DNA of 64,000 nt from a virus (lineage: Duplodnaviria; Heunggongvirae; Uroviricota; Caudoviricetes). The stretch is from the IMG/VR virus record IMGVR_UViG_3300042906_000857, positions 3,297-67,296 of that record; one strand, 5' to 3'. The translations under genes and the position numbers were made by a program. How positions within the stretch are numbered: the first letter of the stretch is position 1; each line of letters opens with the position of its first letter. Shown one piece after another: positions 1-64,000 of the stretch. The notes under the pieces were generated by a model. That model was not told where the DNA came from and searched no databases. It was given only the letters and a program-made list of their open reading frames with translations.

Positions 1-8416: not shown

Positions 8417-9934
8417 ATGGTTAATAAACTAAATTACCAACAGGCCAGAAGGGTTAGAGGCTCTAAATTTTCTAATCTATTTCTTGACCAGCTGGCGCAA
8501 CAGGATAGTGTAACATCTGCCATTGGTAAAACCATTTCATTAAAAACTCAAGCTAAGATTAAAGGCATCAAAGAGAGTTTTGATCCTTTGAATATGGTTA
8601 AGTTTTTGACGTTTGGTTCTAAACTTGGACCGGCTCTGTTTGGTAAGTTAACTGGTCGTAAACAAAAAGACATTGACTATTTTACTGGTCGTTCAAAAAG
8701 TGTTGTTGGTGGTATGAATACCGCAGACAAATTGAAAGGCACTGGCCAAGGTGGTGATTCGGCAGGTATTAATGAACAGTTATCAAAGATTTATTCTTTC
8801 TTAAAAACCAGTCGTGAAGATGATATTAAACTAAAAGAAAAATCTAAGAATTTTGAAGAAGAACTCATATCAGAGAAAAAACTCCGCCATGATGAATTAA
8901 TTGAAACATTAAATAAATTGATGAATAACATCCAAGGCGGCAAACCAACATTTGAAAAAGTTCAATCTGGTGAAAGTATGATTGACATGGTAAAACGTAT
9001 GATTGGTGATGCATTTGACAGCATTAAGGATTTGATGGCACTAAAAGACATACTCAAATCTGTTCCTTGGAGTAAACTATTGGGTGTTATGAGGTGGTTT
9101 GGTGGTCCAATAGGTATTGCATTGTTGGGTATAACATCCGCTGCCATGTTTTCTGAATGGTTGAAAGGTTTTATTGGTGAAAATGTTGTCAATAAAAATG
9201 TAATTACACCAGAAAAGGCAGTAGAATTATTGAGAACACCTGATGCATACCGTGCGATTGAGGAATATGGTGGTCGAGAAGCTTTACTTGAAATGGCCAA
9301 AACTGGTTATATTAAGGCCAAAGAAATATTGGAACGTGGTGATATCAAAGAAATAAACCAAGCTGGCGGCGTAGATTTCTTAAAGAAAGTTGAATCTCGT
9401 GGCGCAATTGATACTTCCAATATAGCGCCTGCGGCAGACCTATCACAGTTTAAACCAACTGGACCTAAACGTCCTGAAACCGGTGGTGTGGCTCTACCAG
9501 CTCAACAAAAAGAATGGGATAAAACTTGGAGTAAAGTTTATAATCCAAAAACAGGTAAGCGCCTAGACTTGGACATGGCATCAAGCATGTCCGAACAAGA
9601 TGTGAACAATGAAATGACCCGTATGAAAGGTCGTACACAATCAGTATCTCCTAGTGTTGTGGCACCAGAACCGGTCGTTCCAACACCGGCCGGAAAATTA
9701 ACACCTACGGTTACACCATCACCAGTATCAAGCTTAACAAATAACAATATCACTATGGCTATGGATGCTGCATACACAGGCGCCAAAGCTTCTAAACCTA
9801 TTGTTAACAATACAGTCAACAACACATCATCAAAGAATAAGGAAAGACCTGGTCTAAGACCTAGTCAAATATCGGTGCGTAATGATGAACCCACATTTAT
9901 GGGTTTGATTATTAACTCAACTAGAGTCGTATAA
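8417..9934 (+). CDS. Hypothetical protein (505 aa) with an internal hydrophobic segment; candidate tape-measure or internal protein
   Basis: ORF 4 nt after the previous gene, with a predicted TM segment GGPIGIALLGITSAAMF. Confidence 0.4.
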   Translation: MVNKLNYQQARRVRGSKFSNLFLDQLAQQDSVTSAIGKTISLKTQAKIKGIKESFDPLNMVKFLTFGSKLGPALFGKLTGRKQKDIDYFTGRSKSVVGGMNTADKLKGTGQGGDSAGINEQLSKIYSFLKTSREDDIKLKEKSKNFEEELISEKKLRHDELIETLNKLMNNIQGGKPTFEKVQSGESMIDMVKRMIGDAFDSIKDLMALKDILKSVPWSKLLGVMRWFGGPIGIALLGITSAAMFSEWLKGFIGENVVNKNVITPEKAVELLRTPDAYRAIEEYGGREALLEMAKTGYIKAKEILERGDIKEINQAGGVDFLKKVESRGAIDTSNIAPAADLSQFKPTGPKRPETGGVALPAQQKEWDKTWSKVYNPKTGKRLDLDMASSMSEQDVNNEMTRMKGRTQSVSPSVVAPEPVVPTPAGKLTPTVTPSPVSSLTNNNITMAMDAAYTGAKASKPIVNNTVNNTSSKNKERPGLRPSQISVRNDEPTFMGLIINSTRVV

Positions 9935-9960
9935 ACAAAAAACCCCGCACTAGGCGGGGT
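9935..9960 (-). terminator. Intrinsic terminator between convergent genes, minus-strand orientation
   Basis: Stem CCCCGC/GCGGGG with an A-run on the plus strand, which is a T-run on the minus strand, immediately 3' of gp32. Confidence 0.5.
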
Positions 9961-9985
9961 CTAAACTTACTTGAGAAGGAAAGTT

Positions 9986-10882
9986 TTAATCGCTTTCAGC
10001 CAACTTTGAAAAGTAGTCTAAGTCATCATCAGCCGATTCGGTGATATCAACTTCAACAGGTTTCTTAGGTGCAGCTTTCGCTTGTTCAACAGTGGTACGT
10101 GCTCTTGGAGCATCACCATCATCATTCAAACCTAAGACCTTATCAAGGCGTGCTTTCAGAATATCATAAGACTTGAATTCTTTATCAGCAGTCATCTCAG
10201 CAAGTGAGAATTCAGACTTCCAAATCTTTTCAAGTTGTGAGTCATCATCCAACAGAGCAGATGCTGACATGAATTCTGATTTATCATAGTTTTGATAACC
10301 AGCAACTTTAGTAATCTTCAACTTGAAGTTAGCACCTTTCCATAAATCAAATGGATTGATTGGTGTTTCATCTTCAAACTGTGGATTCATTGCACCAGTA
10401 ATCTTCTCGAAAATCTTGGCACCGAACTTGAACAATTTAACTTGTCCTTCATTCTCTGGATGCTTTGGATCCGAAACGATATAGATGTTAGCAATGTAAC
10501 TTAGTTTACGTTTTTGTTTACGAACAATATCTTTGTTCGCTTCGATGCCAGAGTTCCACAACTTGCTGTTGTGTTCGCATACTGGACATTGTTGACCTTT
10601 AGTAGTCAAACACTTATCGATAAGCCATCCGCCAGGACCTTGGAAACCATGTTCAAAAATCTTTGCCCAAGGAAGTCCATCGTCACCATCAACAGCAGAT
10701 GCAGGTAGGAAACGAATAGTCGCCATGCCGTTACCAGCTTTGTCTACCTCTGGACGCCAATAGTTTTCTTTGTCGGATTTGCCATCAATTGAAGCAGAGA
10801 GTGCTTCGACAGCCTTAGTGAGTTTACTCAGATTGCCTGAGTTACCGGAACTTGTTTTCAGTTTAGAGAAATCAATAGTCAT
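9986..10882 (-). CDS. gp32: Single-stranded DNA-binding protein, T4 gp32 family
   Basis: RFLPASAVDGDDG... zinc-ligand pattern H..C..C..C (CLTTKGQQCPVCEH), the ENEGQVKLFKFGAKIFEKI block matching T4 ENEGKVFKYRFGKKIWDKI, and an acidic C-tail. Confidence 0.85.
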   Translation of the reverse strand: MTIDFSKLKTSSGNSGNLSKLTKAVEALSASIDGKSDKENYWRPEVDKAGNGMATIRFLPASAVDGDDGLPWAKIFEHGFQGPGGWLIDKCLTTKGQQCPVCEHNSKLWNSGIEANKDIVRKQKRKLSYIANIYIVSDPKHPENEGQVKLFKFGAKIFEKITGAMNPQFEDETPINPFDLWKGANFKLKITKVAGYQNYDKSEFMSASALLDDDSQLEKIWKSEFSLAEMTADKEFKSYDILKARLDKVLGLNDDGDAPRARTTVEQAKAAPKKPVEVDITESADDDLDYFSKLAESD

Positions 10883-10967
10883 AATTACCTTTCTAGTATG
10901 TACGGAATATACGGAATATAAAACGGATTGTCCACATTGTTCATAATATAATATTATTTAGGCGCCA

Positions 10968-11459
10968 CTACAAATACGTTTGTAATTCTGCCAAGGTGGT
11001 CGGCACATCCTTGTGCCAAATAGCAATGCCACCTGCCTTACGCCAATCTTCAATAACACTCAAGGTGTCATCGATGATTAACGTATCGGGTTTCGCCCAT
11101 TTGTACTTGTGTCTCTTTCCAGGTACCAAGTTGGGAGTGAATGTAATGCCATGTGTTTCTAGCCAAACCATTTTCTGTTTGGCAATGTCATCGTGAACTT
11201 CTTCATTAGCTGTAGAAGATAAAATTTGTGTTGGTGCTTGTGCCTTGCGTAAGAATTCAATCAGAGCCATTGCATCAGGCATCAATTCAAGTGTTGCGAA
11301 TTGACAAGATGAAATAAAGGTTTCAAAGAACTTGTAAAACTTTTTATGTTTCTCGGCTTCACGGGGTTCCATGTGATACAATTCTTTGTATCTCTTATTA
11401 AAATCCGCAATCACACCGTCCATGTCCAAGTAGATACAGGAAATAGTTGGCTTATGCAT
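10968..11459 (-). CDS. HAD-family 5'(3')-deoxyribonucleotidase-like protein
   Basis: N-terminal YLDMDGVIADF (DxDGV motif) of NT5C-type HAD nucleotidases. Confidence 0.55.
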   Translation of the reverse strand: MHKPTISCIYLDMDGVIADFNKRYKELYHMEPREAEKHKKFYKFFETFISSCQFATLELMPDAMALIEFLRKAQAPTQILSSTANEEVHDDIAKQKMVWLETHGITFTPNLVPGKRHKYKWAKPDTLIIDDTLSVIEDWRKAGGIAIWHKDVPTTLAELQTYL

Positions 11460-12069
11460 GTTCTCTCAAACTTTCTTTCAAAATATTCTTAAACTTATCT
11501 TTATCGTAATTAAGGAATGGTGCATACTTGATACATTTCTTATCGTATGAAGGCCAAACAATACTATCACTAATCTTCTTTCTCCACATAGGGAAGAAGT
11601 TCATAATATCATTCATGATTGTCATAGTCTCAATAGAAACACTACCTTGCATAACACCATTCAATAATTTGGGATACTGTCCATCGGTCACCTGCAACAT
11701 TTCTTGAGGTGATACCACAGTTGTTAATAGAGTCATTATATCTTGTTCGAAGCGATATGTCAAGCTCTGGTTTCTTCTTTGCCACAATTTGTAGTTTTCA
11801 TCACCTTCCACTCCGGCAATATCACCCACCCACTTAACATCTTTTACCAAAAAATTGGCAACATAGAAGTGTTTTAATTCATCCAGGTTATATTTCCTGG
11901 ATAACTTATAGAAGGTGTACTTGTCCTTCCTTGTAGAGAAATGATCCTTCGTTACATTACTCTTACCATGATATTTGAAGAAATCATAATCACCGGTAAA
12001 ATGCAGCTTAAGTGCATGAAACAAAGCAAAGGCCGAGAATCCAGAAGATTCTTCAAACGTGAAACTCAT
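11452..12069 (-). CDS. gp59: Helicase loader, T4 gp59 family
   Basis: RKDKYTFYKLSRKYNLDEL...WVGDI...YRFEQDI aligns with T4 gp59 RRDKYFFQKLSEKYKLKEL...WIGDI...FKFEEDI. The 59-32 adjacency matches T4. Confidence 0.7.
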   Translation of the reverse strand: MSFTFEESSGFSAFALFHALKLHFTGDYDFFKYHGKSNVTKDHFSTRKDKYTFYKLSRKYNLDELKHFYVANFLVKDVKWVGDIAGVEGDENYKLWQRRNQSLTYRFEQDIMTLLTTVVSPQEMLQVTDGQYPKLLNGVMQGSVSIETMTIMNDIMNFFPMWRKKISDSIVWPSYDKKCIKYAPFLNYDKDKFKNILKESLREHA

Positions 12070-12287
12070 ACAGGTAGTTTGGACGTTCTCTTTAACATAT
12101 TTGCATCTTGTGCCTGTTCACGTATCTTTGCTTTGAGAGCAGAAGATAACAAGGTTGATGCAACATCAACTTCCATTCCCGACTTTTCGCAATCCCAAAG
12201 GATGGCATCCAAGTAGGTTGTGCCTAGTTTACTCGTTAGTTTTTCAATACTATCACTGTATTCAGCGATTTCATTTTTAGTTGGCAT
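12066..12287 (-). CDS. Hypothetical protein (73 aa)
   Basis: Small ORF 4 nt after the next gene. Confidence 0.3.
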   Translation of the reverse strand: MPTKNEIAEYSDSIEKLTSKLGTTYLDAILWDCEKSGMEVDVASTLLSSALKAKIREQAQDANMLKRTSKLPV

Positions 12288-12289
12288 GG

Positions 12290-12781
12290 TTACGCTTTTT
12301 TATAAAATATATGGTTGCCGATTTTCTTTACGACTCTCATGTTTGTCCACCCCGGACTAACATATGTTGCATGGTAGAACATTGCACTACTTTTGGCAAG
12401 CTCTTGATGCAAAGAAACTTCGGTAATTGCTCTCTTGGCAATGTAAAGACATTCTTCCCATGCGTACTTGTCTCTTATCTCATCAGTTTTCATACAAGTC
12501 CATGAGAACTGGCAAGTGGTACCTGTTTTTTGGTATACTACACCACAGAAATTTGATGGGTAGTTTGGATTGTTGACTCGGTTGATTGTTACCTGTGCAA
12601 CAGCTAGTTTGCCTTCATGTGATTCTTTTGCAGCTTCGTAGTAAATATTCTTGGCTACGCACATGATTTGTTTTTGGATATCAGCAGACACGGAATATTC
12701 CGGAGTATGTGTCTTTTCTTGTGCTGACAATGGAATTGATAATATAGCTAATGATAACAATAAAGTTTGTAGAAACTTCAT
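12290..12781 (-). CDS. Secreted cell-wall hydrolase, SleB-like (Hydrolase_2) with a signal peptide
   Basis: Signal peptide MKFLQTLLLSLAILSIPLSA, then the AKNIYYEAAKESHEGKLAVAQVTINRV...QFSW pattern of SleB-family hydrolases. Confidence 0.55.
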   Translation of the reverse strand: MKFLQTLLLSLAILSIPLSAQEKTHTPEYSVSADIQKQIMCVAKNIYYEAAKESHEGKLAVAQVTINRVNNPNYPSNFCGVVYQKTGTTCQFSWTCMKTDEIRDKYAWEECLYIAKRAITEVSLHQELAKSSAMFYHATYVSPGWTNMRVVKKIGNHIFYKKA

Positions 12782-12798
12782 TTAATCTCCTCGTGTGT

Positions 12799-12819
12799 GT
12801 AAAGGGGGATTAACCCCCT
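12799..12819 (-). promoter_or_regulatory. GC-rich hairpin AAGGGGG-attaa-CCCCCTT in the 5' leader of the hydrolase gene; a second copy lies at 59869
   Basis: 7-bp G/C stem in an AT-rich intergenic region. The same arms recur at 59869-59889. Confidence 0.4.
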
Positions 12820-12825
12820 TAACCC

Positions 12826-13104
12826 TCAATTAGATTTTCTCGTCACCTTAATTTCAGGTGCCGTGGAAATATTAGATACAAATCCATTCAAGGTTGTGGC
12901 CTTGGCGATAATATCTGTTTCTGAGGGAACTGTCGGCAAAGGCGGATGTTCAGGTGGTATTTCACCTTTAGACCTTGCCGTATCGCATTTGATGTGCCAG
13001 TCTTGGGAAAGACGGTCTCGTTCTGCGTTATAAGAATCATATAACATATCTCTTGCCATTTTTAAAAGGTCGAGACGGATTTCAAAGGGTGTCATGTTTG
13101 ACAT
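12826..13104 (-). CDS. Hypothetical protein (92 aa)
   Basis: ORF only. Confidence 0.3.
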   Translation of the reverse strand: MSNMTPFEIRLDLLKMARDMLYDSYNAERDRLSQDWHIKCDTARSKGEIPPEHPPLPTVPSETDIIAKATTLNGFVSNISTAPEIKVTRKSN

Positions 13105-13168
13105 AGTTTTCTCCTGTGTAGTGTGTAAGTGTTGGGTTTTTATTGGGAACCCATAACCCTATACTTAT

Positions 13169-13873
13169 TTAGTCAAGTTGATTATACAACATCTGAATTG
13201 ACTTGTCAACTGTTTTTGTGGTAGTGTGGTAGTAATCAATCGCTTGCACTAGACCCTCAATGTGGTCTTTTGTTTTCTCTATGAAGATGAGTGGTTCAGA
13301 ATTTTCCACGGCCATGATGATTACTAATTCATCAATAGGTACACCAACCAATTCTTCATACATCAGTGCATATGCAGCTGTCTGCCAGAAATAGTCAGTA
13401 ATTTTATCCTTTGTCTTTGGTCTCTTTGAAGTCTTAAAATCGATCACCGACAGCTTACCTTCATACTCACCAATGCAATCTACTCGACCAGCAAGTCCGA
13501 GTTGGTAGGACCACAATCCGACCTCTTGGTAGTGTATGTTATTAATTCTGTTCAAGTATGGTTTGATTGATATGAACATCTCCTTGGCATCAGGCATAAC
13601 AATACCTGGTGGTTTAGGTTCATTGTTCAAGTAATACTCACACATAGTGTGCATATTGGTACCACGAGAGGTTGCTTGTTTTGATATCTTGTTAGCAACT
13701 TCTTCACCAACACGTTTGCGCCACTCCATGATAGATTGTTTCTTTTGAGCACCAACAACTGTGGTAACAGAAGGTAGTTTCTTACCATCTGGTGTAACGT
13801 AATATCTTTTCCCGTCAGGAAAAGTTTTGGATTCAATTTTAGGAATCTCTAGTGGTGGGCAATATTTAAACAT
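13169..13873 (-). CDS. PD-(D/E)xK nuclease, RecB/Cas4-like exonuclease family (no Cys cluster)
   Basis: VDCIGEYEGKLSVIDFKTSK (D...E.K) and a QxxxY-like WQTAAYALMY motif. Confidence 0.45.
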   Translation of the reverse strand: MFKYCPPLEIPKIESKTFPDGKRYYVTPDGKKLPSVTTVVGAQKKQSIMEWRKRVGEEVANKISKQATSRGTNMHTMCEYYLNNEPKPPGIVMPDAKEMFISIKPYLNRINNIHYQEVGLWSYQLGLAGRVDCIGEYEGKLSVIDFKTSKRPKTKDKITDYFWQTAAYALMYEELVGVPIDELVIIMAVENSEPLIFIEKTKDHIEGLVQAIDYYHTTTKTVDKSIQMLYNQLD

Positions 13874-14652
13874 TATTTTTTAGCTTTGGTGATGTATTTT
13901 GCACGAATTGTTTCAAAGAAATCTATATCATCATCTGTCAATTCAACAGCAGAAATTTTTTGTCTTTCTTCGAAAACAAAATTTTTATACATTTCAAAAT
14001 CACCTTCGTATTTAAAGTTTTTTGTAATTTTTTTTGTGTCATAGGCATCCATGATAATATGATATCTATCCTCATCAGAGTCATTTCGTATTTGATGCCA
14101 AAGGTTTGTCCAAAGAATAAAAACACCACCATCGGCCGGCATGTGTAAATTAAATCCTTCGCAAATGTGTATACTTTTTGGATTTGTCCACAATGGTATA
14201 TGAATACGTGCCATATATTCTTTTGTGTCGGCATCTTTGTGTACTAGACTTTTACATCCTGCTTTTAAACAAGTAACACGAACTCTACAAGGTTCGAAAC
14301 CCAAATCTCTTAAATCATCTATGACCTTTTTGATTTCACCAACACAGGCCTCTGTTTGATTTTTGTGTTCTATTCCGTATGCAATATTCATATGCTTATA
14401 GGCTTTGTAAATCAATTCTTGTGACGGAAAAAAAGATTCCATCGTATCACCACTTTCAAATTGAATTGATTCCCAACCATCTTTATATGTACCATCTGCA
14501 CTCAAGATTGACCAGCCACCAAAACCGTGATACTGTGGTGTTTCATATTCTTCACCTTGTATGACTTGGTCACCTAATGTAAAAACACTTTCACGAACTT
14601 CTTTTTTTAGTTTTTCAATATCAACTGTGTAATCTAATTTTTCAAAAAACAT
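13873..14652 (-). CDS. Hypothetical protein with a possible cupin/2OG-oxygenase-like His motif
   Basis: HKDAD...HIPLW...H pattern; weak. Confidence 0.3.
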   Translation of the reverse strand: MFFEKLDYTVDIEKLKKEVRESVFTLGDQVIQGEEYETPQYHGFGGWSILSADGTYKDGWESIQFESGDTMESFFPSQELIYKAYKHMNIAYGIEHKNQTEACVGEIKKVIDDLRDLGFEPCRVRVTCLKAGCKSLVHKDADTKEYMARIHIPLWTNPKSIHICEGFNLHMPADGGVFILWTNLWHQIRNDSDEDRYHIIMDAYDTKKITKNFKYEGDFEMYKNFVFEERQKISAVELTDDDIDFFETIRAKYITKAKK

Positions 14653-14653
14653 A

Positions 14654-15397
14654 TTATTCCTTTATTATAACATAAGTTGTTTGGTTCATGTCAATCGTTT
14701 TGTTTTCCAATAAGTATTTAAATTCTGTTTTACTTAGTTTTTTACTTACAACATTTGAACCTAATCTGATAGAATAAATTTCATCTTTTTTTGAAATCTT
14801 ATACAACAGGTAAAATTTATTCAACCAATGCATTTCCTTTTGATAACCTGGACCTAAACAAGATATCACATTCACAGCATGTTTTTTTATTGTAAAGTTG
14901 TAGTAATTAAAATAACTATTACCTTTTCCCATTATGTCAACGTGATGATAAAACAACTCTTTCCTATCAATCAAATCATATATCAATTGACCGGATGATT
15001 TAGTATCGATTACTGTGATATTTTTTAAATCATTAATCATGCGGCCACTTATGTAGTCCTCATAATAAGGACTTCCAGGTAATGCATAGGATAAGATGTG
15101 TTCAGGATTATTCTTATGATATTCATTCATTGTTGATATTAATTCGTCAAACACTTCACATGGTTGTCTACGAACTCCATTGTTATACCATATCGGCAAA
15201 TGTATAATTTCATGGACACTTTTAAATAATAAATCATATCCAACTTTAGCCAACAAATAATCATTATTGTTTTTTAATTGATTCTTATCAAATATACCCA
15301 AACAAAATATTGTGATCTTTTCTTTCTTATTTAAAAAATTGATTAATTCACTATTGATTGAATCTTTGGTAATTGGTAATCCCAATAAAGTAATCAT
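14654..15397 (-). CDS. Hypothetical protein (247 aa)
   Basis: ORF only. Confidence 0.35.
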   Translation of the reverse strand: MITLLGLPITKDSINSELINFLNKKEKITIFCLGIFDKNQLKNNNDYLLAKVGYDLLFKSVHEIIHLPIWYNNGVRRQPCEVFDELISTMNEYHKNNPEHILSYALPGSPYYEDYISGRMINDLKNITVIDTKSSGQLIYDLIDRKELFYHHVDIMGKGNSYFNYYNFTIKKHAVNVISCLGPGYQKEMHWLNKFYLLYKISKKDEIYSIRLGSNVVSKKLSKTEFKYLLENKTIDMNQTTYVIIKE

Positions 15398-15930
15398 ATA
15401 CTGCCGGTCTCTTTTAACATTTCCAAAACGGCCGAGTAAGGTTGATTGAATGTACCTAATGTAACAGCGGTTCTCAATTTAATGTTACCTTCAACACTGT
15501 GTATTTTTTTAACATCCAATACCCATATTTCAAAATCCTTAGCAACAAAACTGTCCAACTCTTTCAATTCATCTTTAGAGTAAATAAAACCATCAGTTTG
15601 ATTTGATATTTGAAAAGTTTTTGGATTGTCAACAGTAGGTTCATAAAACACGGTTCTTGCACCACCCGTTTCAATATAGAAGTTTAATGTTGTAATAATT
15701 TCTGTATCTGTGTGTGGTGGAATAGGACGATTAATAGTCATCAACGTTAAATGAAAATCATTCCAATATCTTCTAGGAATTACCGACATTAATGATTCAA
15801 CATCAGGACTCCATATCTTCTTATAATCAATACCTTGACCAGATTCACTTGTAAAAGTTTTAAGACCGTCTGTTACAAGATATAATGGTTTTTTAAAGGT
15901 CTCATTCAATTTACAAAACATCATTTCCAA
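15394..15930 (-). CDS. Hypothetical protein, possible cupin/2OG-oxygenase-like (HTD...H)
   Basis: PPHTDTE...KIHSVEG spacing; weak. Confidence 0.3.
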   Translation of the reverse strand: MEMMFCKLNETFKKPLYLVTDGLKTFTSESGQGIDYKKIWSPDVESLMSVIPRRYWNDFHLTLMTINRPIPPHTDTEIITTLNFYIETGGARTVFYEPTVDNPKTFQISNQTDGFIYSKDELKELDSFVAKDFEIWVLDVKKIHSVEGNIKLRTAVTLGTFNQPYSAVLEMLKETGSI

Positions 15931-16613
15931 TCTTTAATTTTGGCCATGCGGCCGGCCCACGATTTAAGAATAACTGTACCATCAGCATTCTTGTTTACTA
16001 CTTTTCTTATGTCAGTTGTTAATGATATGCGTAAATCGTCAGATTTATTTTCATCAACGCCGTGTAAAACATAAGATGGGAAAAAAATTAATCGACCTTC
16101 AACTGGTTTATATCTACGTTCACGTAAGAATGGATTACTGCTCAATTTATTTTTTGACCAATCAATAGCTTTTGATGTATCAAACAATACCAGGTCGCCA
16201 CAACCATCTTTTACTTTAATATAATAGGTTGCAGCAATAGCGGATTCGGTGTGGCCATGAACTTCTAAAATTTCACCCGGTTCTCGGACATTTACCCAAC
16301 CAAATATGTGTTCACATCCAGCCAAGTTTAACATTCTAACTTGTGGTATTTCTCTTATGATTTGTTTGGATACGATATTTAATATTTCTGATTTAAGTAT
16401 ATCCAGATTGGGTTTGCTGTAGTCCCATATACTATCTTTTGGATAATTATCTTTACCTGTTACTATTTCTTTACCAATTGTGTAAATCTCATCCAAAAGA
16501 TTTTCGTTGAATTCTTCATCAAATTCAGTTTGAACTTCCCAAACTGGACTTTTCCAGAACTCATTTTGTGCATTTTGATACCAATGATATCTGTCTCTAT
16601 CTAATTTTGTCAT
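15921..16613 (-). CDS. 2OG-Fe(II) oxygenase family protein (2OG-FeII_Oxy_5-like)
   Basis: EVHGHTESAIAATYYIKV and the later YVLHGV match the H.H....S.V.YL / second-His pattern of cyanophage-type 2OG-Fe(II) oxygenases. Confidence 0.45.
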   Translation of the reverse strand: MTKLDRDRYHWYQNAQNEFWKSPVWEVQTEFDEEFNENLLDEIYTIGKEIVTGKDNYPKDSIWDYSKPNLDILKSEILNIVSKQIIREIPQVRMLNLAGCEHIFGWVNVREPGEILEVHGHTESAIAATYYIKVKDGCGDLVLFDTSKAIDWSKNKLSSNPFLRERRYKPVEGRLIFFPSYVLHGVDENKSDDLRISLTTDIRKVVNKNADGTVILKSWAGRMAKIKDWK

Positions 16614-16622
16614 AATAATAAT

Positions 16623-16952
16623 CTATTCTTGTCTTTTCTTCCAAGACAAATAACTGTCATACCATTCATCATTTTCATGAATGGTATTAATATCGAATAG
16701 TAAACCTGGAGCTCTGTTTGAATTTTTGAAGATTAAATTAATGTCATCACTCATTTCACCAAATACTTTCTTGATAATATTACCATGTTTTTCTAACATG
16801 GTAAAATATAAATATTTTTCTTCATCTGTGAGTGTGAGTAACTTATTGTGGAACTCCTCAACTAAATTAAAAATGTATTCAGCTGGTCTATAGATTATAT
16901 TATTTCCATCTGTGGATTTTATTGTTTCTAGTGTTGTTTGGGATGGTTTCAT
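16623..16952 (-). CDS. Hypothetical protein (109 aa)
   Basis: ORF only. Confidence 0.3.
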   Translation of the reverse strand: MKPSQTTLETIKSTDGNNIIYRPAEYIFNLVEEFHNKLLTLTDEEKYLYFTMLEKHGNIIKKVFGEMSDDINLIFKNSNRAPGLLFDINTIHENDEWYDSYLSWKKRQE

Positions 16953-17251
16953 TTTTTTAACCAGTCAGAATATTCTTTAACAAACTCATCATTAATATTT
17001 TCTCTTCCAGATTTGTCGAGTACTAAAAATGGAGCATTCTTATACAATTTTTCTCCGTAGATTTTATCTATAATATTAGCATAATCTTTCTGCAATTGAA
17101 ACCATTCCTCTCTTTCAGTTTGAGATAAGTTGATAAAATTTTGATAATATGTTGTATAACAAAAGTGTTTTATATGATCGTCCTCATATTTTATATGCAA
17201 TTCATCAATAACTAAAATTGGTGGTGATTTAGAGTATATTGGAAGCACCAT
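16949..17251 (-). CDS. Hypothetical protein (100 aa)
   Basis: ORF only; 4-nt overlaps on both sides. Confidence 0.3.
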   Translation of the reverse strand: MVLPIYSKSPPILVIDELHIKYEDDHIKHFCYTTYYQNFINLSQTEREEWFQLQKDYANIIDKIYGEKLYKNAPFLVLDKSGRENINDEFVKEYSDWLKK

Positions 17252-18144
17252 TATAATTTAGCTCCAACTTTTTTAGGGATAAAATTTTCGATAAATGCAC
17301 CAATTTTAACAATCAATTTGAAACCAATAAAAATGCATACGAGAGATGCACCTTTGAGAAATCCTGGTTCTTTTTTGCTTGGGCCAAACCAACGGTTATA
17401 AACACCGATAATTTTACAAATTGGTGTACCAAAGCCCATAATCAATTTTCCAGTCAAACTACCTGTTTCCTTTTCGCCCACAATATAGGCCATTTCTTCA
17501 GCCCATGGTGTTGCAATATCATATGCCCAATTAATTGCCCAATTTTTGATAGCAATAGTATGTTCTTCGTCCGTCATCCAAGGCATCATTTTAGGTCCAT
17601 TACCTTCCATCCAAGAAACGACAATTTCAGCCCAAGCTTTATAACCATTGTATATATCTGGATGAGTTTCAATCAAACGTTTACCAAAAGCTTGGTCAGC
17701 CTCAAATATATTTTGTTTCATCATACCCAAACTGAATAATTTAGTACAAATAATCTTAGAACAGTTACAATTACAGTTACAGTTATACGAGAAGCAATTG
17801 GCGTTGTTTGTGCAATTATAAGTGGGTCTAGCACCAGCGCAATTACCAGACTGTAACCAAGCTTGAGAATCACAATTTGCACAATTTATGGCAGTACAAT
17901 TTTGTGATTGGTAGCACTGGATATTACCACAGTTACAATTTACACCACCAGCGTTTCCGTTATTGCAATTGCCTGCTTGATTTTGTTGATAGTAATTTTT
18001 ACCATAAAAATCGACCAAGTCAGGCAAACCACCTTTTTGACCAGGTTTTATATAACCATCCAAAAAAGTTAAACTGCCGTTGCCGGTGCCTATTGTAGAT
18101 TTAACGTCATTAATTGATATTGGTCCAGATGATGGTGTTGGCAT
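17251..18144 (-). CDS. Asn/Cys-rich (NC)n low-complexity protein with a hydrophobic C-terminal domain; candidate substrate of the adjacent radical SAM enzyme
   Basis: Residues ~60-135 contain ~22 Cys, mostly as N-C dipeptides (NCNNGNAGGVNCNCGNIQC...NCNCNCNC). The C-terminal 160 aa have TM-like segments. Confidence 0.5.
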   Translation of the reverse strand: MPTPSSGPISINDVKSTIGTGNGSLTFLDGYIKPGQKGGLPDLVDFYGKNYYQQNQAGNCNNGNAGGVNCNCGNIQCYQSQNCTAINCANCDSQAWLQSGNCAGARPTYNCTNNANCFSYNCNCNCNCSKIICTKLFSLGMMKQNIFEADQAFGKRLIETHPDIYNGYKAWAEIVVSWMEGNGPKMMPWMTDEEHTIAIKNWAINWAYDIATPWAEEMAYIVGEKETGSLTGKLIMGFGTPICKIIGVYNRWFGPSKKEPGFLKGASLVCIFIGFKLIVKIGAFIENFIPKKVGAKL

Positions 18145-18176
18145 TTTTATTTTTTAAAAAAAGGTTGTTACAATAT

Positions 18177-19634
18177 TTATGTGTTTTCCACACGAGATTT
18201 ACCATACACATCAACATCATCAATTTTATCAATAATTTCACTCAAAACTTTGATCGGTATCACTTTTCTTTGTTTTTCTTCTTCGTGTGTAAAAATTGTT
18301 CCGAAAACGTCTTGTCTTTCAAGTGGTAGAGTATCACTTTTAATTAAAGTGGGAACGTATCCACCAGTAATCATTACGATTGCCAAATTAAATAACACAA
18401 CATTGTCTGAATATGCGTTGGCACATGAAATGTCCCAGTATTTTTTATCCAAGAACATACATGAACCTTTGCATACGTGAAGTACAGGACATTCCGGACA
18501 CTCTTTACGGTTAGACCAATGTGTGACAGATTTTAATTCAACATTTTCATAATCATCAAGTGTGCCTCCGCCGTGGGATTCACCGTTATTGGAAATCTCA
18601 AGTGAACTAACATTTTGACAAGTCATAACGTTACCACGCAAATCAACTGATATGGTGTGTTCATCATCCATACCACATTTTTGTCCCAAATATTTGGAAT
18701 CACTGTGGCTTAAAATACTTCTAGTTAGACCATTAATTTTACCAAGTTGATTTACAAAACCAAGTTTACCTTGAGCTGCATATAATTCTCCGAAAGCCTG
18801 TTTTCTAAATTCAAAATGATCTTTTTTTGTAATCAGTGAACTGGAAACACCATCTTCATCATAAGCATCAACAATTGATCCTTCACCAAGAACCACATCT
18901 TCATCACCTGTTAGGTTAACAAACCAATCATAAATTGATTTTCTACTTTGATTTTTTGAATTCAACATAGAATTGAAACTAAAAGATTTACCTAAACGGC
19001 GCATCATTCTATAAAAACCTAGAATTTGTTCTTTCTTTTCTGGATCATCAAATGGATCTGGTCCACGAACTGATTGTCCTGGTCCATCATGTGATATTGC
19101 TACAGCAAAGTCCATCATCATCAACCAGTCAATAATTTCATCGGTTAAAATGGAACCATTTGTGATGATACTAAATCGAGGTTTTGTTTTCCACTCACTG
19201 AATTTTTCTGCAAGTATTTCAGCCAAAGGTTTCATTGTTTTCCAATAAACCAATGGTTCACCACCCCAAAATTCAATCTTTAAACCAACATCTTCGTCAA
19301 ACTTTAATACTTCCAATTTTTCCATAAATGCGTCAATGTCTTTTTTGGAAGTTTCTGGTTGACGTTCAACGAATTTCTGTGAACAGTAATCACACGAGTA
19401 ATTACAACTCAATCCCATCTGGATTTTAAGAATGCTAATTAATTTAGACTTCTTGAGTGGATGATCTTTATCAAAAGATTTGTGGGGGTTTTCAAATTGT
19501 TTTGGTACATCAGCAATATCTGAATACTCAAAAACATTACCATCAGCATCTTTTAAGATGTTGGCATGATTATCATAGTAAAAAACCTTCTTATCACCAT
19601 CTTCAAATCTTTGTGCTTGTATTTCAAAAATCAT
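18177..19634 (-). CDS. Radical SAM protein with a SPASM/twitch-type C-terminal Cys cluster (anSME/peptide-maturase-like) and a ~100-aa N-terminal extension
   Basis: CNYSCDYC (CxxxCxxC) at residue ~97, GGEPL-like WGGEPLV, and C-terminal CPECPVLHVCKGSC. Confidence 0.7.
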   Translation of the reverse strand: MIFEIQAQRFEDGDKKVFYYDNHANILKDADGNVFEYSDIADVPKQFENPHKSFDKDHPLKKSKLISILKIQMGLSCNYSCDYCSQKFVERQPETSKKDIDAFMEKLEVLKFDEDVGLKIEFWGGEPLVYWKTMKPLAEILAEKFSEWKTKPRFSIITNGSILTDEIIDWLMMMDFAVAISHDGPGQSVRGPDPFDDPEKKEQILGFYRMMRRLGKSFSFNSMLNSKNQSRKSIYDWFVNLTGDEDVVLGEGSIVDAYDEDGVSSSLITKKDHFEFRKQAFGELYAAQGKLGFVNQLGKINGLTRSILSHSDSKYLGQKCGMDDEHTISVDLRGNVMTCQNVSSLEISNNGESHGGGTLDDYENVELKSVTHWSNRKECPECPVLHVCKGSCMFLDKKYWDISCANAYSDNVVLFNLAIVMITGGYVPTLIKSDTLPLERQDVFGTIFTHEEEKQRKVIPIKVLSEIIDKIDDVDVYGKSRVENT

Positions 19635-19668
19635 ATTCTTCCTTTAATTGCCCTATATTTATGTGATT

Positions 19669-20436
19669 TTAATAGCCTAATTCTTCACAGGCCACAATCC
19701 ATTGCTTGACCAAACTACTACGAACGATATCATCCGGAGTAAAGTAAATCTCTTGGAACGATGGCATCTTTCGTGCAACCTCAATAAAATCATGGAAGGA
19801 CGTTTGGTCCTTGTTACTCTTAATCAAGTCTGTTTGCTTAAAGTCACCAGAGAAGATAATTTTCGACCGATGACCAACACGGGTTATAATTGTATTCACT
19901 TCCGACCAATTCAGGTTCTGGTTTTCATCTACCAAAATAATGGCATCGTCAATTGAGATACCACGAATTGCAGTCGTTGAAATGAACCGAACATGACCTT
20001 GTTCTTTTAACCTATCCCACGCATCTGGTCTTCCGAATAGTGTAGCACAAATCTCTTTGTAAGGCAACTCATAAATCTCTTGTTTTTCTTCAAGATTACC
20101 AGGTAAAAAACCAACATCACGTAATTGTACCAAACTTCTTACCACAACCAATTGTTTGAATGAATTAGACTTATCTAATACTTCCTCAATGGCCTTATAC
20201 AACGCCAAAAATGTCTTACCTACACCTGGACTACCGAATAGTCCCATAAAATAGGCACCACCCTTATACATTTCGAAAAACAGTCTTTGATTCTCTGTCA
20301 GAGGTTCAAATGTTTTTAGGTGATCCAGTTTAATTCTAAGTGAATTGTTTGCTGTTCCTGTTTGATTTCTCGTTCTTACTTCTTCATCGTGCTGTTCTTG
20401 AGAATACTTCGCCGTTGTTTTTTTCGTGACCATCAA
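19669..20436 (-). CDS. phoH: PhoH-like ATPase
   Basis: Walker A GSPGVGKTFLAL and PhoH-like downstream blocks (VDENQNL, FSGD..Q.DL). Confidence 0.85.
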   Translation of the reverse strand: MMVTKKTTAKYSQEQHDEEVRTRNQTGTANNSLRIKLDHLKTFEPLTENQRLFFEMYKGGAYFMGLFGSPGVGKTFLALYKAIEEVLDKSNSFKQLVVVRSLVQLRDVGFLPGNLEEKQEIYELPYKEICATLFGRPDAWDRLKEQGHVRFISTTAIRGISIDDAIILVDENQNLNWSEVNTIITRVGHRSKIIFSGDFKQTDLIKSNKDQTSFHDFIEVARKMPSFQEIYFTPDDIVRSSLVKQWIVACEELGY

Positions 20437-20583
20437 ACTTCCCTTTTAATAACGAGGCAACACAATTAGTTTGCTTGTCCTCTTTCTTTTTGAAATTTCT
20501 TTTCTTGGGTACAGGTTTATTTACTGAGGGTTTTTGTTCATCGACACCTCTCTTTGGTAGAAATAATGCGGGTATTTGTGCCA

Positions 20584-20877
20584 TTACCATTCTCTCGACA
20601 TTTTGGTTTTATGGCCTGATTTAATCGTGTTTCCTGGAATGGTTTCCTTCATACGATTAATGATATACTTCTCGAACGTGGAGTCTGCCTGTCCCGTTCC
20701 TGGTGTGTTCATACGCATACCGTCACCAAGTCCAACAAGACCTTCGGTATTAAAGTATCGTTCAAGGTGTGTGTTTTTCTCTTTAAACTCATCATACTCT
20801 GCAAGGCGCATGGTATGTTCTTCAATCTCATTGGTGTTTTTATTGAGGAAGGTATAAATCATGTAAAATGGAACCAA
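20584..20877 (-). CDS. Hypothetical protein (97 aa)
   Basis: ORF only. Confidence 0.3.
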   Translation of the reverse strand: MVPFYMIYTFLNKNTNEIEEHTMRLAEYDEFKEKNTHLERYFNTEGLVGLGDGMRMNTPGTGQADSTFEKYIINRMKETIPGNTIKSGHKTKMSREW

Positions 20878-21455
20878 TCGGGTTTGTTGCGGGAATTAAC
20901 TCGGCCACTCCATGAGGCAAAGCTCTTTTTATTATTTATGTAATAGTTATGATAGGATTTCAATGCGTCATATTTTCTACCAGGTGCAGGATTATCAGCA
21001 AGAACTTTTACATCAGCTGGCATTGCAGGTGTTGGTGCAAAGAAATCATCTTCTTCTATATTGAAAGGCACTAAATTTAATTCCTTAGTTAATCTTGCAC
21101 AGGAATGTACTTTACCGTAACGGTAAGTATATTCTTCGCATAGGTGTGACCACATACTATACAACCAAACATAATTTGCACGATTTTCACGACACCAGAT
21201 CGCCGATGGATGGTTGATATGTGTTGCTTTGTACAGAGTTTCTTCACGGCCATCGGTCAGGCGCCACCGTTTGATCCGGCGACCACTGGCTGTCAAATCT
21301 GTGTACTCTGTGCCATCAATAACACGGTGTGCGGTTGACATAAGCTGTGCATATTCGATAATCATTTTTACCACATGCTTTGATATGTGCATTTCTGCAC
21401 AAACTTTTGGGTCTGGATCAAGATAAAAGATATTCATAGTGTAAGTATAACACAA
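20859..21455 (-). CDS. Conserved phage protein of unknown function (MNIFYLDPDPKVCAEMH..KHVVKMIIEYAQLMSTAH N-terminus)
   Basis: The N-terminal motif is recalled from hypothetical proteins widespread in large phages and viruses. The family name is not certain. Confidence 0.4.
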   Translation of the reverse strand: MCYTYTMNIFYLDPDPKVCAEMHISKHVVKMIIEYAQLMSTAHRVIDGTEYTDLTASGRRIKRWRLTDGREETLYKATHINHPSAIWCRENRANYVWLYSMWSHLCEEYTYRYGKVHSCARLTKELNLVPFNIEEDDFFAPTPAMPADVKVLADNPAPGRKYDALKSYHNYYINNKKSFASWSGRVNSRNKPDWFHFT

Positions 21456-21474
21456 TCAAGGTGTAATGGCAAGC

Positions 21475-22089
21475 CTAGTTTACAATCTTTCCAGCCATTA
21501 CGTTAAATGATATGGAAATTCGGTTGTCGGTGGAATAATTACGTTCTACCGTGTGTTGTAACCAAGAGTCAAACAATAACATTAGACCTTTTTGTGGAGT
21601 AATCCGTATGTCATCATAGTTGTAGTTGTTTTCGTTTACCTTCAACCTACTAAAAAAGGTTGAGTGAGCTCTACGCAATTCCAATGGAGTATGAAATACA
21701 ATATCACCACACTTTTCAGGTGTTTGTAAATATACAACACCACTAACTAATGCACCGTAGTGGTCGTGCCTGAAAAAATGTGATTGTGGTTTGTTATACT
21801 GTAACCAAGATGAAATTTCAATGTGACTATCTTTATCATAACCAAGTAACTCCATAAATGTTCTGGAGTTAATGGTTATTTCATTAAGTAAATCATAGGC
21901 CTTTAGTGTGCCTAACAAATCTTTAACATCATAAAACGTTGTCACCAAATCTCCGGGTAGAGAATTGGCTAAGAGTTTTTTATCCTCAACAAACGTATTA
22001 ACTAATGATAATACATCGTCTGTAATGCCATCATCAATTTTGGTGTTAATTATAGGTATTGGAAATACGTGAGTTAAATTCAAACTCAT
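21475..22089 (-). CDS. 2OG-Fe(II) oxygenase family protein (2OG-FeII_Oxy_5-like)
   Basis: RHDHYGALVSGVVYLQ and the later WLQHTVERN; same signature as 15921..16613. Confidence 0.45.
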   Translation of the reverse strand: MSLNLTHVFPIPIINTKIDDGITDDVLSLVNTFVEDKKLLANSLPGDLVTTFYDVKDLLGTLKAYDLLNEITINSRTFMELLGYDKDSHIEISSWLQYNKPQSHFFRHDHYGALVSGVVYLQTPEKCGDIVFHTPLELRRAHSTFFSRLKVNENNYNYDDIRITPQKGLMLLFDSWLQHTVERNYSTDNRISISFNVMAGKIVN

Positions 22090-22373
22090 GATAACATCCG
22101 TATCAAACCAATACTGTCAATTGTCACTAACAACAGATAGTTTGCAATCATACCAAATGATTTCCTAGTATAAGCAGCCCAAGCGTAAAGACTACAGCCA
22201 ACAATCCAGATAGGATACAAAACAATAAGAGGCGGATTGGGTACAGTGAGCGCCATAGTAATCGAACATCCGATGCTAATTGCCCAAGCCGCAACCTCAA
22301 TGATAAAACGAACAGGGTGAGTTTTATAGTCATCACGTATCCAACTGAATATATTTAAAAACAAATCATTCAT
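22086..22373 (-). CDS. Small membrane protein (start moved to the internal ATG at 22373)
   Basis: Two to three predicted TM helices. The shorter start removes a 68-nt overlap. Confidence 0.3.
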   Translation of the reverse strand: MNDLFLNIFSWIRDDYKTHPVRFIIEVAAWAISIGCSITMALTVPNPPLIVLYPIWIVGCSLYAWAAYTRKSFGMIANYLLLVTIDSIGLIRMLS

Positions 22374-22635
22374 TAACTTCAGTAGCAAGCTTCTTGTTTT
22401 TAGGTGGGAAACGTTTTGCAATATCTTCCGCACTTACAGTTTGCATTGCAAATTGTTTGAATTCACTATAATTGTTAGATACACGCATAGCACTCTTTGA
22501 ATTCATACCTGCACCATCGGTTGTAAACAATGCACAACCGCCGTCAGCAAGAGGAGCAATCTCTACAATGTGGTCCAAATTAATAATAACGGGACAACTC
22601 TTTTCAATCGAATCAACTTCAACAAATAAACTCAT
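22366..22635 (-). CDS. Hypothetical protein (89 aa)
   Basis: ORF only. Confidence 0.3.
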   Translation of the reverse strand: MSLFVEVDSIEKSCPVIINLDHIVEIAPLADGGCALFTTDGAGMNSKSAMRVSNNYSEFKQFAMQTVSAEDIAKRFPPKNKKLATEVNE

Positions 22636-22644
22636 ACTATCTCC

Positions 22645-22887
22645 TTATTTCTTATCACAATCGGCCACACGAATTAATGAAACTGTTTTCTCTGTATGTG
22701 GCCGCACGAAAAAACATTCTCCTTTGACGGAAAATACCAAATGGTTTTGTACACCATCTTTAAAATCTACATGGTCTAATGTCTTATTATCCAGGACAGT
22801 AAGTTGAAAGAAAGCAACCAAACAAATTAAGAGTGTCAACCAAATGGCTGCAAAGTGTTTAGTGAAAAATAGAAAAGTGAATTTCAT
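22645..22887 (-). CDS. Small membrane/secreted protein (80 aa)
   Basis: Hydrophobic N-terminal segment. Confidence 0.3.
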   Translation of the reverse strand: MKFTFLFFTKHFAAIWLTLLICLVAFFQLTVLDNKTLDHVDFKDGVQNHLVFSVKGECFFVRPHTEKTVSLIRVADCDKK

Positions 22888-23145
22888 TTAGAATGTACTC
22901 CATAAAAAACCAAGAAAAATGAGGGCACCAAAAAGGCAATATGCTAGAAATTTAATCGATTGTTCTTTGTGGTGATCGTTCTCTAAAATAATCATTTCAT
23001 GTTGGGCCATTAACATTGACCCACAATTATTTGGACCACCCATCATTTCAATAGTTTCGTATGATAGATTCAATCTTTTCTTAGAAAGGAAATAATAAAC
23101 AATCGAATACATTTTAGTCCCACAATCCTCTGTAATATTTACCAA
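22888..23145 (-). CDS. Small membrane protein (85 aa)
   Basis: C-terminal TM segment. Confidence 0.3.
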   Translation of the reverse strand: MVNITEDCGTKMYSIVYYFLSKKRLNLSYETIEMMGGPNNCGSMLMAQHEMIILENDHHKEQSIKFLAYCLFGALIFLGFLWSTF

Positions 23146-23806
23146 ACAATATTAACCCTTTGTTAATTCGTTCGTTGTGTGCCATATATCCTACAGAATC
23201 AAACACATGAGTATCTTTTGGTCCACGAACCATTTCACTCAATCCGTTTTCAAGTTTCTTGAATTGTAAATCACTTTCACCGGTGTGATACTGTGCTTCC
23301 CAATCTGTATCCATATGCAATTGTGTAAAGGTCCAAATCATTTCATCTAAGACCCAAGACCAACGCTTGTGAGTTATATCCCAAGATTCAGTTTGATATT
23401 TCTCGTTGACTTCTTTATCTTCTAAATCTAATTGACTTTGTGAATCCCATTCATCAAAACCAGTCATACGCAATTCTTCTGGCACATCCTCGGCATCGAT
23501 CATTGGTGAGCCATGTTTTTCTTCTTTTAACTTTTTCAACATTGGCAGAATGATTAAAGCCAATGTTGAGTCCATGTTCCAGGTATCATAGTAATCAATC
23601 TTTACATAATTGATTTTGGGATGAATAAAGTCTAGAAACTTCTGTATCAATGTCATTGGTTTAACTAACCAATCGGTGTAGTGTTCGTTCTTGTCCTCGT
23701 ATAGGTCAAATGTTGGATCAGTCCACTTTTTCCAATACATAACCTTCTCCATGATTGTGTAAGGAGAAAGCCAGTGATAACGATATTTTGATATATAAAT
23801 TTTCAT
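23114..23806 (-). CDS. Hypothetical protein (230 aa)
   Basis: ORF only. Confidence 0.35.
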   Translation of the reverse strand: MKIYISKYRYHWLSPYTIMEKVMYWKKWTDPTFDLYEDKNEHYTDWLVKPMTLIQKFLDFIHPKINYVKIDYYDTWNMDSTLALIILPMLKKLKEEKHGSPMIDAEDVPEELRMTGFDEWDSQSQLDLEDKEVNEKYQTESWDITHKRWSWVLDEMIWTFTQLHMDTDWEAQYHTGESDLQFKKLENGLSEMVRGPKDTHVFDSVGYMAHNERINKGLILFGKYYRGLWD

Positions 23807-24621
23807 AGTTTCATCATTTCATCAAGTGTAAAAGACTTTTGCATATATGCTGATACACTATTTAACACACTAGATTCCAAGTCACCCGAACGCCGAGGTA
23901 ATTCGTTTACCTTGAAGTCACAGTTGTTAACTCGTTTGAAAGTTTCAATAACTTCCTTAACGGTATAACCTTCACCTGAACCTAGATTCTCAACATAGAA
24001 ATTTGATGGTCGTTTCAATGCAAACTGAATTGCCTTACAAATTTCCAATACGTGAACATAATCTCGTACAGCAGAACCATCTTTTGTTCTATAATCATTA
24101 CCATACAGATTAAATTCACCTGTCTCTTTGGCCTTGATTAAATTATACATCAAACCGTCCATGTTGGTTGGAGGATAATCTGCCTGACCAACTACATTGT
24201 AGAAACGGAATATTGTATAATCTATACCATTCAATGAGCAATACTCTTTGATGATTTCTTCGGTTAAACGTTTAGATAATGCATAAGGACTGGTTGGTTC
24301 ATGAGCCGCACCAGTTGATGCAAAGATGAAGTTTTTACACTTCACCTTTTCAAGAACATTTAGTGTACCTGTAATATTGGTGCGATAGTATTCCATCGGA
24401 CATTTCATAGATGTACCAACATTAACCAAAGCGGCAAGATGCACAACAGCATCATACTCACCTTCAATTAATTTTGAATCTAAAATGTCCTGTTGAATAA
24501 ACCTATCAGCATTTTGTGGTTCAAATCTACGGTCTAAACCAACGACATATTCTCTCTCAAGAATCTGACATAGGTGTTTACCAATATAACCACTTGAACC
24601 AGTAACCAATACTTTCAACAT
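23803..24621 (-). CDS. NAD-dependent epimerase/dehydratase (SDR, UDP-sugar 4-epimerase-like)
   Basis: N-terminal Rossmann motif VLVTGSSGYIGKHL and catalytic YALSK (YxxxK). Confidence 0.7.
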   Translation of the reverse strand: MLKVLVTGSSGYIGKHLCQILEREYVVGLDRRFEPQNADRFIQQDILDSKLIEGEYDAVVHLAALVNVGTSMKCPMEYYRTNITGTLNVLEKVKCKNFIFASTGAAHEPTSPYALSKRLTEEIIKEYCSLNGIDYTIFRFYNVVGQADYPPTNMDGLMYNLIKAKETGEFNLYGNDYRTKDGSAVRDYVHVLEICKAIQFALKRPSNFYVENLGSGEGYTVKEVIETFKRVNNCDFKVNELPRRSGDLESSVLNSVSAYMQKSFTLDEMMKL

Positions 24622-24917
24622 TAGTCTTTGTAATTGATTGTGTTGATATTACGCATTTTCAATGCAGTAGACCAGTCTTTCAGATAATCATTATCTTTGT
24701 CAAATTCTTCCAAGTACTGAGTTGCAGTAATCTCTCTAACAGAGGTAATACATTCATCAACGTGGCTCTGAGAAAATTCAACAAACTCATCTGTGCCTTC
24801 TGTACGGCTAAGATTCATTACAACCTCATCGGTTGCGTGTTCAGCTTCTAGAGCTTCAACAACATATCGCATTCTGAAAATGGATACAGTTTCTACCATG
24901 TATAGTTTTTTGTTCAT
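24621..24917 (-). CDS. Hypothetical acidic protein (98 aa)
   Basis: ORF; its ATG overlaps the stop of the upstream micro-gene (ATGA). Confidence 0.35.
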   Translation of the reverse strand: MNKKLYMVETVSIFRMRYVVEALEAEHATDEVVMNLSRTEGTDEFVEFSQSHVDECITSVREITATQYLEEFDKDNDYLKDWSTALKMRNINTINYKD

Positions 24918-25036
24918 TTTGATTTAATCCAATCACCAACTTTTCTAAGGTCCTCACCAGCACCGCCGACCATGCCGCCGGCAGTACCACACGCTGTCAA
25001 CATAAATGCCAACAGAACAACAATCACAGATTTCAT
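24914..25036 (-). CDS. Entericidin-like micro-lipoprotein (40 aa), not in the ORF track
   Basis: Minus-strand translation MKSVIVVLLAFMLTACGTAGGMVGGAGEDLRKVGDWIKSK. A lipobox LTAC plus G..GEDL.K.G resembles the EcnA/EcnB family. The ATG is 2 nt after the upstream stop and its own stop overlaps the next ATG. Confidence 0.5.
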   Translation of the reverse strand: MKSVIVVLLAFMLTACGTAGGMVGGAGEDLRKVGDWIKSK

Positions 25037-25037
25037 A

Positions 25038-25889
25038 TTATACCTCAACATATTTCAATTTAAAAACATTAGCCTGATCTTCATAGTTAATATAACCACG
25101 AGGATTACAAACAATACGTGTATCACCAATCATATAATCAAATTCGTGATGTGTATGGCCATGAGTCCACAGTTTAATTTCTGGACGATCCAGAATAAAC
25201 TCACTCAAGTCACTACTATATGCACCATTCACTAAAACATCATCTTCATATTCTGGTTTAGTACTCAGTTTTGACGGTGCGTGGTGACCAACAACAACAT
25301 ACTTTTTGGAAGTACCACCGGCAATAATGTTATCAATAAATTCCAACATTGCCTTGTGGTCAGCAACCGAATCTTCGGGAGAAAACTTAGCAGGACGTGA
25401 TTGCATAGTACCATCTATACCACGGAAAGTCACATCAACACTATTTGTATTTCTGATAACCTTATAATCATTCATGTAATGCTTGATACCAGCTAGAGTA
25501 ACTGGATCTTCCTTGTTCATATCAGTCCACAGTGTACCACAGATAAACGCAACGTCACCAACGGCCATCCATTGTTTATCCAAGATGTGTAGATTGTTTA
25601 TATAACCAAGTTTCTCATGCAAATCACTTATTGTTTTAGCATAGTCATAGTGGTAGTGTTCATGATTACCAGCAATGTAGATTACGTGTTCAAATTCAGA
25701 AGCACAATTTTTAAAAAACTCATGGTATCGAATAGAATTTCCAAAATCCAAATCTACAGTGTCAGCACCATACAAATCTTTAGCAACACAAATATCACCA
25801 GACAAGATAAGAACTTGAGCTTGTTCGGTATTCTTTAATTTAATATGACCAAATTCTAGATGTAGGTCGGAACACACAGCAATTTTCAT
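25038..25889 (-). CDS. Calcineurin-like metallophosphoesterase
   Basis: D.H (CSDLHLE), GDxxD-like GDIC, GNHE, and the GHHAP/GHTHH motifs. Confidence 0.7.
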   Translation of the reverse strand: MKIAVCSDLHLEFGHIKLKNTEQAQVLILSGDICVAKDLYGADTVDLDFGNSIRYHEFFKNCASEFEHVIYIAGNHEHYHYDYAKTISDLHEKLGYINNLHILDKQWMAVGDVAFICGTLWTDMNKEDPVTLAGIKHYMNDYKVIRNTNSVDVTFRGIDGTMQSRPAKFSPEDSVADHKAMLEFIDNIIAGGTSKKYVVVGHHAPSKLSTKPEYEDDVLVNGAYSSDLSEFILDRPEIKLWTHGHTHHEFDYMIGDTRIVCNPRGYINYEDQANVFKLKYVEV

Positions 25890-25934
25890 AATATCTCCAA
25901 TCGAATTACCATTATAACAGGATAGGTATATATG

Positions 25935-26312
25935 TCAAGCTTTAGTTACCTTAGTGTTGCTTTTAGGCGACACTTCGTCCATCACCTGGACTTTAGGTTC
26001 ATTATATTCCACAAACTGATAACGATATGACCTGTGGTTTAGCACACCATTGATTCCCCATGCAATTGCATTTAAAGGAAAGAATACAACGGTAAACACT
26101 GTCACAATAATCAAACCAAACAAGAACACCAACTTGGCGAACAACATGAAAGTGACCTCAAGTAAAAGGTTCCAAAATCCTGTTAGGCCAGAACTGTCCT
26201 CTGCAATTTTTGCCACGTCCACATTTAGCCGTATATGCTGACTGAATTGTTGGTCCATTGCACGACATTGTGAAATCAAAATATCAATAAGTCCACGATA
26301 TAGTTTAAGCAT
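25935..26312 (-). CDS. Membrane protein (125 aa)
   Basis: Two central TM helices. Confidence 0.3.
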   Translation of the reverse strand: MLKLYRGLIDILISQCRAMDQQFSQHIRLNVDVAKIAEDSSGLTGFWNLLLEVTFMLFAKLVFLFGLIIVTVFTVVFFPLNAIAWGINGVLNHRSYRYQFVEYNEPKVQVMDEVSPKSNTKVTKA

Positions 26313-26586
26313 TATTATCTACCTCATATGTAACATCATAACCACCTTTACGGTCGGTCCACCAATCATCTTCATCTAACCAATCCCAATCGAAATCTAT
26401 GTCAGCATCACGGGCATCCTGCATTACTTCTTCAGCAGTAACATCACCTGCCTCCAATAACATATATCGTAAATCCAATTCAGCAGGATCCAAATCTGGA
26501 TAAATTTCACCTAACTGGTCACGGTCAAGTTCGATTGAATATCGTTTCTCGACCTGATGCCATTCACTTTTTACAATCGTTACCAT
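26305..26586 (-). CDS. Hypothetical acidic protein (93 aa)
   Basis: ORF only. Confidence 0.3.
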   Translation of the reverse strand: MVTIVKSEWHQVEKRYSIELDRDQLGEIYPDLDPAELDLRYMLLEAGDVTAEEVMQDARDADIDFDWDWLDEDDWWTDRKGGYDVTYEVDNNA

Positions 26587-26595
26587 AATTACTCC

Positions 26596-27072
26596 TTAAC
26601 GAAATACATAATGTGCAACAAATGCTCCGGGTTTCTTTAGAGCTGCAGCACGGCGTTTCTTATACTCAACGTTTTGTACATCCAAAAGATTTTGTTCTTC
26701 AACCTCACGGGTTTGCCAAATCGCCTCACATTGTTTTTTACTGTAATCAGTAAATGCCAAACAATCTTCCATAAAGTATTTTTGATCTGTATCCGGTTTG
26801 GCTTCTTCTTTGGTTACCACTGGGTCTTCGACCTTAGGTGGTTCAACTTTTTGTACCTCAACCTCATTGATTACTTCAACAGGTTTAACTTTCTCTTTTG
26901 GTACGTGATTAGCCATTACTGCAAGAGTAAACAATGCCAAACAACCAATAGCAATCTGTTTCCAGTACAACACAAAAACAACACCAAGAATACCGATGAC
27001 GATAGCGCCAACAACCATCATTTCTAATGTGTGTTGTGAAATTCCTACAGCATCAATCATATACGAATACAT
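26596..27072 (-). CDS. Membrane protein (158 aa)
   Basis: Two N-terminal TM helices and a charged C-terminus. Confidence 0.3.
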   Translation of the reverse strand: MYSYMIDAVGISQHTLEMMVVGAIVIGILGVVFVLYWKQIAIGCLALFTLAVMANHVPKEKVKPVEVINEVEVQKVEPPKVEDPVVTKEEAKPDTDQKYFMEDCLAFTDYSKKQCEAIWQTREVEEQNLLDVQNVEYKKRRAAALKKPGAFVAHYVFR

Positions 27073-27083
27073 TTCAATTCACC

Positions 27084-27320
27084 TTATTGAGTACGTAAGT
27101 ATGTCTCGCATTGCACCGAGACAGGGAACATGATAGTACCATGGTCCGTTTTCTGTGGCAGAGATTGAATCACTGGTTTCATTTTGGCGTTGATACAATC
27201 TTTGCTTGCTTGAATGACCTCTGAACGGTCAATCACCTTGGCTTTCTCGAAGCCTTCAAGTTTTGCTGTGGTACAAGCAGTCATTAAGACTAGCGGTGCC
27301 ACGTATAATAGTTTAATCAT
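27084..27320 (-). CDS. Small putative lipoprotein/secreted protein (78 aa)
   Basis: Signal-like N-terminus LVLMTAC. Confidence 0.3.
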   Translation of the reverse strand: MIKLLYVAPLVLMTACTTAKLEGFEKAKVIDRSEVIQASKDCINAKMKPVIQSLPQKTDHGTIMFPVSVQCETYLRTQ

Positions 27321-27544
27321 TTTCTTTTCAGTTTAAAAGTTTTTAGTAATTCATTGGCTTCTGAAGTTTCCATCATTTCATCTCTCAGAGACCATTCTTC
27401 AAGTTGTAATTCAGTCTGTGCATAACGAATGAGTTCTAATGCATAAGCCGCATCATCATCATCACATTGTTCCAACCACTCAGCAAAAGCTTGGTCAGTA
27501 CAAGACATGAGAAAATTCAGGTTTTCACGGTCATGCTCGTCCAT
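27317..27544 (-). CDS. Hypothetical acidic protein (75 aa)
   Basis: ORF only. Confidence 0.3.
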   Translation of the reverse strand: MDEHDRENLNFLMSCTDQAFAEWLEQCDDDDAAYALELIRYAQTELQLEEWSLRDEMMETSEANELLKTFKLKRK

Positions 27545-27550
27545 AATATT

Positions 27551-27775
27551 TTAAGACTTGTTGATTGTGGTTTTAAACAAAATTGCACTGAGTATATTAA
27601 TACCCCATGCTTGTAACCATGTGATTTGGTTGATGCCAGTAATAGCACCAACGAAAGCTTCATTCCACAACATCATTACTGGCCATGAAAGAAGAAAACT
27701 AATAAGGATAGCTACTACAACTATTGTTACCGCAGCACCAAAAGGTATAGAATACTTCATATTAAACAGTTGCAA
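27551..27775 (-). CDS. Small membrane protein (74 aa)
   Basis: Two TM helices. Confidence 0.3.
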   Translation of the reverse strand: MQLFNMKYSIPFGAAVTIVVVAILISFLLSWPVMMLWNEAFVGAITGINQITWLQAWGINILSAILFKTTINKS

Positions 27776-28094
27776 CTTCTGGTGCTTTAACTACTTCGGC
27801 AGGTGTAATTGCCTGACCAAGTACACGACCAACAAAGCGACCATTGGCATCAAACTCGTTATGGTTAACCAATTGATATGCGGTTACAATACGACCAGTT
27901 TTGTGTACTCGTACAATACCACCATCTTTGCGGATGTTGTAAATGTTTGTGGACAACCGATAGAGTACAGATTCTTGGTCCGTATCTTTGAATACAGATT
28001 TAATCTCATCAGGTGACACAGGTTTACCAGATAACATGGTAACAGCGATTTTCTCGTGGCGATTAGGTTTGCCTTTACGAACGGTCAATGACAT
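27762..28094 (-). CDS. Hypothetical protein (110 aa)
   Basis: ORF only. Confidence 0.3.
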   Translation of the reverse strand: MSLTVRKGKPNRHEKIAVTMLSGKPVSPDEIKSVFKDTDQESVLYRLSTNIYNIRKDGGIVRVHKTGRIVTAYQLVNHNEFDANGRFVGRVLGQAITPAEVVKAPEVATV

Positions 28095-28189
28095 TTTGAA
28101 TGTCCTTTCAATAATATAATAAAAAATCCAACAAATTGATTATAACACAAAACTGGTATGTTGGCAACCAGCCTTGTGGATATTTACCG

Positions 28190-29335
28190 TTAGAACGGCA
28201 CTTCGTCTATTTTGAGCGTCACACCCGCAGGCAAATCATCAGCCTTAGAATCCAACTTGGTGTACAGGTCAAGGAATGCAGTCTTGGTTTCATCATCAAA
28301 CCGTGCAACACACAATTCAATAGCCTTCATACGATCTTTGAAAATCTTAAATGCTTTTGCAATGTGGACCAAACGGCGTGTGGAGATAAGTTCATCAACA
28401 GCACCTTGTTTGAATGATTGGCGAACCACATCGGCCCATTGTACCAGATTTTCTACAAATTCAGAATCATCAATCAATGGTGTAAGAATCTTACGTTCGG
28501 TCTTGGCATCAGGATACTCCTGTTCCACAGTGATTGGAAACCGTTCCAAGAAGGCATCATCGAGAATCTGAGATAAGTAACGACCTTCTTCTGAACCACG
28601 ACCTTTGGTGTTTGCAGTAGCAATCACAGTAAATCCATTTTTTGGATAAACCATTTCACCATTCTTTTTGTTGTAGTAAGGTTTACCTTCTAAGATACCT
28701 TGCAAGCACATCAACTTATTTGAACCACGGTCAACTTCATCAATCAATAGAACAGCACCACGTTTCATTGCCGTGATTACTGGACCATCACGATTAACAA
28801 CGTTGCCATTGACGAGGGTAGGACCACCCAATAAATCAGATTCATCAGTTTCGACCGAAATGTTAACACGGATGCACTCACGTAAAAGTTCAGCGCAAAC
28901 TTGCTCAACCATAAGGGTTTTTCCATTACCAGACAAGCCAGTAATAAAGACAGGATAAAACTGACCAGACTTGATAACATTAGTAAGGTCTTTAAAAAAT
29001 CCAAATGGGACATAATCGGGGTACTTTGAAGGAATTGATGCGTCTGAATCGTCAATCAATTTAGGTTGTTTGAATGATAACACTTGAGCAGTCAATGCTA
29101 CTTCAAGTTCAGGTTCAGGTTCAGATACCTTGACCTTAGGTTTTGTGCCGATATCAGGCAATTTGTAACGGCCACGGTCAGCACGAAACTCAGATTTTGT
29201 TACAAACCAATACGGGAAAGGACAGCCAATTTCATCAGCTACGTGCTTGATACCGTCCCGTGTAAGTATTGAACCAACACCAAACAAATCTTCAGCTGCT
29301 TTGATGAAAGTTGTTTGATTCTTATTAAAACTCAT
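28190..29335 (-). CDS. cobS: CobS-like / MoxR-type AAA+ ATPase
   Basis: Walker A ITGLSGNGKTLM, Walker B AVLLIDEVDRG, and a size and architecture like phage CobS porphyrin-biosynthesis-type ATPases. Confidence 0.6.
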   Translation of the reverse strand: MSFNKNQTTFIKAAEDLFGVGSILTRDGIKHVADEIGCPFPYWFVTKSEFRADRGRYKLPDIGTKPKVKVSEPEPELEVALTAQVLSFKQPKLIDDSDASIPSKYPDYVPFGFFKDLTNVIKSGQFYPVFITGLSGNGKTLMVEQVCAELLRECIRVNISVETDESDLLGGPTLVNGNVVNRDGPVITAMKRGAVLLIDEVDRGSNKLMCLQGILEGKPYYNKKNGEMVYPKNGFTVIATANTKGRGSEEGRYLSQILDDAFLERFPITVEQEYPDAKTERKILTPLIDDSEFVENLVQWADVVRQSFKQGAVDELISTRRLVHIAKAFKIFKDRMKAIELCVARFDDETKTAFLDLYTKLDSKADDLPAGVTLKIDEVPF

Positions 29336-29414
29336 AATGTTCTCCGTTGTGAATTAACTCTATTGTAACACAAATTGTGGCATATGGCAACCATGTGTTG
29401 TATAAAAACAACAA

Positions 29415-29660
29415 TCAATCTTCCCATTTCTCTGTTTGAATAAACTTCTTTTCCTGGATGGTGCGTTCACCAAAAACCTTCTCACGGGAACACATCATAC
29501 ACTTAGGATTACCACAATCCATGGCGTGGCGCTTATCAAACCTGTGTGGTTCATCCACGTTAAGGCCTAAGCTTTTAGCAATCTTTACCTGCTTGTTGAT
29601 AGCATTTTCATCCTTAAGCAATCTTTTTGAATGTTTGATTTTATCTTCTTCGTTGCTCAT
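29415..29660 (-). CDS. Hypothetical protein (81 aa) with a Cys-rich HAMDCGNPKCMMC segment
   Basis: ORF only. Confidence 0.3.
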   Translation of the reverse strand: MSNEEDKIKHSKRLLKDENAINKQVKIAKSLGLNVDEPHRFDKRHAMDCGNPKCMMCSREKVFGERTIQEKKFIQTEKWED

Positions 29661-29681
29661 GGTGGTACCCTTATAAAATTG

Positions 29682-29918
29682 TTATGCCATTCTATCTACA
29701 TTTTGACCTGCACGATTCATTCGCCGGTTCATTTCAATACGTTTTTCTTCCATGGCCATGTGTTGTGCTTTGATTCGCTTTTGTTCAACCAAATCACTTT
29801 CATGCCGAATATCTTTTTGCTTTATTTCATTTTGTCTGTATAAGACATTTGAATGTTCTATTGATTTAATGTTGGTCATTTGAATAGGTGTGAGGTTATC
29901 AATTCGCTTGCTTCCCAT
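29682..29918 (-). CDS. Hypothetical basic protein (78 aa)
   Basis: ORF only. Confidence 0.3.
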   Translation of the reverse strand: MGSKRIDNLTPIQMTNIKSIEHSNVLYRQNEIKQKDIRHESDLVEQKRIKAQHMAMEEKRIEMNRRMNRAGQNVDRMA

Positions 29919-30079
29919 GCCGCATTGCTATATGCAGAATCGTTGCTTAAACTATTGTATCCGGTTCTGAGTGTCCATTCACCATCAACCAATACTTCAA
30001 CCTTAACGTCATGCCGTACATCAAAAGGACTTAATTCAGTAACCACACGTACTTTGTCGCTGTACATTTTTATACTCAT
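29876..30079 (-). CDS. Hypothetical protein (67 aa)
   Basis: ORF only. Confidence 0.25.
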   Translation of the reverse strand: MSIKMYSDKVRVVTELSPFDVRHDVKVEVLVDGEWTLRTGYNSLSNDSAYSNAAWEASELITSHLFK

Positions 30080-30400
30080 TTACATACTCCAGAAAGATTC
30101 GCTAGAAGGTGAACAACAGTTAGGTGTATTTACGTCCTCTTCAAATTCAACACCTGATATTAAATTCTTACGTGTAACCATACGAGGTTTGTAGGTTTCA
30201 GTGGATATGATATCCAACTCATCGACTGACCAACCGGCTTTGTTGCAAAGGCGGGTACGTGTAGATTTTGCAGCAGCAAAGGTCTTGTAAGAACGGGTGC
30301 GGTGTGATCCATCAGCGACAATGTGACCAGTACCTTTTGAAATAACATAATAACTCATAAATTCACCGTTTTCGTTGTTTATGTATATATTATAACACAA
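30080..30400 (-). CDS. Hypothetical protein (106 aa; start may be the internal MSYYV)
   Basis: ORF only. Confidence 0.3.
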   Translation of the reverse strand: MCYNIYINNENGEFMSYYVISKGTGHIVADGSHRTRSYKTFAAAKSTRTRLCNKAGWSVDELDIISTETYKPRMVTRKNLISGVEFEEDVNTPNCCSPSSESFWSM

Positions 30401-30432
30401 CCAGTGAAAATGGCAACCATTTTGTTGCAGAT

Positions 30433-30951
30433 TTACAACACTTTTTCACCATACATTAACTGCATGGCGTCAAATACACAATCATCCACTGGATGGTGTT
30501 TGGTGATGTGTAGGAATGAATCAAAGTCTGGATAATCCACCTTGACGTAACCATTGGTTGTACTGTATAGGAAATCAACTGCGGTTCGTACATCACGCCA
30601 ACGGTGATATGGCCAAATAGGTTTGAGTCCTATCTGTTCTTCAATGTCATCCATCACCAATTGGTCCAAATTACCACGAGCCCACACATAACACTTTTCA
30701 TCATTTTTTGATTGTGCCCATGTACGCATAGTTTCATAACCATCTTCAAATATACAATCATCTTTATGAGGAATAAATGATGCACGTTTTACATTGTCGC
30801 ATTGTTTAGCCCACCACTCCATGGTAGATTTTCCCATACCACGTTGTAATCGTTTAACTTGGTCATCAACTTTGAATTTGACATAAAATGCACCATCAAA
30901 CAATTGTTTAGGTGTTGGTTTATCATCAGGATCAAAGTAGATCGCAGCCAT
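30433..30951 (-). CDS. Hypothetical protein (172 aa)
   Basis: ORF only. Confidence 0.35.
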   Translation of the reverse strand: MAAIYFDPDDKPTPKQLFDGAFYVKFKVDDQVKRLQRGMGKSTMEWWAKQCDNVKRASFIPHKDDCIFEDGYETMRTWAQSKNDEKCYVWARGNLDQLVMDDIEEQIGLKPIWPYHRWRDVRTAVDFLYSTTNGYVKVDYPDFDSFLHITKHHPVDDCVFDAMQLMYGEKVL

Positions 30952-31182
30952 TGATAGAATGACCGAATTGCTGCGTTTACCTAATGTCTCAACATCAAAT
31001 ATAAAAATTTCATTTCCCCTTAGGTATTACAATCTTGCGTTTGAGGCATAAAGTTCCTGTATCAGCAAACACATGAACTATTTCAGCCAATTGCAGACAT
31101 TCTTCTTTGGTTGCCATTGGATATGACTGCTGAATAACACCTTCAGCATTCATTGTCATCAGAATCCAAACCCATATGACCA

Positions 31183-31509
31183 TTATTGATTCTTCAAGTA
31201 CTCATAGTAATCTTCATTGGTTTTGAAGGTGTACTCTGTGCCATCCTGTAATATAAGGTGTGGTCCATCACTGGCAGTTTCTTGATGGTATTCATAAAGA
31301 AACCAAAACACATCTTCTGCCATATCACCAAACAATGATTCGACCATCATATCAATTTGTTTTTCTAGTTCATTCACATATTCATTATCAAATAATGTAT
31401 AGAAATCTGTAGGCAATTTCTTAACATAATTATCACGAGCAAGGCAAGAATCTTTTAGTTTGCGTACAATATCAATTAGTTCTGGTTTCATTATTTGGTC
31501 ACAAACCAT
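31183..31509 (-). CDS. Hypothetical acidic protein (108 aa)
   Basis: ORF only. Confidence 0.3.
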   Translation of the reverse strand: MVCDQIMKPELIDIVRKLKDSCLARDNYVKKLPTDFYTLFDNEYVNELEKQIDMMVESLFGDMAEDVFWFLYEYHQETASDGPHLILQDGTEYTFKTNEDYYEYLKNQ

Positions 31510-31594
31510 ACAAAAGGCAACAACGACAAAATCACACCTACTGTAAACAGCACGGCCATCAATATATTAAATTTCATTTAATAACCTTCTACAA

Positions 31595-32395
31595 TTATTT
31601 ACCGTTAGTCTGTACGGTTGGTGTAACCACGCCGTTGATAACTAAAGTTTGACCTTTGAAGTTAGCAATAGCACCTGGCAAATTACGCATGGCATCTGCT
31701 TGTGCTTCTGCCATCAACAAAGGAATTGCCATTGGGTTTGCTTGCATTGATTCGTTACGTTTGCGAGCAGTAGCCACTTTAACTTCTTCTGTCTTGAACT
31801 CGTTCTTGGCCTTAACCAATTCATTGGCACTAGCTACAACACTATCTGCTGGTACAATGTTACGAATCAACACTTGACCAATCACAATAGTACCATCCAA
31901 CTTTTCTTCTGCTAGTGTACGTGTGATCTGTTCTTTGATTTCTGTTTCCATTGCTTGGCGGCTATCAGCCATATCCAATGCTTCGTACTTGCGAGCAGAC
32001 TTGTAGATAGCGTTACGTGCAGCATTGAAGATGTAGTTGTACATCAAGTAAACATCACCATCATGGTTAGCGTGGAAACTACGATTCTTGCTATTGTAGA
32101 TTTCAGCAACCTGTGATTGATTAATGTTGTATGTAATCAAGGCATCAAAGTCTTTCATCGTGCTATTGTCTTTGGCTAGAGGAGTCATATTCTCGGCCAA
32201 AACACTGATCTCTTTGACTGGGAACGTGAGTACATTGCCAATAATAACTTGATTAAACGAACCTGGAAGCAATTCACCTACACTGATCTGTCTATCAAAC
32301 CCCACACGGAGACCAACTTCACCAGTTTCAATACGGGTACAACCTGTTGCCAGTACAGCAACGGCAAGGACGGAAAGAGTTAAAATACGTTTCAT
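31595..32395 (-). CDS. SPFH/Band-7 (prohibitin-like) domain lipoprotein
   Basis: Lipobox LATGCT after a signal peptide, then a TGEVGLRVGF... core resembling SPFH-domain proteins. Confidence 0.4.
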   Translation of the reverse strand: MKRILTLSVLAVAVLATGCTRIETGEVGLRVGFDRQISVGELLPGSFNQVIIGNVLTFPVKEISVLAENMTPLAKDNSTMKDFDALITYNINQSQVAEIYNSKNRSFHANHDGDVYLMYNYIFNAARNAIYKSARKYEALDMADSRQAMETEIKEQITRTLAEEKLDGTIVIGQVLIRNIVPADSVVASANELVKAKNEFKTEEVKVATARKRNESMQANPMAIPLLMAEAQADAMRNLPGAIANFKGQTLVINGVVTPTVQTNGK

Positions 32396-32404
32396 TATAT
32401 CACC

Positions 32405-32596
32405 TTAAAAAAGAATTACGATTACAGTCATTACTAGAACAGCCAGTAATGAGACAATTATACTATACGTTACGGATTTTGTCAAGCTCCAACGTTCTTT
32501 ACCATTCATGTTTCTCCAGGCAGTAACGCCAAAGTGAATGGCAATGGCAAAGATAGCAAATACTAACCAAAGTCTAATCATTCTGATTCTCCACAC
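32405..32596 (-). CDS. Small membrane protein (63 aa)
   Basis: Two TM helices. Confidence 0.3.
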   Translation of the reverse strand: MWRIRMIRLWLVFAIFAIAIHFGVTAWRNMNGKERWSLTKSVTYSIIVSLLAVLVMTVIVILF

Positions 32597-32784
32597 ATTG
32601 TCAAGAAATCTTTACGATATAATTCTTGAATCTTTTCCACAAATTGTTTATTAGCAAACTCATGTGTGAAAACAGGATGACCTAATCGTTTTTCTACATC
32701 ACCATGAAAGTCACCAAACTGGCATGCCGTCACTCCAGTAAAGCCTGTGATTACAATTGATTGTTCTTTAGTAAATTTATTCAT
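32578..32784 (-). CDS. Hypothetical protein (68 aa)
   Basis: ORF only. Confidence 0.3.
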   Translation of the reverse strand: MNKFTKEQSIVITGFTGVTACQFGDFHGDVEKRLGHPVFTHEFANKQFVEKIQELYRKDFLTMCGESE

Positions 32785-33041
32785 TCTCCAACTCCGAAAT
32801 GTTTTAAAATATCAGATTCATACCATTCACCATGATAATCACCGCATCGACCTCTTGACTGTATATGGATTTGTTCCAAACATTCCTGCACAATCAACTT
32901 GGCAAACTTTTCTTTATCAAACACTTCAAAGGTAAGTGGATTGTAAGGAGTGGGGCCTTGAATAGATGTAGCCTGTTCAGCAAGTTCTTGAATTCGTTCG
33001 TTCATTTCAAATATCCCAATCCACTCAACACAAGATAACAA
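32781..33041 (-). CDS. Paralogous small-protein family member 1 (MNERIQELAEQA...KFAKLIVQECL...FGV)
   Basis: Shares an N-terminal MNERI.ELAEQA, a central KFAELIV.EC and a C-terminal FGV with four other ORFs. Confidence 0.5.
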   Translation of the reverse strand: MLSCVEWIGIFEMNERIQELAEQATSIQGPTPYNPLTFEVFDKEKFAKLIVQECLEQIHIQSRGRCGDYHGEWYESDILKHFGVGE

Positions 33042-33087
33042 AATACAATGCCAACAACAAAGTGCAGCCAGTCACGAGGAGTATTTT

Positions 33088-33294
33088 TCATGATTCAACT
33101 CCAAAGTATTCTTCAATATATGATGCTGCCTGGAGTTGTCCTGCGTAAAATGCATCATTCATACCACGATTATAGCATTGATCTAGGCATTTCTGAACAA
33201 TCAACTCGGCAAACGTTTCCATCCAAGCCATACTGCCAACTGGAAATGCTTCTTTAGATGCCTGTTCGGCAAGTTGTCTAATTCGTTCGTTCAT
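33088..33294 (-). CDS. Paralogous small-protein family member 2
   Basis: MNERIRQLAEQA...FAELIVQKCL...YFGVES. Confidence 0.5.
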   Translation of the reverse strand: MNERIRQLAEQASKEAFPVGSMAWMETFAELIVQKCLDQCYNRGMNDAFYAGQLQAASYIEEYFGVES

Positions 33295-33406
33295 TCTTCA
33301 TTTGCCTTAATAAGAACCATTAGAAATTTCAATTCCGATAATTGCACTGGAATCTCTGATCCCATTTCCATCCCTGTAATAAGAGATTGTAGATATTCAA
33401 TTGGGG

Positions 33407-33646
33407 TCATCGTTTAACTCCAAATTGTCGTGAAATTCGATATGCCACATTGCCTACTGCATTTGATTCATCAAGGAGGCCGGCACTTTCAAACTCATCT
33501 TCTCTGTTTTTAGCAATAGTAAGACATTCTTTCACAATCAACTCGGCGAACTTTTTGAGTTCTTGTTCACAATCATCACCGGATTCTGAAAACCAAGAAT
33601 CCATAAATCCAGCATGCTCGGCAAGTTCTCTAATTCGTTCGTTCAT
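33407..33646 (-). CDS. Paralogous small-protein family member 3
   Basis: MNERIRELAEHA...KFAELIVKECL...QFGVKR. Confidence 0.5.
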   Translation of the reverse strand: MNERIRELAEHAGFMDSWFSESGDDCEQELKKFAELIVKECLTIAKNREDEFESAGLLDESNAVGNVAYRISRQFGVKR

Positions 33647-33888
33647 AATTCTTTACCCATTCTACCCAATGTTTCAGGCGCATGGTCCAAATAATGTTCA
33701 CCATCTTCGTGATAAAAGAAAGCATCTGCATCCGTGATTGTCATACAAATATCACTATGTTTCAAATCATAGTCCACAAAGGTATGATCTGCAGCATACA
33801 CTCTGAACACAAGGATATCATAGTCAACTCTCAATAACACACCATTAACTCCGTTTGCGGATACTGGTGTCAAGTTTAGTTTACTCAT
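33643..33888 (-). CDS. Hypothetical protein (81 aa)
   Basis: ORF only; 4-nt overlap. Confidence 0.3.
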   Translation of the reverse strand: MSKLNLTPVSANGVNGVLLRVDYDILVFRVYAADHTFVDYDLKHSDICMTITDADAFFYHEDGEHYLDHAPETLGRMGKEL

Positions 33889-33890
33889 GA

Positions 33891-34124
33891 TTAAACAATA
33901 CGTCCAGTTACATTGTAAATTAAATCATTCAAAACGTTTTGATAGTCTTTACCATTACGCCGTAACATCCAAATTTGTTGTACCAATTGACTAGAATCAT
34001 ATGGGCCAGCCATTGACGGTAATTCACCACGAGATTCCAATTCTTCAATTAGATCATCGGTTTCAAAATCACACAGGTCAACATCAACTTCAACTTCTCT
34101 GTAAAACGTTTTACGATTATTCAT
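33891..34124 (-). CDS. Hypothetical protein (77 aa)
   Basis: ORF only. Confidence 0.3.
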   Translation of the reverse strand: MNNRKTFYREVEVDVDLCDFETDDLIEELESRGELPSMAGPYDSSQLVQQIWMLRRNGKDYQNVLNDLIYNVTGRIV

Positions 34125-34297
34125 TTTTTAATCCTTACCTTCTTAATCTTCTCAGGCTTTTGCTTGCGTTCGAATTCTAATTTCAACTCTAATGCTATGG
34201 CTGCAGCCTTAACCGATTCTTCGTGGTCAGCCATCAACTTATTGTATTCTTCTTCTGTGACCACATCACTATTCCATTTGAATGTTGCTTCAGTCAT
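34121..34297 (-). CDS. Small ORF (58 aa, MTEATFKWNSDVV...), not in the track, filling the gap between neighbours with ATGA overlaps on both sides
   Basis: Translated by hand. Stop/start overlaps at 34294-34297 and 34121-34124. Confidence 0.3.
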   Translation of the reverse strand: MTEATFKWNSDVVTEEEYNKLMADHEESVKAAAIALELKLEFERKQKPEKIKKVRIKK

Positions 34298-34608
34298 TTT
34301 ATTTCAGATAAATCTTTTGATAATCTACGGTGAAAAGTATCTTCACCATCATCACCAGAAACCAACCAATCAATTCGCTGAGCATAGGCGTGTGCCTTAC
34401 GCAATGTAATCAATGCTTGTTTGAATTCTTCGATTGTATTTGGTGTGAAATGACAACCTTTTGTTGATCCATAGTCATCCAATTCATCAGAATCATTGTC
34501 TATAATCAGCTGTTCAACATCATCAGCAATTGAACCTATCTGATATTGTTTGTATTGAAAATGTCCACCACTCATGTTTAATCTCCAATTTGGCCAATTT
34601 CTGTCCAT
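34294..34608 (-). CDS. Hypothetical protein (104 aa)
   Basis: ORF only. Confidence 0.3.
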   Translation of the reverse strand: MDRNWPNWRLNMSGGHFQYKQYQIGSIADDVEQLIIDNDSDELDDYGSTKGCHFTPNTIEEFKQALITLRKAHAYAQRIDWLVSGDDGEDTFHRRLSKDLSEIK

Positions 34609-34949
34609 GTCCTGTGTGTTTCAGCAACCCATTCCATGCCATCATGTTCTTCAATATACCAATCAACATCATCAGGCACGTTTGCAATTGCCAAAAGGGC
34701 GCAATAAGCATTAGATTTTACACCTAATTCCTCAACTACTGCCACCAAATCGGCATCACTTCTGTCACTAACAAATTCACGATCATATAAAAAGTATTTA
34801 CTATCACCAAGATGGCCTGCTTCATAATAATGTTTATAACCATTACGATCCTGAGTCTCAAAAAGAATACGTTTACGATTCAATAGTTTTTCAAAGCCCA
34901 TATCTGAAAGGCCAAATCCACCATAACAACGATTAATTACAATTTTCAT
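34578..34949 (-). CDS. Hypothetical protein (123 aa)
   Basis: ORF only. Confidence 0.3.
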   Translation of the reverse strand: MKIVINRCYGGFGLSDMGFEKLLNRKRILFETQDRNGYKHYYEAGHLGDSKYFLYDREFVSDRSDADLVAVVEELGVKSNAYCALLAIANVPDDVDWYIEEHDGMEWVAETHRTWTEIGQIGD

Positions 34950-35043
34950 TCTCTGTCCACCCTTGCATCTTCATTCATAATAAAACCATACCCAAACACC
35001 AACAACAGTCCACATTAAAAACCAAGCCGATAGTGTGTACATA

Positions 35044-35922
35044 TTAACCACAGACTGTGTACTCCGCCAAATCTTTCCAGTTCTTACCTGCGCTCTTACG
35101 GATTTTAGTTACCTGAATTAGTGTACGCAACGACAATTCTTTTACAGTATCTTTAACGGACTCAATCAAATCCATGGCATCTTGCTTCTCTGACTTGTCA
35201 AACTCAGGCATAAACTCACCTGTGTTCAATAGGTGACGCATACGCTCAATCTTTTGCATCTTGGTCATTGATAGGTCAACTGCCATTGAACGGGTAATGA
35301 TTGCTTGGTCAATCTGTGATGATGCCAAATTGGAGATAAACACAATACGACCTTTGAATTCAAAGGTTGTAGGCAAATCTTCATCACGGATATCCGCACG
35401 CCATGAAATGATACGCTTAGAATAAGAATCTAATGCGCCTTTCAATAGGTTCAATGATACTGGATCCTTTAGTACTGAATCACAATCATCAAATACAATC
35501 ACGCCATCTTTGTTCTCATACAATGTACGGTACAAACCTTTAGGTGTAGAGTAACCTTTGATAACACGGAAAGATTTTGGACCATTGACCTTGGTGCCAA
35601 CGGCCAATTCTTCTACTGTGGATACATCGGTGAAACCATTGGCGGACAGCGTTTGGTTGACGGTAAACGACTTACCAAGACCACCAGGACCAGTCACCAC
35701 GACCGATGCCTGAGCACCTTGAGCAAGCATAGTCACCATGTCGGACACGAAACCGAAGCGCTCGTTGATAGTGAACCGTGATTCTGTTGGTACGGATGCA
35801 ATAGAGGACTCAATACCAGCCTTGCGGATGACGTAATCCATATGCTCTTTTTTAGACCGCTTGATGGTCTTACCATTGATAACCGCAACATACTTACCAC
35901 CAACAAACTTTACATCAACCAT
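35044..35922 (-). CDS. P-loop (AAA-like) ATPase of unknown function
   Basis: Walker A VVVTGPGGLGKSF and Walker B GVIVFDDCD. Confidence 0.55.
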   Translation of the reverse strand: MVDVKFVGGKYVAVINGKTIKRSKKEHMDYVIRKAGIESSIASVPTESRFTINERFGFVSDMVTMLAQGAQASVVVTGPGGLGKSFTVNQTLSANGFTDVSTVEELAVGTKVNGPKSFRVIKGYSTPKGLYRTLYENKDGVIVFDDCDSVLKDPVSLNLLKGALDSYSKRIISWRADIRDEDLPTTFEFKGRIVFISNLASSQIDQAIITRSMAVDLSMTKMQKIERMRHLLNTGEFMPEFDKSEKQDAMDLIESVKDTVKELSLRTLIQVTKIRKSAGKNWKDLAEYTVCG

Positions 35923-35945
35923 TGAATTCGTCCTTTAATCAATCA

Positions 35946-35986
35946 ATAGAGTCCATTATACAGGTACCAGCGCAAAAGGCAAGCGT
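35946..35986 (-). promoter_or_regulatory. Sigma70-type promoter module (minus strand): TTGCCT-N16-TG-TATAAT with GGCAAGC signature, upstream of the ATPase gene
   Basis: The reverse complement of 35952-35985 is gcTTGCCTtttgcgctggtaccTGTATAATgg. An AAGGAC-type RBS and the ATG at 35922 follow. Confidence 0.45.
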
Positions 35987-35994
35987 TTTCTTAG

Positions 35995-36029
35995 TAGTCC
36001 ACCGTGGTGGTGGACTATTTGTTGTTTTT
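35995..36029 (+). terminator. Hairpin plus T-run in plus-strand orientation with no plus-strand gene upstream
   Basis: TAGTCCACC-gtggt-GGTGGACTA followed by TTTGTTGTTTTT. Confidence 0.3.
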
Positions 36030-36107
36030 ACACAACACTTTTTTGAGTGTTTTCATTCATAAATGATACTTGCATTTAATGAAAGTTTCTGACATTTTCA
36101 ATAAATC

Positions 36108-36365
36108 CTAAGCAAAGAACTTTTGGCCAAAGAATGTTTCGTCCATTTTCTTAACTTCTAACTCTTTTGGTGTATATTCCATTTGTACCCATACTCCATC
36201 CACCTTGGCAGCAGTGATATTGAAAGAATATACAGAACCAATCTCGGTTTGGTACCCTTCAACTTCAGCCAAACGCCTAGTACCACGCATATTGTCTTTC
36301 ATCGTACCGTACCATCCACTGTTTAATAGGATACGCATACCTTTTTTGATTTCTGCTGTTTTCAT
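36108..36365 (-). CDS. Hypothetical protein (start moved to the internal ATG at 36365 to remove the overlap)
   Basis: ORF only. Confidence 0.3.
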   Translation of the reverse strand: MKTAEIKKGMRILLNSGWYGTMKDNMRGTRRLAEVEGYQTEIGSVYSFNITAAKVDGVWVQMEYTPKELEVKKMDETFFGQKFFA

Positions 36366-36366
36366 A

Positions 36367-36756
36367 TTACCACCAAGAATCATAGTAAACGGCATCACCA
36401 GCAGCAATGGCTTCTCGTGCCTTAACAATAAACTTCAAATCGTTTCGCATTGAACCATCATCAGGTGGATTTTCACCAAAAAAGAAACCAGTGGTTTGTG
36501 GCAACTCACACATGACCACGGCTTTCTCTAGTGCATCCAAATCTTCTGTGTACAACCGCATTGCCGCACAATTGAATTCACTTTTAGGTCCACCTTTGGT
36601 CTTATACAGTTTGGCCATCCATCCGTGCAGGTCATGGTGTTTGCGCCAGTAGTGCAATTCATCATATTCTTTATCATCAGAACTAGGTTTCACCATGTTG
36701 AAATCATCAATCACCTCGGATTGCTTGCAACGCCATGCATACATATCTAAACCCAT
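36367..36756 (-). CDS. Hypothetical protein (129 aa)
   Basis: ORF only. Confidence 0.3.
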   Translation of the reverse strand: MGLDMYAWRCKQSEVIDDFNMVKPSSDDKEYDELHYWRKHHDLHGWMAKLYKTKGGPKSEFNCAAMRLYTEDLDALEKAVVMCELPQTTGFFFGENPPDDGSMRNDLKFIVKAREAIAAGDAVYYDSWW

Positions 36757-36962
36757 TATTTCACTCCAAACATTAAAGCACCAGCAGCGGTAGGAAACTT
36801 GTTGCCATACTCGGCAATTTCCTTTTCATCGATTGATTGGTCATGACCAACACCGACACCGATGTAATACTTATCACCAAACAACTCATCCTCAACACGG
36901 ACAATACCAACTGAACCATTACCAGAGGTAAACCAAACAGAATCAATAATTTTCATAATCAA
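36756..36962 (-). CDS. Hypothetical protein (68 aa)
   Basis: ORF only. A promoter-like module lies upstream at ~36985-37025. Confidence 0.3.
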   Translation of the reverse strand: MIMKIIDSVWFTSGNGSVGIVRVEDELFGDKYYIGVGVGHDQSIDEKEIAEYGNKFPTAAGALMFGVK

Positions 36963-37025
36963 TACCTATAACAACATTAAAACGGAACACCGACAGTATA
37001 ACATACAATCGAAACCATGGCAAGC

Positions 37026-37199
37026 CTAATCTTCTCGCAATTCGGCATAAACATTGGCCAATAAGTCCAATGCTTCTTGAATGTTCATCATCAAAGGTGA
37101 ACCTGGATCTTCATTACTCTTTTTTAACCACCGTTGTACTTCCATGATAGAATCTTCGGCGTGACTAATGGTGGACGCTTTGTTATTTGATTTCATCAT
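37026..37199 (-). CDS. Small ORF (57 aa, MMKSNNKASTISHAEDS...), not in the track
   Basis: Translated by hand. Its ATG overlaps the stop of paralog 4 (ATGA). Confidence 0.25.
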   Translation of the reverse strand: MMKSNNKASTISHAEDSIMEVQRWLKKSNEDPGSPLMMNIQEALDLLANVYAELRED

Positions 37200-37405
37200 T
37201 CAACTCCGAAATGTTCATACAAATCTTGAGGGGTAGCATGACCTGAACGGGAATAAACAACTTCAGCACATTCCCGCACAATCAACTCGGCGAACTTTTC
37301 CATAGTTTGAGCATGAAACTCATCATTATCATCCATTGCGTCTGGATAATTCTTACAGACCCATTCTTCAGCCTGTTCGGCCAGTTTTCGAATTCGTTTA
37401 TTCAT
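37196..37405 (-). CDS. Paralogous small-protein family member 4
   Basis: MNKRIRKLAEQA...KFAELIVRECA...HFGVE. Confidence 0.5.
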   Translation of the reverse strand: MNKRIRKLAEQAEEWVCKNYPDAMDDNDEFHAQTMEKFAELIVRECAEVVYSRSGHATPQDLYEHFGVE

Positions 37406-37408
37406 TCT

Positions 37409-37615
37409 TCAACTCCTAAATGTTCCTTTGATTTCACTCCAACAGGCAAGTGCAGAGTTATCTTTTTTCATAACATATTCACAGATTTTCATACATTCCC
37501 ATACAATCAGGTCGGCGAACTTTTCTGCGTCAAACCCAATCTCTAGTAACTCACCATTTACACCGTAAGTTTCAATTTGGCACTGTTCTAAAAGTTTTTC
37601 AATTCGTTCGTTCAT
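37409..37615 (-). CDS. Paralogous small-protein family member 5 (most divergent)
   Basis: MNERIEKLLEQC...KFADLIVWECM. Confidence 0.45.
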   Translation of the reverse strand: MNERIEKLLEQCQIETYGVNGELLEIGFDAEKFADLIVWECMKICEYVMKKDNSALACWSEIKGTFRS

Positions 37616-37790
37616 TCTGCTTCTCCTACAAATTCACGTACCCATTCAAATCCTGTTATTTGTTAGCTAGCCGTTTTATAATAGCAATAAACCAATGCTG
37701 GGCAAGAATTTCTTGGAATCTCAGCTCTGGGTTGTACCATTCACCAGTTTTGCGATCTTGTACCATCATAATCAGCTCCTTGTTGTAGTG

Positions 37791-38321
37791 TTATTTCAAC
37801 ACAATACCTTCAATATCATATTTCTTCTTTAAGAATGCCACACACGCTTCTGCTGTTGGTCGTGCCGCTTCTTGTTTGCCGTTCATCATTGCTACCCATT
37901 TCTGACGGTCTGCACGATAGAACACTGTACCATCGGGGTGCAAGGTCTTAGAACCTGTAACAATAGAACCAACTCGAACCTTACCTACTGTGGTGATAAC
38001 CAACTTAGGTTTAACTGTATCTGATCGTTGGCGTGCCATTTTCTTGGATTTTGTTACCTTAACTTTGGTCTCATCGCTTACCTCGTACACCGGTGCCTCA
38101 GGTACAAACTTTGGACCTGTGATTGGACCTACCCAAGGGAAGAAACCAACAGCTGAAGGACGATCTTTGTTGTTCAATGCATCATTCATATCAGAGCCAC
38201 ATGAGCCCCAGAATTCAATATCTGCATTGTAGTAGCGGTAATACTTACCTTGCATACCACGGTCGACCAAATACAACGCCGATTTTGTTGGCGCTTCAGT
38301 GTTAAATGTCATCTCGCTCAT
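37791..38321 (-). CDS. Hypothetical protein (176 aa)
   Basis: ORF only. Confidence 0.35.
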   Translation of the reverse strand: MSEMTFNTEAPTKSALYLVDRGMQGKYYRYYNADIEFWGSCGSDMNDALNNKDRPSAVGFFPWVGPITGPKFVPEAPVYEVSDETKVKVTKSKKMARQRSDTVKPKLVITTVGKVRVGSIVTGSKTLHPDGTVFYRADRQKWVAMMNGKQEAARPTAEACVAFLKKKYDIEGIVLK

Positions 38322-38743
38322 AATACTTCCTTTTCCAATACAGAATTCAAATCAATCATAACCAAATCACCTGCGCCATTGTAGGTCCATTCTACAACGT
38401 GCCACACGCCAAGGCGCATCAAATACAATACCTCGCAACCCATGTCATCATAGTGCCTTGCAAATTCACGCAAGGACGTAAAAGTTTGAAAATCTTGGTC
38501 GGTTTCACCACGGTCACGGGAGTAAAAATTGCACGTTTCTACTTTTTGGTCAAAATCATGCTTTACGCCGATATCAGGTGCCAAGGATGATAGGTTTCCA
38601 ATGCTAATCAACTCATTGGCTTTTGCTGAATCATAGTATTCTGACAAAATGCGGCCATTGTGTGCCAGATAACCATCCCAATGGCAATAAATTGCTTTGA
38701 TTTTCGAACCGTGCATAACGCCGATTGCTGACCGTGTACTCAT
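38318..38743 (-). CDS. Hypothetical protein (start re-called at the internal Met MSTRSAIG because a promoter lies inside the longer ORF)
   Basis: The -10 hexamer at 38778..38773 falls within the ORF-track N-terminus. The first ATG after the predicted TSS is 38743, with a GAGAG RBS. Confidence 0.35.
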   Translation of the reverse strand: MSTRSAIGVMHGSKIKAIYCHWDGYLAHNGRILSEYYDSAKANELISIGNLSSLAPDIGVKHDFDQKVETCNFYSRDRGETDQDFQTFTSLREFARHYDDMGCEVLYLMRLGVWHVVEWTYNGAGDLVMIDLNSVLEKEVL

Positions 38744-38765
38744 TTTACTACTCTCTTGCTTTAAA

Positions 38766-38830
38766 GATACCATTATACCACAATACGACACTCCTGGCAA
38801 CCAGTACTTGACCGGACTGCTGGAGTATTA
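38766..38830 (-). promoter_or_regulatory. Sigma70-type promoter module copy (minus strand): TTGCCA-N17-TGG-TATAAT plus the upstream CCAGCAGTCCGGTCAAGTA element
   Basis: The reverse complement reads ...ctccagcagtccggtcaagtactggTTGCCAggagtgtcgtattgTGGTATAATgg. Confidence 0.5.
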
Positions 38831-39058
38831 TCAGATTGCAGCGAACCGTTCGGTGCTCATAGGCGTGTACAAGCGGGTGGTCAATAATAGGTGTTGTTTG
38901 GTTGCAATAACTTCGCCACAACCAATCTCCGCCAGTTTTTGCAGTCCGATATTGGTGAATTCCTCACCAGCAAGAATATCCAACATATAAATCCAGTTTA
39001 TTTCATTTATTTTATTCATAGTATTATTTTCCATATTGTTCCATCCATGCCAAAGCAA
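38831..39058 (-). CDS. Hypothetical protein (75 aa)
   Basis: ORF only. Confidence 0.3.
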   Translation of the reverse strand: MLWHGWNNMENNTMNKINEINWIYMLDILAGEEFTNIGLQKLAEIGCGEVIATKQHLLLTTRLYTPMSTERFAAI

Positions 39059-39212
39059 TACTTCTTGCTTCGTATTTACTCAATTCAAACTCTTCCTGTA
39101 GATACGGTCCGCAACCGTACATATTGGTCACACCAGATTCACGCAAAGCGTCCAGAAACTCGAAACACTCTTTCAAGAGCTCCTCATCATGCACCATATT
39201 ACTCATTTCCAT
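39024..39212 (-). CDS. Hypothetical protein (62 aa)
   Basis: ORF only. Confidence 0.25.
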   Translation of the reverse strand: MEMSNMVHDEELLKECFEFLDALRESGVTNMYGCGPYLQEEFELSKYEARSIALAWMEQYGK

Positions 39213-39560
39213 TTACTCCGTTCCATACATTAACAAAAAAGAATCGATAAACTCACGACCAACATCAAAAGACACATAATAGTCCCCTTGCATCCCTTGC
39301 TCCGAATAGGATATCTCAGTAGAAATACCACGCACCGATAACTCGTGCTTCAATTCATCCAAGAATAAACTGTCCGTGTATATTAGTCCATTCTCATTAA
39401 CGTCCCAATCTTGGCCATCAAAATACACGCACAACTCACCAAAGGTATTATCCTCGTTAGTATCAACCAACCGAATATCCGTAATAGTAACTGGTTTAAT
39501 CTTATTAGACCAAAGACTATCACCACACGTATTCAAAACAAAATCAACTTTCATTTCCAT
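39213..39560 (-). CDS. Hypothetical protein (115 aa)
   Basis: ORF only. Confidence 0.3.
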   Translation of the reverse strand: MEMKVDFVLNTCGDSLWSNKIKPVTITDIRLVDTNEDNTFGELCVYFDGQDWDVNENGLIYTDSLFLDELKHELSVRGISTEISYSEQGMQGDYYVSFDVGREFIDSFLLMYGTE

Positions 39561-39687
39561 AATCCCTTAAAGATAGAAGCAAAGATAATACCACCACCCA
39601 AGACCAACCAACCATCGATCTGTTCCCAACGAAAACCAATGGCCATAGAAACAATAAACAAACCAATAAAATACATTATAGAAGGCC

Positions 39688-39876
39688 TCAATTGAAATAA
39701 AAACTGTGAATATCAGTTTCCGTATTATATTTTACCGTTAGATCACCAACTGTAAACTCATCACCGTGCTGTTCAACCATATTGGCAAAATTATTCACAT
39801 CACCAAAAATATAATCCACCACATTATCCTCTGTACAGTTACCTTGATAATACTGCATATTAACAGTCCGCATCAT
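39688..39876 (-). CDS. Hypothetical protein (62 aa)
   Basis: ORF only. Confidence 0.25.
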   Translation of the reverse strand: MMRTVNMQYYQGNCTEDNVVDYIFGDVNNFANMVEQHGDEFTVGDLTVKYNTETDIHSFYFN

Positions 39877-40135
39877 AACTCATCCACTCATCGTATTCCG
39901 TTGGTTGACCGTCATCATCATAAAAATCTGATTCTATCTTGATACCACGATTATCCAGTTCCGATTGTAATTCCTCATCCGTGAAATTATCGTAACCTTT
40001 GAAACCAGTCCGTAGATAAGAATTTAATAGTTCCGCAGAATCCATATGGATGATACTATCCCAATCAATATCCACTAGAGTATCAATAACTGCTGACCTG
40101 TATTCTTCCGAATAACTAATAACTTTACCTGACAT
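39860..40135 (-). CDS. Hypothetical acidic protein (91 aa)
   Basis: ORF only. Confidence 0.3.
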   Translation of the reverse strand: MSGKVISYSEEYRSAVIDTLVDIDWDSIIHMDSAELLNSYLRTGFKGYDNFTDEELQSELDNRGIKIESDFYDDDGQPTEYDEWMSYDADC

Positions 40136-40189
40136 AAAACACCTTATAATAAGAAGAAATGAAATAAAAATTCATCATGCGTATATTGT

Positions 40190-40340
40190 CGCAAACCTTG
40201 TCGCAACCTCGATAGTACCTGAATCTAAATGAGAATCAATCGCAATAAGGCTTACCTGAACCATCGCAATTGGTCGCACCTTTGAGTAACCAATGAGTCT
40301 TAGTCTGTGGTTCCCACCGGTTTTTACCTGAAAAGTGGCC
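40190..40340. repeat. Iteron-like short direct repeats: TCGCAA x5 (TGTCGCAA x2, ATCGCAAT x2) and TACCTGAA x3
   Basis: gtcgcaaaccttgtcgcaacc...aatcgcaataagg...catcgcaattggtcgcacc, with tacctgaa at ~40217, 40253 and 40323. Confidence 0.5.
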
Positions 40341-40355
40341 GAAATTCATGGAACC

Positions 40356-40544
40356 TCAGTCTGCCTCAGAGCAATTAAAACACTTTACCTCGAAAGTGTG
40401 TATAATACCATACACTTCATCCGAGAAACCAAGGGCACACAATCGCTTTTGTTCGGACGTGACTAACTCATTAGCGAGACCATGCTTCCACACGAGCTCT
40501 GCAAAGTCTAGAAGGTCCATCGCAACTTGCTTCATTTTTCCCAT
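40356..40544 (-). CDS. First gene of the leftward early transcription unit (62 aa, CxxC-containing)
   Basis: ATG at 40544 with an AAGGAC RBS, ~20 nt downstream of the TSS predicted for promoter B. Confidence 0.35.
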   Translation of the reverse strand: MGKMKQVAMDLLDFAELVWKHGLANELVTSEQKRLCALGFSDEVYGIIHTFEVKCFNCSEAD

Positions 40545-40564
40545 AGTGTGTCCTTGTTATCAAT

Positions 40565-40632
40565 CATGCCATTATACAGGTTTCGGTCTAAATGGCAAGC
40601 CATACTTGACCGGACTGCTGGACTATTGGCCA
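40565..40632 (-). promoter_or_regulatory. Promoter B (minus strand): upstream element plus GGCTTGCCA-N16-TG-TATAAT
   Basis: The reverse complement of 40571-40632 is ccaatagtccagcagtccggtcaagtatggCTTGCCAtttagaccgaaaccTGTATAATggc. Confidence 0.55.
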
Positions 40633-40663
40633 TAAGTGTTGTTTTTTTGCATCATAAGGTGGT

Positions 40664-40730
40664 ATTGTACAGGTTCTGGCCGGAATGGCAAGCATTGATT
40701 TTATACTTGACCGGAATGCTATGGCAAGCG
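40664..40730 (-). promoter_or_regulatory. Promoters C and C2 (minus strand, tandem): TTGCCA-N16-TG-TACAAT, and TTGCCA-N17/18-TAAAAT 35 bp upstream
   Basis: The reverse complement is cttgccattccggccagaaccTGTACAATacc. A second -35 TTGCCA at 40727..40722 has TAAAAT at 40703..40698. Confidence 0.45.
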
Positions 40731-40802
40731 GGGTGTTGTTTTTCTGCAACACGGATGGCGTCACGCAGGCGCCACGTCCACCCCCTTGCTGTTCGAATGG
40801 TC

Positions 40803-40903
40803 CCATTATACACGAACCGACCGAAAAGGCAAGCCCCCCCTCCAATACCCAGCACTCCGGTCAAGAATGGTTGCCTTTTCCCCTGGTTGTGGTATAATAC
40901 ACT
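40803..40903. promoter_or_regulatory. Back-to-back divergent promoter pair D: minus-strand TTGCCT-N16-TG-TATAAT (40832..40805) and plus-strand CCAATAcCCAGCAcTCCGGTCAAGaATGG-TTGCCT-N16-TGG-TATAAT (40843..40898)
   Basis: Read directly: ...cattatacacgaaccgaccgaaaaggcaagcc ccccc tccaatacccagcactccggtcaagaatggttgccttttcccctggttgtggtataatac. Confidence 0.55.
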
Positions 40904-41002
40904 CATGCAAAACGAAAAGACAATTCTAATCACCGCCTCTGGTAAGGTTATGGTTTTCTCCGTTCGCTCCTGCGCTGTACTGTACCAGCAGGCATTCGGT
41001 GG

Positions 41003-41068
41003 TATCTTGACCGATTTGGTCAAGTATCCAGAAAACGCTTGCCAAAACCAATCGGTTCTGGTATAATA
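41003..41068 (+). promoter_or_regulatory. Plus-strand promoter TTGCCA-N17-GG-TATAAT preceded by a perfect inverted repeat CTTGACC-gattt-GGTCAAG (41006-41024)
   Basis: Read directly. It is followed by AACGAAAAGGAC, the RBS, and ATG 41098. Confidence 0.55.
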
Positions 41069-41097
41069 CACTCATATTTAAACGAAAAGGACTTTTT

Positions 41098-41397
41098 ATG
41101 ATAGTTTACACTCCCTCCGCCGCTGCTAAGGCAGTATCATTGGCCGCTGAATTGAAAGCAGAGCGTGCTGTGCTTGCTACTAGTAAGCTCTTGGTTGCTG
41201 CTCTTGCTCGTGAATTGAAAACCCAAAAGCAATTGGCTAAGGACGAAAAGCAGCATGCTCTTGTCCACCGCCGTAACGTGGCTATCGGCAAAGCTCAAGA
41301 TAAGCTTCAGAAGCTTTTGGATAAACAAAATCTGGTTGGTGCGAAAGCTAACAAAGCGAACCGTAAACCTTCCAAGGCCGTGAGCGTTACAGTATGA
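41098..41397 (+). CDS. Ala/Lys-rich coiled-coil small protein (99 aa)
   Basis: ORF with a strong promoter and RBS. Its stop overlaps the next ATG (ATGA). Confidence 0.45.
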   Translation: MIVYTPSAAAKAVSLAAELKAERAVLATSKLLVAALARELKTQKQLAKDEKQHALVHRRNVAIGKAQDKLQKLLDKQNLVGAKANKANRKPSKAVSVTV

Positions 41398-41495
41398 GCG
41401 ATATCCATGCAAAGGCCAGCGTGGCCATTTGGGTGACCTTGGCAATTGCTGTCGTGGTCTTAGGTATGGACTTATTCTTTTGGAGACCACTATGA
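41394..41495 (+). CDS. 33-aa single-TM micro-protein (MSDIHAKASVAIWVTLAIAVVVLGMDLFFWRPL), not in the track
   Basis: ATGA overlap with the upstream stop, and its own TGA overlaps the next ATG; a translationally coupled chain. Confidence 0.3.
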   Translation: MSDIHAKASVAIWVTLAIAVVVLGMDLFFWRPL

Positions 41496-41713
41496 GCATA
41501 GCTCTTCCTTTTAAGTGTATGATATTGGACAGTGAGCCAGTATTGGTGAAAAACCGATTCTCCGGTGAAGGCATTATGCTTACGCCAGAAGCGGTTGCGG
41601 TGTATGATTCTATTATGGGCGCCGAAATGATTGGTTCGTATGATATCGTCCGCAAGGGTATCGATTGGTTTAGGGCACACTTCCCGGAAGCTTACATGGT
41701 TTTGCTAGATTAG
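41492..41713 (+). CDS. Hypothetical protein (73 aa; start at MSIALPF with a GGAG RBS)
   Basis: The ORF-track start at 41429 lacks an RBS. 41492 has GGAG 7 nt upstream. Confidence 0.4.
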   Translation: MSIALPFKCMILDSEPVLVKNRFSGEGIMLTPEAVAVYDSIMGAEMIGSYDIVRKGIDWFRAHFPEAYMVLLD

Positions 41714-41715
41714 GC

Positions 41716-41788
41716 AAGCCCCAGCTAGTACTTGACCGGAGTGGTGGAGTACTGGTTGCCAAAAGCACTGCTTTCTGGTATAATACCA
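41716..41788 (+). promoter_or_regulatory. Plus-strand promoter: AGTACTTGACCGGAGTGGTGGAGTACTGG-TTGCCA-N17-TGG-TATAAT
   Basis: Read directly. It is followed by AACGAAAAGGAttcggaATG (41825). Confidence 0.55.
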
Positions 41789-41824
41789 TCATACAGTAAC
41801 AAAACGGAACGAAAAGGATTCGGA

Positions 41825-42469
41825 ATGATAAAGCTCTCAAAAACAAGCAAGCTAGACGGTGTAAAATCATGGTCACTCCAGGCTATTGAGACCTGCCCCG
41901 GTTCAATGGGTACCGATGGCCAATTGGTTGCTGCTTGTTCTGGTTGCTATGCCACCACCGGTATGTACAATTTTCCAGGCGTGAAGGCACCCCGTGCTTT
42001 CAATAAAGAGGACTGGAAGCGTGCTGATTTTGTTGCTGATTTTATCGTAGCGCTTAAAAAAGAAAAGTACTTCCGCTGGTTCGATTCTGGCGATATGTAC
42101 TCCCTGGACTTGGCGGAGAAAATGTACGCCATCATGGTTGCTACGCCTACAGTGAAGCACTGGTTGCCTACACGTATGGCTAAATTCTTAAAATTCCAGG
42201 CCATACTTGCTAAAATGCAAGCACTGCCTAACGTGATGGTCCGATTCAGCTCCGATGCTATCGATGGTACCTATACATCAAAGCATGGTAGCACAATCTT
42301 ACCTGCTACTGCTACTGTACCTGCCGGCGTGACCTTGTGCCGTGCTTATGAGCGTGGTGGTAAATGCGAATCATGCCGTGCTTGCTATGACAAATCCGTG
42401 GCAGTCATTGGTTATCCCGCTCACGGTAAGAAAATGGGCAAGGTTATTCGGTTGGCAATAGCGGCATAA
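41825..42469 (+). CDS. Cys-motif protein (214 aa), possibly Gp37/Gp68 (DUF5131)-like
   Basis: N-terminal CPGSMGTDGQLVAACSGCYATTG and C-terminal CESCRACYDKS. A W..P/TR pattern is reminiscent of DUF5131. The start was chosen by the RBS and promoter position. Confidence 0.4.
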   Translation: MIKLSKTSKLDGVKSWSLQAIETCPGSMGTDGQLVAACSGCYATTGMYNFPGVKAPRAFNKEDWKRADFVADFIVALKKEKYFRWFDSGDMYSLDLAEKMYAIMVATPTVKHWLPTRMAKFLKFQAILAKMQALPNVMVRFSSDAIDGTYTSKHGSTILPATATVPAGVTLCRAYERGGKCESCRACYDKSVAVIGYPAHGKKMGKVIRLAIAA

Positions 42470-42477
42470 TTTGGTTA

Positions 42478-42545
42478 TAATCCCCCTGAGGCTCGGCCGG
42501 ATAGGGGATTGGGACTGCTCTGCAATGGGGCAGTCCCTTTTTTTG
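42478..42545 (+). terminator. Tandem hairpins ending in an intrinsic terminator (GGGACTGC-tctgcaatgg-GCAGTCCC + TTTTTTT)
   Basis: AATCCCCC...AGGGGATT hairpin, then an 8-bp G/C stem and a T-run at 42538-42545. Confidence 0.6.
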
Positions 42546-42556
42546 CTCTGAGGTTT

Positions 42557-42735
42557 GCTGGTGGTGGCTGGTTGGTGAGCGCTGTGGTGGCATCATTAGC
42601 AATAAAAAGCCCCACCTGGTCAAACTCTTTATTCGCATTTTTTATTTTCTGGTACCTCCCAATGGATTTTCGAAAATATTAATTTTTTTCTCCTGCGGAT
42701 TTTTCGAGGTACCTCTATTTTGAGGAACCTCTATC
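42557..42735. promoter_or_regulatory. Chi octamer GCTGGTGG (42557-42564) in a GTGG-rich stretch, plus three copies of the palindrome GAGGTACCTC / GAGGAACCTC (42638-42731)
   Basis: Read directly: tttGCTGGTGGtggctggttggtg...ctGGTACCTCcc...cGAGGTACCTCtattttGAGGAACCTCtat. Confidence 0.4.
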
Positions 42736-42936
42736 TCATTCCCACTCAATTGGTATTTCACCTAATACATTCATACCACTTTCTCTACCAGCCTCAAAGG
42801 CAGCCTTCATCCATTTCATTGTGAACGCATACTTACCAAGGTCATCGGAGTTTTTCAACGCATCGAATTCTTCGTAAAATCGTTCCGACCTCATACAAAA
42901 GGATTCAGTCTCACAGAACCAATCTTCGAATATCAT
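42736..42936 (-). CDS. Hypothetical protein (66 aa)
   Basis: ORF only. Confidence 0.3.
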   Translation of the reverse strand: MIFEDWFCETESFCMRSERFYEEFDALKNSDDLGKYAFTMKWMKAAFEAGRESGMNVLGEIPIEWE

Positions 42937-43475
42937 ACAGTTTTACTTTTAATATTTTCGATGACGCTTTTTATAAGATTGATATCAGCTCGTTGTTCAT
43001 ACGATCCAATAAAGAATCCTTGAATTTTATTCAGTCCTCTCAGTTTATCTACATGAGACACATTGATATAAAAGTAAGGTGATACCAGTGTGCCTGCGTC
43101 TGCGTACGGATCACCTCTCATGAATTCATAGTGTTTACGATCTACATACTCAGTGTACTCTTTGAAGTTACCTGCAACTATGTACACATACAGGTCTGGA
43201 TTAGGTGAGTTTGTTGCGCTAGCACCACCAGAACCCACAGTGTTTAATGTGTGTTTGCCGATAGCAGTACCGGTACCTATAGACCATTGTGCGGGAGGAT
43301 TAGATGAAACACTTTGGGTTGTGTTGACACTTCGAACACCAAGTAGACTAGCCACTTTGTTAGCCTCATCGATATAATCCTGCCACGGGGTCTTACCACT
43401 TGGCCTTAGCATCGGATCAGGTTGCTTTGAAACGTTTTCGAAAACTTGGTTTGGTATGTGTGTTTTTATTGCCAT
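42933..43475 (-). CDS. Hypothetical protein (180 aa)
   Basis: ORF. A GC hairpin (GGAAGCGC x2) lies in the 5' leader at 43490-43520. Confidence 0.35.
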   Translation of the reverse strand: MAIKTHIPNQVFENVSKQPDPMLRPSGKTPWQDYIDEANKVASLLGVRSVNTTQSVSSNPPAQWSIGTGTAIGKHTLNTVGSGGASATNSPNPDLYVYIVAGNFKEYTEYVDRKHYEFMRGDPYADAGTLVSPYFYINVSHVDKLRGLNKIQGFFIGSYEQRADINLIKSVIENIKSKTV

Positions 43476-43663
43476 AATATGTCCGGAAGCGCCCCTCTCG
43501 GAAGCGCTGGAAAAGTCAGAAGGTCATTGAGTTGGTTCAAAGTAATACTTGAATAGTTTTACGTAATAGGCGAATCTGATTGGTTCTTGTTCGGGGTCAG
43601 GTAGTTTGTTACCAAAAATTTCTACCATTCTATTGTATTTTTCTTGTAGTTCGGTTTCTGTCA

Positions 43664-44137
43664 TTACGAATAATACTTGTCGTATAGTCTTTGTAGAGTG
43701 GTCATAACATCTGTTTCAGACATTATGTTTGCATCTTTTAATGAATCGGACAACGGTGCGATAGACCAACGGCCAGTTTCAACGTTTCTCCAAGTCTCAA
43801 TTAAAATCTCATTGTCACGATGTTGTATGATTCTCTGTGAGTTGATTTCTTTCAGATCATGTTCAGGGAATTGGAAGTTTCGTTTCACTGAATCCTTGTG
43901 TACAAATAGTACATAGTTTTCTAAATTCTTGTCCTCAACATATTCTCCAGATTCGTTTTGACTGACTCCGTAGTTTTCGAAAATAATTTTTACTTCTGAT
44001 AAGGACGAAATGTTTTCTCCGTTATCAAACTTCTCTGCATCGATTAATCGGTTATCTAGAATTTTAGTAACTAACATTACATATTGTTGAATATCGTATT
44101 CCATTTTTTTTATTCCTCGTTGTAAATACTGGACCAA
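43664..44137 (-). CDS. Hypothetical protein (157 aa)
   Basis: ORF only. Confidence 0.35.
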   Translation of the reverse strand: MVQYLQRGIKKMEYDIQQYVMLVTKILDNRLIDAEKFDNGENISSLSEVKIIFENYGVSQNESGEYVEDKNLENYVLFVHKDSVKRNFQFPEHDLKEINSQRIIQHRDNEILIETWRNVETGRWSIAPLSDSLKDANIMSETDVMTTLQRLYDKYYS

Positions 44138-44397
44138 AGTTTAAGTTTTTCTTTCTTCGCAATTTTAGCTGCGTTGACGTTCGTATCTGAGATTATACAC
44201 TTTTCTATCATAATGTCAACCATTGCGAGAAGGTCACCAATCTCATCTTCCAAGTGTTGTTTATTGTTAACATTGGTAACAGGATGGCAACTTGCCATAC
44301 CGAACCGGAAGACTTTTGAGATTGCTTGAGAAACCTCTGCACATTCTTCTTGTGTGATGCAGAGGATTTCCTTGACCGTATTATCCATTGTTTTCAT
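44110..44397 (-). CDS. MazG-like nucleotide pyrophosphohydrolase domain protein (small, 95 aa)
   Basis: EECAEVSQAI...E..D motif typical of MazG/HisE-like all-alpha NTP-PPases. Confidence 0.45.
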   Translation of the reverse strand: MKTMDNTVKEILCITQEECAEVSQAISKVFRFGMASCHPVTNVNNKQHLEDEIGDLLAMVDIMIEKCIISDTNVNAAKIAKKEKLKLWSSIYNEE

Positions 44398-44632
44398 TCA
44401 ATAGAGTTGCACCAAAACCAGGTCCAATAAAATTCTCAGCTATAAAAATGGCCTCGCCTTCGGTGGATGCCAAAGTTTTGGTAAAGATCATCTCACCAAT
44501 GTACAAGGTTACTTCCCATTTTTGAAACCTCGCATCCCAATGATGTGGTGATTCTTTACTGATTACCGCCTTCCTATCTCCACTGGCAAATTCTGAATAT
44601 ACGTTCATATCAATTTCCTTTTTTTTATGCAA
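44381..44632 (-). CDS. Hypothetical protein (83 aa)
   Basis: ORF only. Confidence 0.3.
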   Translation of the reverse strand: MHKKKEIDMNVYSEFASGDRKAVISKESPHHWDARFQKWEVTLYIGEMIFTKTLASTEGEAIFIAENFIGPGFGATLLNENNG

Positions 44633-46691
44633 TTAGTTTAATGAACCGATTAAGAATCACTCGATTGTTAACACGGCTGTTGGTGTACTTAGAGAATTCA
44701 GAAACCAATTTTCTGGTGGTTGAATTCTCGTTCACATCCATTTCATTGGTATCTTCGGTGTCCATACCATTTGACCTCAACATATAGTACTCATCAAAGC
44801 CAGTCGTATCAATGACTCCGAATTTATTCTTTTTGAATGATTCTTTGAAGTTTTCTCTCCATGTCATGGAAGTTTCTGGACAAATAACATTCAGTGCTGA
44901 GGTCAAATCTTTAGTAGTAGCAACATAGAATCCAACAACGTGTGAGTTTGTACGCTTTCTCAACAAACGAATTAGTCCGTTGGTTTGGTCAAATCTACCA
45001 CCATAAGTTGTTTCGTACTTTTCTTGATTCTTTGTTTTTGGATCACGCATCACTACATGCGAAACTCTCCTACTAGAGGAATTCGTATTGATGGCAGAAT
45101 AACCACGGGAATCGTTATCATCACGAATCATGGAAAGTTGTCGACCTTCACCATCAGTTAAGAAAACTGTATTCACAATTTGTAATTTGTTCTTTTTTTG
45201 AAATGCAGGAACAATCTCCATGGCACATATGATTGCTTCATTGAGAGGAGTTCCCGTCATACGCAACCACCAAGGTCCTGCTTGATAATTACGACTTGTA
45301 CCTAAACCAGCCATGTGGAACAGAGCACCACCAGCAGTTAACATTTCAGAAGCCGACATTTTACTGGACAATAAGTTAACGAGACCAAATGAATGTAATA
45401 CTATGTCACCGTTTTTCACTCCAGATACGGCACTGTTATACATTTTTTCTGGTTCAGTTTCTTCCACAAAAGCATAAACTTCAAAAGGAATATTAACCTT
45501 CTTACAGAACATAACCAGATTGAATAATTGTTTTACTGTATTGCCAATGTGTGATGACATAGAACCAGACCAATCTAGAAATAATACTAGGCCGTGCGAT
45601 TTGCCACCAGGAACAACCATGGTCTTCTTGAAGATATCTTCGTTGAACTGATAAGAGAAAATCTTATTCATGTCCAGGTCACCAGTTTTTGCAGTAGAAG
45701 AACGTTTCATTTGGTCAGCGTTTTTACGCATCTCAAATTCTTTAACAAGATAAGAAACTACTTTATTGGATTCTTGCCGAAACTTGTTAAATTCTTTGCG
45801 ATTAACGGTGTGTTCTTCCTCAACATATCTCTTCCAAACATCCTTATATTCAAAAATGACTTGGCTTACATCAACTTTTGGAATATTGACATAATTGTAT
45901 TCTGTTTTTCCTGTATCGAAAAGTCTACTTTCATTCTCACGATATGCATCATCGGTGAAAGAACGAATTTCTTCTTCTTCGGCTTTTCCTGTCAATCTTG
46001 TTTTTTCTTCTTTTTCATCATCAGAATTACTTTCGACAGAACCAGTTTCAATATCAACTTCTTCGTATTCACCGGTACCTTGTTCATCACCTTCCTCAAA
46101 GCCTTCGAATTTTAATTTATTTTCTTTGATTTCTTCATTCTTCATTTTCATGTATTCAACGATGCGGTCAGCAACTTCGATAACATCATCATATGTTTCG
46201 GTTGTTTCTACATCATTTAACAGATCACGTTCAAAATCAGTGAATTGAATACCTAAGGTAACACCACCTTTGCAATAAAGGTTCAATCGGTCAATAAAAT
46301 TAAGTTCATTAACATCCTTATCTATTACACCAAAGAAATCTTTGTCTAACAATTCTTGATATGCTTTGATAAATGAGTTTCTTAGGCCTGGATATTTGTA
46401 TTTGATTTTTCGTTCAATGCGGGAATCTTCAACCACATTCAAAACGGACATATTCTTTTTCAGTTCGATAGCCTTTGACATTCCTTCGAATGGTGTGTAC
46501 AAAGCATGGCCGACTTCGTGACCCATAAACAGGTCATATAGTTGAGGTGATATATCATTATCTAAAACCGGAACCGTCAAGATACGATTACGTACATCGA
46601 ATGATGCTGTTGGAACTTTGCGTTGTTCTACGGTAAGGTTTTCTGTGGCCATCAATTTGGCCAATAACGATTTGTAATCAATCAAACTCAT
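44625..46691 (-). CDS. cobT: CobT-like protein: N-terminal HExxH motif, acidic low-complexity middle, C-terminal VWA domain
   Basis: HEVGHALYTP near the N-terminus, an E/D-rich stretch at ~190-250, and VWA-like LFLDWSGSM...DGE. Confidence 0.5.
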   Translation of the reverse strand: MSLIDYKSLLAKLMATENLTVEQRKVPTASFDVRNRILTVPVLDNDISPQLYDLFMGHEVGHALYTPFEGMSKAIELKKNMSVLNVVEDSRIERKIKYKYPGLRNSFIKAYQELLDKDFFGVIDKDVNELNFIDRLNLYCKGGVTLGIQFTDFERDLLNDVETTETYDDVIEVADRIVEYMKMKNEEIKENKLKFEGFEEGDEQGTGEYEEVDIETGSVESNSDDEKEEKTRLTGKAEEEEIRSFTDDAYRENESRLFDTGKTEYNYVNIPKVDVSQVIFEYKDVWKRYVEEEHTVNRKEFNKFRQESNKVVSYLVKEFEMRKNADQMKRSSTAKTGDLDMNKIFSYQFNEDIFKKTMVVPGGKSHGLVLFLDWSGSMSSHIGNTVKQLFNLVMFCKKVNIPFEVYAFVEETEPEKMYNSAVSGVKNGDIVLHSFGLVNLLSSKMSASEMLTAGGALFHMAGLGTSRNYQAGPWWLRMTGTPLNEAIICAMEIVPAFQKKNKLQIVNTVFLTDGEGRQLSMIRDDNDSRGYSAINTNSSSRRVSHVVMRDPKTKNQEKYETTYGGRFDQTNGLIRLLRKRTNSHVVGFYVATTKDLTSALNVICPETSMTWRENFKESFKKNKFGVIDTTGFDEYYMLRSNGMDTEDTNEMDVNENSTTRKLVSEFSKYTNSRVNNRVILNRFIKLIA

Positions 46692-46693
46692 AA

Positions 46694-46861
46694 TTATTTC
46701 TTTTTCAGTGTTATTTTACCATCTTCAGCGGTAACAATTAATACATCATCTTCTTTCCATCCAAGTTCTTCGCAGATTTCAGGTGGAATAGTCAACATAA
46801 TATTTTCTTCATCACCTGGAATGACCTGGAAGATTTCTTCCTGCGTATAACTCTTACTCAT
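46694..46861 (-). CDS. AbrB/MazE/SpoVT-like swapped-hairpin small protein (55 aa), not in the track
   Basis: MSKSYTQEEIFQVIPGDEENIMLTIPPEICEELGWKEDDVLIVTAEDGKITLKKK resembles the AbrB-type DNA-binding fold motif (I/LP.E....G...GD.L....E.G.I.L). Confidence 0.4.
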   Translation of the reverse strand: MSKSYTQEEIFQVIPGDEENIMLTIPPEICEELGWKEDDVLIVTAEDGKITLKKK

Positions 46862-46991
46862 AATTTTCTTTCATCTCTTTATACCAATTTTGGTCTTTTT
46901 CCCACTGCGACATGACGATCCACTTACGTACAACATCATCTAAAGGTTGCCACGTTTCCTGTTCTTCTTGTTTTTCGTTGGTTTCTGACAT
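46854..46991 (-). CDS. Small acidic ORF (45 aa, MSETNEKQEEQETWQPL...), not in the track
   Basis: Translated by hand; overlaps the next gene by 8 nt. Confidence 0.25.
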   Translation of the reverse strand: MSETNEKQEEQETWQPLDDVVRKWIVMSQWEKDQNWYKEMKENYE

Positions 46992-47146
46992 TTTATTTTC
47001 CTAAAGAGTTGATTTGTGACAAAATGACTTTTTTATCACTCTTACGGTTGTATTTTACTACATTATTGTGCTTTTGTACAGGCTTAATTGGTGTACGACA
47101 CACAGGACGTTGCAATTTTACAACAAAACTTGTTTTTTTCTTCATT

Positions 47147-47497
47147 TTAGCGCCTCATCTTTGAAATTTCCACAGCTTCTTCACTGTTAAAGACAGGAAC
47201 AGCGTTTGATTTGTGCATTGTGGCAATTCCTAACACTTTTGTGCCTGTATAGACCTTCGGTGCAGCCAATGCTGCGTTTCCAGGTCCAGTATCTAGGGAA
47301 GGAGCGTGTTTTGTGATGCGGCCAACAGGAACCGACAAGGATTTACTATAATCCTTCAACCAGTCAGTCTTTACCGCTTTGATGGGCTTCGCATTTTGAT
47401 GGGATTTAAGCCATTGGTCGTATTGCTCACGCACGGCACGAGGTTTCAACTTGGGCTTAGTTTTTTTAACTTGTGTGTAAATCATCATATAGTACAT
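47147..47497 (-). CDS. Hypothetical basic protein (116 aa)
   Basis: ORF only. Confidence 0.3.
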   Translation of the reverse strand: MYYMMIYTQVKKTKPKLKPRAVREQYDQWLKSHQNAKPIKAVKTDWLKDYSKSLSVPVGRITKHAPSLDTGPGNAALAAPKVYTGTKVLGIATMHKSNAVPVFNSEEAVEISKMRR

Positions 47498-47766
47498 CCG
47501 AAAGAATTATAGTTATTATACTACAATTCTGATGGAATGTCAAACACACTGTTGTTTTTTTACAACAAACTAGTAACTAAAATTCTTGGATTTCCGTTTA
47601 CTTTGTCTATTGTCTTGGTAAACATCCTCGTAGTCATAATTCATTACCCGCTTATTTGGGTTGTGACTACTACTACGTGGTTTTTTTCTCTTTTCGAAAC
47701 TGAAATCATCGTTGTAGTCTCGGTTTTTACGAAACTTCGCAACATCTTTTGGCACTTTATTATCTC

Positions 47767-48135
47767 CTATTTAATAACTTCAAAATTTATACCTCTAATT
47801 TTAGTTTCGGGTGTGTTGTGCATATCATACTCCGAAATATAAGTAATGTCTGCTAGAGGATAACAGTACTTTACAAGCTTTAATAGATTACATACGGTTC
47901 CATCACCATCATTAAATTGAAAAACCTCATCTACACATTTGAGATTGGAAATTAATTCCATTCGGTTATATAAAGTTTCATCAACAAAACCGTTTTTCAA
48001 ACTCAATAACATATCGGAGTGTAAACCTACTGCCAGCCAGTTGCCTTTAGATTTACACTTCTGTAAAAAATTTAATTCTCGTAACGTAATTGGATCAAAA
48101 TCACCGGACGTTACAATTATCTTTTCTTTTATCAT
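47767..48135 (-). CDS. Cytidylyltransferase-like nucleotidyltransferase domain protein
   Basis: IIVTSGDFDPITLRELNFL resembles a G.FD..H.GH-type Rossmann nucleotidyltransferase motif, though the His residues are not conserved. Confidence 0.35.
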   Translation of the reverse strand: MIKEKIIVTSGDFDPITLRELNFLQKCKSKGNWLAVGLHSDMLLSLKNGFVDETLYNRMELISNLKCVDEVFQFNDGDGTVCNLLKLVKYCYPLADITYISEYDMHNTPETKIRGINFEVIK

Positions 48136-48557
48136 GGAATTAGATTTGGGAAAGCCTCTTTAACAAATTTATAATCAAGACCCTTTACTCCCAAATCTTT
48201 TTGGAAGATACCCAATATAACTTCAGCTTCACGAGGTTCTATTGATTCAAGAATTTGTAACAACAATGTGTTGCTTCTTTCGTCAGTTAATTTTTCGGCT
48301 GTTGGATCACCTTTACGGAACATATACAATCTACGCAATTGTGAATTGAGATTGTCGTAAGTAATTCCAGGTAACATATCGGTTGGAATCTTATAATTTT
48401 CCGGCAACTCTTTAACATTCCACTCAATTTGTGGATGGAAGGTTAATTCAAGAATCTTTACTAGAGTACTTGATAAGTTTTTGGATATTACATCCATTCT
48501 TTCTTTTTTATTCTTAGCCAATTCAAAATCGTCAAAAACTTCATAAATATTTTTCAT
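48132..48557 (-). CDS. Hypothetical protein (141 aa)
   Basis: ORF immediately upstream of rnh. Confidence 0.35.
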   Translation of the reverse strand: MKNIYEVFDDFELAKNKKERMDVISKNLSSTLVKILELTFHPQIEWNVKELPENYKIPTDMLPGITYDNLNSQLRRLYMFRKGDPTAEKLTDERSNTLLLQILESIEPREAEVILGIFQKDLGVKGLDYKFVKEAFPNLIP

Positions 48558-49417
48558 TAAAATTCCCCAATAACGTCTATAAGACCTTTTAGTTTATGTG
48601 ATATAAAGTAATCCAAAATTCTGCCTTTTGGTGCAGGTTTGGTTTCTTCATAAGTATTTATAATTTTAGACTGTATATCACCAGGAATTAGCCTGAGGTC
48701 AATAAGTACTTGATTACGTGTGAATCCAGTTTTAGCAATATCTTCATACTCAGTGTATTCTTCTGCCATGAATTTTGTCAATTTTGCTTCCGTCATGGTT
48801 TTCTGACGAATATCTCTAACAAACGTATCACTAGGAGATAAGATGTTTGGAATGCCATCACCTTTATCACCGGTAATGATTTTTTGTTTCAAGTCTTGGA
48901 TTGGATTCTGCGAAACAATAAATTTCTTCTGAGCAGGATTGTATTGTTTAACGGTGTACTTGCTACGACCATTGTATTGTTGCAATTGTAAGAAGTCTCC
49001 GTCACTGGAGATAATTACAATATCTTCGTGCATGATGTGACGAGGTACAAGAGTACCAATGATATCATCAGCTTCTGCACCATCAACATCAATGACCTTG
49101 TATGGAAAAGATTCACGTAGTTCATTACGGAATTTAGCCAACATATCAAAGATTAGATGCCAATCAAGGTCAGACTTCTCTCTTGTTTTTTTGCGGCCAG
49201 CTTTATAGAAGGGAAAGTATTCCTTGCGCCAATAGTTTCGGTTGTCCGAACATAAGACAACTTCACCATAGTCTTTGCGGAAGGTTCTTAGGTGCGTCCG
49301 AATGATGTTTAGGATCATATGGCGAATCAAACCTTCTTCGAGTTTAACACCCTTTTGTCCGGCAATTTGGGCCATAAGACCAGATAGTAGTACCTGGTTA
49401 AGGTCAACGAGAATCAT
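48557..49417 (-). CDS. rnh: RNase H / 5'-3' flap exonuclease, T4 rnh family
   Basis: VLCSDNRNYWRKEYFPFYKAGRKK...DVDGAEADDIIGTL...IISSDGDFLQL aligns block by block with T4 RNase H. Confidence 0.8.
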   Translation of the reverse strand: MILVDLNQVLLSGLMAQIAGQKGVKLEEGLIRHMILNIIRTHLRTFRKDYGEVVLCSDNRNYWRKEYFPFYKAGRKKTREKSDLDWHLIFDMLAKFRNELRESFPYKVIDVDGAEADDIIGTLVPRHIMHEDIVIISSDGDFLQLQQYNGRSKYTVKQYNPAQKKFIVSQNPIQDLKQKIITGDKGDGIPNILSPSDTFVRDIRQKTMTEAKLTKFMAEEYTEYEDIAKTGFTRNQVLIDLRLIPGDIQSKIINTYEETKPAPKGRILDYFISHKLKGLIDVIGEF

Positions 49418-49437
49418 AATAAACTTTCAGTTATAGT

Positions 49438-49478
49438 ACGTGTATTCTACACCATACTACTAAATTTGGCAAGCGCAT
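49438..49478 (-). promoter_or_regulatory. Promoter module copy (minus strand): GCGCTTGCCA-N17-TAGAAT upstream of rnh
   Basis: The reverse complement of 49444-49478 is gcgcTTGCCAaatttagtagtatggtgTAGAATaca. Confidence 0.4.
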
Positions 49479-49788
49479 CATTGATAAATGTGTGCGATGT
49501 TGTGGTTTTTCGTGAAACTATACCATACCAACCTTGCATAATCATACTGGAGATATACTCTCGTGGATCCGAGAAAACGGCATCAAATGTGTCTAAGTTT
49601 TCCACATCTCCTTTTTCTTCGTTGCATTTAAACAACAAAACATGCCATGATGGACCTACAATACCACTTTCTATAGGTACACCTGGATTTTTATACATGT
49701 TAGTTTGTATGTGTATATCTTCATCATTTTCTAGTGGCAAAAATAGTAGAGTATCATACTCACCTAAATCTTCCAAGTAATCTAACAT
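49447..49788 (-). CDS. Hypothetical protein (113 aa)
   Basis: ORF only. Confidence 0.3.
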   Translation of the reverse strand: MLDYLEDLGEYDTLLFLPLENDEDIHIQTNMYKNPGVPIESGIVGPSWHVLLFKCNEEKGDVENLDTFDAVFSDPREYISSMIMQGWYGIVSRKTTTSHTFINDALAKFSSMV

Positions 49789-50195
49789 TGCAATCCTTTT
49801 ATGTGAGATTTTCTCACCCTAACCATGATCCAACTGTTGTAGAAATTGTCACTCTCTAAAACAGCATTGACAAATTGTTCCTTGGCTTCAAGATAACCAC
49901 ATTCACCTTTGGTCTTGCACAGGTGAATAATTTCTCTGGTGAAATTTTCTTCTCCATGCATTATAACATCTTTTTTTAAAATGTCATTAGAACCGTAGTA
50001 AGTTTGCCAATCCGATGGAACCTTAAAACGTTTCTTCTTTAGTTTGACCTGTTTAGTCTTGGATGAATAGAAGAACTTTTTACCAATGTATTGTTTACCG
50101 TCTACCTTGTTGGTAATACGATAAACAAAACCATAATATTCACCAATTAAATCTTCGGTAAAATCTTTGTCCTTGTGTATCCAGTTTATTGCCAT
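49782..50195 (-). CDS. GIY-YIG nuclease domain protein (stand-alone, 137 aa; Seg/homing-endonuclease-like)
   Basis: YGFVYRITNKVDGKQYIGKK is a GIY-(10/11)-YIG motif. Confidence 0.55.
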   Translation of the reverse strand: MAINWIHKDKDFTEDLIGEYYGFVYRITNKVDGKQYIGKKFFYSSKTKQVKLKKKRFKVPSDWQTYYGSNDILKKDVIMHGEENFTREIIHLCKTKGECGYLEAKEQFVNAVLESDNFYNSWIMVRVRKSHIKGLQC

Positions 50196-50374
50196 TTATC
50201 ATCTTCGTCATCGTATTCCGCATCGTCTGTGGTTTCTTCTGTTATCTTTTCGATATGTTCTCCACAAAATGGACAAAATTCTGGTAAATCTTCTGATGTT
50301 AATTCTTCCATGTAAAATACCTCAAAACTTGATTCGCAGCTATCACATTCTGCTGTTATTGTTCTAGTTGTCAT
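50186..50374 (-). CDS. Small acidic zinc-ribbon protein (CDSCES...CPFCGE)
   Basis: Two CxxC pairs 26 residues apart. Confidence 0.35.
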   Translation of the reverse strand: MTTRTITAECDSCESSFEVFYMEELTSEDLPEFCPFCGEHIEKITEETTDDAEYDDEDDKWQ

Positions 50375-50399
50375 TATTTTCCTCTTGTTTTGTTGTTAT

Positions 50400-51398
50400 C
50401 TATGCTGCCCACACATCACTCCAATCTCCACCCAAAGCACCCTTTGCATAATCAGTTGCCCGATTTTCAAAGAAGTTTGTATGAGTAGGTGCGTTAATCA
50501 TTTCCTCAACCCATGGTAGAGGATTCTTTTTCACTTTAAAAATACCTTTGAGACCTAATGAGATAAGGCGTCTATCAGCAATATAACGAATATACTTCTT
50601 AACTTCTTCGGATGTTAATCCTTCCATTAGGTTTGCACCAAAAGACAAGTCAATAAACTTATCTTCTAACTCAACCATTCGTTCTGCGATAGAGTAAATT
50701 TTACCCTTCAAATCATCATTCCAAATTTCTTTATTTTCTTCTATGTAGGTGCGGAATAATTTAATCATTGATTCAGCGTGCATTGTCTCATCAACAATAG
50801 ACCATGTCACAATCTGTCCCATACCTTTCATTTTACCGTGGCGTGGGAAATTCAACAACATAATGAATGAACTGAACAATTGCATTCCTTCTGTGAATGC
50901 TGAAAAGACTGCAATATGTGTTGCTGTACTTGCCTTGTCACCGTTCTTTGATGAGATGTCCATCACATAGTCGTGCTTATCCTTCATTTCTTGATATGCA
51001 AGAAATTCATTGTACATCGTTTCAGGCAAACCAAGAGTTTCGATTAGGTGTGAATAAGCAGCAATATGAAGTGCTTCTCGTGCTGCGAATCCCATCAACA
51101 TCATACGAACTTCTGGCTGAGGGAAGTGTGGTAAATAATTATTTACATAACCACCAGCAACGTCAATGTCACCTTGCGTGAAGAATCTAAAGATGTTTGT
51201 TAAGAAATGTTTTTCTGGTTTGGAGAGTTTCTTCTTCCAATCTTTTACGTCCTCTGACATTGGAACTTCTGTGTGTAACCAATGTGATTGCTCGTGTTTT
51301 AACCAAGCATCATATGCCCAAGGATAGTTAAACGGTTTAAATGAGTCTCTTGTATCCGTTAATCTTGTTTCTTTTATTTTTTTAATCATTTGGCCCAC
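50400..51398 (-). CDS. nrdB: Ribonucleotide reductase small (beta) subunit
   Basis: Ferritin-like di-iron ligand pattern (E..H repeats), the RFFTQGDIDVAGGY region and a radical-site-like Tyr context. Confidence 0.8.
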   Translation of the reverse strand: MGQMIKKIKETRLTDTRDSFKPFNYPWAYDAWLKHEQSHWLHTEVPMSEDVKDWKKKLSKPEKHFLTNIFRFFTQGDIDVAGGYVNNYLPHFPQPEVRMMLMGFAAREALHIAAYSHLIETLGLPETMYNEFLAYQEMKDKHDYVMDISSKNGDKASTATHIAVFSAFTEGMQLFSSFIMLLNFPRHGKMKGMGQIVTWSIVDETMHAESMIKLFRTYIEENKEIWNDDLKGKIYSIAERMVELEDKFIDLSFGANLMEGLTSEEVKKYIRYIADRRLISLGLKGIFKVKKNPLPWVEEMINAPTHTNFFENRATDYAKGALGGDWSDVWAA

Positions 51399-51625
51399 TC
51401 TTTTATTTCTGATACGGTTTTATTGCCGACAAATCTTTTTACTTCTATATTTCCGTCCATCATTACCAATGTAGGCACAGAACGAATGCCGTAATCAACT
51501 GCAACCTCAGAATGTGCATCAATGTCGATCACCTCAATTGGTATTTTCAAATCTGCTCGTTCTAAATTCTCTGAAAGTTGCTTACATGGATTACACCATG
51601 AAGCAGTAAATCTTAACAATCTCAT
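51386..51625 (-). CDS. Thioredoxin/glutaredoxin-like protein (NrdC-like redoxin)
   Basis: WCNPC active-site motif. Confidence 0.6.
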   Translation of the reverse strand: MRLLRFTASWCNPCKQLSENLERADLKIPIEVIDIDAHSEVAVDYGIRSVPTLVMMDGNIEVKRFVGNKTVSEIKEWAK

Positions 51626-51999
51626 TTCTTTTCTTTCTTTCTAAAATCTTCGATGGCCGCTTTGACTGCATCTTCGGCCAATATTGAACAATGTATTTTA
51701 ACTGGTGGTAAAGCTAATTCTTCTGCGATATCAGAATTCTTAATAGTAGAAGCTTCATCCAAAGTTTTACCTTTGACCCACTCCGTAACCAAGGATGAAC
51801 TTGCGATTGCTGAACCGCATCCATATGTCTTGAAACAAGCATCTCTAATAATACCATCTTCAACCTTTATTTGTAATTTCATAACGTCACCACACGCTGG
51901 CGCACCCACCATACCTGTACCGACAGTATCATCTATATCGAATCTACCCACATTTCGTGGGTTTTCATAGTGGTCAATTACTTTATCTGAGTAAGCCAT
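51622..51999 (-). CDS. iscU: IscU/NifU-like Fe-S cluster scaffold protein
   Basis: GAPACGDVMKL...GCGSAIASS...HC: three conserved Cys plus His in IscU spacing. Confidence 0.75.
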   Translation of the reverse strand: MAYSDKVIDHYENPRNVGRFDIDDTVGTGMVGAPACGDVMKLQIKVEDGIIRDACFKTYGCGSAIASSSLVTEWVKGKTLDEASTIKNSDIAEELALPPVKIHCSILAEDAVKAAIEDFRKKEKK

Positions 52000-52005
52000 T
52001 TTTAT

Positions 52006-52335
52006 CTACGCCGCAAATGAAGAACCGCAACCACATTTACTGGTTGCATTTGGATTTTCGATAACAAAATTGGAACCCATCAATTCTGTTTTGTATTTGA
52101 TTACTGCACCTTGTAAGTATTGCATACTGGCTGCATCAACTAACACTTGCAAGTTTTCAACAATAGGAAATTCATAATCATCTTCATTTTTTTCTGTTTC
52201 CCATGTAAATCCATAAGAGAATCCTGAGCATCCACCACCTTGCACGAAAACTCTTAATCCTTTAATCTTATCATCTTTTTCATCTATGTACATGTCCGCA
52301 ATTTTTTCTTTTGCTGATTCGTCCAATACTATCAT
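52006..52335 (-). CDS. IscA/HesB-type (A-type carrier) Fe-S assembly protein
   Basis: GGGCSGFSYGF and C-terminal CGCGSSF. Confidence 0.7.
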   Translation of the reverse strand: MIVLDESAKEKIADMYIDEKDDKIKGLRVFVQGGGCSGFSYGFTWETEKNEDDYEFPIVENLQVLVDAASMQYLQGAVIKYKTELMGSNFVIENPNATSKCGCGSSFAA

Positions 52336-52379
52336 TTTATTCTTTCGTTAATTTGTTTATGAAACCCAATAACAAATAA

Positions 52380-54185
52380 TCAACCTTCACAAGCAATACA
52401 ATCATTACCTTGTGCTACCTGGATCATGTCCAGTTCTTTAATAACTTGACGTTCAATCTTCTTAGATACCTTATCTGCCTTACCAATCTTTTCTGAACGG
52501 CAGTAGTAAAGAGTCTTTAATCCTTTTTTCCACGCCATGAAATGTATTGCGTGAATATACTTAATGTGTGCATCTGGACGGAAGAATAAATTCAACGATT
52601 GTGCTTGGTCGATATACACTTGTCTATCAGCTGCAAGTTCAATCACCCAACGCTGGTCAATTTCCATTGAAGTTTTAAATACAGCTTTCTCATTCTCATT
52701 TAAAATATCCAAATGTTGAACGGAACCATCATTAGCAATAATACTGGACCAAACATCATTATACTCATCAGTAGATATTGTTCCACTCTCACTTGATAAT
52801 TTACTTTCAATGAGTCTATTCAACCATTTATTCTTAGTTAACGATGACCCCGATAAAGTGTCCTGCCTATAAGCATTAGCACGATAAGGTTCGACACTAG
52901 GAGAAGTATTTCCCATAATGATAGACGAAGAAGCATTTGGAGCGATAGCCATGAGATGACTGAAACGTTGACCAGTACCACGAGCATCAGGAGCTTCCCC
53001 ACGTTCTCTTCCCAAAATTTGATTAGCTTCATCTAATCCCTCTCTTATCGTTTTAAAGATTTTGTTGTTTGCGACTTTCGCCATAACACCCTCGAAAGCA
53101 ATACCATTGCGCTGAAGGTAAGCATGAAACCCGAGAGCGCCAATACCAATGCTTCGCTCAAGTGCTGCTGAGTATCTGGCCCGCTGAATAACATCAGGAG
53201 CGTTATCAATAAAATGCTGTAATACGTTGTCGAGCATTTCAGCAACGTCTTTAAGGAATAATTTGTTGTCTTTCCATTCATCATAAGTCTCCAAATTCAA
53301 AGATGAGAGACAACACACTGCGGTGCGTTCCTCATTCGTTGGTAATATAATCTCAGAACATAAATTAGATTGATGTATTTTAAGGCCTTTGTCTTTTAAG
53401 AACTGTGGCAAAAATCTATTACTAGTATCAATGAAGTGTATATATGGTTCACCTGTATGCATACGCAATTCAAGTATTTGTTGCCATAAGTGTTTTGCTG
53501 AAACAACTTCACGTACTTCACCAGAATGTGGATCTTTTAATTCCCAATCATCATTAGCTTCAGGATCAATCATGCAGTTTTCAATAATTTGCATGAAGTC
53601 ATCGGTGATGTTGATACCGTGGTGCATGTTCATACAACGCACATTTGGATCACCTGTTGGTTTTCTCATTTCTAAAAATGCAATAAGGTCCGGATGGGAA
53701 ATATCAAGATAAGCAGCATAACTGCCTCTACGAGTCCGGCCTTGTCTGTAAGCAAGAGAAGATGCATCATAGATTTTAAGGTGTGGCATAACTCCGGTAG
53801 ATTTGTCATCTGCACTACGAATGCCGAAACCGATACCAACACCGCCACCAAACATGCTAAGCCAATTAGTTTCCGACAGGTTGTTAACCAATCCTTCAGC
53901 TGTATCTTCTACGTAATTAAGAAAACAAGAGATTGGTAATCCACGTTTGGAACGACCATAAGATAAAATTGGTGTAGAATATGACAACCAATGATTAGAT
54001 GAATAATCATATAAACGTTGAGCGTGTTCCTTATTGGTGCCAAAAGCCGATGAAACATATGCAAATCGTTGTTGCGGAGATTCCTCATCTTCACGCATAT
54101 ATGATTCTTTGAGTCGTTTTAATCCCAACTCATCAAACATCTTATCTTTTTCTAAATCTATCTTTATACCTAGATATTCTTCCAT
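52380..54185 (-). CDS. nrdA: Ribonucleotide reductase large (alpha) subunit, ATP-cone-less class I-like
   Basis: NLCSEI active-site Cys/Glu motif, LSSLNL, and the C-terminal CIACEG redox pair. It is co-located with nrdB. Confidence 0.75.
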   Translation of the reverse strand: MEEYLGIKIDLEKDKMFDELGLKRLKESYMREDEESPQQRFAYVSSAFGTNKEHAQRLYDYSSNHWLSYSTPILSYGRSKRGLPISCFLNYVEDTAEGLVNNLSETNWLSMFGGGVGIGFGIRSADDKSTGVMPHLKIYDASSLAYRQGRTRRGSYAAYLDISHPDLIAFLEMRKPTGDPNVRCMNMHHGINITDDFMQIIENCMIDPEANDDWELKDPHSGEVREVVSAKHLWQQILELRMHTGEPYIHFIDTSNRFLPQFLKDKGLKIHQSNLCSEIILPTNEERTAVCCLSSLNLETYDEWKDNKLFLKDVAEMLDNVLQHFIDNAPDVIQRARYSAALERSIGIGALGFHAYLQRNGIAFEGVMAKVANNKIFKTIREGLDEANQILGRERGEAPDARGTGQRFSHLMAIAPNASSSIIMGNTSPSVEPYRANAYRQDTLSGSSLTKNKWLNRLIESKLSSESGTISTDEYNDVWSSIIANDGSVQHLDILNENEKAVFKTSMEIDQRWVIELAADRQVYIDQAQSLNLFFRPDAHIKYIHAIHFMAWKKGLKTLYYCRSEKIGKADKVSKKIERQVIKELDMIQVAQGNDCIACEG

Positions 54186-54199
54186 TTTTTACCTTATAA

Positions 54200-54556
54200 T
54201 TATTTTAAAATTGATTTAATATTGGGTGGTGTCCAACCTTCAGGTTTTAACACTTTGCCATCTTCACGCTTTAGGACTTTACCATTGGTACTAATTTTTG
54301 CCAAGTTGCTGCGAGCAACTTCATTCCAAATTTCTTGTTGTGGAAGATTCAATGTAATTTCCAAACCTTCAATTACCCATTTCAAATCTGCACAAGCATC
54401 TGCTATTTCTACTCTATCTCTGTTACCATAAGCTGTAACCAATTCTCTAAATTCCTCCACAATTAAATCAACATACAACTCAGATTGCGGACCAAAATCT
54501 CTTTTTGTTTGGTCACAAGCATTCATGAAAGTTAAAACGTCATTATTGCTATTCAT
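54200..54556 (-). CDS. mazG: MazG-family nucleoside triphosphate pyrophosphohydrolase
   Basis: LIVEEFRELVTA...EIADACADL EExxE/D-type MazG motifs. The size is typical of marine phage MazG. Confidence 0.55.
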   Translation of the reverse strand: MNSNNDVLTFMNACDQTKRDFGPQSELYVDLIVEEFRELVTAYGNRDRVEIADACADLKWVIEGLEITLNLPQQEIWNEVARSNLAKISTNGKVLKREDGKVLKPEGWTPPNIKSILK

Positions 54557-55196
54557 TGATATATTCCTTAATCATTGGGAAAATAGGATAAATTGCCGCA
54601 GCGCAAGCTAAAGCAACTTCTTGGTGTTCTTTTTGTGTACCATTTGCGCTACGGAGTTGTATATAGTGTACCCAACTACGCAACGTTCCATGCATATACA
54701 AACGTGAACCTGTCATACCTTCAGGCAATACTGCTCTCGCCTGTTCTTTAGCAATACCATTATCTAAAGCCCACTGATACGTATCTAAAATTTCATCCAT
54801 GACCTGATTTTGCCGTTGGCGCCAAGTTTCGGATAATTTTTCATCATCAGTCTCAATACTATTCTGTCTATTCTTTGTATCCTGTAAACGACATTCACGA
54901 ACTTCAAAACCAAGTTGTGATGCATCAGCATAACGCTGACTAAATTCCTGAAATGAAAAGGAACGGTGACGCAAAATTTGTCTTGCAATATCTCTTGTTG
55001 TTTCTATCTCCAGACAGACGCCGACCATTTCTAGTGGTGACCAATGCTGGTTTTTGATAAGATACCGAACCAACTTTTCGGAAGTCTCGGTATTATTTTG
55101 ATTGGTAGGATTTGAGACTCTGGCTGCATATGCAACCTGATCCAACAAATTCTTTCCGTCTGCGCCTTGTGTGTACGATATCAATTTTACTTGCAT
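54549..55196 (-). CDS. thyX: Flavin-dependent thymidylate synthase ThyX
   Basis: RHRSFSFQEFSQRY matches the ThyX RHRxxSxxxxSxRY signature. Confidence 0.85.
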   Translation of the reverse strand: MQVKLISYTQGADGKNLLDQVAYAARVSNPTNQNNTETSEKLVRYLIKNQHWSPLEMVGVCLEIETTRDIARQILRHRSFSFQEFSQRYADASQLGFEVRECRLQDTKNRQNSIETDDEKLSETWRQRQNQVMDEILDTYQWALDNGIAKEQARAVLPEGMTGSRLYMHGTLRSWVHYIQLRSANGTQKEHQEVALACAAAIYPIFPMIKEYINE

Positions 55197-55211
55197 AACA
55201 AAATCTCCAGT

Positions 55212-56225
55212 TTATGTCTTTTTCCAGTTAATAAATTCCATCTTAGCTCTGAGATTTACAAAGGTATTCTTACTTATGATATCTTGAATTTCATCTGGTG
55301 AGAAACCATTTAGTACCATCTCATTAACATCTTTCTCAACAATCATTTCAGGCCAAATTACCACATTGTAGTGATCTTCAATAGCCTTCTCCATCTGCTT
55401 ATGTAGTTCTTTATTCCGTGGTTCATTATCATACACCAATACAATTTTGGTCTTGTCATAATGCTTTGCTGCTGATACTAAATTTGCATCCGCAGTAGCC
55501 ACGGCGTTGATTAGAAACATGGAGTCAATAGGACCTTCCACGACATAAATCATTTCGTCCAGGTCGATCCTATCAACGCCAAATAACTTCTGATTGTCAT
55601 CGTTTGTCTTTAGTGTAATGTATCTAAGTTTAGATTCACCCAATGCACGACCTTGGAAGGCCACAAGATTCTTTTCTTCATCATAGAAAGGAATTACCAG
55701 TCGTGGATCATCTTCTCTAAGACCATCATTTTCTATACCCAATGCATCTACAAACTTTTTGAAATCTGCGGCATAATACAAGTCACTATGAAAATCTTTT
55801 GGTATATTTCGTGATTGAACATAAACCTTGGCGTAATGTTCTTCTGGTAATGATTCAATAGAAGGAATTTCCAATTTCTTTTTGAATTTGGGTGTTTCCG
55901 TTTTAAATTCTTCCATTGTGGGTTTGGCATAATTACTTTTACCATCATCACCATTTTTATACCGTTCTAGTGCATATTCTTTGACTAGATTGGGATCCAC
56001 TTTTTCTAGGAAATTGTAAAACGATGTTGATGCACCACAGTTGTGACACATATAGAAGTAATCGTTCTTTTTGCGGAAAACATAACCACGGCATTTGGTT
56101 TTGTTTTTGGTTGAGTCGCCACAGAGAGGACACCTGAAGTTGAACAGGTCCGTCTTTTTCTGTGTGAATCTTTGGAGCTTGGGAGACACCCTCAATAAGA
56201 AGGTGCGGTCAATGAATACGGACAT
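55212..56225 (-). CDS. gp61: DNA primase, T4 gp61 family (zinc ribbon + Toprim)
   Basis: FNFRCPLCGDSTKNKTKCRGY matches T4 LRFRCPVCGDSKTDQNKARGW. RLVIPFYDEEKNLVAFQGRAL matches RLVIPIYNANGKAESFQGRAL. Toprim YVVEGPIDSMF. Confidence 0.8.
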   Translation of the reverse strand: MSVFIDRTFLLRVSPKLQRFTQKKTDLFNFRCPLCGDSTKNKTKCRGYVFRKKNDYFYMCHNCGASTSFYNFLEKVDPNLVKEYALERYKNGDDGKSNYAKPTMEEFKTETPKFKKKLEIPSIESLPEEHYAKVYVQSRNIPKDFHSDLYYAADFKKFVDALGIENDGLREDDPRLVIPFYDEEKNLVAFQGRALGESKLRYITLKTNDDNQKLFGVDRIDLDEMIYVVEGPIDSMFLINAVATADANLVSAAKHYDKTKIVLVYDNEPRNKELHKQMEKAIEDHYNVVIWPEMIVEKDVNEMVLNGFSPDEIQDIISKNTFVNLRAKMEFINWKKT

Positions 56226-56243
56226 AACAAAATAGAAAGGGTT

Positions 56244-56675
56244 TTACATTAGTTTAGACAGTATATCAAAATTAACGTGAGAAAGCAACCATGCAAGCAC
56301 AAGAATGCCACCAGCTGCTGTCCATTTCCATTCCAGGATTTTTTGGAGTTCCGAATCTTCTTTTTTATTGTGTTCAGAAATATCATTACGCAATGATTTT
56401 ATTTCTTGCATAATACGGCGTTCGGTTAATTCAATTTTATCCGATAGATTACGATCTGTTGTCGTTATTCGGGAATGTAAATCCTTAATATCGGTTATGG
56501 TATCTTGTTTTCTCTTGTCCATGTCGTTATAAATTTGATTAACTAATTGATCTTGACTTGTCATCAATCTATCTATGACATTATCCATCTTATTACACAA
56601 TTGTGTAATTGTCTGAACTTGGGTTTTCAAAACGCCAACGTCCACCTTCATATCGATAATGTCATCAGTAGCCAT
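56244..56675 (-). CDS. Coiled-coil protein with a C-terminal TM anchor (143 aa)
   Basis: ORF with a C-terminal hydrophobic WTAAGGILVLAWLL segment. Confidence 0.3.
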   Translation of the reverse strand: MATDDIIDMKVDVGVLKTQVQTITQLCNKMDNVIDRLMTSQDQLVNQIYNDMDKRKQDTITDIKDLHSRITTTDRNLSDKIELTERRIMQEIKSLRNDISEHNKKEDSELQKILEWKWTAAGGILVLAWLLSHVNFDILSKLM

Positions 56676-56676
56676 T

Positions 56677-56892
56677 TTATTTCTTTACAGGAACTGCTGT
56701 GCCTTCAAGTTTTTTATGTACTTTAATTTTTTTACATTCTTGTACAACTTTACCAGCTTTCATAACCGGTTTACCGGCCTTATCAACTTTATCTTTACAT
56801 ACTTCTTTTACTTCAGCAGCAAAAACATTATTATTGAATGCTGGAAATGTGAAACCGGCAATCAGACAAATAGCGTAGAATAAATTTTTCAT
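56677..56892 (-). CDS. Small secreted Lys-rich protein (71 aa) with a signal peptide
   Basis: N-terminal MKNLFYAICLIAGFTFPAFN. Confidence 0.3.
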   Translation of the reverse strand: MKNLFYAICLIAGFTFPAFNNNVFAAEVKEVCKDKVDKAGKPVMKAGKVVQECKKIKVHKKLEGTAVPVKK

Positions 56893-56904
56893 TCGATAAC
56901 TCCA

Positions 56905-57339
56905 TTAAATTTCAGGTTGTGGTGCAGGTGGTGGCATAGTTTTACCACCGTAACCGGTTAATACTTGAGTAGGTGGTGCAGCTAACACAACTGGCGCAGA
57001 AACCACGGATGGAGTAGCAACAGGAGTTACGGATGCAATAGGTGTATTTATTGTTGTGGGAACTACAGTGCCTTTGTCAGCACCAGCAATCTTTTCTTGT
57101 GTACGACCAAACGCAGCAATACCAAGTACAGCACCCATGGCCAAATGGAACAAACCTGCACCTTGTAGTGTCAAAGGATTCCATTGAGTGATGGGTTGTT
57201 TAGTTAATACTTGTAACACACTCCACAATACGGGAAATATGGCCATGTCCAACATACAAACAATCATGTACATCCAACCCATAGCTGGGCGCCACTTTTT
57301 TTGCATCCAATCTTCGTCTTTTTTAACTTCTTCAGCCAT
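56905..57339 (-). CDS. Membrane protein downstream of the endolysin; candidate holin or spanin
   Basis: Two TM helices and a Pro/Val/Thr-rich C-terminal tail. Confidence 0.35.
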   Translation of the reverse strand: MAEEVKKDEDWMQKKWRPAMGWMYMIVCMLDMAIFPVLWSVLQVLTKQPITQWNPLTLQGAGLFHLAMGAVLGIAAFGRTQEKIAGADKGTVVPTTINTPIASVTPVATPSVVSAPVVLAAPPTQVLTGYGGKTMPPPAPQPEI

Positions 57340-57340
57340 A

Positions 57341-58006
57341 TTAAACTCCTAAAACATGTAATGCGTGTTCATAATGTTTAATACGGTCTTCGAGTCCGAT
57401 TGTTCCACCATTGATTCTTTTCGTCAATGTAAGTATATCACCTTTATCAGCCCACTGATTCAAATTATTTACTTCCCAAAACCAACAAGCAGATTGTGCA
57501 GCACCTTCAAAGGTTGCTAAGTATTCTGATGCTTCTTCTACGGAAATTTCTAACGATTCAGCAAAACGTGAATAGTTGTCTTTACCAGTCAACTGAATGA
57601 GTCCACGGCCGCAATACTTATAACCATCTCCAGATTGTTCATCGCCGTTGCCCATACGATTAGCATACACACGATTAGCAATCGCTGCTTGTTTATTAGG
57701 CATAGAACAATATGCACTTGCGAGTTCATCTGTTGGAAAATACTTTCCAAACAATTTACGTAGTGTTGCTGGCTTGTAGTTTAAGTTTTCTTTTAGTGCC
57801 GTGAATCCACCAGACTCATGTGAACATTGTGCTATGAAAGCTGCAATGCGTTCGGCAGTGTTTATCTCATAATCCGGCAACAATTGAGACAATGCATGAT
57901 GCCAGTGTTCAACGTATGGATTTTTTGGAAGTAATTCTTTTAATTGTTCTAATGTCAATTCCATTATTTCACACCCTCGAATATTATTTTTTGTATTTGA
58001 TACCAT
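57341..58006 (-). CDS. Endolysin, glycoside hydrolase family 19 (chitinase-like) type
   Basis: CSHESGGF...YKYCGRGLIQLTGKDNY matches the GH19 catalytic-region signature. Confidence 0.65.
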   Translation of the reverse strand: MVSNTKNNIRGCEIMELTLEQLKELLPKNPYVEHWHHALSQLLPDYEINTAERIAAFIAQCSHESGGFTALKENLNYKPATLRKLFGKYFPTDELASAYCSMPNKQAAIANRVYANRMGNGDEQSGDGYKYCGRGLIQLTGKDNYSRFAESLEISVEEASEYLATFEGAAQSACWFWEVNNLNQWADKGDILTLTKRINGGTIGLEDRIKHYEHALHVLGV

Positions 58007-58224
58007 TCAATAAATGCATCATTCTTCACAGCACAATCATAATATGTGGAGTAGTTAACCGTTACAGTTTTTGCAACATCACTCAACTTAGCTTCATCTC
58101 CCAACTTAGTCAGTTGTGGACATTTAACAAGTAGATGTGGTGGAACTTCTGGGAATTTGACCTTAACAGGTACTACTGTTGAACAACCAGAAAGTAGTAG
58201 TGCAATCAGTATTGTATATTTCAT
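57964..58224 (-). CDS. Outer-membrane lipoprotein, o-spanin-like (86 aa)
   Basis: Lipobox LLSGCST after a signal peptide; two further Cys. Confidence 0.4.
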   Translation of the reverse strand: MKYTILIALLLSGCSTVVPVKVKFPEVPPHLLVKCPQLTKLGDEAKLSDVAKTVTVNYSTYYDCAVKNDAFIEWYQIQKIIFEGVK

Positions 58225-58854
58225 TTAGCAATTCCATTTTCTCAAAGCGAGAGCTTTACGTGATGGTTCACCGTTTGGTTTCTTCATAGGTCCGTCCATG
58301 CCGCCCATTCTAGCACAAAATGATTTTCTACGTTTTGCTGCTTTGGAATCTGGATCAAGTTTTGATGGTTTGGTTGTAACAGCCATTGATAACTTTGATC
58401 CAGGATTTGCTGCACGATATGAGGCAATTCCTTTACGGTTTAAACCGCCTTCAGGATTCTTACCTTCCTTGCGTGTCCATGCAGCAGTCTCATCTATCTC
58501 AACTTCTTCATTTTTACTAGACATGTAACCAGCAGAGGTTTCAATATAATCGGCAGCTAATGTTACTTTGGATTGAACCCAAGCAGGAACCTGCATTTTT
58601 GGATCTTTAACTACTTCACGCATCATATCAATAGAACGTTGCATTTGATTCAGTTGATTCATAATCATACTGCCTTCATCATCCATTTCTTTACCCATGG
58701 CAATAGCAATATGATTTTCACCTAATTCAACTTCTTCCGGTACACAATTAGGTACAGTATTACCATTCTTCTTTTTTGTTCCAACAGGTTTGTAACCAAC
58801 CCAGCACGGATTGTCTGTTCTTAATGATTCTGAAAATTCTTTAAACTTCTTCAT
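58225..58854 (-). CDS. Hypothetical basic protein (start moved to the internal MKKFKEF)
   Basis: The shorter start abuts the upstream stop at 58851. Confidence 0.3.
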   Translation of the reverse strand: MKKFKEFSESLRTDNPCWVGYKPVGTKKKNGNTVPNCVPEEVELGENHIAIAMGKEMDDEGSMIMNQLNQMQRSIDMMREVVKDPKMQVPAWVQSKVTLAADYIETSAGYMSSKNEEVEIDETAAWTRKEGKNPEGGLNRKGIASYRAANPGSKLSMAVTTKPSKLDPDSKAAKRRKSFCARMGGMDGPMKKPNGEPSRKALALRKWNC

Positions 58855-59264
58855 TTTGGTTGCTCCGCTGCTTTGTTGTGTGCAATGACAAATTCTTTTG
58901 GTATTACACAAGTTGTATCATATTTAACAACTTCTCTATCAACATATGTTACAATGTCTGCACCACGTTCTCTAATCAACTGTTGTTTGACAATGACCTT
59001 CTGTGTAATTTTGGCTGACTGTTCTACAGATTCTTTTTCAGCCTTTGCAACTTTTGCTTCCATCTCAGCAACACGTTCACGCCAAACTTGTTCGTTTGAA
59101 ATACCACCAACCATGTACACACCAAACAGAAGGAGAGCCACTAAGGCCAATCTAACAATTGTTCTGTACATATCTGGAACGAATTTACTTATAACTAGTC
59201 CAAAACCACTCCAAAGAACTAGTGCGTAGAATATCCAGTCAGGAAGAAACTTCAATAACCACAT
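58851..59264 (-). CDS. N-terminal TM plus coiled-coil protein, i-spanin-like (137 aa)
   Basis: TM helices at the N-terminus, then a charged helical region. Confidence 0.35.
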   Translation of the reverse strand: MWLLKFLPDWIFYALVLWSGFGLVISKFVPDMYRTIVRLALVALLLFGVYMVGGISNEQVWRERVAEMEAKVAKAEKESVEQSAKITQKVIVKQQLIRERGADIVTYVDREVVKYDTTCVIPKEFVIAHNKAAEQPK

Positions 59265-59265
59265 G

Positions 59266-59478
59266 TTACATCTTTGGTTGTTTGCGTTTCAGAAATGACA
59301 TTACTGGAGTTCTTTTCTTAGAAACACCAGGTTCTCCGCCTGTACCACCTGATCCGGCAATTGCACCAGAACCAACAACATTTGTTGGTGCAGCTGACAT
59401 GGCTTCTTCATTTGTTTTTTTTCTAGTCTGAACATTGATGGATTCATCTTGATTTGTGTATTCGATAAATTTCTTCAT
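59266..59478 (-). CDS. Hypothetical protein (70 aa)
   Basis: ORF only. Confidence 0.3.
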   Translation of the reverse strand: MKKFIEYTNQDESINVQTRKKTNEEAMSAAPTNVVGSGAIAGSGGTGGEPGVSKKRTPVMSFLKRKQPKM

Positions 59479-59861
59479 ATTCTTCTTAATATTTCTAAAA
59501 CGTTTATATCTAAAGGTATCTCCGAGGATAATATAGTTTTACCATTTATACCATAAACAAAATCTGGCATAATATCCAAATAACTCAAAAATGTTTTCAG
59601 TATATCATAATCACGTTCATCTGTTTTATAAAATAATATTCTTGCGGTAGCTTCTGTTCCAAAAACATTATTCAATAAAATAATGTGATTTATTATCAAA
59701 CGTTCTTTAAGAGATTTCGTTATTTTATATCTACGAAACAATCTTTTCAGGTACTTCGTTCTTTTGATATCTCCATCAAATTCAGACATAATACAATGCG
59801 GTGATGTGTAGCACTTCATTGCGTACAACATAAAATTATCTTCATTCAAATTTTGAAACAT
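59475..59861 (-). CDS. Hypothetical protein (128 aa)
   Basis: ORF. A GC hairpin lies 11 nt upstream of its ATG. Confidence 0.3.
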   Translation of the reverse strand: MFQNLNEDNFMLYAMKCYTSPHCIMSEFDGDIKRTKYLKRLFRRYKITKSLKERLIINHIILLNNVFGTEATARILFYKTDERDYDILKTFLSYLDIMPDFVYGINGKTILSSEIPLDINVLEILRRI

Positions 59862-59868
59862 ATTGAAA

Positions 59869-59889
59869 AGGGGGTAGTTAACCCCCTTG
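59869..59889 (-). promoter_or_regulatory. Second copy of the AAGGGGG...CCCCCTT hairpin (loop tagttaa)
   Basis: Same 7-bp G/C arms as 12799-12819. On the minus strand it is followed by TTTTCAATATG, the start of the downstream gene. Confidence 0.4.
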
Positions 59890-59893
59890 TTAA

Positions 59894-60763
59894 TTAAGCG
59901 TCAGGTAAAGTAATATCGTCTGAACCGTCACCAATTGGATTAGCCAAGGCAACAAGAGTTTCAAACTGAACACGTCCTGCACGGCCGCCGGATCCAACTG
60001 TTTTTATGTTCCAACCAATATGTGTTGCGTGTTCTGCACCACCTTGTGATTGACTCAATCCACGGCTTGCAATAGCAGTAGCACGTACACCATCAACGAT
60101 TGTCAAGTATTGACCAGTTTCGCCGGTTGAAGTCAAATCGATTGTACTGTTATTTGCAGCATTCGCAGCAGAAGTTGACAATTTAAATCTATTTGCATCA
60201 ACTGGAGCAACAAAATAAGTTGTACCATTTAACAAACCAGTGATGTTTGCAGAACCACCCCAATTAAACACAACCGCAGCAGCATTTGCTTGACCATGGC
60301 CAGTGTACATAATTGTATCGTTAGCTGCAATGACTGCCGCTGTAGGAACAGTGATAACAGGTACTTGAAGTGTAACTGCTGGAGTAGATGTGTAACCAAC
60401 ACCAGTATTTGCAACCACAATGTTACTGATTTTTCCACCAGCGATTTGGGCAGTTGCACTGGCACTATATGCACCAGCGCTTGAAGCAATAGTAACACTA
60501 GGTGCTTCAACATATCCAGCACCTTGATTTGACAATGAGATATCTACTACATTGTCACCACCAGCAGTGGTTTCTGTGGAATCTACCATAAACAATCCAA
60601 CAGTCATACCTTGTGTATATGCCTGAAATTGTGTGTTACCATACAACAATGCAACGTTTGCTGCTGTTGGTGCGGATGCGGCTGGTGCATTTGTTGAAAC
60701 TACTGTCTCAACAGCCCAATATGGTGCGTTAGCTGCGTTATCGTTATTTCCCCAAGATGACAT
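59894..60763 (-). CDS. Ala/Gly/Thr-rich structural protein (289 aa), tail-fibre/Ig-like character
   Basis: Composition and repetitive A/G/T/V/S-rich beta-type sequence. Confidence 0.35.
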   Translation of the reverse strand: MSSWGNNDNAANAPYWAVETVVSTNAPAASAPTAANVALLYGNTQFQAYTQGMTVGLFMVDSTETTAGGDNVVDISLSNQGAGYVEAPSVTIASSAGAYSASATAQIAGGKISNIVVANTGVGYTSTPAVTLQVPVITVPTAAVIAANDTIMYTGHGQANAAAVVFNWGGSANITGLLNGTTYFVAPVDANRFKLSTSAANAANNSTIDLTSTGETGQYLTIVDGVRATAIASRGLSQSQGGAEHATHIGWNIKTVGSGGRAGRVQFETLVALANPIGDGSDDITLPDA

Positions 60764-60794
60764 TTTATTCTCCTTTTAACCGAGGGTTATGTTA

Positions 60795-61817
60795 CTATTT
60801 ATACTTCTGTTGATTCTGGTCTGGTCTACGCATTTTCAGCATAGGGTCGATTTCTATCGTATCTCTTGCTTGTCCAGATAATGTTGTTCCACCTGTCATA
60901 ATTGCTGCGGCCTGAGGGTCTTCCTTGGTAGAATTTTCCTTAGGTTCTTGCAACTTCGGTTTCTTTCCATAAGTCGCAACAGATTTATCTTCTTTTTCGT
61001 GGTCGTAAATTTCTTCCTTCATGCCTTTACGTTTGTAGATATCTTTAATGATACGTGCAGACTTGGACATTTGAATTAATTTCTTGTTCTTATCAGTAGG
61101 CACAACATCATCAGGACTATTTGCACCGTCACCAGGTTGAGCGCAAGCCGCCATTGCATCCATGTTTTCCTTGACTTCTTTATGCTCTGGAAGTTGTCCT
61201 TTTGGTCCAGCCATCTTGCTTCTTGGACTGCGCTTGATTTTGTATTCACGGTTGGGACTAGTTCGCTTCATATTACCCATGATCTCTCGGGCTTGGGCCA
61301 CACTGTGATATGTTCCTTCTTTTTCACCGTCTCTGTGAATACTATAAACATGTTTAGGGTCGGGGGTGTGACCTAGTGTATAGTTAACAGATCCATCTGC
61401 GGCCGTGCCTTCCGCCATGCCTTGCTTGACTGGTTTGTCGTTTTTAGGAACAACCTTATAACGGCCGCCTTTGCCATAAGTGTCTGCAACCCATACAGTT
61501 TTCATTGGTCCTTGTTTGGCCTTTTCACCAACACGTTTGACCATATCCTGATAATCTGCACCATATTCTGCTTCTTTAGCTTCGTACATATGGTCTTTTT
61601 TCCATTTCAGAAATTCTCCTGATTTGGAATGTGAAACCTTTTGATTTTTGGATGCAAATTCTGGATTGAGGCCTCTAGATTTGAGAAAGGTATTCAATAC
61701 AGCATCTTCTGCAATGTTGGCCTTTGCGGACCACGGATCATTAGGATCAGTACCAAATGAAGGTTTTTCACCTGGACCTTTCTTGATGACCGATTTTAAA
61801 GTTTGTGCCTTACTCAT
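60795..61817 (-). CDS. Highly basic, Lys/Pro/Gly-rich predicted disordered protein (340 aa)
   Basis: Composition only. Confidence 0.35.
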   Translation of the reverse strand: MSKAQTLKSVIKKGPGEKPSFGTDPNDPWSAKANIAEDAVLNTFLKSRGLNPEFASKNQKVSHSKSGEFLKWKKDHMYEAKEAEYGADYQDMVKRVGEKAKQGPMKTVWVADTYGKGGRYKVVPKNDKPVKQGMAEGTAADGSVNYTLGHTPDPKHVYSIHRDGEKEGTYHSVAQAREIMGNMKRTSPNREYKIKRSPRSKMAGPKGQLPEHKEVKENMDAMAACAQPGDGANSPDDVVPTDKNKKLIQMSKSARIIKDIYKRKGMKEEIYDHEKEDKSVATYGKKPKLQEPKENSTKEDPQAAAIMTGGTTLSGQARDTIEIDPMLKMRRPDQNQQKYK

Positions 61818-61968
61818 TTTTTGTCCTATTTTGAACCAGTTGTTTTGCCTGCCATATCAGTTCTTATTTTCTTCAAAGATATTCTAGCCGTTTCTTTTGC
61901 ATTATCCAGTGGGACATTCATATCAGTTACAAAAGGTACTGAATCTCCCTCTGGATGCTTACCTTCAC

Positions 61969-64000: not shown

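What the first reader, a model, noticed from the sequence alone, without database searches (positions are those of the whole stretch)
17251..19634. Radical SAM-SPASM maturase-like enzyme directly upstream of a protein with an extreme (Asn-Cys)n segment: a possible phage-encoded peptide-crosslinking (RiPP-like) pair
Gene 18177..19634 has the CxxxCxxC radical SAM motif, a C-terminal SPASM-type Cys cluster (CPECPVLHVCKGSC) and an unusual ~95-residue N-terminal extension that could serve as a substrate-recognition domain. The next gene is 33 nt downstream (17251..18144). Residues ~60-135 of its product carry about 22 cysteines, almost all as N-C dipeptides (NCNCNCNC at the end). A hydrophobic C-terminal domain follows. 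SPASM enzymes typically install thioether or carbon-carbon crosslinks on Cys-rich peptide substrates (sactipeptides, ranthipeptides) or mature Cys/Ser to formylglycine. An NC-repeat substrate fused to a membrane domain is not a described class. The enzyme could instead act on a host target, and the NC-rich protein could be a metal-binding protein.
Basis: partly seen in the sequence, partly recalled or inferred. Interest (0 to 1): 0.8.

Follow-up and report, generated by a model that had tools for sequence, protein, structure and literature searches.

The report
Radical-SAM maturase for phage Asn-Cys tails
A phage radical-SAM enzyme is found almost invariably, in hundreds of unrelated phages and prophages, next to proteins (mostly tail fibres) that end in a run of Asn-Cys dipeptides, which points to an undescribed enzymatic modification of the tips phages use to contact their hosts.

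Summary
Both genes exist as described, though some counts were off: 17 Cys rather than about 22, and an N-terminal extension of about 70 residues rather than 95. The enzyme is a genuine radical SAM/SPASM protein with exactly 3+7 Cys. It matches no named subfamily and is not anSME.

The pairing is very unlikely to be chance:
- 79 of 80 related viral contigs keep the two genes within 1.5 kb.
- Among distant relatives (37-56% identity) in Burkholderiales-type prophages, 50 of 51 informative loci have a tail-fibre gene ending in (Asn/Asp/Ala-Cys)n upstream of the enzyme.
- Starting instead from the NCNCNCNC DNA pattern, all 50 informative C-terminal-tail ORFs have the enzyme nearby. None of 12 ORFs with an internal repeat does.

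After the repeat comes either nothing, a self-cleaving S74 or Hint domain, or, in this window, a helical domain with a tail-anchor-like end. The repeat is therefore the constant element. A phrog_81 2OG-Fe(II) oxygenase belongs to the same module.

The most likely mechanism is thioether cross-linking of the Cys-rich fibre tip, possibly with Asn/Asp hydroxylation. This is inferred, not shown. I found no publication describing the module.

The parts
18177..19634 (-). Radical SAM/SPASM enzyme, 485 aa. Radical SAM cluster at C77/C81/C84; 7-Cys SPASM motif at C320, C339, C379, C382, C388, C392, C404; small N-terminal beta-sheet (residues 2-29); extra C-terminal strands (426-484).
   Evidence: Pfam PF04055. 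NCBIfam TIGR04085 above cut-off, with best partial hits PapB, geopeptide and QhpD all far below their equivalog cut-offs. phrog_1802 at 6e-59. AF2 pLDDT 81, pTM 0.81. Foldseek neighbours TigE, CteB, anSME, ChlB, SuiB. Invariant Cys in A1.
17251..18144 (-). NC protein, 297 aa, the predicted substrate. It has three modules (the next three rows).
   Evidence: ORF. About 545 homologous clusters, all unnamed and without Pfam hits. Next to the rSAM in 79 of 80 viral loci.
17977..18144 (-). N-terminal module (residues 1-56), family consensus MTLPsSGxIsxSDINxEIG...L.FLN...FYG. It is shared by all NC-core variants and by some other phage proteins.
   Evidence: Alignment A2. An HMM of this module hits the variants in L075, L081 and L088, and also a Vibrio phage BUCT194 ORF located after a tail-fibre gene (29 bits) and the nt-1 FG-GAP protein (21 bits). 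No decoy window ORF matched.
17755..17976 (-). Cys-rich core (residues 57-130): 14 Cys, 13 of them as Asn-Cys, ending in NCNCNCNC. The hexanucleotide array lies at 17761-17785. This is the predicted site of modification.
   Evidence: Invariant or near-invariant Cys at 60, 70, 77, 83, 88, 91, 102, 111, 126, 128. AF2 gives no confident fold here, pLDDT 30-43.
17251..17754 (-). C-terminal helical domain (residues 131-297) starting at the invariant junction S-K-I-I-C and ending in a hydrophobic, tail-anchor-like helix. It is an accessory, interchangeable module of unknown fold.
   Evidence: AF2 pLDDT 76-89, all helices. No PDB fold match with E<0.001. About 33% identity to the C-terminus of SynMITS9220M01 gp028. 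Marine relatives follow Gly/Pro linkers through the same [KS]IIC junction and end in about 20 hydrophobic residues followed by basic ones. Replaced by nothing, S74 or Hint in other loci.
15921..16613 (-). 2OG-Fe(II) oxygenase (PF13759, phrog_81), the probable third member of the module.
   Evidence: Pfam 65 bits and phrog_81 at 2.8e-26. Syntenic in 69 of 80 viral loci and still adjacent in the rearranged loci L080 and L081. A phrog_81-like 2OG gene lies between fibre and rSAM in 51 of 63 prophage loci. An HMM of the prophage 2OG genes hits this ORF at E 1.8e-14.
15394..15930 (-). Conserved 178-aa neighbour of unknown family, with an HxD...H-like signature (PPHTDTE...KIHSV). Possibly another dioxygenase.
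   Evidence: Syntenic in 68 of 80 loci. No Pfam or PHROG hit. The motif was read from the sequence, so the function is inference only.
13873..14652 (-). Asp/Asn beta-hydroxylase-like protein (PF05118), a conserved member of the downstream block.
   Evidence: Pfam 28 bits against a cut-off of 22.6. Syntenic in 65 of 80 loci. No evidence outside the T4-like lineage.

Best explanation
Genes 18177-19634 and 17251-18144 are the enzyme and substrate of a widespread phage protein-maturation module that I did not find described in the literature.

The module has three members:
- an RS-SPASM enzyme (phrog_1802 family);
- usually a phrog_81 2OG-Fe(II) oxygenase;
- a target protein carrying a run of (Asn/Asp/Ala-Cys)n.

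In siphovirus-type prophages and in phages JWF and RSP15 the target is a tail fibre whose mature C-terminus, the distal tip, is the repeat. In this T4-like myovirus lineage it is a small protein made of an N-terminal adaptor-like module, a Cys core and a removable or accessory C-terminal domain.

Proposed mechanism (inferred):
1. The enzyme binds a substrate Cys thiolate at the open coordination site of auxiliary cluster I.
2. The 5'-deoxyadenosyl radical abstracts a hydrogen from the C-alpha or C-beta of a nearby Asn or Asp.
3. An S-C thioether forms (sactionine or ranthionine type), and this repeats along the run.
4. The oxygenase(s) may hydroxylate Asn or Asp.

The result would be a redox-insensitive, covalently stapled Cys knot that can be built in the reducing cytoplasm, where disulfides cannot form. 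It would stabilise or shape a virion-exposed tip.

What is shown: the enzyme class, the repeat, and the near-obligate two-way genetic linkage across distant lineages. What is inferred: that the repeat is the substrate, the thioether chemistry, the oxygenase's target, and the virion-tip role of the window protein itself.
For: Linkage:
- 69 of 80 viral loci have the NC gene directly downstream of the rSAM. Five more have it within 1.5 kb and five have it directly upstream. Only L078 lacks it.
- In GTDB genomes, 50 of 51 loci with at least 4.6 kb of upstream DNA have a same-strand ORF ending in ([NDA]C)n. The background is 0 in about 0.9 million aa outside the family.
- Reverse search: all 50 informative C-terminal NCNCNCNC ORFs have the rSAM nearby. 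The other 11 have at most 2.7 kb of downstream DNA. None of 12 internal-repeat ORFs has it.

The repeat is the common denominator:
- The same N-terminal module and core end at the repeat in L080, L081, L087 and L088.
- The repeat is followed by Peptidase_S74 in L075 and L283, and by Hint in JWF gp028, L093 and L095.
- Predicted S74 cleavage in L075 leaves ...CDCFW, which matches the natural ends ...CDCW and ...CACW.

The carriers are tail fibres: they hit tail-fibre PHROGs and lie between a J-like central fibre gene and the lysis genes.

Enzyme:
- SPASM domain above cut-off, nearest families PapB, geopeptide and QhpD.
- Nearest structures are TigE and CteB.
- Only 7 auxiliary Cys are conserved, as in CteB. 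The extra Aux-I Cys of anSME aligns to a variable H/D/N position.

Other support:
- AF2 cannot fold the Cys core on its own.
- The 2OG oxygenase is conserved in two independent genomic contexts.
- PapB-type Cys-to-Asp/Glu and Cys-to-C-terminal-residue thioethers are established chemistry (PMC12373016).
Against: - There is no biochemical or mass-spectrometric evidence for any modification.
- Homology does not fix the chemistry. The nearest structures catalyse cyclopropanation (TigE), thioether formation (CteB), formylglycine formation (anSME) and Lys-Trp cross-linking (SuiB). All equivalog scores are far below their cut-offs.
- No canonical RRE is predicted, so how the enzyme recognises its substrate is unknown.
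- In this window the pair lies in the auxiliary, hyperplastic region and not in a tail module.
- The window protein has no fibre shaft, and its C-domain looks tail-anchored to a membrane. Its presence in the virion is therefore uncertain.
- JWF-type loci lack a recognisable 2OG gene, so the oxygenase is not obligatory.
- Much of the synteny within the T4-like set reflects shared ancestry, and many of those loci are near-duplicates (56 distinct partner sequences among 76).
Confidence: 0.6

Rival explanations
1. The (N-C)n run is a metal- or Fe-S-binding ladder at the axis of a trimeric fibre tip. It would be analogous to the HxH repeats that coordinate iron in the T4 gp37 needle or zinc in gp12. 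On this view the radical SAM enzyme and the oxygenase do something else, such as modifying other residues or a host target.
For: - The alternating xCxCxC pattern would place all Cys on one face of a beta-strand.
- The carriers are tail fibres, and the repeat is at the distal end.
- AF2 gives no monomer fold for the core, which would also fit a metal- or oligomer-dependent fold.
- Metal-binding fibre tips are established for T4 (own knowledge; Thomassen 2003 is cited within PMC2938197).
Against: - This does not explain the near-obligate, two-way linkage between C-terminal NC tails and this particular RS-SPASM clade.
- SPASM enzymes are not known as metallochaperones.
- Internal NC repeats in giant-virus proteins exist without the enzyme, so the enzyme tracks the tail context rather than Cys richness as such.
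Confidence: 0.13
2. The enzyme works like anSME. It oxidises the Cys residues of the repeat to C-alpha-formylglycine, or to another oxidised or eliminated form, giving a reactive aldehyde-rich tip rather than cross-links.
For: - anSME is a close structural neighbour (TM-score to target 0.60-0.64).
- Like this enzyme, anSME lacks an RRE and acts on full-length proteins (own knowledge of anSME).
- The JWF record originally annotated its homologue as 'anaerobic sulfatase-maturating enzyme'.
Against: - TIGR03942 scores 46 bits against a cut-off of 349.
- The family conserves 7 auxiliary Cys, not the 8 that fully ligate both anSME clusters.
- The substrates have no C/S-x-P/A-x-R motif. The window's CAGAR does not fit it and is not conserved.
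- No sulfatase gene is nearby.
Confidence: 0.1
3. The small NC proteins are true RiPP precursors, with the N-terminal module as leader and the Cys core as the product. They would be cleaved and released as a free bioactive peptide such as a bacteriocin, signal or metallophore, and would not be virion components.
For: - The short variants of 131-156 aa in L080, L081, L087 and L088 resemble a leader plus core encoded next to a maturase.
- The nearest NCBIfam families are RiPP maturases.
Against: - In most lineages the same tail sits on full-length tail fibres of 200-620 aa inside tail modules.
- No leader peptidase or exporter gene accompanies the pair.
- No RRE is predicted.
- The 'leader' module also heads unrelated phage proteins, one of them encoded directly after a tail-fibre gene.
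Confidence: 0.07
4. The adjacency is incidental. The rSAM would act on a host protein, on DNA or on a small molecule, and the NC protein would be an unrelated neighbour.
For: - Phages do carry rSAM enzymes for other purposes, such as DNA hypermodification (M6 gp53; PMC8989533).
- The window region is an auxiliary-gene hotspot.
Against: - The linkage survives changes of gene order, of carrier protein, of phage morphotype and of host phylum, and it holds in both search directions.
- The DNA-modifying rSAM is SPL-like, has no SPASM domain and sits in a nucleotide-metabolism cluster.
Confidence: 0.03

Closest known systems
RS-SPASM thioether-forming peptide maturases: CteB (SCIFF), PapB (ranthipeptide freyrasin), QhpD (QhpC subunit of quinohemoprotein amine dehydrogenase)
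   Same: - Radical SAM core plus a 7-Cys SPASM domain.
- A Cys-rich substrate encoded nearby.
- These are the best NCBIfam partial hits (PapB 78 bits, QhpD 67 bits).
- CteB is among the nearest solved structures.
- The Aux-I region is CteB-like, with a single Cys.
- QhpD, like this system, cross-links Cys to Asp or Glu within a protein subunit rather than a free peptide (own knowledge).
   Different: - Every equivalog score is 4- to 10-fold below its cut-off.
- No RRE is predicted.
- The substrates are phage tail fibres or adhesin-like proteins carrying an (N/D/A-C)n dipeptide repeat at the C-terminus.
- A 2OG-Fe(II) oxygenase is co-conserved.
- The context is phage or prophage tail modules.
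Anaerobic sulfatase-maturating enzyme (anSME)
   Same: - RS-SPASM fold without an RRE.
- It modifies Cys in a folded-protein substrate.
- Close structural neighbour.
   Different: - 46 bits against a cut-off of 349.
- 7 rather than 8 auxiliary Cys ligands.
- No CxPxR or CxAxR motif and no sulfatase gene.
Metal-binding tips of T4 fibres (gp37 HxH iron needle, gp12 zinc site) and self-cleaving fibre-end modules (Peptidase_S74 intramolecular chaperone; Hint/BIL domains)
   Same: - An alternating x-ligand-x-ligand repeat at the distal end of a trimeric fibre.
- In L075 and L283 the repeat is followed by S74, and in JWF, L093 and L095 by Hint. These are the removable C-terminal modules known from other fibres.
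   Different: - The ligand is Cys rather than His.
- The repeat is genetically tied to a radical SAM enzyme and a dioxygenase, which has not been reported for T4-type metal sites.
Tandem 2OG-Fe(II) dioxygenase arrays of cyanomyoviruses (Syn9 gp49-gp58; Iyer et al. 2010, PMC2938197)
   Same: - The window carries a similar array of dioxygenase genes (13873-16613 and 21475-22089).
- That paper predicted peptide- or protein-modifying roles, and noted bacterial dioxygenase operons containing T4 short-tail-fibre-like 'tail-collar' proteins.
   Different: - That paper proposed secondary-metabolite synthesis for the phage arrays.
- It did not link them to an rSAM enzyme or to a Cys-rich target.

Membership tests
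Radical SAM superfamily (PF04055) | CxxxCxxC motif ligating the SAM-binding [4Fe-4S] cluster, within a partial TIM-barrel core | tested here: met
   C77-x3-C81-x2-C84 is invariant in A1 and A3. Pfam scores 43.7 bits against a cut-off of 29.5. The AF2 model superposes on rSAM structures.
SPASM subfamily (TIGR04085) | C-terminal 7-Cys motif, Cx9-15Gx4C ... Cx2Cx5Cx3C ... C, for two auxiliary [4Fe-4S] clusters | tested here: met
   C320-x13-G-x4-C339, C379xxC382x5C388x3C392 and C404 are all invariant. TIGR04085 scores 32.2 bits against a cut-off of 27. This is SPASM, not twitch.
anSME (TIGR03942) | Score above the equivalog cut-off | tested here: not met
   46.4 bits against a cut-off of 349.45.
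anSME (TIGR03942) | Both auxiliary clusters fully Cys-ligated (an eighth Cys in the CGMNGTC segment) | tested here: not met
   That Cys aligns to H326, which varies as H/D/N in the family. The protein has only 10 Cys in total.
anSME (TIGR03942) | Substrate motif C/S-x-P/A-x-R in a sulfatase | tested here: not met
   The NC proteins and fibres have no conserved motif of this kind, and there is no sulfatase gene nearby.
Ranthipeptide maturase PapB (NF047865), QhpD (TIGR03906), SCIFF maturase (TIGR03974) | Score above the equivalog cut-off | tested here: not met
   78.4 against 340, 66.8 against 453 and 51.4 against 425. These are nearest neighbours, not family membership.
Ranthipeptide maturase PapB (NF047865), QhpD (TIGR03906), SCIFF maturase (TIGR03974) | N-terminal RRE (PqqD-like winged helix) that binds the leader peptide | tested here: not met
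   AF2 predicts residues 2-29 as three beta-strands (pLDDT above 90) with no helices before the rSAM core. This is a prediction only.
Ranthipeptide maturase PapB (NF047865), QhpD (TIGR03906), SCIFF maturase (TIGR03974) | Formation of Cys S-C(alpha/beta/gamma) thioethers | not testable with these tools
   This needs mass spectrometry or NMR of the co-expressed product.
RiPP (ribosomally synthesised and post-translationally modified peptide) | Precursor with a leader and a core, with the leader removed to release a small peptide | tested here: inconclusive
   The short variants (131-156 aa) have a conserved N-terminal module plus a core. Most carriers, however, are full-length tail fibres, and no peptidase or exporter gene is linked. 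The system is best called RiPP-like protein maturation.
Phage tail fibre / receptor-binding protein (the NC-tailed carriers) | Homology to tail-fibre families and a position in the tail module | tested here: met
   This holds for the prophage, JWF and RSP15 carriers: they hit tail-fibre PHROGs, JWF gp028 has a Shufflon_N hit (Pfam), and they lie between a J-like fibre gene and the lysis genes. It does not hold for the window protein itself, which has no fibre homology and lies in the auxiliary region.
2OG-Fe(II) oxygenase (PF13759, phrog_81) as a module member | Family match plus conserved linkage to the pair | tested here: met
   Window gene 15921-16613 scores 65 bits in Pfam and 2.8e-26 against phrog_81. 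It is linked in 69 of 80 viral loci and a homologue is present in 51 of 63 prophage loci. The cross-HMM gives E 1.8e-14.

The most novel reading that the evidence does not exclude
Phage receptor-binding tips are enzymatically matured by radical chemistry. A dedicated RS-SPASM enzyme, with a 2OG dioxygenase, would convert a C-terminal (Asn/Asp-Cys)n tail of trimeric tail fibres into a ladder of thioether cross-links, possibly between chains. This covalent tip structure would replace the metal-His needles of T4-type fibres and would be required for fibre stability or host recognition. It would be the first radical-SAM post-translational modification of a virion protein and a new RiPP-like substrate class.
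Probability: 0.35. Interest if true: 0.9.

Novelty: new variant of a known kind. Interest (0 to 1): 0.8.

Why it matters
Phage tail-fibre tips decide host range, and they are the parts engineered for phage therapy and diagnostics. As far as I know, the known maturation steps for virion proteins (chaperones, auto-proteolysis, metal binding, HK97-type auto-cross-links, glycosylation) include no radical-SAM chemistry.

If this module really modifies the fibre tip:
- It adds a new layer to virion assembly. Heterologous expression of such fibres would fail without the enzyme.
- It defines a large new substrate class for RS-SPASM enzymes: 2,953 enzyme clusters, abundant in freshwater phages and in Burkholderiales prophages.
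- It gives the many unexplained 2OG-Fe(II) oxygenases of T4-like aquatic phages a concrete, testable protein target.
- It offers a naturally evolved way to build disulfide-like staples in the reducing cytoplasm.

Cultured phages (Achromobacter phage JWF, Ralstonia phage RSP15) carry the module, so it can be tested directly.

Tried and rejected
- Megablast of the region against cultured phages found nothing. The window is only about 36% identical at the protein level to cyanomyoviruses.
- Pfam, NCBIfam and PHROGs gave nothing for the NC protein, for gene A or for the JWF gp029-like protein.
- Foldseek of the NC-protein model against the PDB gave no hit with E<0.001, so the C-domain fold stays unassigned. 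AF2 did not fold the Cys core.
- The C-domain was found in only one cultured phage. The deep search returned 16 marine relatives. These showed the conserved [KS]IIC junction and the tail-anchor-like end, but no function.
- Scans for sigma-70 promoters and terminators, and for the T4 late promoter TATAAATA, were at or below chance and say nothing about expression timing.
- Ten literature searches found no description of the module. The rSAM of cyanophage S-SCSM2R (PMC12801897) and the thymidine-hypermodification rSAM (PMC8989533) are different enzymes in different contexts.
- Rejected: DNA-modification rSAM (SPL-like, no SPASM), anSME membership, canonical RRE-dependent RiPP maturase, chance adjacency.
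- Boundary of the association: the 28%-identical rSAM of jumbo phage RP12 has no NC partner.
- Correction: an earlier count said 72 of 80 loci have the NC gene directly downstream. A recount gives 69.


Full report
**Observation**

The two ORFs are real. Gene 18177-19634 (-) encodes 485 aa and gene 17251-18144 (-) encodes 297 aa, with 32 nt between them.

The first protein has the radical SAM motif C77-x3-C81-x2-C84 and a complete 7-Cys SPASM motif (C320-x13-G-x4-C339; C379xxC382x5C388x3C392; C404). It contains exactly these ten cysteines.

The second protein has 17 Cys, not about 22. Fifteen lie in residues 60-133 and 13 are Asn-Cys dipeptides, ending in NCNCNCNC. That run is encoded by a 4.2-copy hexanucleotide array at 17761-17785. 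None of 200,000 shuffles of the core reaches 13 N-C dipeptides.

The enzyme's N-terminal extension is about 70 residues rather than about 95.

**What the enzyme is**

- Pfam Radical_SAM and the NCBIfam SPASM domain TIGR04085 are both above their cut-offs.
- The best family hits are PapB (78 bits), the geopeptide maturase, QhpD, CcpM and Nif11-type maturases. All are far below their equivalog cut-offs. anSME scores 46 against 349.
- It belongs to phrog_1802.
- By sequence, the closest solved proteins are TigE (8VPO, a cyclopropylglycine synthase; PMC10878394) and CteB.
- An AF2 model (pLDDT 81, pTM 0.81) finds TigE, CteB, anSME, ChlB and SuiB as structural neighbours.
- The N-terminal extension is predicted as a three-stranded beta-sheet with no helices, so it is not a canonical RRE.
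- The extra Aux-I cysteine of anSME aligns to a variable H/D/N position, as in CteB. This is consistent with an open cluster site for a substrate thiolate. That reading rests on my knowledge of the CteB structure.

The class, an RS-SPASM peptide- or protein-modifying enzyme, is firm. The chemistry is not determined by homology.

**Linkage in close relatives**

I fetched 80 IMG/VR contigs encoding homologues that are 56-81% identical. The NC gene lies:
- directly downstream (3-67 nt) in 69;
- 0.7-1.5 kb downstream in 5;
- directly upstream in 5;
- nowhere in the available DNA in only one, L078.

The NC protein family has about 545 clusters, none named. The rSAM family has 2,953.

The partner has three modules:
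- a conserved N-terminal module, MTLPsSGxIsxSDINxEIG...;
- the Cys core;
- an invariant junction SKIIC leading into a C-terminal domain of about 165 aa.

The C-terminal domain is dispensable or replaceable:
- L080 and L081 encode proteins of 143-156 aa that stop right after the repeat (...CACACW*).
- L075 replaces the domain with a Peptidase_S74 auto-cleaving chaperone that starts immediately after ...NCNCDCNCDCFW.

**Linkage in distant relatives**

Full-length homologues (42-46% identical) in Ralstonia phage RSP15 and Achromobacter phage JWF lie inside tail-fibre modules. JWF fibre gp028 contains NCNCDCNCNCSC immediately before a Hint domain. The RSP15 side fibre ends in ...NTNCQCGN*.

A profile scan of one genome per GTDB species returned 80 loci (37-69% identical), mostly prophages of Limnohabitans, Polynucleobacter and Burkholderia.
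- In 50 of the 51 loci with at least 4.6 kb of upstream DNA, a same-strand ORF 0.4-4.5 kb upstream ends in ([N/D/A]-C)n. Examples are NCNCDCNCC* and NCNCNCACDCCC*. The x position is N 204 times, D 41 times and A 19 times.
- In L093 and L095 the repeat is followed by a Hint domain instead.
- In 916,396 aa of all other six-frame ORFs, the motif occurs only in three homologues of the NC protein.
- The single exception, L098, is a degraded locus in which the fibre gene abuts the rSAM.

These carriers hit tail-fibre PHROGs and sit between a J-like central fibre gene and the lysis genes.

**Reverse test**

I searched viral contigs for DNA encoding NCNCNCNC and obtained 119 loci.
- 61 ORFs have the repeat within 12 aa of the C-terminus. 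Fifty of these have the rSAM in the same locus.
- The other 11 all have at most 2.7 kb of downstream sequence, which is too little to reach the enzyme.
- 12 ORFs have an internal repeat, mostly on giant-virus contigs. None has the rSAM.

The linkage is therefore specific to C-terminal NC tails and holds in both directions. It ends somewhere between 37% and 28% enzyme identity: jumbo phage RP12 has related rSAM genes next to virion proteins but no NC protein.

**A third member**

In the T4-like loci three genes follow the pair:
- a phrog_81 / PF13759 2OG-Fe(II) oxygenase (window 15921-16613), in 69 of 80;
- a 178-aa protein with an HxD...H-like signature (15394-15930), in 68 of 80;
- a PF05118 Asp/Asn-hydroxylase-like protein (13873-14652), in 65 of 80.

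The upstream PhoH gene is conserved in only 25. In the rearranged loci L080 and L081 the oxygenase stays adjacent.

Independently, the commonest prophage gene order is fibre(NC), gene A, 2OG, rSAM. At least one phrog_81-like oxygenase lies between fibre and rSAM in 51 of 63 loci. An HMM built from those oxygenases picks window gene 15921-16613 at E 1.8e-14. Gene A (about 275 aa; RSP15 ORF047 is a member) and the JWF gp029-like protein have no counterpart in the window.

**The window protein itself**

AF2 with 75 sequences gives no confident fold for the Cys core (pLDDT 30-43). It gives a confident all-helical C-domain (pLDDT 76-89) that has no PDB fold match.

The C-domain is about 33% identical to the C-terminus of SynMITS9220M01 gp028. 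That protein is Gly-rich and is encoded next to a 'fiber protein' gene. Marine relatives of the C-domain always follow a Gly/Pro linker through the same [KS]IIC junction. They end in about 20 hydrophobic residues followed by basic ones, which looks like a tail anchor. The window's last helix has KD-19 = 2.2.

The N-terminal module is detectable at the start of a Vibrio phage BUCT194 ORF located directly after a tail-fibre gene, and of the nt-1 FG-GAP protein (29 and 21 bits).

The window is a T4-like myovirus only about 36% identical to cyanomyoviruses. The pair lies in the auxiliary region, between the gp32-like SSB gene and PhoH. Whether this particular protein ends up in the virion, or whether its C-domain is cleaved off as S74 and Hint domains are, remains open.

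**Mechanism**

Shown:
- the enzyme class;
- the repeat;
- the two-way linkage across morphotypes and host phyla;
- the repeat as the only constant feature of the partners;
- co-conservation of a dioxygenase.

Inferred:
- The repeat is the substrate.
- The enzyme installs S-C thioethers between Cys and neighbouring Asn/Asp or the C-terminal residue. PapB and QhpD give precedent (PMC12373016).
- The oxygenase(s) hydroxylate Asn or Asp.
- The product is a redox-insensitive staple at the fibre tip, made in a cytoplasm where disulfides cannot form.

My confidence is about 0.8 that this is an enzyme-substrate module, about 0.4 that the chemistry is thioether formation, and about 0.4 that the window protein is part of the virion. 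The rivals (metal ladder, formylglycine formation, free RiPP, coincidence) are listed with the tests that would decide between them.

**Novelty**

Ten full-text searches found no description of this module. Iyer et al. 2010 noted dioxygenase arrays in cyanophages, and dioxygenase operons with tail-collar-like proteins in bacteria, but no rSAM or Cys-rich target.

I rate it a new variant of a known kind: an RS-SPASM maturase with a Cys-rich substrate, but with a new substrate class (phage fibre tips with Asn-Cys tails) and a new partner enzyme. The library lacks most subscription journals, so prior description elsewhere cannot be excluded.

Noticed in passing
window 13169-16613 and 21475-22089 (- strand): A run of dioxygenase-type genes lies around the pair. 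It includes PF05118 (13873-14652), PF13759 (15921-16613), an HxD..H-like ORF (15394-15930) and a second phrog_81-like ORF (21475-22089). It resembles the tandem dioxygenase arrays described for cyanophage Syn9. ORFs 13169-13873 and 14654-15397 have no family hit, and 14654-15397 has no homologue in any of the 80 related loci.
   Followed up: partly
window 16623-16952 and 16949-17251 (- strand): Two small ORFs (109 and 100 aa) lie between the NC gene and the oxygenase. They look like paralogues of each other (...EEKYLYFTMLEKHGNIIKKVFGE and ...EREEWFQLQKDYANIIDKIYGE). They are found in only 3 and 19 of the 80 related loci, so this is a variable insert.
   Followed up: partly
L166 (Ralstonia jumbo phage RP12) 4499-11224: Three or four radical SAM genes (ORF076, 077, 079, and possibly 078 with a CxxxCxxC-like motif) sit next to virion structural genes. 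A 125-aa His/Tyr-rich ORF074 (…HTHNYYDYYW…SHTHYSPDGSY) lies just upstream. This may be a different virion-protein or peptide maturation system.
   Followed up: no
L001 (Synechococcus phage SynMITS9220M01) 4669-6519: gp028 contains a run of about 34 Pro followed by 8 Arg, between a Gly-rich domain and the helical C-domain shared with the window protein. This phage has no homologue of the rSAM.
   Followed up: partly
L171, L192, L195, L260, L262, L280, L284 (mostly GVMAG giant-virus contigs): These ORFs contain internal NCNCNCNC runs within otherwise unrelated, often Cys-rich proteins, with no rSAM nearby. Asn-Cys repeats therefore also arise independently in giant viruses.
   Followed up: no
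L107 7854-9062; L239, L266, L282 (about 134-aa ORFs): In L107 the N-terminal module and NC core are fused to the C-terminus of a 402-aa protein. In L239, L266 and L282 a 134-aa protein has (Q/G/S-x-C) repeats (QSCQGCQTCQGCQS...) before NCNCNCSNCDC. It lies near an rSAM that is only about 25% identical, which may be a sister system.
   Followed up: no
window 6896-8413 and 8417-9934 (+ strand): Two adjacent ORFs of identical length (505 aa) lie on the opposite strand to most genes. Only the first hits a PHROG of unknown function. They may be a tandem duplication.
   Followed up: no
L164 3501-4709 (Vibrio phage nt-1) and L165 3501-4013 (Vibrio phage BUCT194): The N-terminal signature M-[TA]-L-[PQ]-[ST]-x-G-P-I-S...D[IV]...ELG...SL-x-D-[FL]-[YR]-GK heads unrelated phage proteins (FG-GAP repeats; a small ORF after a tail-fibre gene). 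It may be a general docking module for phage accessory proteins.
   Followed up: partly
L098 7604-10240: This is a degraded prophage copy. The fibre gene runs almost directly into the rSAM, gene A and the 2OG gene are missing, and the fibre C-terminus is scrambled and lacks the NC tail.
   Followed up: yes

Follow-up and report, generated by a model that had tools for sequence, protein, structure and literature searches.

The five small genes described here belong to a family of phage proteins in which three conserved blocks (C1, C2 and C3) alternate with two variable cassettes (V1 and V2), and in which V1 and V2 reassort almost freely, their histories being uncoupled. We consider it probable that these are scaffold-plus-cassette binders whose conserved joints are the recombination sites of the family's own diversification, a design resembling that of the gp38 adhesin. 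The genes lie in a stretch of 64,000 nucleotides (the 64-kb window) from an uncultured freshwater T4-like phage, where all five, together with the overlapping and intervening ORFs given below, are on the minus strand and share the layout C1 (MNERIxxLAEQA) – V1 – C2 (EKFAELIVxEC) – V2 – C3 (HFGVEE).

In the first cluster, copy 1 (32781..33005, 74 aa) consists of C1 at 32970-33005 (MNERIQELAEQA), V1 at 32913-32969, C2 at 32880-32912 (EKFAKLIVQEC), V2 at 32802-32879, and C3 with its stop codon at 32781-32801 (HFGVGE), its final ATGA overlapping a DUF7736-like gene (32578-32784) at that gene's start. Beside it lie copy 2 (33088..33294, 68 aa; C1 33259-33294, V1 33220-33258, C2 33187-33219 with ETFAELIVQKC, V2 33109-33186, C3 and stop 33088-33108 with YFGVES, GGAGTTGAATCATGA) and copy 3 (33407..33646, 79 aa; C1 33611-33646, V1 33557-33610, C2 33524-33556 with KKFAELIVKEC, V2 33428-33523, C3 and stop 33407-33427 with QFGVKR), whose terminal ATGA overlaps a 39-aa ORF. 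The second cluster holds copy 4 (37196..37405, 69 aa; C1 37370-37405 with MNKRIRKLAEQA, V1 37301-37369, C2 37268-37300 with EKFAELIVREC, V2 37214-37267, C3 and stop 37196-37213 with HFGVE), the terminal ATGA of which overlaps a 57-aa ORF (37026-37199), and copy 5 (37409..37615, 68 aa; C1 37580-37615 with MNERIEKLLEQC, V1 37526-37579, C2 37493-37525 with EKFADLIVWEC, V2 37424-37492), which ends in TFRS and a stop codon at 37409-37423.

The sequence-only reading that first drew attention to these ORFs gave existing ORFs, which lie on the minus strand, at its coordinates; its copy 1 (32781..33041) was the maximal TTG-started frame, and family alignment and public gene calls put the real start at the ATG at 33005. 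Its tandem, same-strand arrangement stands, and the spacers it called short measure 3 nt (copies 5 and 4), 82 nt (copies 2 and 1) and 112 nt (copies 3 and 2), the last holding the 39-aa ORF. The C-terminal FGV it described is found in four of the five copies but not in copy 5, whose protein ends in GTFRS; this same 'FRS' cassette recurs in many homologs. Even there the C3 DNA block is retained, frame-shifted, so that ACATTTAGGAGTTGA is the CATTTCGGAGTTGAA block in another frame. Across the copy 5/copy 4 junction (37396..37426, minus strand), ...CATTTAGGAGTTGAAGAATGAATAAACGA comprises this C3 DNA block and then the start of C1, with a GGAG about 8 nt 5' of the copy-4 ATG, thus forming a contiguous conserved C3-C1 joint. 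Residues invariant in all five copies are M1, N2, R4, I5, L8 and E10, the central pattern FA.LIV..C and a single terminal F. Run against the ORFs of all six reading frames in the window, an HMM built from the five retrieved these five alone (E 1.7e-34 to 3.8e-29; next best 0.16), which leaves no sixth copy in the 64 kb.

The 3.5-kb interval between the clusters (33647..37195) contains no ORF of the family and about 11 small early-type ORFs on the same strand, including a 292-aa P-loop protein (35044-35922, phrog_1250). Family genes neighbour early and DNA-metabolism genes (ligase, 5'-3' exonuclease, Rv2179c-like exonuclease), and what most often lies beside them is a stand-alone GIY-YIG nuclease domain, present in about 23 of 83 loci and sometimes only 3 nt upstream of a family copy; a gene of this type is absent from the 64-kb window and from about 70% of loci. 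Neither σ70-like promoter sites (21 vs. 21.2 expected) nor terminator-like sites (4 vs. 4.4 expected) are enriched.

At 50% identity the family numbers 8,429 representatives (E<=1e-3), nearly all of 65–110 aa, which are small, stand-alone and acidic (median pI 4.9) and come from uncultured, mostly freshwater phages, on contigs of up to 374 kb. A survey of loci counted 331 copies at 86 loci, in tandem on the same strand and with 1–15 copies per locus, so that the combination of conserved ends and centre, variable core and multiple tandem copies, first noticed in this one stretch, is the design of the whole family. That the family had gone unrecognised is borne out by database searches. In Pfam the five window copies have no match below E 0.02, all matches score below the curated cut-offs, and 0 of 70 members match at E<=0.01; in PHROGs v4 the five copies have no match at E<=0.01 and the best among the 70 members is a single isolated match (E 0.0074). 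In the PDB sequence search the sole match, to a Pumilio repeat, was spurious; BFVD gave nothing but uncharacterised proteins of this very family, Rfam no match, and no family match was found in cultured phages.

AlphaFold2 models of two copies with unrelated cassettes both predict three helices. For copy 1 (pLDDT 84.4, pTM 0.70) these span residues 3-11, 31-50 and 59-70, with a β-hairpin at 13-29; for copy 4 (pLDDT 83, pTM 0.70) they span residues 3-19, 28-53 and 59-66, and V1 is helical. In both, helix 1 is modelled inside the fold at pLDDT 88–93. The models suggest that C1 would form helix 1, C2 the start of helix 2 and the I..HF of C3 the end of helix 3, with V1 as the likely connection between helices 1 and 2 and V2 as the end of helix 2, a loop and the start of helix 3. 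As far as these two models go, then, a constant helical scaffold carries structurally differing V1 inserts, in keeping with interchangeable binding modules.

The independence of the two cassettes is evident at family scale. Among 1,842 pairs of proteins whose V1 cassettes are at least 90% identical, V2 falls below 30% identity in 82%, and in the loci-only set the other cassette is unrelated in 94% of V1-sharing and 89% of V2-sharing pairs. In 513 sequences there are 259 V1 types and 296 V2 types; the copy-1 V1 combines with 28 V2 types, the copy-5 V1 with 25, and the copy-2 V2 type with 14 V1 types. By-products of exchange exist as well, one protein having two C2 blocks (P0121) and another two C3 blocks (P0172). 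The inter-block variation in length and sequence reported earlier is real (family-wide, V1 measures 9–43 aa and V2 10–50 aa), but it falls into discrete cassette types and not a continuum. Inside one cassette type dN/dS is 0.11 for V1 and 0.14 for V2, at dS of about 0.8, and the cassettes are thus functional peptides under strong purifying selection. The repertoire arises as homologous recombination replaces whole cassettes, and not by point mutation, contrary to the site-wise positive selection that the variable core had suggested.

Exchange between phages can be followed directly. In a different phage (L087) compared with the whole window, DNA similarity is confined to the family genes: one match covers C1, V1 and C2 of copy 1 (88% over 130 nt), another (L087:10095-10243) covers C2, V2 and C3 of copy 3 (80% over 149 nt), the two overlap in C2, and further short matches fall on conserved blocks in other copies. 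Of 224 inter-contig homology segments, only 3 run through an entire gene and both its flanks, the others beginning or stopping at C1, C2 or C3, and in a syntenic relative (L013) the number and position of family copies differ within a shared backbone. It is important to note that most sequences come from assembled metagenomes, in which repeats of a block may give rise to chimeras; this concern is countered by a recombinant gene (P0070) recovered unchanged from two samples that were assembled independently, by shared cassettes that are 80–88% and not 100% identical, and by recombinant types that recur on up to 15 contigs.

The blocks themselves, of about 35 (C1), 33 (C2) and 20 nt (C3), are conserved beyond their protein sequence. 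Non-preferred codons are fixed in them family-wide, with CGA at Arg4 in 88% (13% background use), GGA at Gly73 in 95% (22%), GCC at Ala35 in 78% (22%) and GAG at Glu36 in 83% (25%), and block identity within genomes equals that between genomes. Such family-wide rare codons, with no within-genome excess of identity, are more than intragenomic homogenisation by recombination predicts, and nucleotide-level selection or a dedicated mechanism may be needed. The third codon positions of V39, F34, F72 and Q11 vary freely, which shows protein-level constraint on these residues. C3, the FGV block, owes its conservation largely to its nucleotide sequence, which provides a ribosome-binding site and an overlapping start for whichever gene follows: the ending ...GGAG...ATGA occurs in 72% of family genes, compared with 8% (GGAG) and 22% (ATGA) of neighbours, and in 69% the next ORF begins at that terminal ATG, 119 of 182 such ORFs being non-family. 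Since C3 carries both the GGAG Shine-Dalgarno (SD) and the ATGA, a cassette can be inserted before any gene while leaving the latter's translation unbroken. Conservation begins exactly at the ATG, with only the SD upstream of the family genes and none downstream.

The codon fixation raises the possibility that C1, C2 and C3 are cis-acting sites, be they nuclease or homing targets or recombination hotspots, of a dedicated shuffling system, in which a phage nuclease would cut the blocks and repair off another copy would convert the adjacent cassette, the blocks being kept for their DNA and not their protein. The equal block identity within and between genomes, the C3 DNA kept although copy 5 reads it in another frame, and the GIY-YIG domain as commonest neighbour all point in this direction, and localized conversion has precedents in the Seg/Mob-driven events of T4 and the pilS-to-pilE minicassettes. 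However, that nuclease is missing from the window and from most loci, the free third positions reflect constraint on the protein, the SD+ATGA junction already accounts for the nucleotide conservation of C3, and T4-like phages recombine efficiently on short homology with no need of dedicated sites; we regard such a system as unlikely. Equally tentative is the broader proposal that blocks held at the nucleotide level are dedicated joints, maybe serviced by the often adjacent GIY-YIG nuclease, through which freshwater phages share a combinatorial plug-and-play library. If true, this would mean at least 259 × 296 cassette types in 513 sequences, each gene carrying its own translational coupler, and phage populations having a shared means of producing, at speed, new specificities against the defences of their hosts.

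We find it improbable that the proteins are packaged in the capsid and injected like T4 IPI/II/III, with MNERIxxLAE/QA as a CTS cleaved after (L/I)-x-E and an anti-restriction body. The N-terminal decamer ends in L-A-E much as the T4 CTS, MKTYQEFIAE, ends in I-A-E, and L8-x-E10 occurs in each of the five copies and in about 90% of family members (L8 and E10 each at least 89–90% conserved), a resemblance in sequence only. The host phage is T4-like, and the protein size is near that of IPI*. According to PMC3012670, which cites Repoila et al. 1994, T-even internal-protein loci encode a highly diverse anti-defence set with only a conserved CTS in common, IPI* being a 76-residue anti-restriction protein. 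Yet the leader does not travel by itself: of 123 ORFs at 83 loci that carry it, 121 have the full C2/C3 layout; helix 1 is confidently modelled within the fold, structural similarity to IPI* is nil, and the genes sit among early and DNA-metabolism ones. Some contigs that carry family genes are as large as those of jumbo phages, and jumbo phages may use proteases with different cleavage specificities. Less credible still is that these are ordinary paralogs diversified by point mutation and positive selection in a variable core, as the sequence-only reading had it: tandem paralogs with a variable core would fit, but the low dN/dS within shared cassette types, the discrete, mutually unalignable types differing in length and predicted structure, and the uncoupled histories of V1 and V2 largely refute it. 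We would give hardly any credence to an artefact, whether chimeric assembly over short repeats or block conservation through C1–C2 RNA pairing. De Bruijn assemblers could be led astray by conserved blocks this short, and C1 could pair in part with C2 (0.69–0.73 paired in the best registers), but the P0070 and cassette-divergence evidence above speaks against the former, and against the latter stand covariation no greater than in shuffles (0.657 vs. 0.653; 0.709 vs. 0.704) and the empty Rfam search.

We thus return to scaffold-plus-cassette binders diversified at their own joints. In the proposed mechanism, blocks kept alike at the nucleotide level would serve as recombination joints, a crossover in C2 would re-pair V1 with V2, and one in C1 or C3 would replace, insert or delete whole genes of an array, likely through the phage's general recombination during co-infection. 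The products would be expressed early and would bind or inhibit host (or competitor) targets that vary, acting in takeover or anti-defence, with specificity presumably differing with each cassette combination; this role, like the anti-defence or host-factor mimicry proposed in the sequence-only reading, we can only infer, because the analysis turned up no target, partner gene, fused functional domain or structural relative for the family. With more than 8,000 clusters at 50% identity, up to 15 copies per genome and no curated entry, the family is one of the larger groups of uncharacterised small proteins in environmental phages and an unusually clean natural case of sub-genic modular evolution, in which one set of short sequences serves as core of the fold, as joint for recombination and, at the 3' end, as translation signal. 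Should the cassettes set binding specificity, it would constitute a ready-made natural scaffold library and a strong pool of candidates for new takeover or anti-defence proteins among phages that infect abundant freshwater bacteria. The rare-codon fixation further raises the question of whether homology for recombination is itself selected.

The closest design in the literature appears to be the gp38 tail-fibre adhesin, with its glycine-rich motifs (GRMs) and hypervariable segments (HVSs) (see also Tetart et al. 1998). In T2/T6-type phages the short, strictly conserved GRMs separate the HVSs and are thought to be both structural core and preferred exchange sites, the HVSs are drawn from a restricted palette, and chimeras give new combinations (Trojet et al. 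2011, PMC3157838). The likeness, conserved motifs alternating with hypervariable segments and recombinational exchange in or near the motifs, is a functional analogy: our family has no sequence or fold relationship to gp38 (no Pfam or PHROG match), and its members are probably not virion or tail-fibre proteins; they are cytoplasmic-looking acidic helical proteins of about 70 aa from early-gene regions, with helical and not Gly-rich motifs, two cassettes instead of four, tandem arrays of up to 15 copies, and a 3' block that doubles as RBS and start for the next gene. The T-even internal proteins share with it small size, diversity, a T4-type host and an N-terminal leader of about 10 residues ending in (L/I)-A-E, but have one conserved block, where the family has three and a non-portable leader modelled inside the fold. 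In T4-type genomes, whole genes are shuffled by way of PeSLs (promoter-early stem-loops), intergenic motifs of promoter and terminator (Arbiol et al. 2010, PMC2839356; Comeau et al. 2014, PMC4122927). There too short repeats in hyperplastic early regions are joints at which small ORFs are gained, lost or replaced, and they carry expression signals; in our family, however, the joints lie within coding sequence, half-genes are shuffled as well, the signal is translational (SD+ATGA), promoter and terminator matches show no enrichment and conservation starts at the ATG. In Neisseria pilE/pilS, one expression locus and silent donors in one genome undergo minicassette gene conversion, and conserved blocks likewise flank variable minicassettes to yield combinatorial variants of one scaffold protein, whereas all family copies appear expressed and donors are spread across many phage genomes. 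Diversity-generating retroelements differ in relying on template and variable repeats, adenine-specific changes and a reverse transcriptase, as opposed to whole-cassette replacement at dN/dS of about 0.1.

The five ORFs that the sequence-only reading had placed in two tandem clusters are present as described, all on the minus strand of the 31-39.5 kb region: copy 1 at 32781..33005, copy 2 at 33088..33294, copy 3 at 33407..33646, copy 4 at 37196..37405 and copy 5 at 37409..37615. For copy 1 the family-consistent start is the ATG at 33005, the originally assigned 33041 being an upstream TTG. On alignment, identity to copy 1 is 35-42% and the invariant residues fall into three blocks, C1 (MNERIxxLAEQA), C2 (EKFAELIVxEC) and C3 (HFGVE), separated by two variable segments or cassettes, V1 and V2. 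Searched against every six-frame ORF of the window, an HMM built from the five copies retrieves just those five (E 1e-29 to 1e-34, next 0.16). The shared C-terminal FGV proposed earlier does not extend to copy 5, which ends in GTFRS and carries the C3 DNA block read in a shifted frame.

The family is real, abundant and undescribed. Neither the five copies nor further members have a Pfam match near significance or curated cut-offs; PHROGs returned none at E<=0.01 for the five copies and, as the best of 70 members, one isolated match (E 0.0074); a PDB sequence search gave nothing meaningful; tblastn with copy 3 and a composite consensus-like family sequence found no relative in cultured phages and one weak uncultured match (E 0.1); and a text search of the literature for the family motifs found no papers, all in keeping with the earlier failure to recognise the family. 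A word-indexed protein search gave at least 7,987 significant homologs among the 8,000 candidates listed, and an exhaustive HMM search gave 8,429 50%-identity representatives at E<=1e-3 (1,569 at E<=1e-10), nearly all 65-110 aa long; apparent fused domains in longer members were mostly read-through to the ORF downstream and uninformative. IMG/VR contigs carrying the family reach 374 kb, and the proposed count of copies over metagenomic phage loci yielded, by HMM, 331 copies at 86 loci, 1-15 per locus, with all copies of a locus on the same strand and most of them in tandem. Matches in genome collections are limited to freshwater MAG contigs, which are probably mis-binned phage DNA and thus give no host clue.

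The window belongs to a large phage and encodes a tail protein (phrog_350), a ribonucleotide reductase, a radical-SAM protein, a CobS-like ATPase and a 688-aa phrog_459 peptidase (44625-46691, minus strand) with ~36% identity to those of cultured cyanomyophages and pelagimyophages; directly upstream of the latter lies a small MazE/AbrB-like ORF (46694-46861, minus strand), labelled Pfam MazE_antitoxin in public gene calls. Megablast of 30-40 kb of window DNA found zero nucleotide match in deposited phages, and the exact window proteins are recorded as 'hypothetical protein' on one 172,157-bp contig and many shorter metagenomic contigs. Elsewhere in the window, two adjoining plus-strand ORFs (6896-8413 and 8417-9934) are each exactly 505 aa long and share a sole segment of 44 aa (39% identity, E 4e-6), the first carrying a proline/lysine-rich KP(A/E)(D/E)VKP repeat, and positions 40000-44000 form a compositional island (GC 0.42-0.45 vs ~0.37 elsewhere, GC skew ~zero) with opposite-strand genes, including a GP88/DUF7227-like ORF (41732-42469, plus strand), which may be a separately acquired module.

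The family genes themselves belong to a same-strand run of small ORFs. A 68-aa DUF7736/phrog_13999 protein (32578-32784, minus strand) starts at the ATGA ending copy 1 and is thus coupled in translation to the array. Next come a 63-aa predicted membrane ORF (32405-32596) and a Band_7/SPFH-type lipoprotein (31595-32395). A 292-aa P-loop (GPGGLGKS) protein, phrog_1250, lies between the two clusters (35044-35922, minus strand). Across related loci, frequent neighbours are DNA ligase, 5'-3' exonuclease, Rv2179c-like 3'-5' exonuclease and metallophosphoesterase, which points to an early or DNA-metabolism region. No promoter or terminator enrichment was found at family genes, and a search of 83 loci for a conserved partner gene found none consistently linked, the best true neighbour family occurring in about 17-23/83. 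One apparent partner, a 23-locus neighbour cluster, was rejected as an artefact of ORFs antisense to the family genes themselves: spurious long ORFs opposite the arrays, such as that at 10150-10746 (minus strand) of locus L040 (…SAPACSASSLIRSFI…), cluster across these loci since the blocks keep their conservation in reverse translation, and they constitute a trap for automatic gene callers.

There is good support for diversification by the shuffling of cassettes at conserved joints inside the genes. The window's own variable segments recur re-paired in metagenomic homologs, P0005 joining copy 1's V1 to copy 3's V2, and P0011 joining copy 5's V1 to copy 4's V2. Over 513 sequences, and taking <30% identity as unrelated, V2 is unrelated in 82% of the 1,842 pairs whose V1 is >=90% identical, and V1 is unrelated in 48% of the 366 pairs whose V2 is >=90% identical; genes from fetched loci only, a set free of bias from the window's profile, give 94% and 89%, respectively. 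Clustering of the 513 yields 259 V1 types, 296 V2 types and 457 combinations; the V1 of copies 1, 5 and 4 pairs with 28, 25 and 10 V2 types, and the V2 of copy 2 with 14 V1 types. Within a cassette type, dN/dS (Nei-Gojobori, dS ~0.8) is 0.11 for V1 and 0.14 for V2, so that the cassettes encode functional peptides under purifying selection. The anticipated diversifying selection on sites of the variable core thereby finds no support, and of the proposed hypervariable core what stands is the variable segments between blocks, the variation being in whole cassettes and not in hypervariable sites.

Exchange between phages can be followed to the joints. P0070, a homolog identical in two independent assemblies, belongs to a different phage with different neighbours from those in the window, and blastn similarity between its 15.7-kb locus and the whole 64-kb window is confined to family genes: 88% over 130 nt to C1+V1+C2 of copy 1 and 80% over 149 nt to C2+V2+C3 of copy 3, the two long matches overlapping within C2; other copies also match over short stretches of their conserved blocks. 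Among 224 inter-contig homology segments (>=80% identity, >=70 nt), only 3 span the gene and both flanks; the units run from upstream to C1 (30), C1 to C2 (31), upstream to C2 (28), C2 to C3 (17), C2 to downstream (16) and C3 to downstream (33). Two metagenomic members, P0121 (116 aa, two C2 blocks in the order C1-V-C2-V-C2-V-C3) and P0172 (109 aa, two C3 blocks), look like unequal-crossover products. The closest syntenic relative found (IMGVR_UViG_3300021429_002418, 65.7 kb) has 20 gene families in common with the window in the same order, and only two family copies, at other backbone positions. The blocks are as similar between genomes as within them (identity within vs between: C1 0.69 vs 0.70; C2 0.76 vs 0.75): the block pool is common to the whole family and not homogenised per genome, and concerted evolution within genomes was rejected on this ground.

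The blocks are also conserved at the nucleotide level. Among 269 unique copies, several conserved residues are fixed on nearly one non-preferred codon, with background taken as the share of that amino acid's codons in neighbouring genes: Arg4 on CGA (182/208; neighbours 13%), Lys33 on AAG (181/216; 35%), Ala35 on GCC (193/247; 22%), Glu36 on GAG (173/208; 25%), Leu37 on TTG (191/251; 26%), Gly73 on GGA (207/218; 22%) and Val74 on GTT (178/195; 36%). The third position is free at the conserved Gln11, Phe34, Val39 and Phe72, and protein- and nucleotide-level constraints therefore coexist. Conservation at the 5' end sets in exactly at the ATG and runs for ~35 nt. Pairing of C1 with C2 as RNA or DNA was rejected as the cause of codon fixation (best registers 0.69-0.73 paired, covariation not beyond shuffles), and there was no match to Rfam.

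C3 acts as a translational coupler. Family genes end in ATGA in 189/263 cases (22% of non-family neighbours) and carry GGAG 7-22 nt before the gene end in 189/263 (8% of non-family neighbours), and in 182 an ORF of >=35 aa begins at the embedded ATG, 119 of these ORFs being non-family and 63 family. All five window copies carry GGAGTT(G/A)A..(A)TGA; the next ATG overlaps the stop in copies 1-4 and lies 3 nt past it in copy 5. This coupling signal explains both the fixed GGA-GTT codons and the retention of the C3 block in the frameshifted copy-5 type, and makes each gene a self-contained insert that keeps the gene following it expressed.

Codon fixation could also be taken as the mark of a dedicated nucleotide-level shuffling mechanism, and the commonest array neighbour, at about 23/83 loci, is indeed a stand-alone GIY-YIG nuclease domain that may drive localized gene conversion. 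It is ~105-160 aa long (L041:16372-16863; L078:7794-8144; L050:11233-11547; about 20 further loci), matches PF01541 at 23.6 bits (cut-off 22.6) and phrog_5123, and lies on the same strand as the array, sometimes abutting a family copy with just 3 nt between them; however, the 64-kb window holds no GIY-YIG gene of this type, and we consider such a mechanism unlikely. Still less probable is that the conserved start is a leader like the capsid-targeting sequence (CTS) of T4-type internal proteins and the family a set of such proteins: the leader is not portable, with 121 of the 123 ORFs bearing it being family members, which weakens this reading.

The best-supported reading is thus a scaffold and two-cassette family that builds its repertoire through homologous recombination at three conserved joints. 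Confident AlphaFold2 models from family alignments, run for two copies with unrelated cassettes, place helices at 3-11, 31-50 and 59-70 and a beta-hairpin at 13-29 in copy 1 (pLDDT 84, pTM 0.70), and helices at 3-19, 28-53 and 59-66 in copy 4 (pLDDT 83, pTM 0.70). Three helices, containing C1, C2 and C3, are common to both; V1 differs in structure between the models, and V2 spans the last part of helix 2 and the loop that leads to helix 3. In the best-supported reading the three joints are at the same time parts of the fold core. The proteins are acidic (median pI 4.86, net charge about -6), and their small size, acidity, early-region location and multi-copy arrays, together with cassettes that show purifying selection within each type but no relationship across types, lead us to infer that they act early, as binders or inhibitors of variable host targets. 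The same design principle, in which conserved exchange joints form the fold core, has been described for the gp38 adhesin (PMC3157838); shuffling mediated by promoter-early stem-loops (PMC2839356, PMC4122927) and the CTS-headed internal-protein loci (PMC3012670) are related in spirit.

Follow-up and report, generated by a model that had tools for sequence, protein, structure and literature searches.

The window, a 64,000-nt stretch of DNA from an uncultured virus, carries T4-like core genes (a gp32-type single-strand-binding protein, baseplate proteins, a gp61-type primase, ribonucleotide reductase, PhoH, thymidylate synthase and a CobS-like protein). We analysed an island at 40150-42735, within which the gene layout shows transcription diverging locally at 40.8 kb. 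Its parts are listed below, together with one outlying cassette; promoters are named by the start of the -35 hexamer and the strand.

38772-38816, minus strand: full cassette outside the island, with TCCGGTCAAG 7 bp from TTGCCA (39.4 bits)
40136-40355, minus strand: conserved non-coding stretch at the left island edge, with five direct repeats KTGCGAY, then an AT-rich tail
40356-40544, minus strand: 62-aa ORF, an orphan gene served by promoter 40598-
40571-40632, minus strand: cassette L1, with -10 TATAAT at 40571-40576 and -35 TTGCCA at 40593-40598
40600-40629, minus strand: block CCAATAGTCCAGCAGTCCGGTCAAGTATGG of cassette L1, 7 bp from the -35, with exact TCCGGTCAAG
40664-40727, minus strand: cassette L2, with -10 TACAAT at 40664-40669 and -35 TTGCCA at 40686-40691
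40706-40715, minus strand: block TCCGGTCAAG of cassette L2, 15 bp upstream of the -35
40733-40752, minus strand: hairpin GTGTTGcagaaaaaCAACAC of the GTTGY...RCAAC type, between the non-coding element and cassette L2
40753-40800, minus strand: conserved non-coding element ATTCGAACAGCAAGGGGGTGGACGTGGCGCCTGCG, at the predicted start of the transcript from promoter 40832-
40805-40898, both strands: back-to-back core pair, promoters 40832- and 40871+ sharing one block
-10 at 40805-40810 and -35 at 40827-40832, minus strand: promoter 40832-
40842-40870: shared block CCAATACCCAGCACTCCGGTCAAGAATGG, serving 40832- and 40871+
-35 at 40871-40876 and -10 at 40893-40898, plus strand: promoter 40871+
41007-41067, plus strand: cassette R2, with -35 TTGCCA at 41039-41044 and -10 TATAAT at 41062-41067, TGG before it
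41098-41397, plus strand: 99-aa gene, relatives in L089, L053 and L070
41394-41495, plus strand: 33-aa ORF, product probably a membrane protein
41492-41713, plus strand: 73-aa gene, relatives in L053, L070 and L085
41713-41784, plus strand: cassette R3, with -35 TTGCCA at 41756-41761 and -10 TATAAT at 41779-41784
41825-42469, plus strand: GP88-family gene, 214 aa (Pfam PF17338, E = 1.9e-28)
42511-42545, plus strand: intrinsic terminator, a 12-bp stem then a T run, closing the plus-strand operon

The ORFs and promoter sites on the right agree with an earlier sequence-only reading of rightward promoters driving a four-gene plus-strand operon that ends at a terminator, and L089 has a terminator-like hairpin at the equivalent place. 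The 99-, 33- and 73-aa products matched no Pfam family. The GP88 protein, for which we found no match among solved structures or in NCBIfam, is 72-73% identical to its counterparts in L089 and L053, 63-66% to those of two Manatee Spring phages and about 50% to that of Acinetobacter phage AM24. The leftward promoters, as also proposed, face a cluster of small genes at 34-40 kb. Promoter 40598- is followed, 25 nt past its -10, by the ribosome-binding site and ATG of the 62-aa ORF, which had no match in Pfam, PHROG or NCBIfam and no homologue among the four closest relatives. Cassette L2 has neither a gene behind it nor, within 70 nt, an ATG with a ribosome-binding site, and the outlying cassette at 38772-38816 is predicted to drive a 141-aa gene (phrog_1987). 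Small ORFs without family matches flank the cassettes, a hyperplastic, orphan-rich setting within a T4-like genome.

The promoters were described by a consensus scan and by a position weight matrix whose training set was 89 promoters of related phages (window excluded, 16-17-bp spacers only). The scan returned sigma70-like sites at every place named by the sequence-only reading, with -35 hexamers starting at 40598, 40691, 40727 and 40832 on the minus strand and at 40871, 41039 and 41756 on the plus strand. Six of these were strong (10-11 of 12 consensus positions, 31-41 bits): 40598- (39.4 bits), 40691- (30.9), 40832- (35.3), 40871+ (36.4), 41039+ (40.9, the top score of the window) and 41756+ (36.9). 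Cassettes L1, R2 and R3 each match 11 of 12 positions, the last two with TG. Ten Markov shuffles of the window peaked at 8.8-16.5 bits. Nine sites in the 64-kb window reach at least 30 bits, six of them at 40.57-41.79 kb and the others at 38800-, 35982- and 30416-, so high scores are concentrated inside the island.

These results uphold the view of the island as a hub from which near-consensus sigma70-type promoters, built from one repeated module, point in both directions. The proposed count of at least eight was too high: the cluster stands well above shuffles and contains six strong promoters. Likewise, three of the four tandem leftward promoters (40598-, 40691- and 40832-) are strong, and the fourth, 40727-, scores below 12 bits under the matrix restricted to 16-17-bp spacers; its 18-bp spacer is the upstream block of 40691-, and from its sequence this 'promoter' is a by-product of a truncated extra TTGCCA. 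Another site, 42452+, is not conserved in L089, the closest relative. The promoters are real as sequence features; their use, timing and strength we infer.

The cassettes share a common order: an upstream element, the -35 (TTGCCA/T or TTGACA), a spacer of 16 or 17 bp with an internal CTG(G), its CTG at a constant distance from the -35, then TATAAT, a leader of ~20 nt and the ribosome-binding site AAAGGA. The upstream element takes one of two forms. The first is a GC-rich block, TCCGGTCAAGTAtTGG, which is one arm of the dyad AATAsTTGACC-N5-GGTCAAsTATT. The second is a GTTGY...RCAAC stem-loop, found ahead of window promoters 47543-, 30416- and 29390- and, joined to a promoter, as 64 units in 37 further related contigs; such hairpins ahead of other window promoters are weak (-5 to -6 kcal/mol), and the one at 40733-40752, predicted at -6.2 kcal/mol, was equalled by 19 of 200 shuffles. 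Block-type promoters are confined to 38.8-41.8 kb, and hairpin-type and plain ones are spread over 11-50 kb. Repetition of the block, as first reported, was borne out: the window has five exact copies of TCCGGTCAAG, none outside 38.8-41.75 kb, and allowing up to one mismatch gives 10 matches against a shuffle mean of 1.74, with no shuffle reaching 10.

We collected 39 distinct block-type promoters from 13 sources (12 related contigs and the window). Across this set the block positions TCCGGTCAAGTA carry 1.2-1.9 bits each, against a spacer mean of 0.3-0.8 bits. The block can face either way, and its distance from the -35 takes two discrete values, 7 bp in 25 promoters and 15 bp in 11. The full dyad is present in 15 of the 39, and those tested in relatives fold at -8 to -14 kcal/mol. 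Cassette R2 has TTGACC-gattt-GGTCAA at 41007-41023, 15 bp upstream of its -35. The left arm is absent from the window's block copies, which fold no better than shuffles (z about 0). Ahead of cassette R3 the block lies in reverse orientation (exact TCCGGTCAAG at 41731-41740, minus strand), and a decayed leftward -35 (GGCAAGCC, 41713-41720), its -10 decayed to TAAGCT, overlaps the 3' end of the 73-aa gene.

Further details of the earlier description had to be revised. The -35 is not invariably TTGCCA/T: the window contains six perfect TTGACA-N16/17-TATAAT sites elsewhere, all on the minus strand, and cassettes at equivalent positions in relatives use TTGACA, TTGCCA, TTGCCG or TTGCCT interchangeably. 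Because of this interchange and these TTGACA promoters, a special sigma or a factor reading GGCAAGCC is not supported. Nor is the GGC extension general, since GGCTTGCC precedes only 40598- and 40832-, plus the decayed copy at 41713-41720, and other sites read ATGC, ATGG, ACGC or CTGG ahead of TTGCC; the extra element that is conserved is TCCGGTCAAGTAtTGG, which lies ahead of the -35. Finally, AACGAAAAGGA followed by ATG was said to come after each plus-strand promoter. It does so after 41039+, in the leader of cassette R2, and after 41756+; after 40871+ it has decayed to AACGAAAAGAC, with no ATG with a ribosome-binding site downstream.

Two pattern scans found the cassette again in related contigs, which tblastx confirmed as kin; at least 16 uncultured T4-like phage contigs of this family carry it, each with a GC-richer hub (43-47% versus 32-36% in L089, 48-52% versus 37-41% in L074, 45-47% versus 35-43% in L085). 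A scan for the host found a cassette 21-mer in none of 185,579 species genomes. The promoter of the non-coding element is likewise paired with a rightward promoter in L089, L053, L070 and L074, and in L085 it lies ~330 nt left of the back-to-back pair. Gene content between the conserved cassettes 38800- and 41039+ differs between the window and L089, the arm or strand on which the 73-aa and 99-aa genes lie is not the same in all relatives, L070 has a cassette directly upstream of its 73-aa gene, and the four closest relatives lack counterparts of several window ORFs. In addition, for 26 of 90 cassettes the leader most similar to their own lies elsewhere in the same genome (9.1 expected). From the mosaic gene order and this within-genome similarity we infer recombination between cassettes.

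These features resemble the promoter-early stem-loop (PeSL) cassettes of T4-type phages (Arbiol et al., 2010, PMC2839356; Comeau et al., 2014, PMC4122927). Both are short repeated cassettes containing an early promoter of sigma70 type and, just ahead of it, an inverted repeat; both cluster in variable parts of T4-like genomes rich in small orphan genes, and in both the genes lying between cassettes vary among related phages. In the window, six sites carry the sigma70-consensus early promoter in a hyperplastic location beside small orphan genes; insertions, deletions and replacements bounded by cassettes are seen at the level of gene order, the relatives being too diverged for exact junctions. 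The likeness fails upstream of the -35, where PeSL has an AT-rich stretch (PMC2839356) after a G/C-tract stem-loop and our cassettes have the GC-rich conserved TCCGGTCAAGTAtTGG abutting the -35. The window lineage retains a half dyad that does not fold; because its block copies lack the left arm and the hairpin, they would not themselves provide the stem-loop that a PeSL has just upstream of its promoter and that can terminate or attenuate transcription. PeSL cassettes are also described as recombining to give mini-circles. Unlike PeSL, the cassettes here also stand back to back, sharing one block, and extend through a conserved leader and ribosome-binding site. With these differences, the repeated cassette common to this family of related phages resembles PeSL shuffling cassettes.

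The conservation of the block raises the question of what reads it. On the reading we favour, given below, the arm next to the -35 is recognised in a sequence-specific way, most likely by a DNA-binding protein acting as a dimer, since this arm is strictly conserved even where the partner arm is lost. A pair of 11-bp arms 5 bp apart has the size typical of a homodimeric helix-turn-helix site. The block could be the operator of a dedicated phage or host regulator, its promoters being factor-dependent or -repressed, not constitutive; such a regulator would co-regulate the hub-specific promoters, switching immediate-early transcription off or boosting it, and could coexist with the cassette explanation. 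This possibility, which we hold tentatively and at somewhat less than even weight, gains from the extended dyad with those two arms, from a block that varies less than the spacer among phages sharing proteins of only 30-92% identity, from the retention of the -35-adjoining arm in the window although hairpin potential was lost, and from the confinement of block-type promoters to the hub. The conserved ~17-27 bp dyad directly upstream of the -35 and the many co-located promoters recall operator-controlled phage early promoters; unlike those, half-sites suffice here in one lineage and there are two spacing classes, used in both orientations. The 8-bp difference between them is not a helical turn and thus is awkward for a simple face-of-the-helix activator, and the dyad centre near -51 (start assumed 7 nt after the -10) is no classical activator position. 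Moreover, the palindrome would equally form a hairpin in RNA, and searches of the hub genes against Pfam, PHROG and NCBIfam revealed no DNA-binding protein.

The conserved elements beside the hub may mark a replication origin, a possible but unproven role. About 70-77 distinct copies of the non-coding element occur among the phage contigs of IMG/VR, and 56 copies have a recognisable promoter of sigma70 type immediately before them. The length differences between copies are not multiples of three. A search of 38000-44000 gave no relevant Rfam match at E up to 10, and 14 element sequences gave no consensus fold; weak covariation was found for a 3-4-bp stem with UUCGAA in the loop, absent from the window lineage. 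We then counted relaxed DnaA boxes (TTWTNCACA) up to 700 nt from the element in the 55 contigs with enough flank. There were 57 in total downstream on the same strand and 1-2 upstream, against 1.2 by chance; at least one lay downstream in 21 of the 55 and at least two in 18, mostly spaced 11-12 bp within arrays.

The window has repeats at the homologous position. Minus-strand KTGCGAY sites start at 40279, 40269, 40245, 40206 and 40194 (spacings 10, 12, 24 and 39 bp), which places five of the window's seven on that strand within 40136-40355; 200 shuffles clustered at most two. This stretch, in which we found no ORF with a relative, aligns to non-coding DNA of L089, L053 and L022, with CCACAGACTAAGAC and GCGAC repeats in common; L074 shares only the GCGAC repeats with it. 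Relatives carry tandem TTATCCACA boxes, and the window has tandem TTGCGACAA at the same place. With five TTGCGAY repeats in place of DnaA arrays, an origin-like role in the window is again possible and unproven.

T4 oriE combines an early-mode promoter, evenly spaced short direct repeats and a transcriptional divergence point (reviewed in PMC3016281), and promoter 40832-, the repeats at 40194-40279 and the divergence at 40.8 kb reproduce this anatomy, including the start of a non-coding transcript. The hub might thus be, or include, an oriE-type origin whose early promoter fires a non-coding transcript toward direct repeats. The DnaA-box arrays in relatives, far above chance, and the five phased repeats with their AT-rich tail are consistent with such an origin, which we nevertheless think rather unlikely. 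The window's sole relaxed DnaA box (TTATACACA, 40397-40405, minus strand) lies inside the 62-aa ORF, two cassettes and a gene separate the element from the repeats, and the arrays could have another role, in titrating host DnaA or as roadblocks to transcription. The role of the oriE repeats themselves is unproven, and that review does not mention for oriE the host DnaA boxes that relatives carry (PMC3016281). The likeness is one of layout, with no sequence similarity claimed.

A comparison with the T7 A1/A2/A3 promoters had also been drawn, and it holds loosely. In T7 the trio sits at the genome end and serves a single early operon. The hub shares with them several strong host-polymerase promoters close together in the same direction, and three co-directional strong sites within 260 bp (40598-, 40691- and 40832-) could be read as a stack firing into one early operon to raise output. 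We consider this improbable: 40832- is followed by the non-coding element and a hairpin, 40691- has no gene, and only 40598- has a ribosome-binding site and gene, so the three do not all enter one operon. Genes lie between these cassettes in relatives, which makes the tandem spacing of the window look like a result of cassette turnover, not a designed stack. The hub further differs from T7 in being bidirectional, in having a unit for each cassette, one of them non-coding, and in belonging to a T4-like phage.

Very improbable is a recently acquired, moron-like segment from a GC-richer phage with its own promoters, which the GC content and the nearest GP88 relatives outside the family, in unrelated, smaller phages, might suggest, but which is largely refuted by the presence of a GC-richer hub with the same genes in all relatives examined, by GP88 identity to L089 (72%) within the 38-73% of shared flanking genes, by cassette-free Manatee Spring and Acinetobacter phage loci, and by cassettes beyond the island at 38800- and 35982-. 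The GC is also lower than the 50-55% first given: 46.3% over 40150-42735 and 47.6% over 40560-42560, against 37.1% for the rest of the window, with 50-53% reached only in single 300-bp windows. Nor did the module prove locally acquired, since every related phage examined has such a hub at the locus; together with the GP88 identity this indicates that the island is old in the lineage, and an acquisition predating the divergence of the family may have occurred.

The reading we favour, and consider likely, is that a hyperplastic early-gene region of an uncultured T4-like myovirus has its core in this island, whose divergence point was assembled from copies of one promoter cassette. The unmodified sigma70 RNA polymerase of the host would use these promoters early in infection, and each cassette would drive one short unit, either a small gene or, at 40832-, the conserved non-coding element. 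Their likeness would also make the cassettes homology patches through which cassette-plus-gene units could be duplicated, swapped and inverted, as for PeSL.

The island at about 40150-42735, the GC-richest part of the window, had been put at 50-55% GC by the sequence-only reading. It is GC-richer, at 46.3% (47.6% for 40560-42560) versus 37.1% elsewhere, but 50-53% is reached by single 300-bp windows only. A consensus scan found sigma70-like sites at every position named in that reading. Scores were taken from a position weight matrix that permitted 16-17-bp spacers only and was trained, to avoid circularity, on 89 promoter-like sites from related phages only. Nine sites in the window reached at least 30 bits, while the best scores of ten Markov shuffles of the window were 8.8-16.5 bits. 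Six of the nine fall in a 1.2-kb part of the island.

Sites scoring at least 30 bits (start of the -35 hexamer) and the end of the operon
30416, minus strand, promoter site
35982, minus strand, promoter site
38800, minus strand, promoter site
40598, minus strand, predicted promoter of a 62-aa orphan gene
40691, minus strand, promoter site with nothing recognisable downstream
40832, minus strand, predicted start of a transcript of the conserved non-coding sequence ATTCGAACAGCAAGGGGGTGGACGTGG
40871, plus strand, promoter site followed by a decayed ribosome-binding site and no convincing gene
41039, plus strand, predicted promoter of genes of 99, 33 and 73 aa
41756, plus strand, predicted promoter of GP88
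42511-42537, plus strand, terminator at the end of the operon

The proposal that the rightward promoters serve an operon was thus borne out at the level of prediction. The site at 40727 (minus), in contrast, fails as a promoter: its 18-bp spacer is its neighbour's upstream block, and it scores below 12 bits under the 16-17-bp-spacer matrix. A candidate small-RNA promoter at 42452 (plus) was rejected because its hexamers are not kept in the closest relative, L089. A 53-aa open reading frame at 40905-41066 (plus), which begins 8 nt past the -10 of the 40871 promoter, is probably not a gene; it has neither a ribosome-binding site nor a relative, and it runs through the next cassette. Searches of the hub proteins against Pfam, PHROGs, NCBIfam and PDB returned nothing beyond GP88 with DUF7227 and function-less PHROG families (phrog_1392 for GP88, and a weak match for the 33-aa frame, E = 0.005). 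Between the plus-strand terminator and a converging minus-strand gene lies a further conserved non-coding stretch, GCTGTGGTGGCATCATTAGCAATAAAAAGCCCCACCTGGTCAAAC (window 42570-42700; L089:3161-3256).

The cassette is common to a family of phages. Two IMG/VR pattern scans for the upstream block plus -35 identified related contigs, including ones of 94 and 166 kb; kinship was shown by tblastx, and some contigs are collinear with the window. The block holds up: the 64 kb contain exactly five copies of TCCGGTCAAG, always between 38.8 and 41.75 kb. Relatives and window together gave 39 distinct block-type promoters with the consensus aata.tt.A.c..tCCGGTCAAGTAttGgTTGcCa, in which the block lies 7 bp from the -35 in 25 cases and 15 bp in 11. 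A CTG in the spacer keeps a fixed distance from the -35, and the 17-bp spacer (CTGG-TATAAT) is the 16-bp version (CCTG-TATAAT) with one extra G. Other proposed components were less general: GGCTTGCC precedes two live promoters and none of the others, and AACGAAAAGGA plus ATG follows two of the three rightward promoters. At equivalent positions the -35 varies between phages (TTGCCA, TTGACA, TTGCCG or TTGCCT), and the window itself carries six perfect TTGACA-N16/17-TATAAT sites away from the island.

Perfect TTGACA-N16/17-TATAAT sites in the window
11763, minus strand
13209, minus strand
25938, minus strand
32485, minus strand
44219, minus strand
47543, minus strand

Since TTGCCA and TTGACA interchange and these six sites exist, the suggested TTGCC-preferring sigma factor or GGCAAGCC-reading factor finds no support.

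Fifteen of the 39 promoters have the block as the right arm of a dyad, TTGACC-N5-GGTCAA, extendable to AATAsTTGACC-N5-GGTCAAsTATT; predicted folding energies of the dyads examined were -8 to -14 kcal/mol. The window lineage retains the -35-proximal arm alone, except for a full dyad at 41007-41023, and its block copies fold no better than shuffles. The -35-side arm stays unchanged in copies that have lost the hairpin, which points to a sequence-specific reader (probably a protein) in addition to any role of the hairpin. The reverse-strand TTGACC was also considered as the -35 of a divergent promoter, and rejected because no -10 lies at the right distance. Before many other promoters, in window and relatives alike, the block is replaced by a GTTGY...RCAAC stem-loop. 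It stands directly before the minus-strand promoters at 47543 (a perfect TTGACA site), 30416 and 29390, and about 35 nt further upstream, past a second hairpin, at 35982. Another 37 contigs hold 64 such stem-loop and promoter units. Within the clade this cassette type is the more widespread one. The promoter-early stem-loop (PeSL) cassettes of T4-type phages (PMC2839356, PMC4122927) are likewise built as an inverted repeat with a sigma70-type promoter after it; those described here differ in having a distinctive conserved block beside the -35 and conserved non-coding neighbours.

The phage itself is large, with about 37% GC. T4-type core genes in the window comprise a gp32-like single-strand-binding protein, baseplate proteins, a gp61-like primase, both ribonucleotide reductase subunits, thymidylate synthase and PhoH; it also encodes a CobS-like ATPase and a large peptidase about 35% identical to cyanomyovirus counterparts. 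Megablast with the island and with the 44-56 kb region found no relative in 50,697 GenBank phage records, and sensitive blastn with the promoter plus non-coding element found no match among deposited phages, so the lineage is unrepresented there. A 21-mer of the cassette had no match in 185,579 species genomes and gives no pointer to the host, and a full-text literature search for the motifs returned chance primer matches only. GP88 also occurs outside the family, but on inspection its nearest carriers there (MW202796, MW202484 and AM24) lack the cassette.

A GC-richer hub occupies this locus in every relative examined. The core pair, in which the leftward promoter of the non-coding element stands back to back with a rightward promoter, is present in L089, L053, L070 and L074; L085 has the element's promoter about 330 nt left of the pair. 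The genes between the cassettes vary. A rightward arm with GP88 and the 99-aa gene is common to the window, L089 and L053. In L070 the 99-aa gene lies inverted. The 73-aa gene belongs to the rightward operon in the window and L085 but to the leftward arm in L053 and L070. None of the window reading frames at 39024-39876, 40356-40544 and 42736-43475 is matched in the four closest relatives. Cassette leaders are more alike within than between genomes (best match at home in 26 of 90, versus 9.1 expected), and four or five cassettes of L070 are near-identical across 45 nt. Window and L089 share 72% identity in GP88, inside the 38-73% range of their common flanking genes, so the island is no recent acquisition; the idea of a locally acquired module finds no support, the same hub being found in all relatives examined. 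In some relatives a protein of 246-249 aa beginning MKLLSTGNPK directly follows the rightward core promoter, in the place of the window's small genes and GP88, and may be a second GP88-like form.

MKLLSTGNPK protein in relatives
L070:7138-7878
L085 (reverse complement):1116-1865
L087, L012 and L074, also present

Altogether, what the sequence-only reading observed is largely real and its interpretation half right. The best-supported reading is that the island is a hub of PeSL-like early-promoter cassettes in a hyperplastic region of a new T4-like lineage.

The non-coding element (window 40753-40800, minus), UUCGAA-N6-20-GGGRUGGACRYRG, lies at the very start of the transcript predicted from a strong sigma70-type promoter. 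An IMG/VR scan returned 97 stretches, about 70-77 of them distinct real copies and 56 with a recognisable promoter directly upstream. About 70 copies, all of them metagenomic, are spread across loci L012-L177, in large contigs (up to 364 kb) of uncultured phages. No relevant match was found in Rfam at a permissive threshold, nor any in deposited phage genomes or the literature searched. RNAalifold on 14 copies gave 0 pairs, and covariation in an anchored column-pair test (70 copies) was weak and limited to a 3-4-bp stem that places UUCGAA in the loop.

Relaxed DnaA boxes are heavily over-represented past the element on its own strand, with 57 in 55 contigs; 21 of the 55 have at least one and 18 have two or more. 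The upstream side has 1-2, and chance predicts 1.2. The boxes (TTATCCACA) are usually arrayed at 11-12-bp spacing, 100-600 nt downstream of the element.

DnaA-box arrays in relatives
L089:1076-1130
L022:2027-2057
L053:6457-6477
L074:7095-7114
L142, about nine boxes
Others

We know of no description of host DnaA-box arrays of this sort in T4-like phages. The window has one relaxed DnaA box only, and a cluster there was rejected because one-mismatch matches are at chance level. Its non-coding 40136-40355 is nonetheless homologous to the relatives, with five phased TTGCGAY repeats where they have DnaA boxes. These are direct repeats KTGCGAY at 40188-40279 (minus; spacings 10, 12, 24 and 39 bp); of seven such sites on this strand of the whole window, five lie here. 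A palindrome, GATAATGAGAATCATTCTC, adjoins the DnaA boxes in L053, and this copy fits the Fur-box consensus at 17 of 19 positions. Manatee Spring phage MW202796, which is unrelated, has the palindrome too, and the window has half of it (coordinates L053:6418-6440, L001:3178-3200 and window 40227-40243).

These arrays raise the possibility that the hub is an origin of replication. T4 oriE has evenly spaced 12-nt repeats, and active T4 origins are situated at points of transcriptional divergence (PMC3016281); the likeness of the hub to them is anatomical only. The strong early promoter would fire the conserved, largely unstructured, G-rich element (UUCGAA...GGGGUGGACGUGG), whose transcript would be aimed at the phased-repeat array (host DnaA boxes in 21 of 55 testable relatives, TTGCGAY in the window) and, like that of T4 oriE/oriF, would serve to open the origin or to prime it. 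Host DnaA or a phage initiator would be brought in by the repeats; in another version, the arrays would draw DnaA off the host chromosome by titration. An origin seems rather unlikely, and this fuller reading, a replication-origin or DnaA-interacting locus of a large uncultured T4-like clade, slightly more doubtful still.

If the cassettes work as we propose, an uncultured T4-like clade has its own version of PeSL, and modular gene shuffling, so far described for a few cultured T4-type phages, extends to phages in the environment. The precise early-promoter model that this gives would help to annotate such genomes and predict their early genes, and the invariant block beside the -35 is a defined candidate operator. 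To our knowledge, hardly any origin has been mapped in T4-like phages other than T4 itself. The promoter-proximal element with DnaA-box arrays offers a concrete origin candidate, and the arrays raise the question of whether these phages use or sequester host DnaA. The conserved non-coding neighbours of the cassettes merit experimental attention.

Follow-up and report, generated by a model that had tools for sequence, protein, structure and literature searches.

A promoter-rich, probably early gene cluster in a large T4-like phage from the environment encodes a GP88-family cysteine-cluster protein and three small proteins

We describe an island of four genes within 64,000 nucleotides of viral DNA (the window). 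The island is genuine, rich in promoters and probably expressed early, and belongs to a large T4-like phage from the environment. Its products are a coiled-coil protein of basic character, a conserved membrane peptide of 33 residues, a small protein with an ArdB/KlcA-like predicted fold and a GP88-family cysteine-cluster protein. It comprises known kinds of element and not a new system. Most likely the module serves host takeover or anti-defence early in infection, around a putative Fe-S enzyme. The window's instance is ordinary, yet three phage protein families that lack annotation can be seen clearly in it.

Organisation of the island

The features of the island and its upstream region are as follows.

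40871..40898, + strand: promoter P1, TTGCCT-16-TATAAT with a TG-extended -10 (consensus scan; repeat family D2)
40905..41066, + strand: orfU, a possible leaderless ORF of 53 aa with its ATG at the predicted P1 +1; gene status doubtful
41039..41067, + strand: promoter P2, TTGCCA-17-TATAAT, TG-extended, for orfA-orfB-orfC (11/12 match plus TG)
41081..41091, + strand: leader and ribosome-binding site AACGAAAAGGA, repeated exactly at 41808, ahead of gene 4
41098..41397, + strand: orfA, 99 aa (ORF reading)
41394..41495, + strand: orfB, 33 aa, single-pass membrane micro-protein (ORF reading, homologue family)
41492..41713, + strand: orfC, 73 aa, acidic (ORF reading)
41729..41743, + strand: upstream motif TACTTGACCGGAGTG, candidate site for a regulator, 13 nt ahead of the P3 -35
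41756..41784, + strand: promoter P3, TTGCCA-17-TATAAT, TG-extended, for the GP88-family gene (11/12 match plus TG)
41825..42469, + strand: gene 4, GP88 family, 214 aa (Pfam, PHROG, homologues, model)
42479..42544, + strand: double-hairpin intrinsic terminator, hairpins 42479-42510 and 42511-42537, T7 at 42538-42544

An earlier reading made from the letters alone (the sequence-only reading) had proposed the four ORFs, and all are present in the sequence where it placed them. ATGA stop/start overlaps are found at exactly 41394-41397 and 41492-41495. Such overlaps are frequent in phage operons and unremarkable alone; the proposed linkage of orfA, orfB and orfC was borne out as a translationally coupled unit.

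P1 is the first rightward promoter of a divergent promoter hub. P2 and P3 are nearly identical, the P2 unit recurring at 41756 (repeat family D3), and both are by sequence of sigma-70 type, with TG at -15/-14 and a spacing of 17 within the 16-18 nt expected between hexamers. Gene 4 has its own promoter and a tandem-hairpin terminator, both as had been suggested. However, the island's promoters are not uniquely the strongest in the window, as had been claimed, since approximately seven other sites in a whole-window scan equal or exceed them. The leader AACGAAAAGGA is conserved and lies 6 nt ahead of the orfA ATG. Copies of TACTTGACCGGAGTG, in either orientation, lie upstream of promoters 38800(-), 40598(-), 40691(-), 40832(-)/40871(+) and 41756(+), and others were found in relatives. 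The terminator (fold energy -34.2 kcal/mol, z = -2.5) consists of a G+C-rich 11-bp stem at 42511-42537 followed by T7, with the second hairpin preceding it. No Rfam families were found in 39500-43200.

Two further ORFs were considered upstream of orfA. orfU overlaps P2, its ATG lies within the CAT(A/G) start region that is conserved in the leader, and it had no homologue among the related loci. A 166/179-aa ORF over the promoter hub (40527-41066) was rejected as a gene, consisting as it does of promoter repeats on both strands.

T4-like and T5-like phages typically have small, tightly packed early genes behind strong host-type promoters. Like such sigma-70 clusters, the island lies among small genes, ends at an intrinsic terminator and combines short overlapping ORFs with several extended -10 promoters close to consensus. 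It differs in that its promoters bear an extra conserved upstream motif, TTGACCGG. Its early timing, deduced from promoter type, is plausible.

Conservation among related loci

The module was found, whole or in parts, at related loci L010, L011, L012-L020, L028, L029 and L031, of which L031 has the exact order orfA, micro-ORF, orfC, GP88. At L012, L015 and L019 the neighbour of orfA is a GP88 gene of the CX6CX3C subtype, which shares only ~23% identity with gene 4; L015 and L019 also retain the micro-ORF. At L010 and L011 the genes form a rightward block amid leftward small genes, upstream of a homologous gene of 688-720 aa. The relatives are diverged, with 45-80% protein identity (~50% amino-acid identity for orfA) and 71-76% nucleotide identity for gp88. 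No relative turned up among 50,697 phage records when the island and 12 kb of flank were compared with them by megablast.

The GP88-family protein

Gene 4 belongs to the GP88 family (PF17338; 100.3 bits, E 1.9e-28, gathering threshold 24.4 bits), the match spanning residues 15-151 and profile positions 27-168 of 230. It also matches DUF7227 (PF23872; 36.3 bits, E 5.7e-9, residues 22-207, threshold 27 bits) and PHROG 1392 (phrog_1392), which has no function assigned there. The cysteine clusters noticed in the sequence-only reading, C24-x13-C38-x2-C41-Y-A and C172-x8-C181-x2-C184-x2-C187, are present, and all seven cysteines are invariant across 46 close homologues. Over 164 GP88 members, C24, C38, C41, R84, D90, T116, N136 and S142 are 99-100% conserved. 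The Cys spacing varies within the family (CX13CX2C, CX6CX3C, CX5CX3C) and the C-terminal cluster is dispensable (105/164). The founding member, Mycobacteriophage L5 gp88, shares the three-Cys triad and the R/D/T/N/S residues with gene 4 and likewise bears a C-terminal CxxCxxC. The two are ~23% identical and differ in spacing (CX13CX2C in gene 4, CX6CX3C in L5 gp88), and gene 4 resides in a T4-like phage whereas L5 is a temperate siphovirus.

A structural model of gene 4 (pLDDT 78, pTM 0.80) predicts a partial beta/alpha barrel, with matches in BFVD; the Cys loops are a low-confidence region of the model. In a search of PDB sequences with the GP88 profile, nothing came up except a PHD finger that weakly matched the C-terminal Cys cluster. 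The literature yielded no functional paper or experiment on GP88, DUF7227 or DUF5131 proteins. The name 'gp88' in overexpression screens and other papers refers to different genes or comes without functional information, and the 'gp37' of thymidine-hypermodification papers is a kinase.

The sequence-only reading likened gene 4 to DUF5131 (PF07505, Gp37/Gp68). Membership in the strict sense did not hold, as gene 4 gave no match to PF07505 at E <= 1, but remote homology was detected by hhalign. Alignment of 164 GP88 with 82 DUF5131 sequences gave a probability of 91.1% (P 1.1e-6) over 166 collinear columns, against P 0.3-0.4 for reversed-sequence controls; an earlier alignment with small profiles had given a probability of 3.6%. 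The aligned columns include the Cys motif, C...C-x2-C-Y-A, and three further motifs, in which FRxxDSGD, PxVxHWxPTR and NVMVRFSSD pair with FVNSMSDLF, PQHTFQVLTKR and PNVWLGVS, respectively. Judged by these profiles, the resemblance is a remote but real homology. The earlier hunch was therefore close at the superfamily level, the three-Cys motif being aligned. GP88 proteins are shorter and do not have the C-terminal GGESG...FKQWG segment of DUF5131; GGESG and FKQWG are invariant in the DUF5131 alignment and absent from the 214-aa gene 4, and the hhalign match stops at DUF5131 column 234 of 383. The N-terminal DUF5131 segment I-x-W-x(5)-N-P is also missing from gene 4, and the first Cys spacing is C-x6-C-x2-C-Y-A in DUF5131 versus C-x13-C-x2-C-Y-A in gene 4, although the three cysteines align.

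Non-canonical Cys spacings exist in the radical-SAM superfamily. Gene 4 did not match Pfam Radical_SAM (PF04055), and the CX3CX2C motif is absent from it, the spacing being CX13CX2C. Aligning the GP88 and DUF5131 profiles with the phage's own radical-SAM protein gave nothing, a comparison that is uninformative with a single sequence. DUF5131 is itself listed as a radical-SAM subgroup (PMC9477430). The link of GP88 to the DUF5131/radical-SAM superfamily suggests a concrete biochemical hypothesis, testable in phages that can be cultured (L5 gp88, AM24 gp007).

Distribution and genome position of GP88 relatives

GP88 is very widespread in viruses, with 4847 homologues of gene 4 found (>4800 relatives), and its function has never been studied. 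Relatives occur in mycobacteriophages, in phages of Streptomyces, Acinetobacter, Pelagibacter and Roseobacter, and in archaeal viruses. The family is viral: one genome each of 185,579 species contained just 37 matches, mostly on short MAG contigs. Thirteen of the 22 phage records tabulated carry the GP88 relative near a record end (<=5.5 kb). Homologues of L5 gp88 were found in 390 records; in the sampled rows their distance to the right end is 2-3 kb for cluster A mycobacteriophages, and their distance to an end is 3-6 kb for the Streptomyces phages. This position near the genome ends, seen for GP88-family genes of hundreds of phages, fits early expression. With relatives at first-expressed genome ends elsewhere and sigma-70-like promoters here, the earlier description of the island as an early module is plausible.

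At 80 further GP88-like loci the neighbours vary, with orfA and the micro-ORF each present in few, all apparently lineage relatives. It may therefore be that the four genes share synteny but do not work together. Clustering of all ORFs around 90 GP88-like loci found no recurrent partner except a 52-aa downstream ORF (23 loci) and lineage-specific genes. ArdC-like neighbours were seen at 4/217 loci, which is insufficient for an argument.

The three small proteins

orfA encodes a basic (pI 10.5), Ala/Lys/Gln-rich, helical protein with the conserved core AIAKAQxKLQKLLDKQxxxVGxKAxKANRKPSK. Homologues were found in 16 related loci of the same phage lineage, and no family was matched in Pfam, PHROG or NCBIfam.

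orfB (MSDIHAKASVAIWVTLAIAVVVLGMDLFFWRPL) is ATGA-coupled on both sides, and its WRP codons, TGGAGACC, carry the GGAG ribosome-binding site of orfC. The sequence-only reading had pointed out this 33-aa membrane micro-ORF, and it proved to be a conserved peptide family with 12 members at syntenic positions. The tail motif [LMF]-D-x3-[WF]-R is conserved across the 12 related loci; an HMM made from 8 of the members recovered the remaining 4. The match of orfB to phrog_7689 is weak. Six exact-match contigs, compared for polymorphism that might reveal selection on the micro-ORF, were 100% identical over 2.6 kb. These 27-33-aa membrane peptides are a family of conserved phage micro-proteins missed by gene callers.

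orfC is an acidic 73-aa member of an undescribed family (>=299 clusters, i.e. at least that number) and ends in ...EYMVLLD-COOH. Its predicted fold, a beta-hairpin and three helices, resembles the C-terminal half of ArdB/KlcA. ArdB and KlcA were the two top fold matches among 48,164 chains, covering 67 of the 73 residues where the others cover 38-60. orfC and ArdB/KlcA share an N-x-F-x-G-E hairpin turn, and the C-terminal Asp is conserved in both the orfC family and KlcA, for which it has been described (PMC2836571). orfC is half the size of ArdB/KlcA (73 vs ~140 aa; PF03230, PDB 2wj9, 2kmg) and does not have the ArdB motif LLREYVNTL. Neither orfC nor 37 relatives matched Pfam, PF03230 included, and hhalign of orfC against 89 ArdB/KlcA sequences showed no significant similarity (P 0.11-0.58). 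On its predicted fold, orfC is a candidate ArdB/KlcA-like restriction inhibitor. The family may represent a minimal ArdB/KlcA-like anti-restriction domain, which if true would broaden a poorly understood class. PHROG searches with relatives of orfA, orfB and orfC gave nothing, and no meaningful match to the four island proteins came from PADLOC or NCBIfam.

Proposed expression and function

The best explanation is a divergent hub of early promoters in this large T4-like phage, with the island as its rightward arm. Host sigma-70 RNA polymerase would initiate at two or three strong TTGCCA-N17-TGnTATAAT promoters, so that orfA, orfB and orfC would be transcribed together and translated in a coupled manner via the ATGA overlaps, with the orfB stop region supplying the ribosome-binding site of orfC. 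Transcripts would read through into the GP88-family gene, which has its own promoter too, and end at the double hairpin. The basic helical orfA protein may bind nucleic acid, orfB would insert into the inner membrane, and orfC would inhibit host restriction in the manner of ArdB/KlcA. The GP88-family protein is most likely a metallo-enzyme. Within its partial beta/alpha barrel, the invariant C24/C38/C41 would bind an Fe-S cluster, probably of the [4Fe-4S] type, with a pocket lined by the invariant polar R84, D90, T116, N136 and S142. It may chemically modify a macromolecule (nucleic acid or host protein) at the onset of infection. Taken as a whole, we give this explanation an even chance of being right.

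Several features could be read differently. The sequence-only reading held the island to be compositionally foreign and horizontally acquired, and its G+C is indeed higher (47.5% vs 37.4% for the window), with GC3 of 0.43-0.56 against 0.31 +/- 0.06 in 45 background genes, i.e. 2-4 sd above background. Moreover, it lies on the strand opposite to its neighbours, and GP88-like genes occur in many unrelated phages, as a recently acquired foreign cassette (moron) might. However, the arrangement at L010 and L011 matches the one seen here, flanks included, and the relatives, diverged as they are, show an offset equal in kind (45-51% vs 36-41%). The promoters are of the phage's own type: elsewhere in the window their family, together with the upstream TTGACCGG motif, also serves leftward phage genes from the other strand. 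A recent acquisition is not supported, and a moron is very improbable. For orfB, it might be argued that the 33 codons are a spacer that couples translation of orfA to orfC and carries the orfC ribosome-binding site, the peptide itself being non-functional: both ends overlap the neighbours, the W-R codons are TGG AGR (with GGAG) in 10 of the 12 members, and the ribosome-binding site of orfB itself is weak. Yet the length, the one hydrophobic span, the invariant Asp and the D-x3-W-R motif persist despite nucleotide divergence. They are kept where no gene directly follows (L014, L020, L028), and likewise at L010, L016 and L028, whose micro-ORFs are located differently within the island and come with a ribosome-binding site of their own. 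A mere spacer is improbable, and a functional peptide is the preferred reading.

The functional assignments of orfC and gene 4 leave more room. orfC could be unrelated to ArdB/KlcA, its hairpin and three-helix fold being convergent and its role another one, such as binding a host regulator. The rank and coverage of the two ArdB/KlcA fold matches, the common hairpin turn and the Asp conserved at both C-termini argue against this, but we would still grant it about half the weight. Gene 4, in turn, could encode a non-radical metalloprotein, whose cysteines hold a structural zinc or a redox-inert cluster within a TIM-like barrel and which acts as a hydrolase, nuclease or nucleic-acid binder. The radical-SAM signature is three Cys ligands with an open iron site, and the near-invariance of the three N-terminal cysteines corresponds to it; the C..C-Y-A motif aligns with that of DUF5131, a family of the radical-SAM superfamily, and the C-terminal cluster is the dispensable one. 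A non-radical protein is therefore somewhat unlikely, and a metallo-enzyme with an Fe-S cluster on the N-terminal triad is preferred.

A more far-reaching idea is that GP88 is an unrecognised branch of DUF5131/radical-SAM proteins, expressed first in phages and archaeal viruses and using radical chemistry on DNA, RNA or a protein to disarm defence or reprogramme the host. Here it would form one anti-defence operon with the membrane micro-peptide and the ArdB-like half-domain protein. We consider this speculative and unlikely in its entirety.

An Fe-S context for gene 4 exists in the same phage, which has genes for NifU- and IscA-like proteins and for a canonical radical-SAM protein.

Organisation of the island and its promoters

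The region 40800-42800 was read directly and its ORFs were listed. This returned the four rightward ORFs of the sequence-only reading and both of its ATGA stop/start overlaps (41394-41397 for orfA/orfB and 41492-41495 for orfB/orfC), as well as the separate promoter and tandem-hairpin terminator of gene 4; taken as a whole, that observation was real and well described.

Features of the island and the adjoining promoter hub (window coordinates)
40598, 40691, 40727 (uncertain) and 40832, - strand: leftward sigma-70-like hub promoters, three or four in number
40871-40898, + strand: P1, sigma-70-like hub promoter, weaker third promoter unit (consensus scan)
41039-41067, + strand: P2, sigma-70-like hub promoter before orfA, TTGCCA-17-TATAAT with TG extension (consensus scan)
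41098-41397, + strand: orfA, 99 aa
41394-41495, + strand: orfB, micro-ORF, 33 aa
41492-41713, + strand: orfC, 73 aa
41756-41784, + strand: P3, promoter before gene 4, TTGCCA-17-TATAAT with TG extension (consensus scan)
41825-42469, + strand: gene 4, 214 aa
42479-42510 and 42511-42537, + strand: double hairpin with T7 run 3' of gene 4 (fold energy -34.2 kcal/mol, z = -2.5)

A repeat finder revealed the three rightward promoter units to be copies of one 50-nt promoter-leader unit, reaching the RBS AACGAAAAGGA. These promoters had been called the strongest in the window; a whole-window scan places them among the best, but about seven other sites are equal or better. The TTGCCA-N17-TGnTATAAT family is also found before leftward genes (38800, 35982, 30416, 29390, 28167). 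A further promoter-like site (TTGGCA-18-TATAAT, 11/12) lies at 42452-42481 (+), within the 3' end of gene 4 and abutting the double hairpin. Its transcript would be ~55 nt, the terminator hairpins alone, and the site is probably due to chance.

At 40545-41097 lies a 550-bp divergent promoter hub, of which the island is the rightward arm. The hub is built from ~100-nt repeats and no convincing gene was found in it; a 166-aa ORF called there on some contigs is probably spurious. An ATG at the predicted P1 transcription start opens a 53-codon ORF (40905-41066, +), for which no homologues were found. Comparable 'TATAAT-N6/7-ATG' layouts occur in the related metagenomic loci L011 (1252) and L031, there with the ATG in frame with the downstream gene; the ATG at P1 may be a leaderless start or merely a conserved CAT(A/G) start region. 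Moreover, a motif, (T)ACTTGACCGG / CCGGTCAAGTA, lies in either orientation ~10-30 bp upstream of the -35 element of several TTGCCA-type promoters (14987, 38808, 40606, 40707, 40864(-) and 41732), with further copies in L010, L011 and L031. One copy is common to the divergent pair 40832(-)/40871(+), and the motif is kept before the island promoters of relatives (TAGTTGACCGGT). On sequence grounds it is a candidate regulator binding site.

Gene 4 belongs to the GP88 family

Gene 4 had been read as possibly DUF5131-like (PF07505, the phage Gp37/Gp68 family). Against Pfam, 41825-42469 matched neither DUF5131 nor Radical_SAM at E <= 1; the hits were instead GP88 (PF17338; E 1.9e-28, 100 bits) and DUF7227 (E 5.7e-9), and the family assignment is corrected to GP88/DUF7227. 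The family founder, gp88 of mycobacteriophage L5, gave a full-length model match (E 1.4e-56). None of the 4847 GP88 relatives in a large protein database carries a functional name. Homologues were found in deposited phages of Acinetobacter (AM24 gp007, 50%), Pelagibacter, Roseobacter, Caulobacter and Streptomyces, with archaeal viruses among further matches in BFVD. Bacterial and archaeal genomes, one for each of 185,579 species, held only 37 matches, most on short MAG contigs, which marks the family as essentially viral.

Across 164 diverse members, C24, C38, C41, R84, D90, T116, N136 and S142 are 99-100% conserved. The Cys triad is spaced CX13CX2C in 85, CX6CX3C in 55 and CX5CX3C in 14, and a second cluster, C-x8-C-x2-C-x2-C, occurs in 105/164. 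In the AlphaFold model (pLDDT 78, pTM 0.80; core >90, Cys loops low) strands and helices are predicted to alternate in a partial-barrel-like arrangement. Fold comparison gave similar scores for radical-SAM enzymes (LipA 6.0, QueE 6.0, MiaB 5.8, PFL-AE 5.5, SPL 5.2), for amidohydrolase and GH18 barrels and for STAS domains; in BFVD the GP88 family itself ranked first and radical-SAM proteins next.

For comparison we retrieved genuine DUF5131 members, among them Che9c gp68 and the 'Gp37/Gp68 family protein' of PhiCh1; their motif is C-x6-C-x2-C-Y-A. An initial profile-profile comparison (10 vs 6 sequences) gave a probability of only 3.6%. With 164 GP88 and 82 DUF5131 sequences taken from viral contigs, hhalign gave 91.1% (P 1.1e-6, 166 columns), and reversed-sequence controls gave P 0.3-0.4. 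In this collinear alignment the three-Cys motifs of the two families fall opposite one another, and so do FRxxDSGD and FVNSMSDLF, PxVxHWxPTR and PQHTFQVLTKR, and NVMVRFSSD and PNVWLGVS. GP88 proteins are without the C-terminal GGESG...FKQWG part of DUF5131. Therefore, what survives of the DUF5131 suggestion is remote homology, and profile comparison makes gene 4 a remote relative outside DUF5131 itself. DUF5131 is included in a list of radical-SAM subgroups (PMC9477430). No functional study of GP88 or DUF5131 was found in the searchable literature.

In a table of deposited phages, the gene 4 homologue lies <=5.5 kb from a record end in 13/22 records. A homologue of L5 gp88 is held by 390 records; among the rows sampled, cluster A mycobacteriophages have it 2-3 kb from their right end and Streptomyces phages 3-6 kb from an end, most records of the latter with a second copy. 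Early leftward transcription in L5 begins at the right end. ArdC-like anti-restriction genes adjoin GP88 homologues in 4/217 loci, one chromosomal copy adjoins an ABC-3C defence component and another is near an integrase, which fits 'leading-region' anti-defence neighbourhoods weakly.

The small ORFs

The small ORFs differ in conservation: orfA was found in 16 related loci and orfB in 12, but orfC in only one relative's island (L031, in the window's order), being missing from most. The orfA product is basic (pI 10.5), with a conserved core, AIAKAQxKLQKLLDKQ...KANRKPSK. The window copy is without the C-terminal tail YGAEDNAIAxAIMAKK... of longer relatives (108-126 aa; L010, L011, L014-L020), and the micro-ORF begins where this tail would start.

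Members of the orfB family are 27-33-aa peptides, each with a polar start, a single hydrophobic span and a tail [LMF]-D-x3-[WF]-R. An HMM from eight members independently recovered four more (L016, L028, L029, L031; E 5e-6 to 5e-4). In 10/12 members W-R is encoded by TGG AGR, and these codons therefore double as a GGAG RBS for the next gene. The motif is also kept where no gene directly follows (L014, L020, L028) and in peptides preceded by an RBS of their own. As first read, orfB is a real peptide gene. Between orfA and GP88, relatives' islands hold another conserved family of micro-ORFs (40-42 aa, M.IL.G....GAY.HAAVIPAV..., hydrophobic N-terminus; L012 3899-4021, L014 2292-2420, L015 3788-3910), which is not in the window.

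The orfC family is large and undescribed, with 299 representative clusters at E <= 1e-3 and 67 at <= 1e-10, and no match in Pfam or PHROG. Its consensus, NxFSGES..L.P.AVAVYD.I.GAE...GLxWFxKxxPxEYMVLLD, runs to the C-terminus, and one homologue sits in a phage recombination/early region. The model, a confident one (pLDDT 94.4), predicts a beta-hairpin followed by three helices. The C-terminal half of KlcA is a hairpin plus three-helix bundle whose terminal Asp lies within a conserved patch (PMC2836571), and an N-x-F-x-G-E turn is common to both families. Sequence profiles gave no significant support (P 0.11-0.58), and the modelled likeness to KlcA is a lead, short of family membership.

History and proposed mechanism

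The island had been called compositionally foreign and had looked horizontally acquired. Its composition does stand apart (G+C 47.5% vs 37.4% in the window; GC3 0.43-0.56 vs 0.31 +/- 0.06 in 45 other genes), but the G+C offset is repeated in eight related loci (45-51% vs 36-41%). In L010 and L011, whose flanks are readable, the island is likewise a rightward block amid leftward small genes, upstream of a homologous 688-720-aa gene. Relatives are well diverged (orfA ~50% amino-acid identity, gp88 71-76% nucleotide identity), and L012, L015 and L019 keep orfA beside a GP88 of the CX6CX3C subtype that is only ~23% identical, L015 and L019 also keeping the micro-ORF. The block is therefore old in the lineage and horizontal acquisition is dropped; the island's composition is a maintained property and does not record a recent transfer. 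Beyond this lineage the neighbours of GP88-like genes vary, and co-function of the four genes is only proposed. Downstream of its GP88 gene, L010 encodes an 80-aa protein (6652-6894) with a weak sigma-70 region-4 / HTH match (E 3e-4), possibly a small transcription factor belonging to the island.

We propose that the host polymerase would start at P1 to P3, that orfA, orfB and orfC would be translated as a coupled train, and that GP88 would come from read-through transcripts and its own promoter, the unit ending at the double hairpin. In GP88 the Cys triad most likely ligates an Fe-S cluster, and early in infection the protein might carry out a SAM-dependent (radical) modification or a related one. 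Type I restriction may be weakened by orfC; orfB is a membrane peptide and orfA a basic helical protein. We regard this overall picture as evenly poised between right and wrong, and radical chemistry by GP88 in particular as less probable than that. The island genes belong to kinds already known, and the island brings three unstudied, testable phage protein families into view.

Genomic surroundings

No close relative of the window was found among deposited phages. Exact island copies come from metagenomic contigs no longer than 41.7 kb, diverged relatives from contigs of 108-177 kb. Neighbouring genes encode a T4-type RNase H, nearest (44-45%) to T4-like cyanophages and Methylophilales phage Melnitz, a SegE-like GIY-YIG endonuclease, ribonucleotide reductase, thioredoxin, and NifU- and IscA-like proteins. 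The NifU_N-like and IscA-like (Fe-S_biosyn) genes adjoin those for thioredoxin and ribonucleotide reductase (window ~51.6-52.3 kb (-), corresponding to 19798-20511 of the related locus L004); a phage-borne Fe-S assembly scaffold suits a genome encoding several Fe-S proteins. A canonical radical-SAM protein is encoded at 18177-19634 (-) (PF04055, E 4.6e-11; CNYSCDYC motif, Cys-rich C-terminal part); it has no sequence relationship to the GP88-family gene. Lastly, a MoxR/CbbQ-type AAA+ ATPase (AAA_5 and CbbQ_C), unusual for a phage early region, is encoded at 28190-29335 (-).
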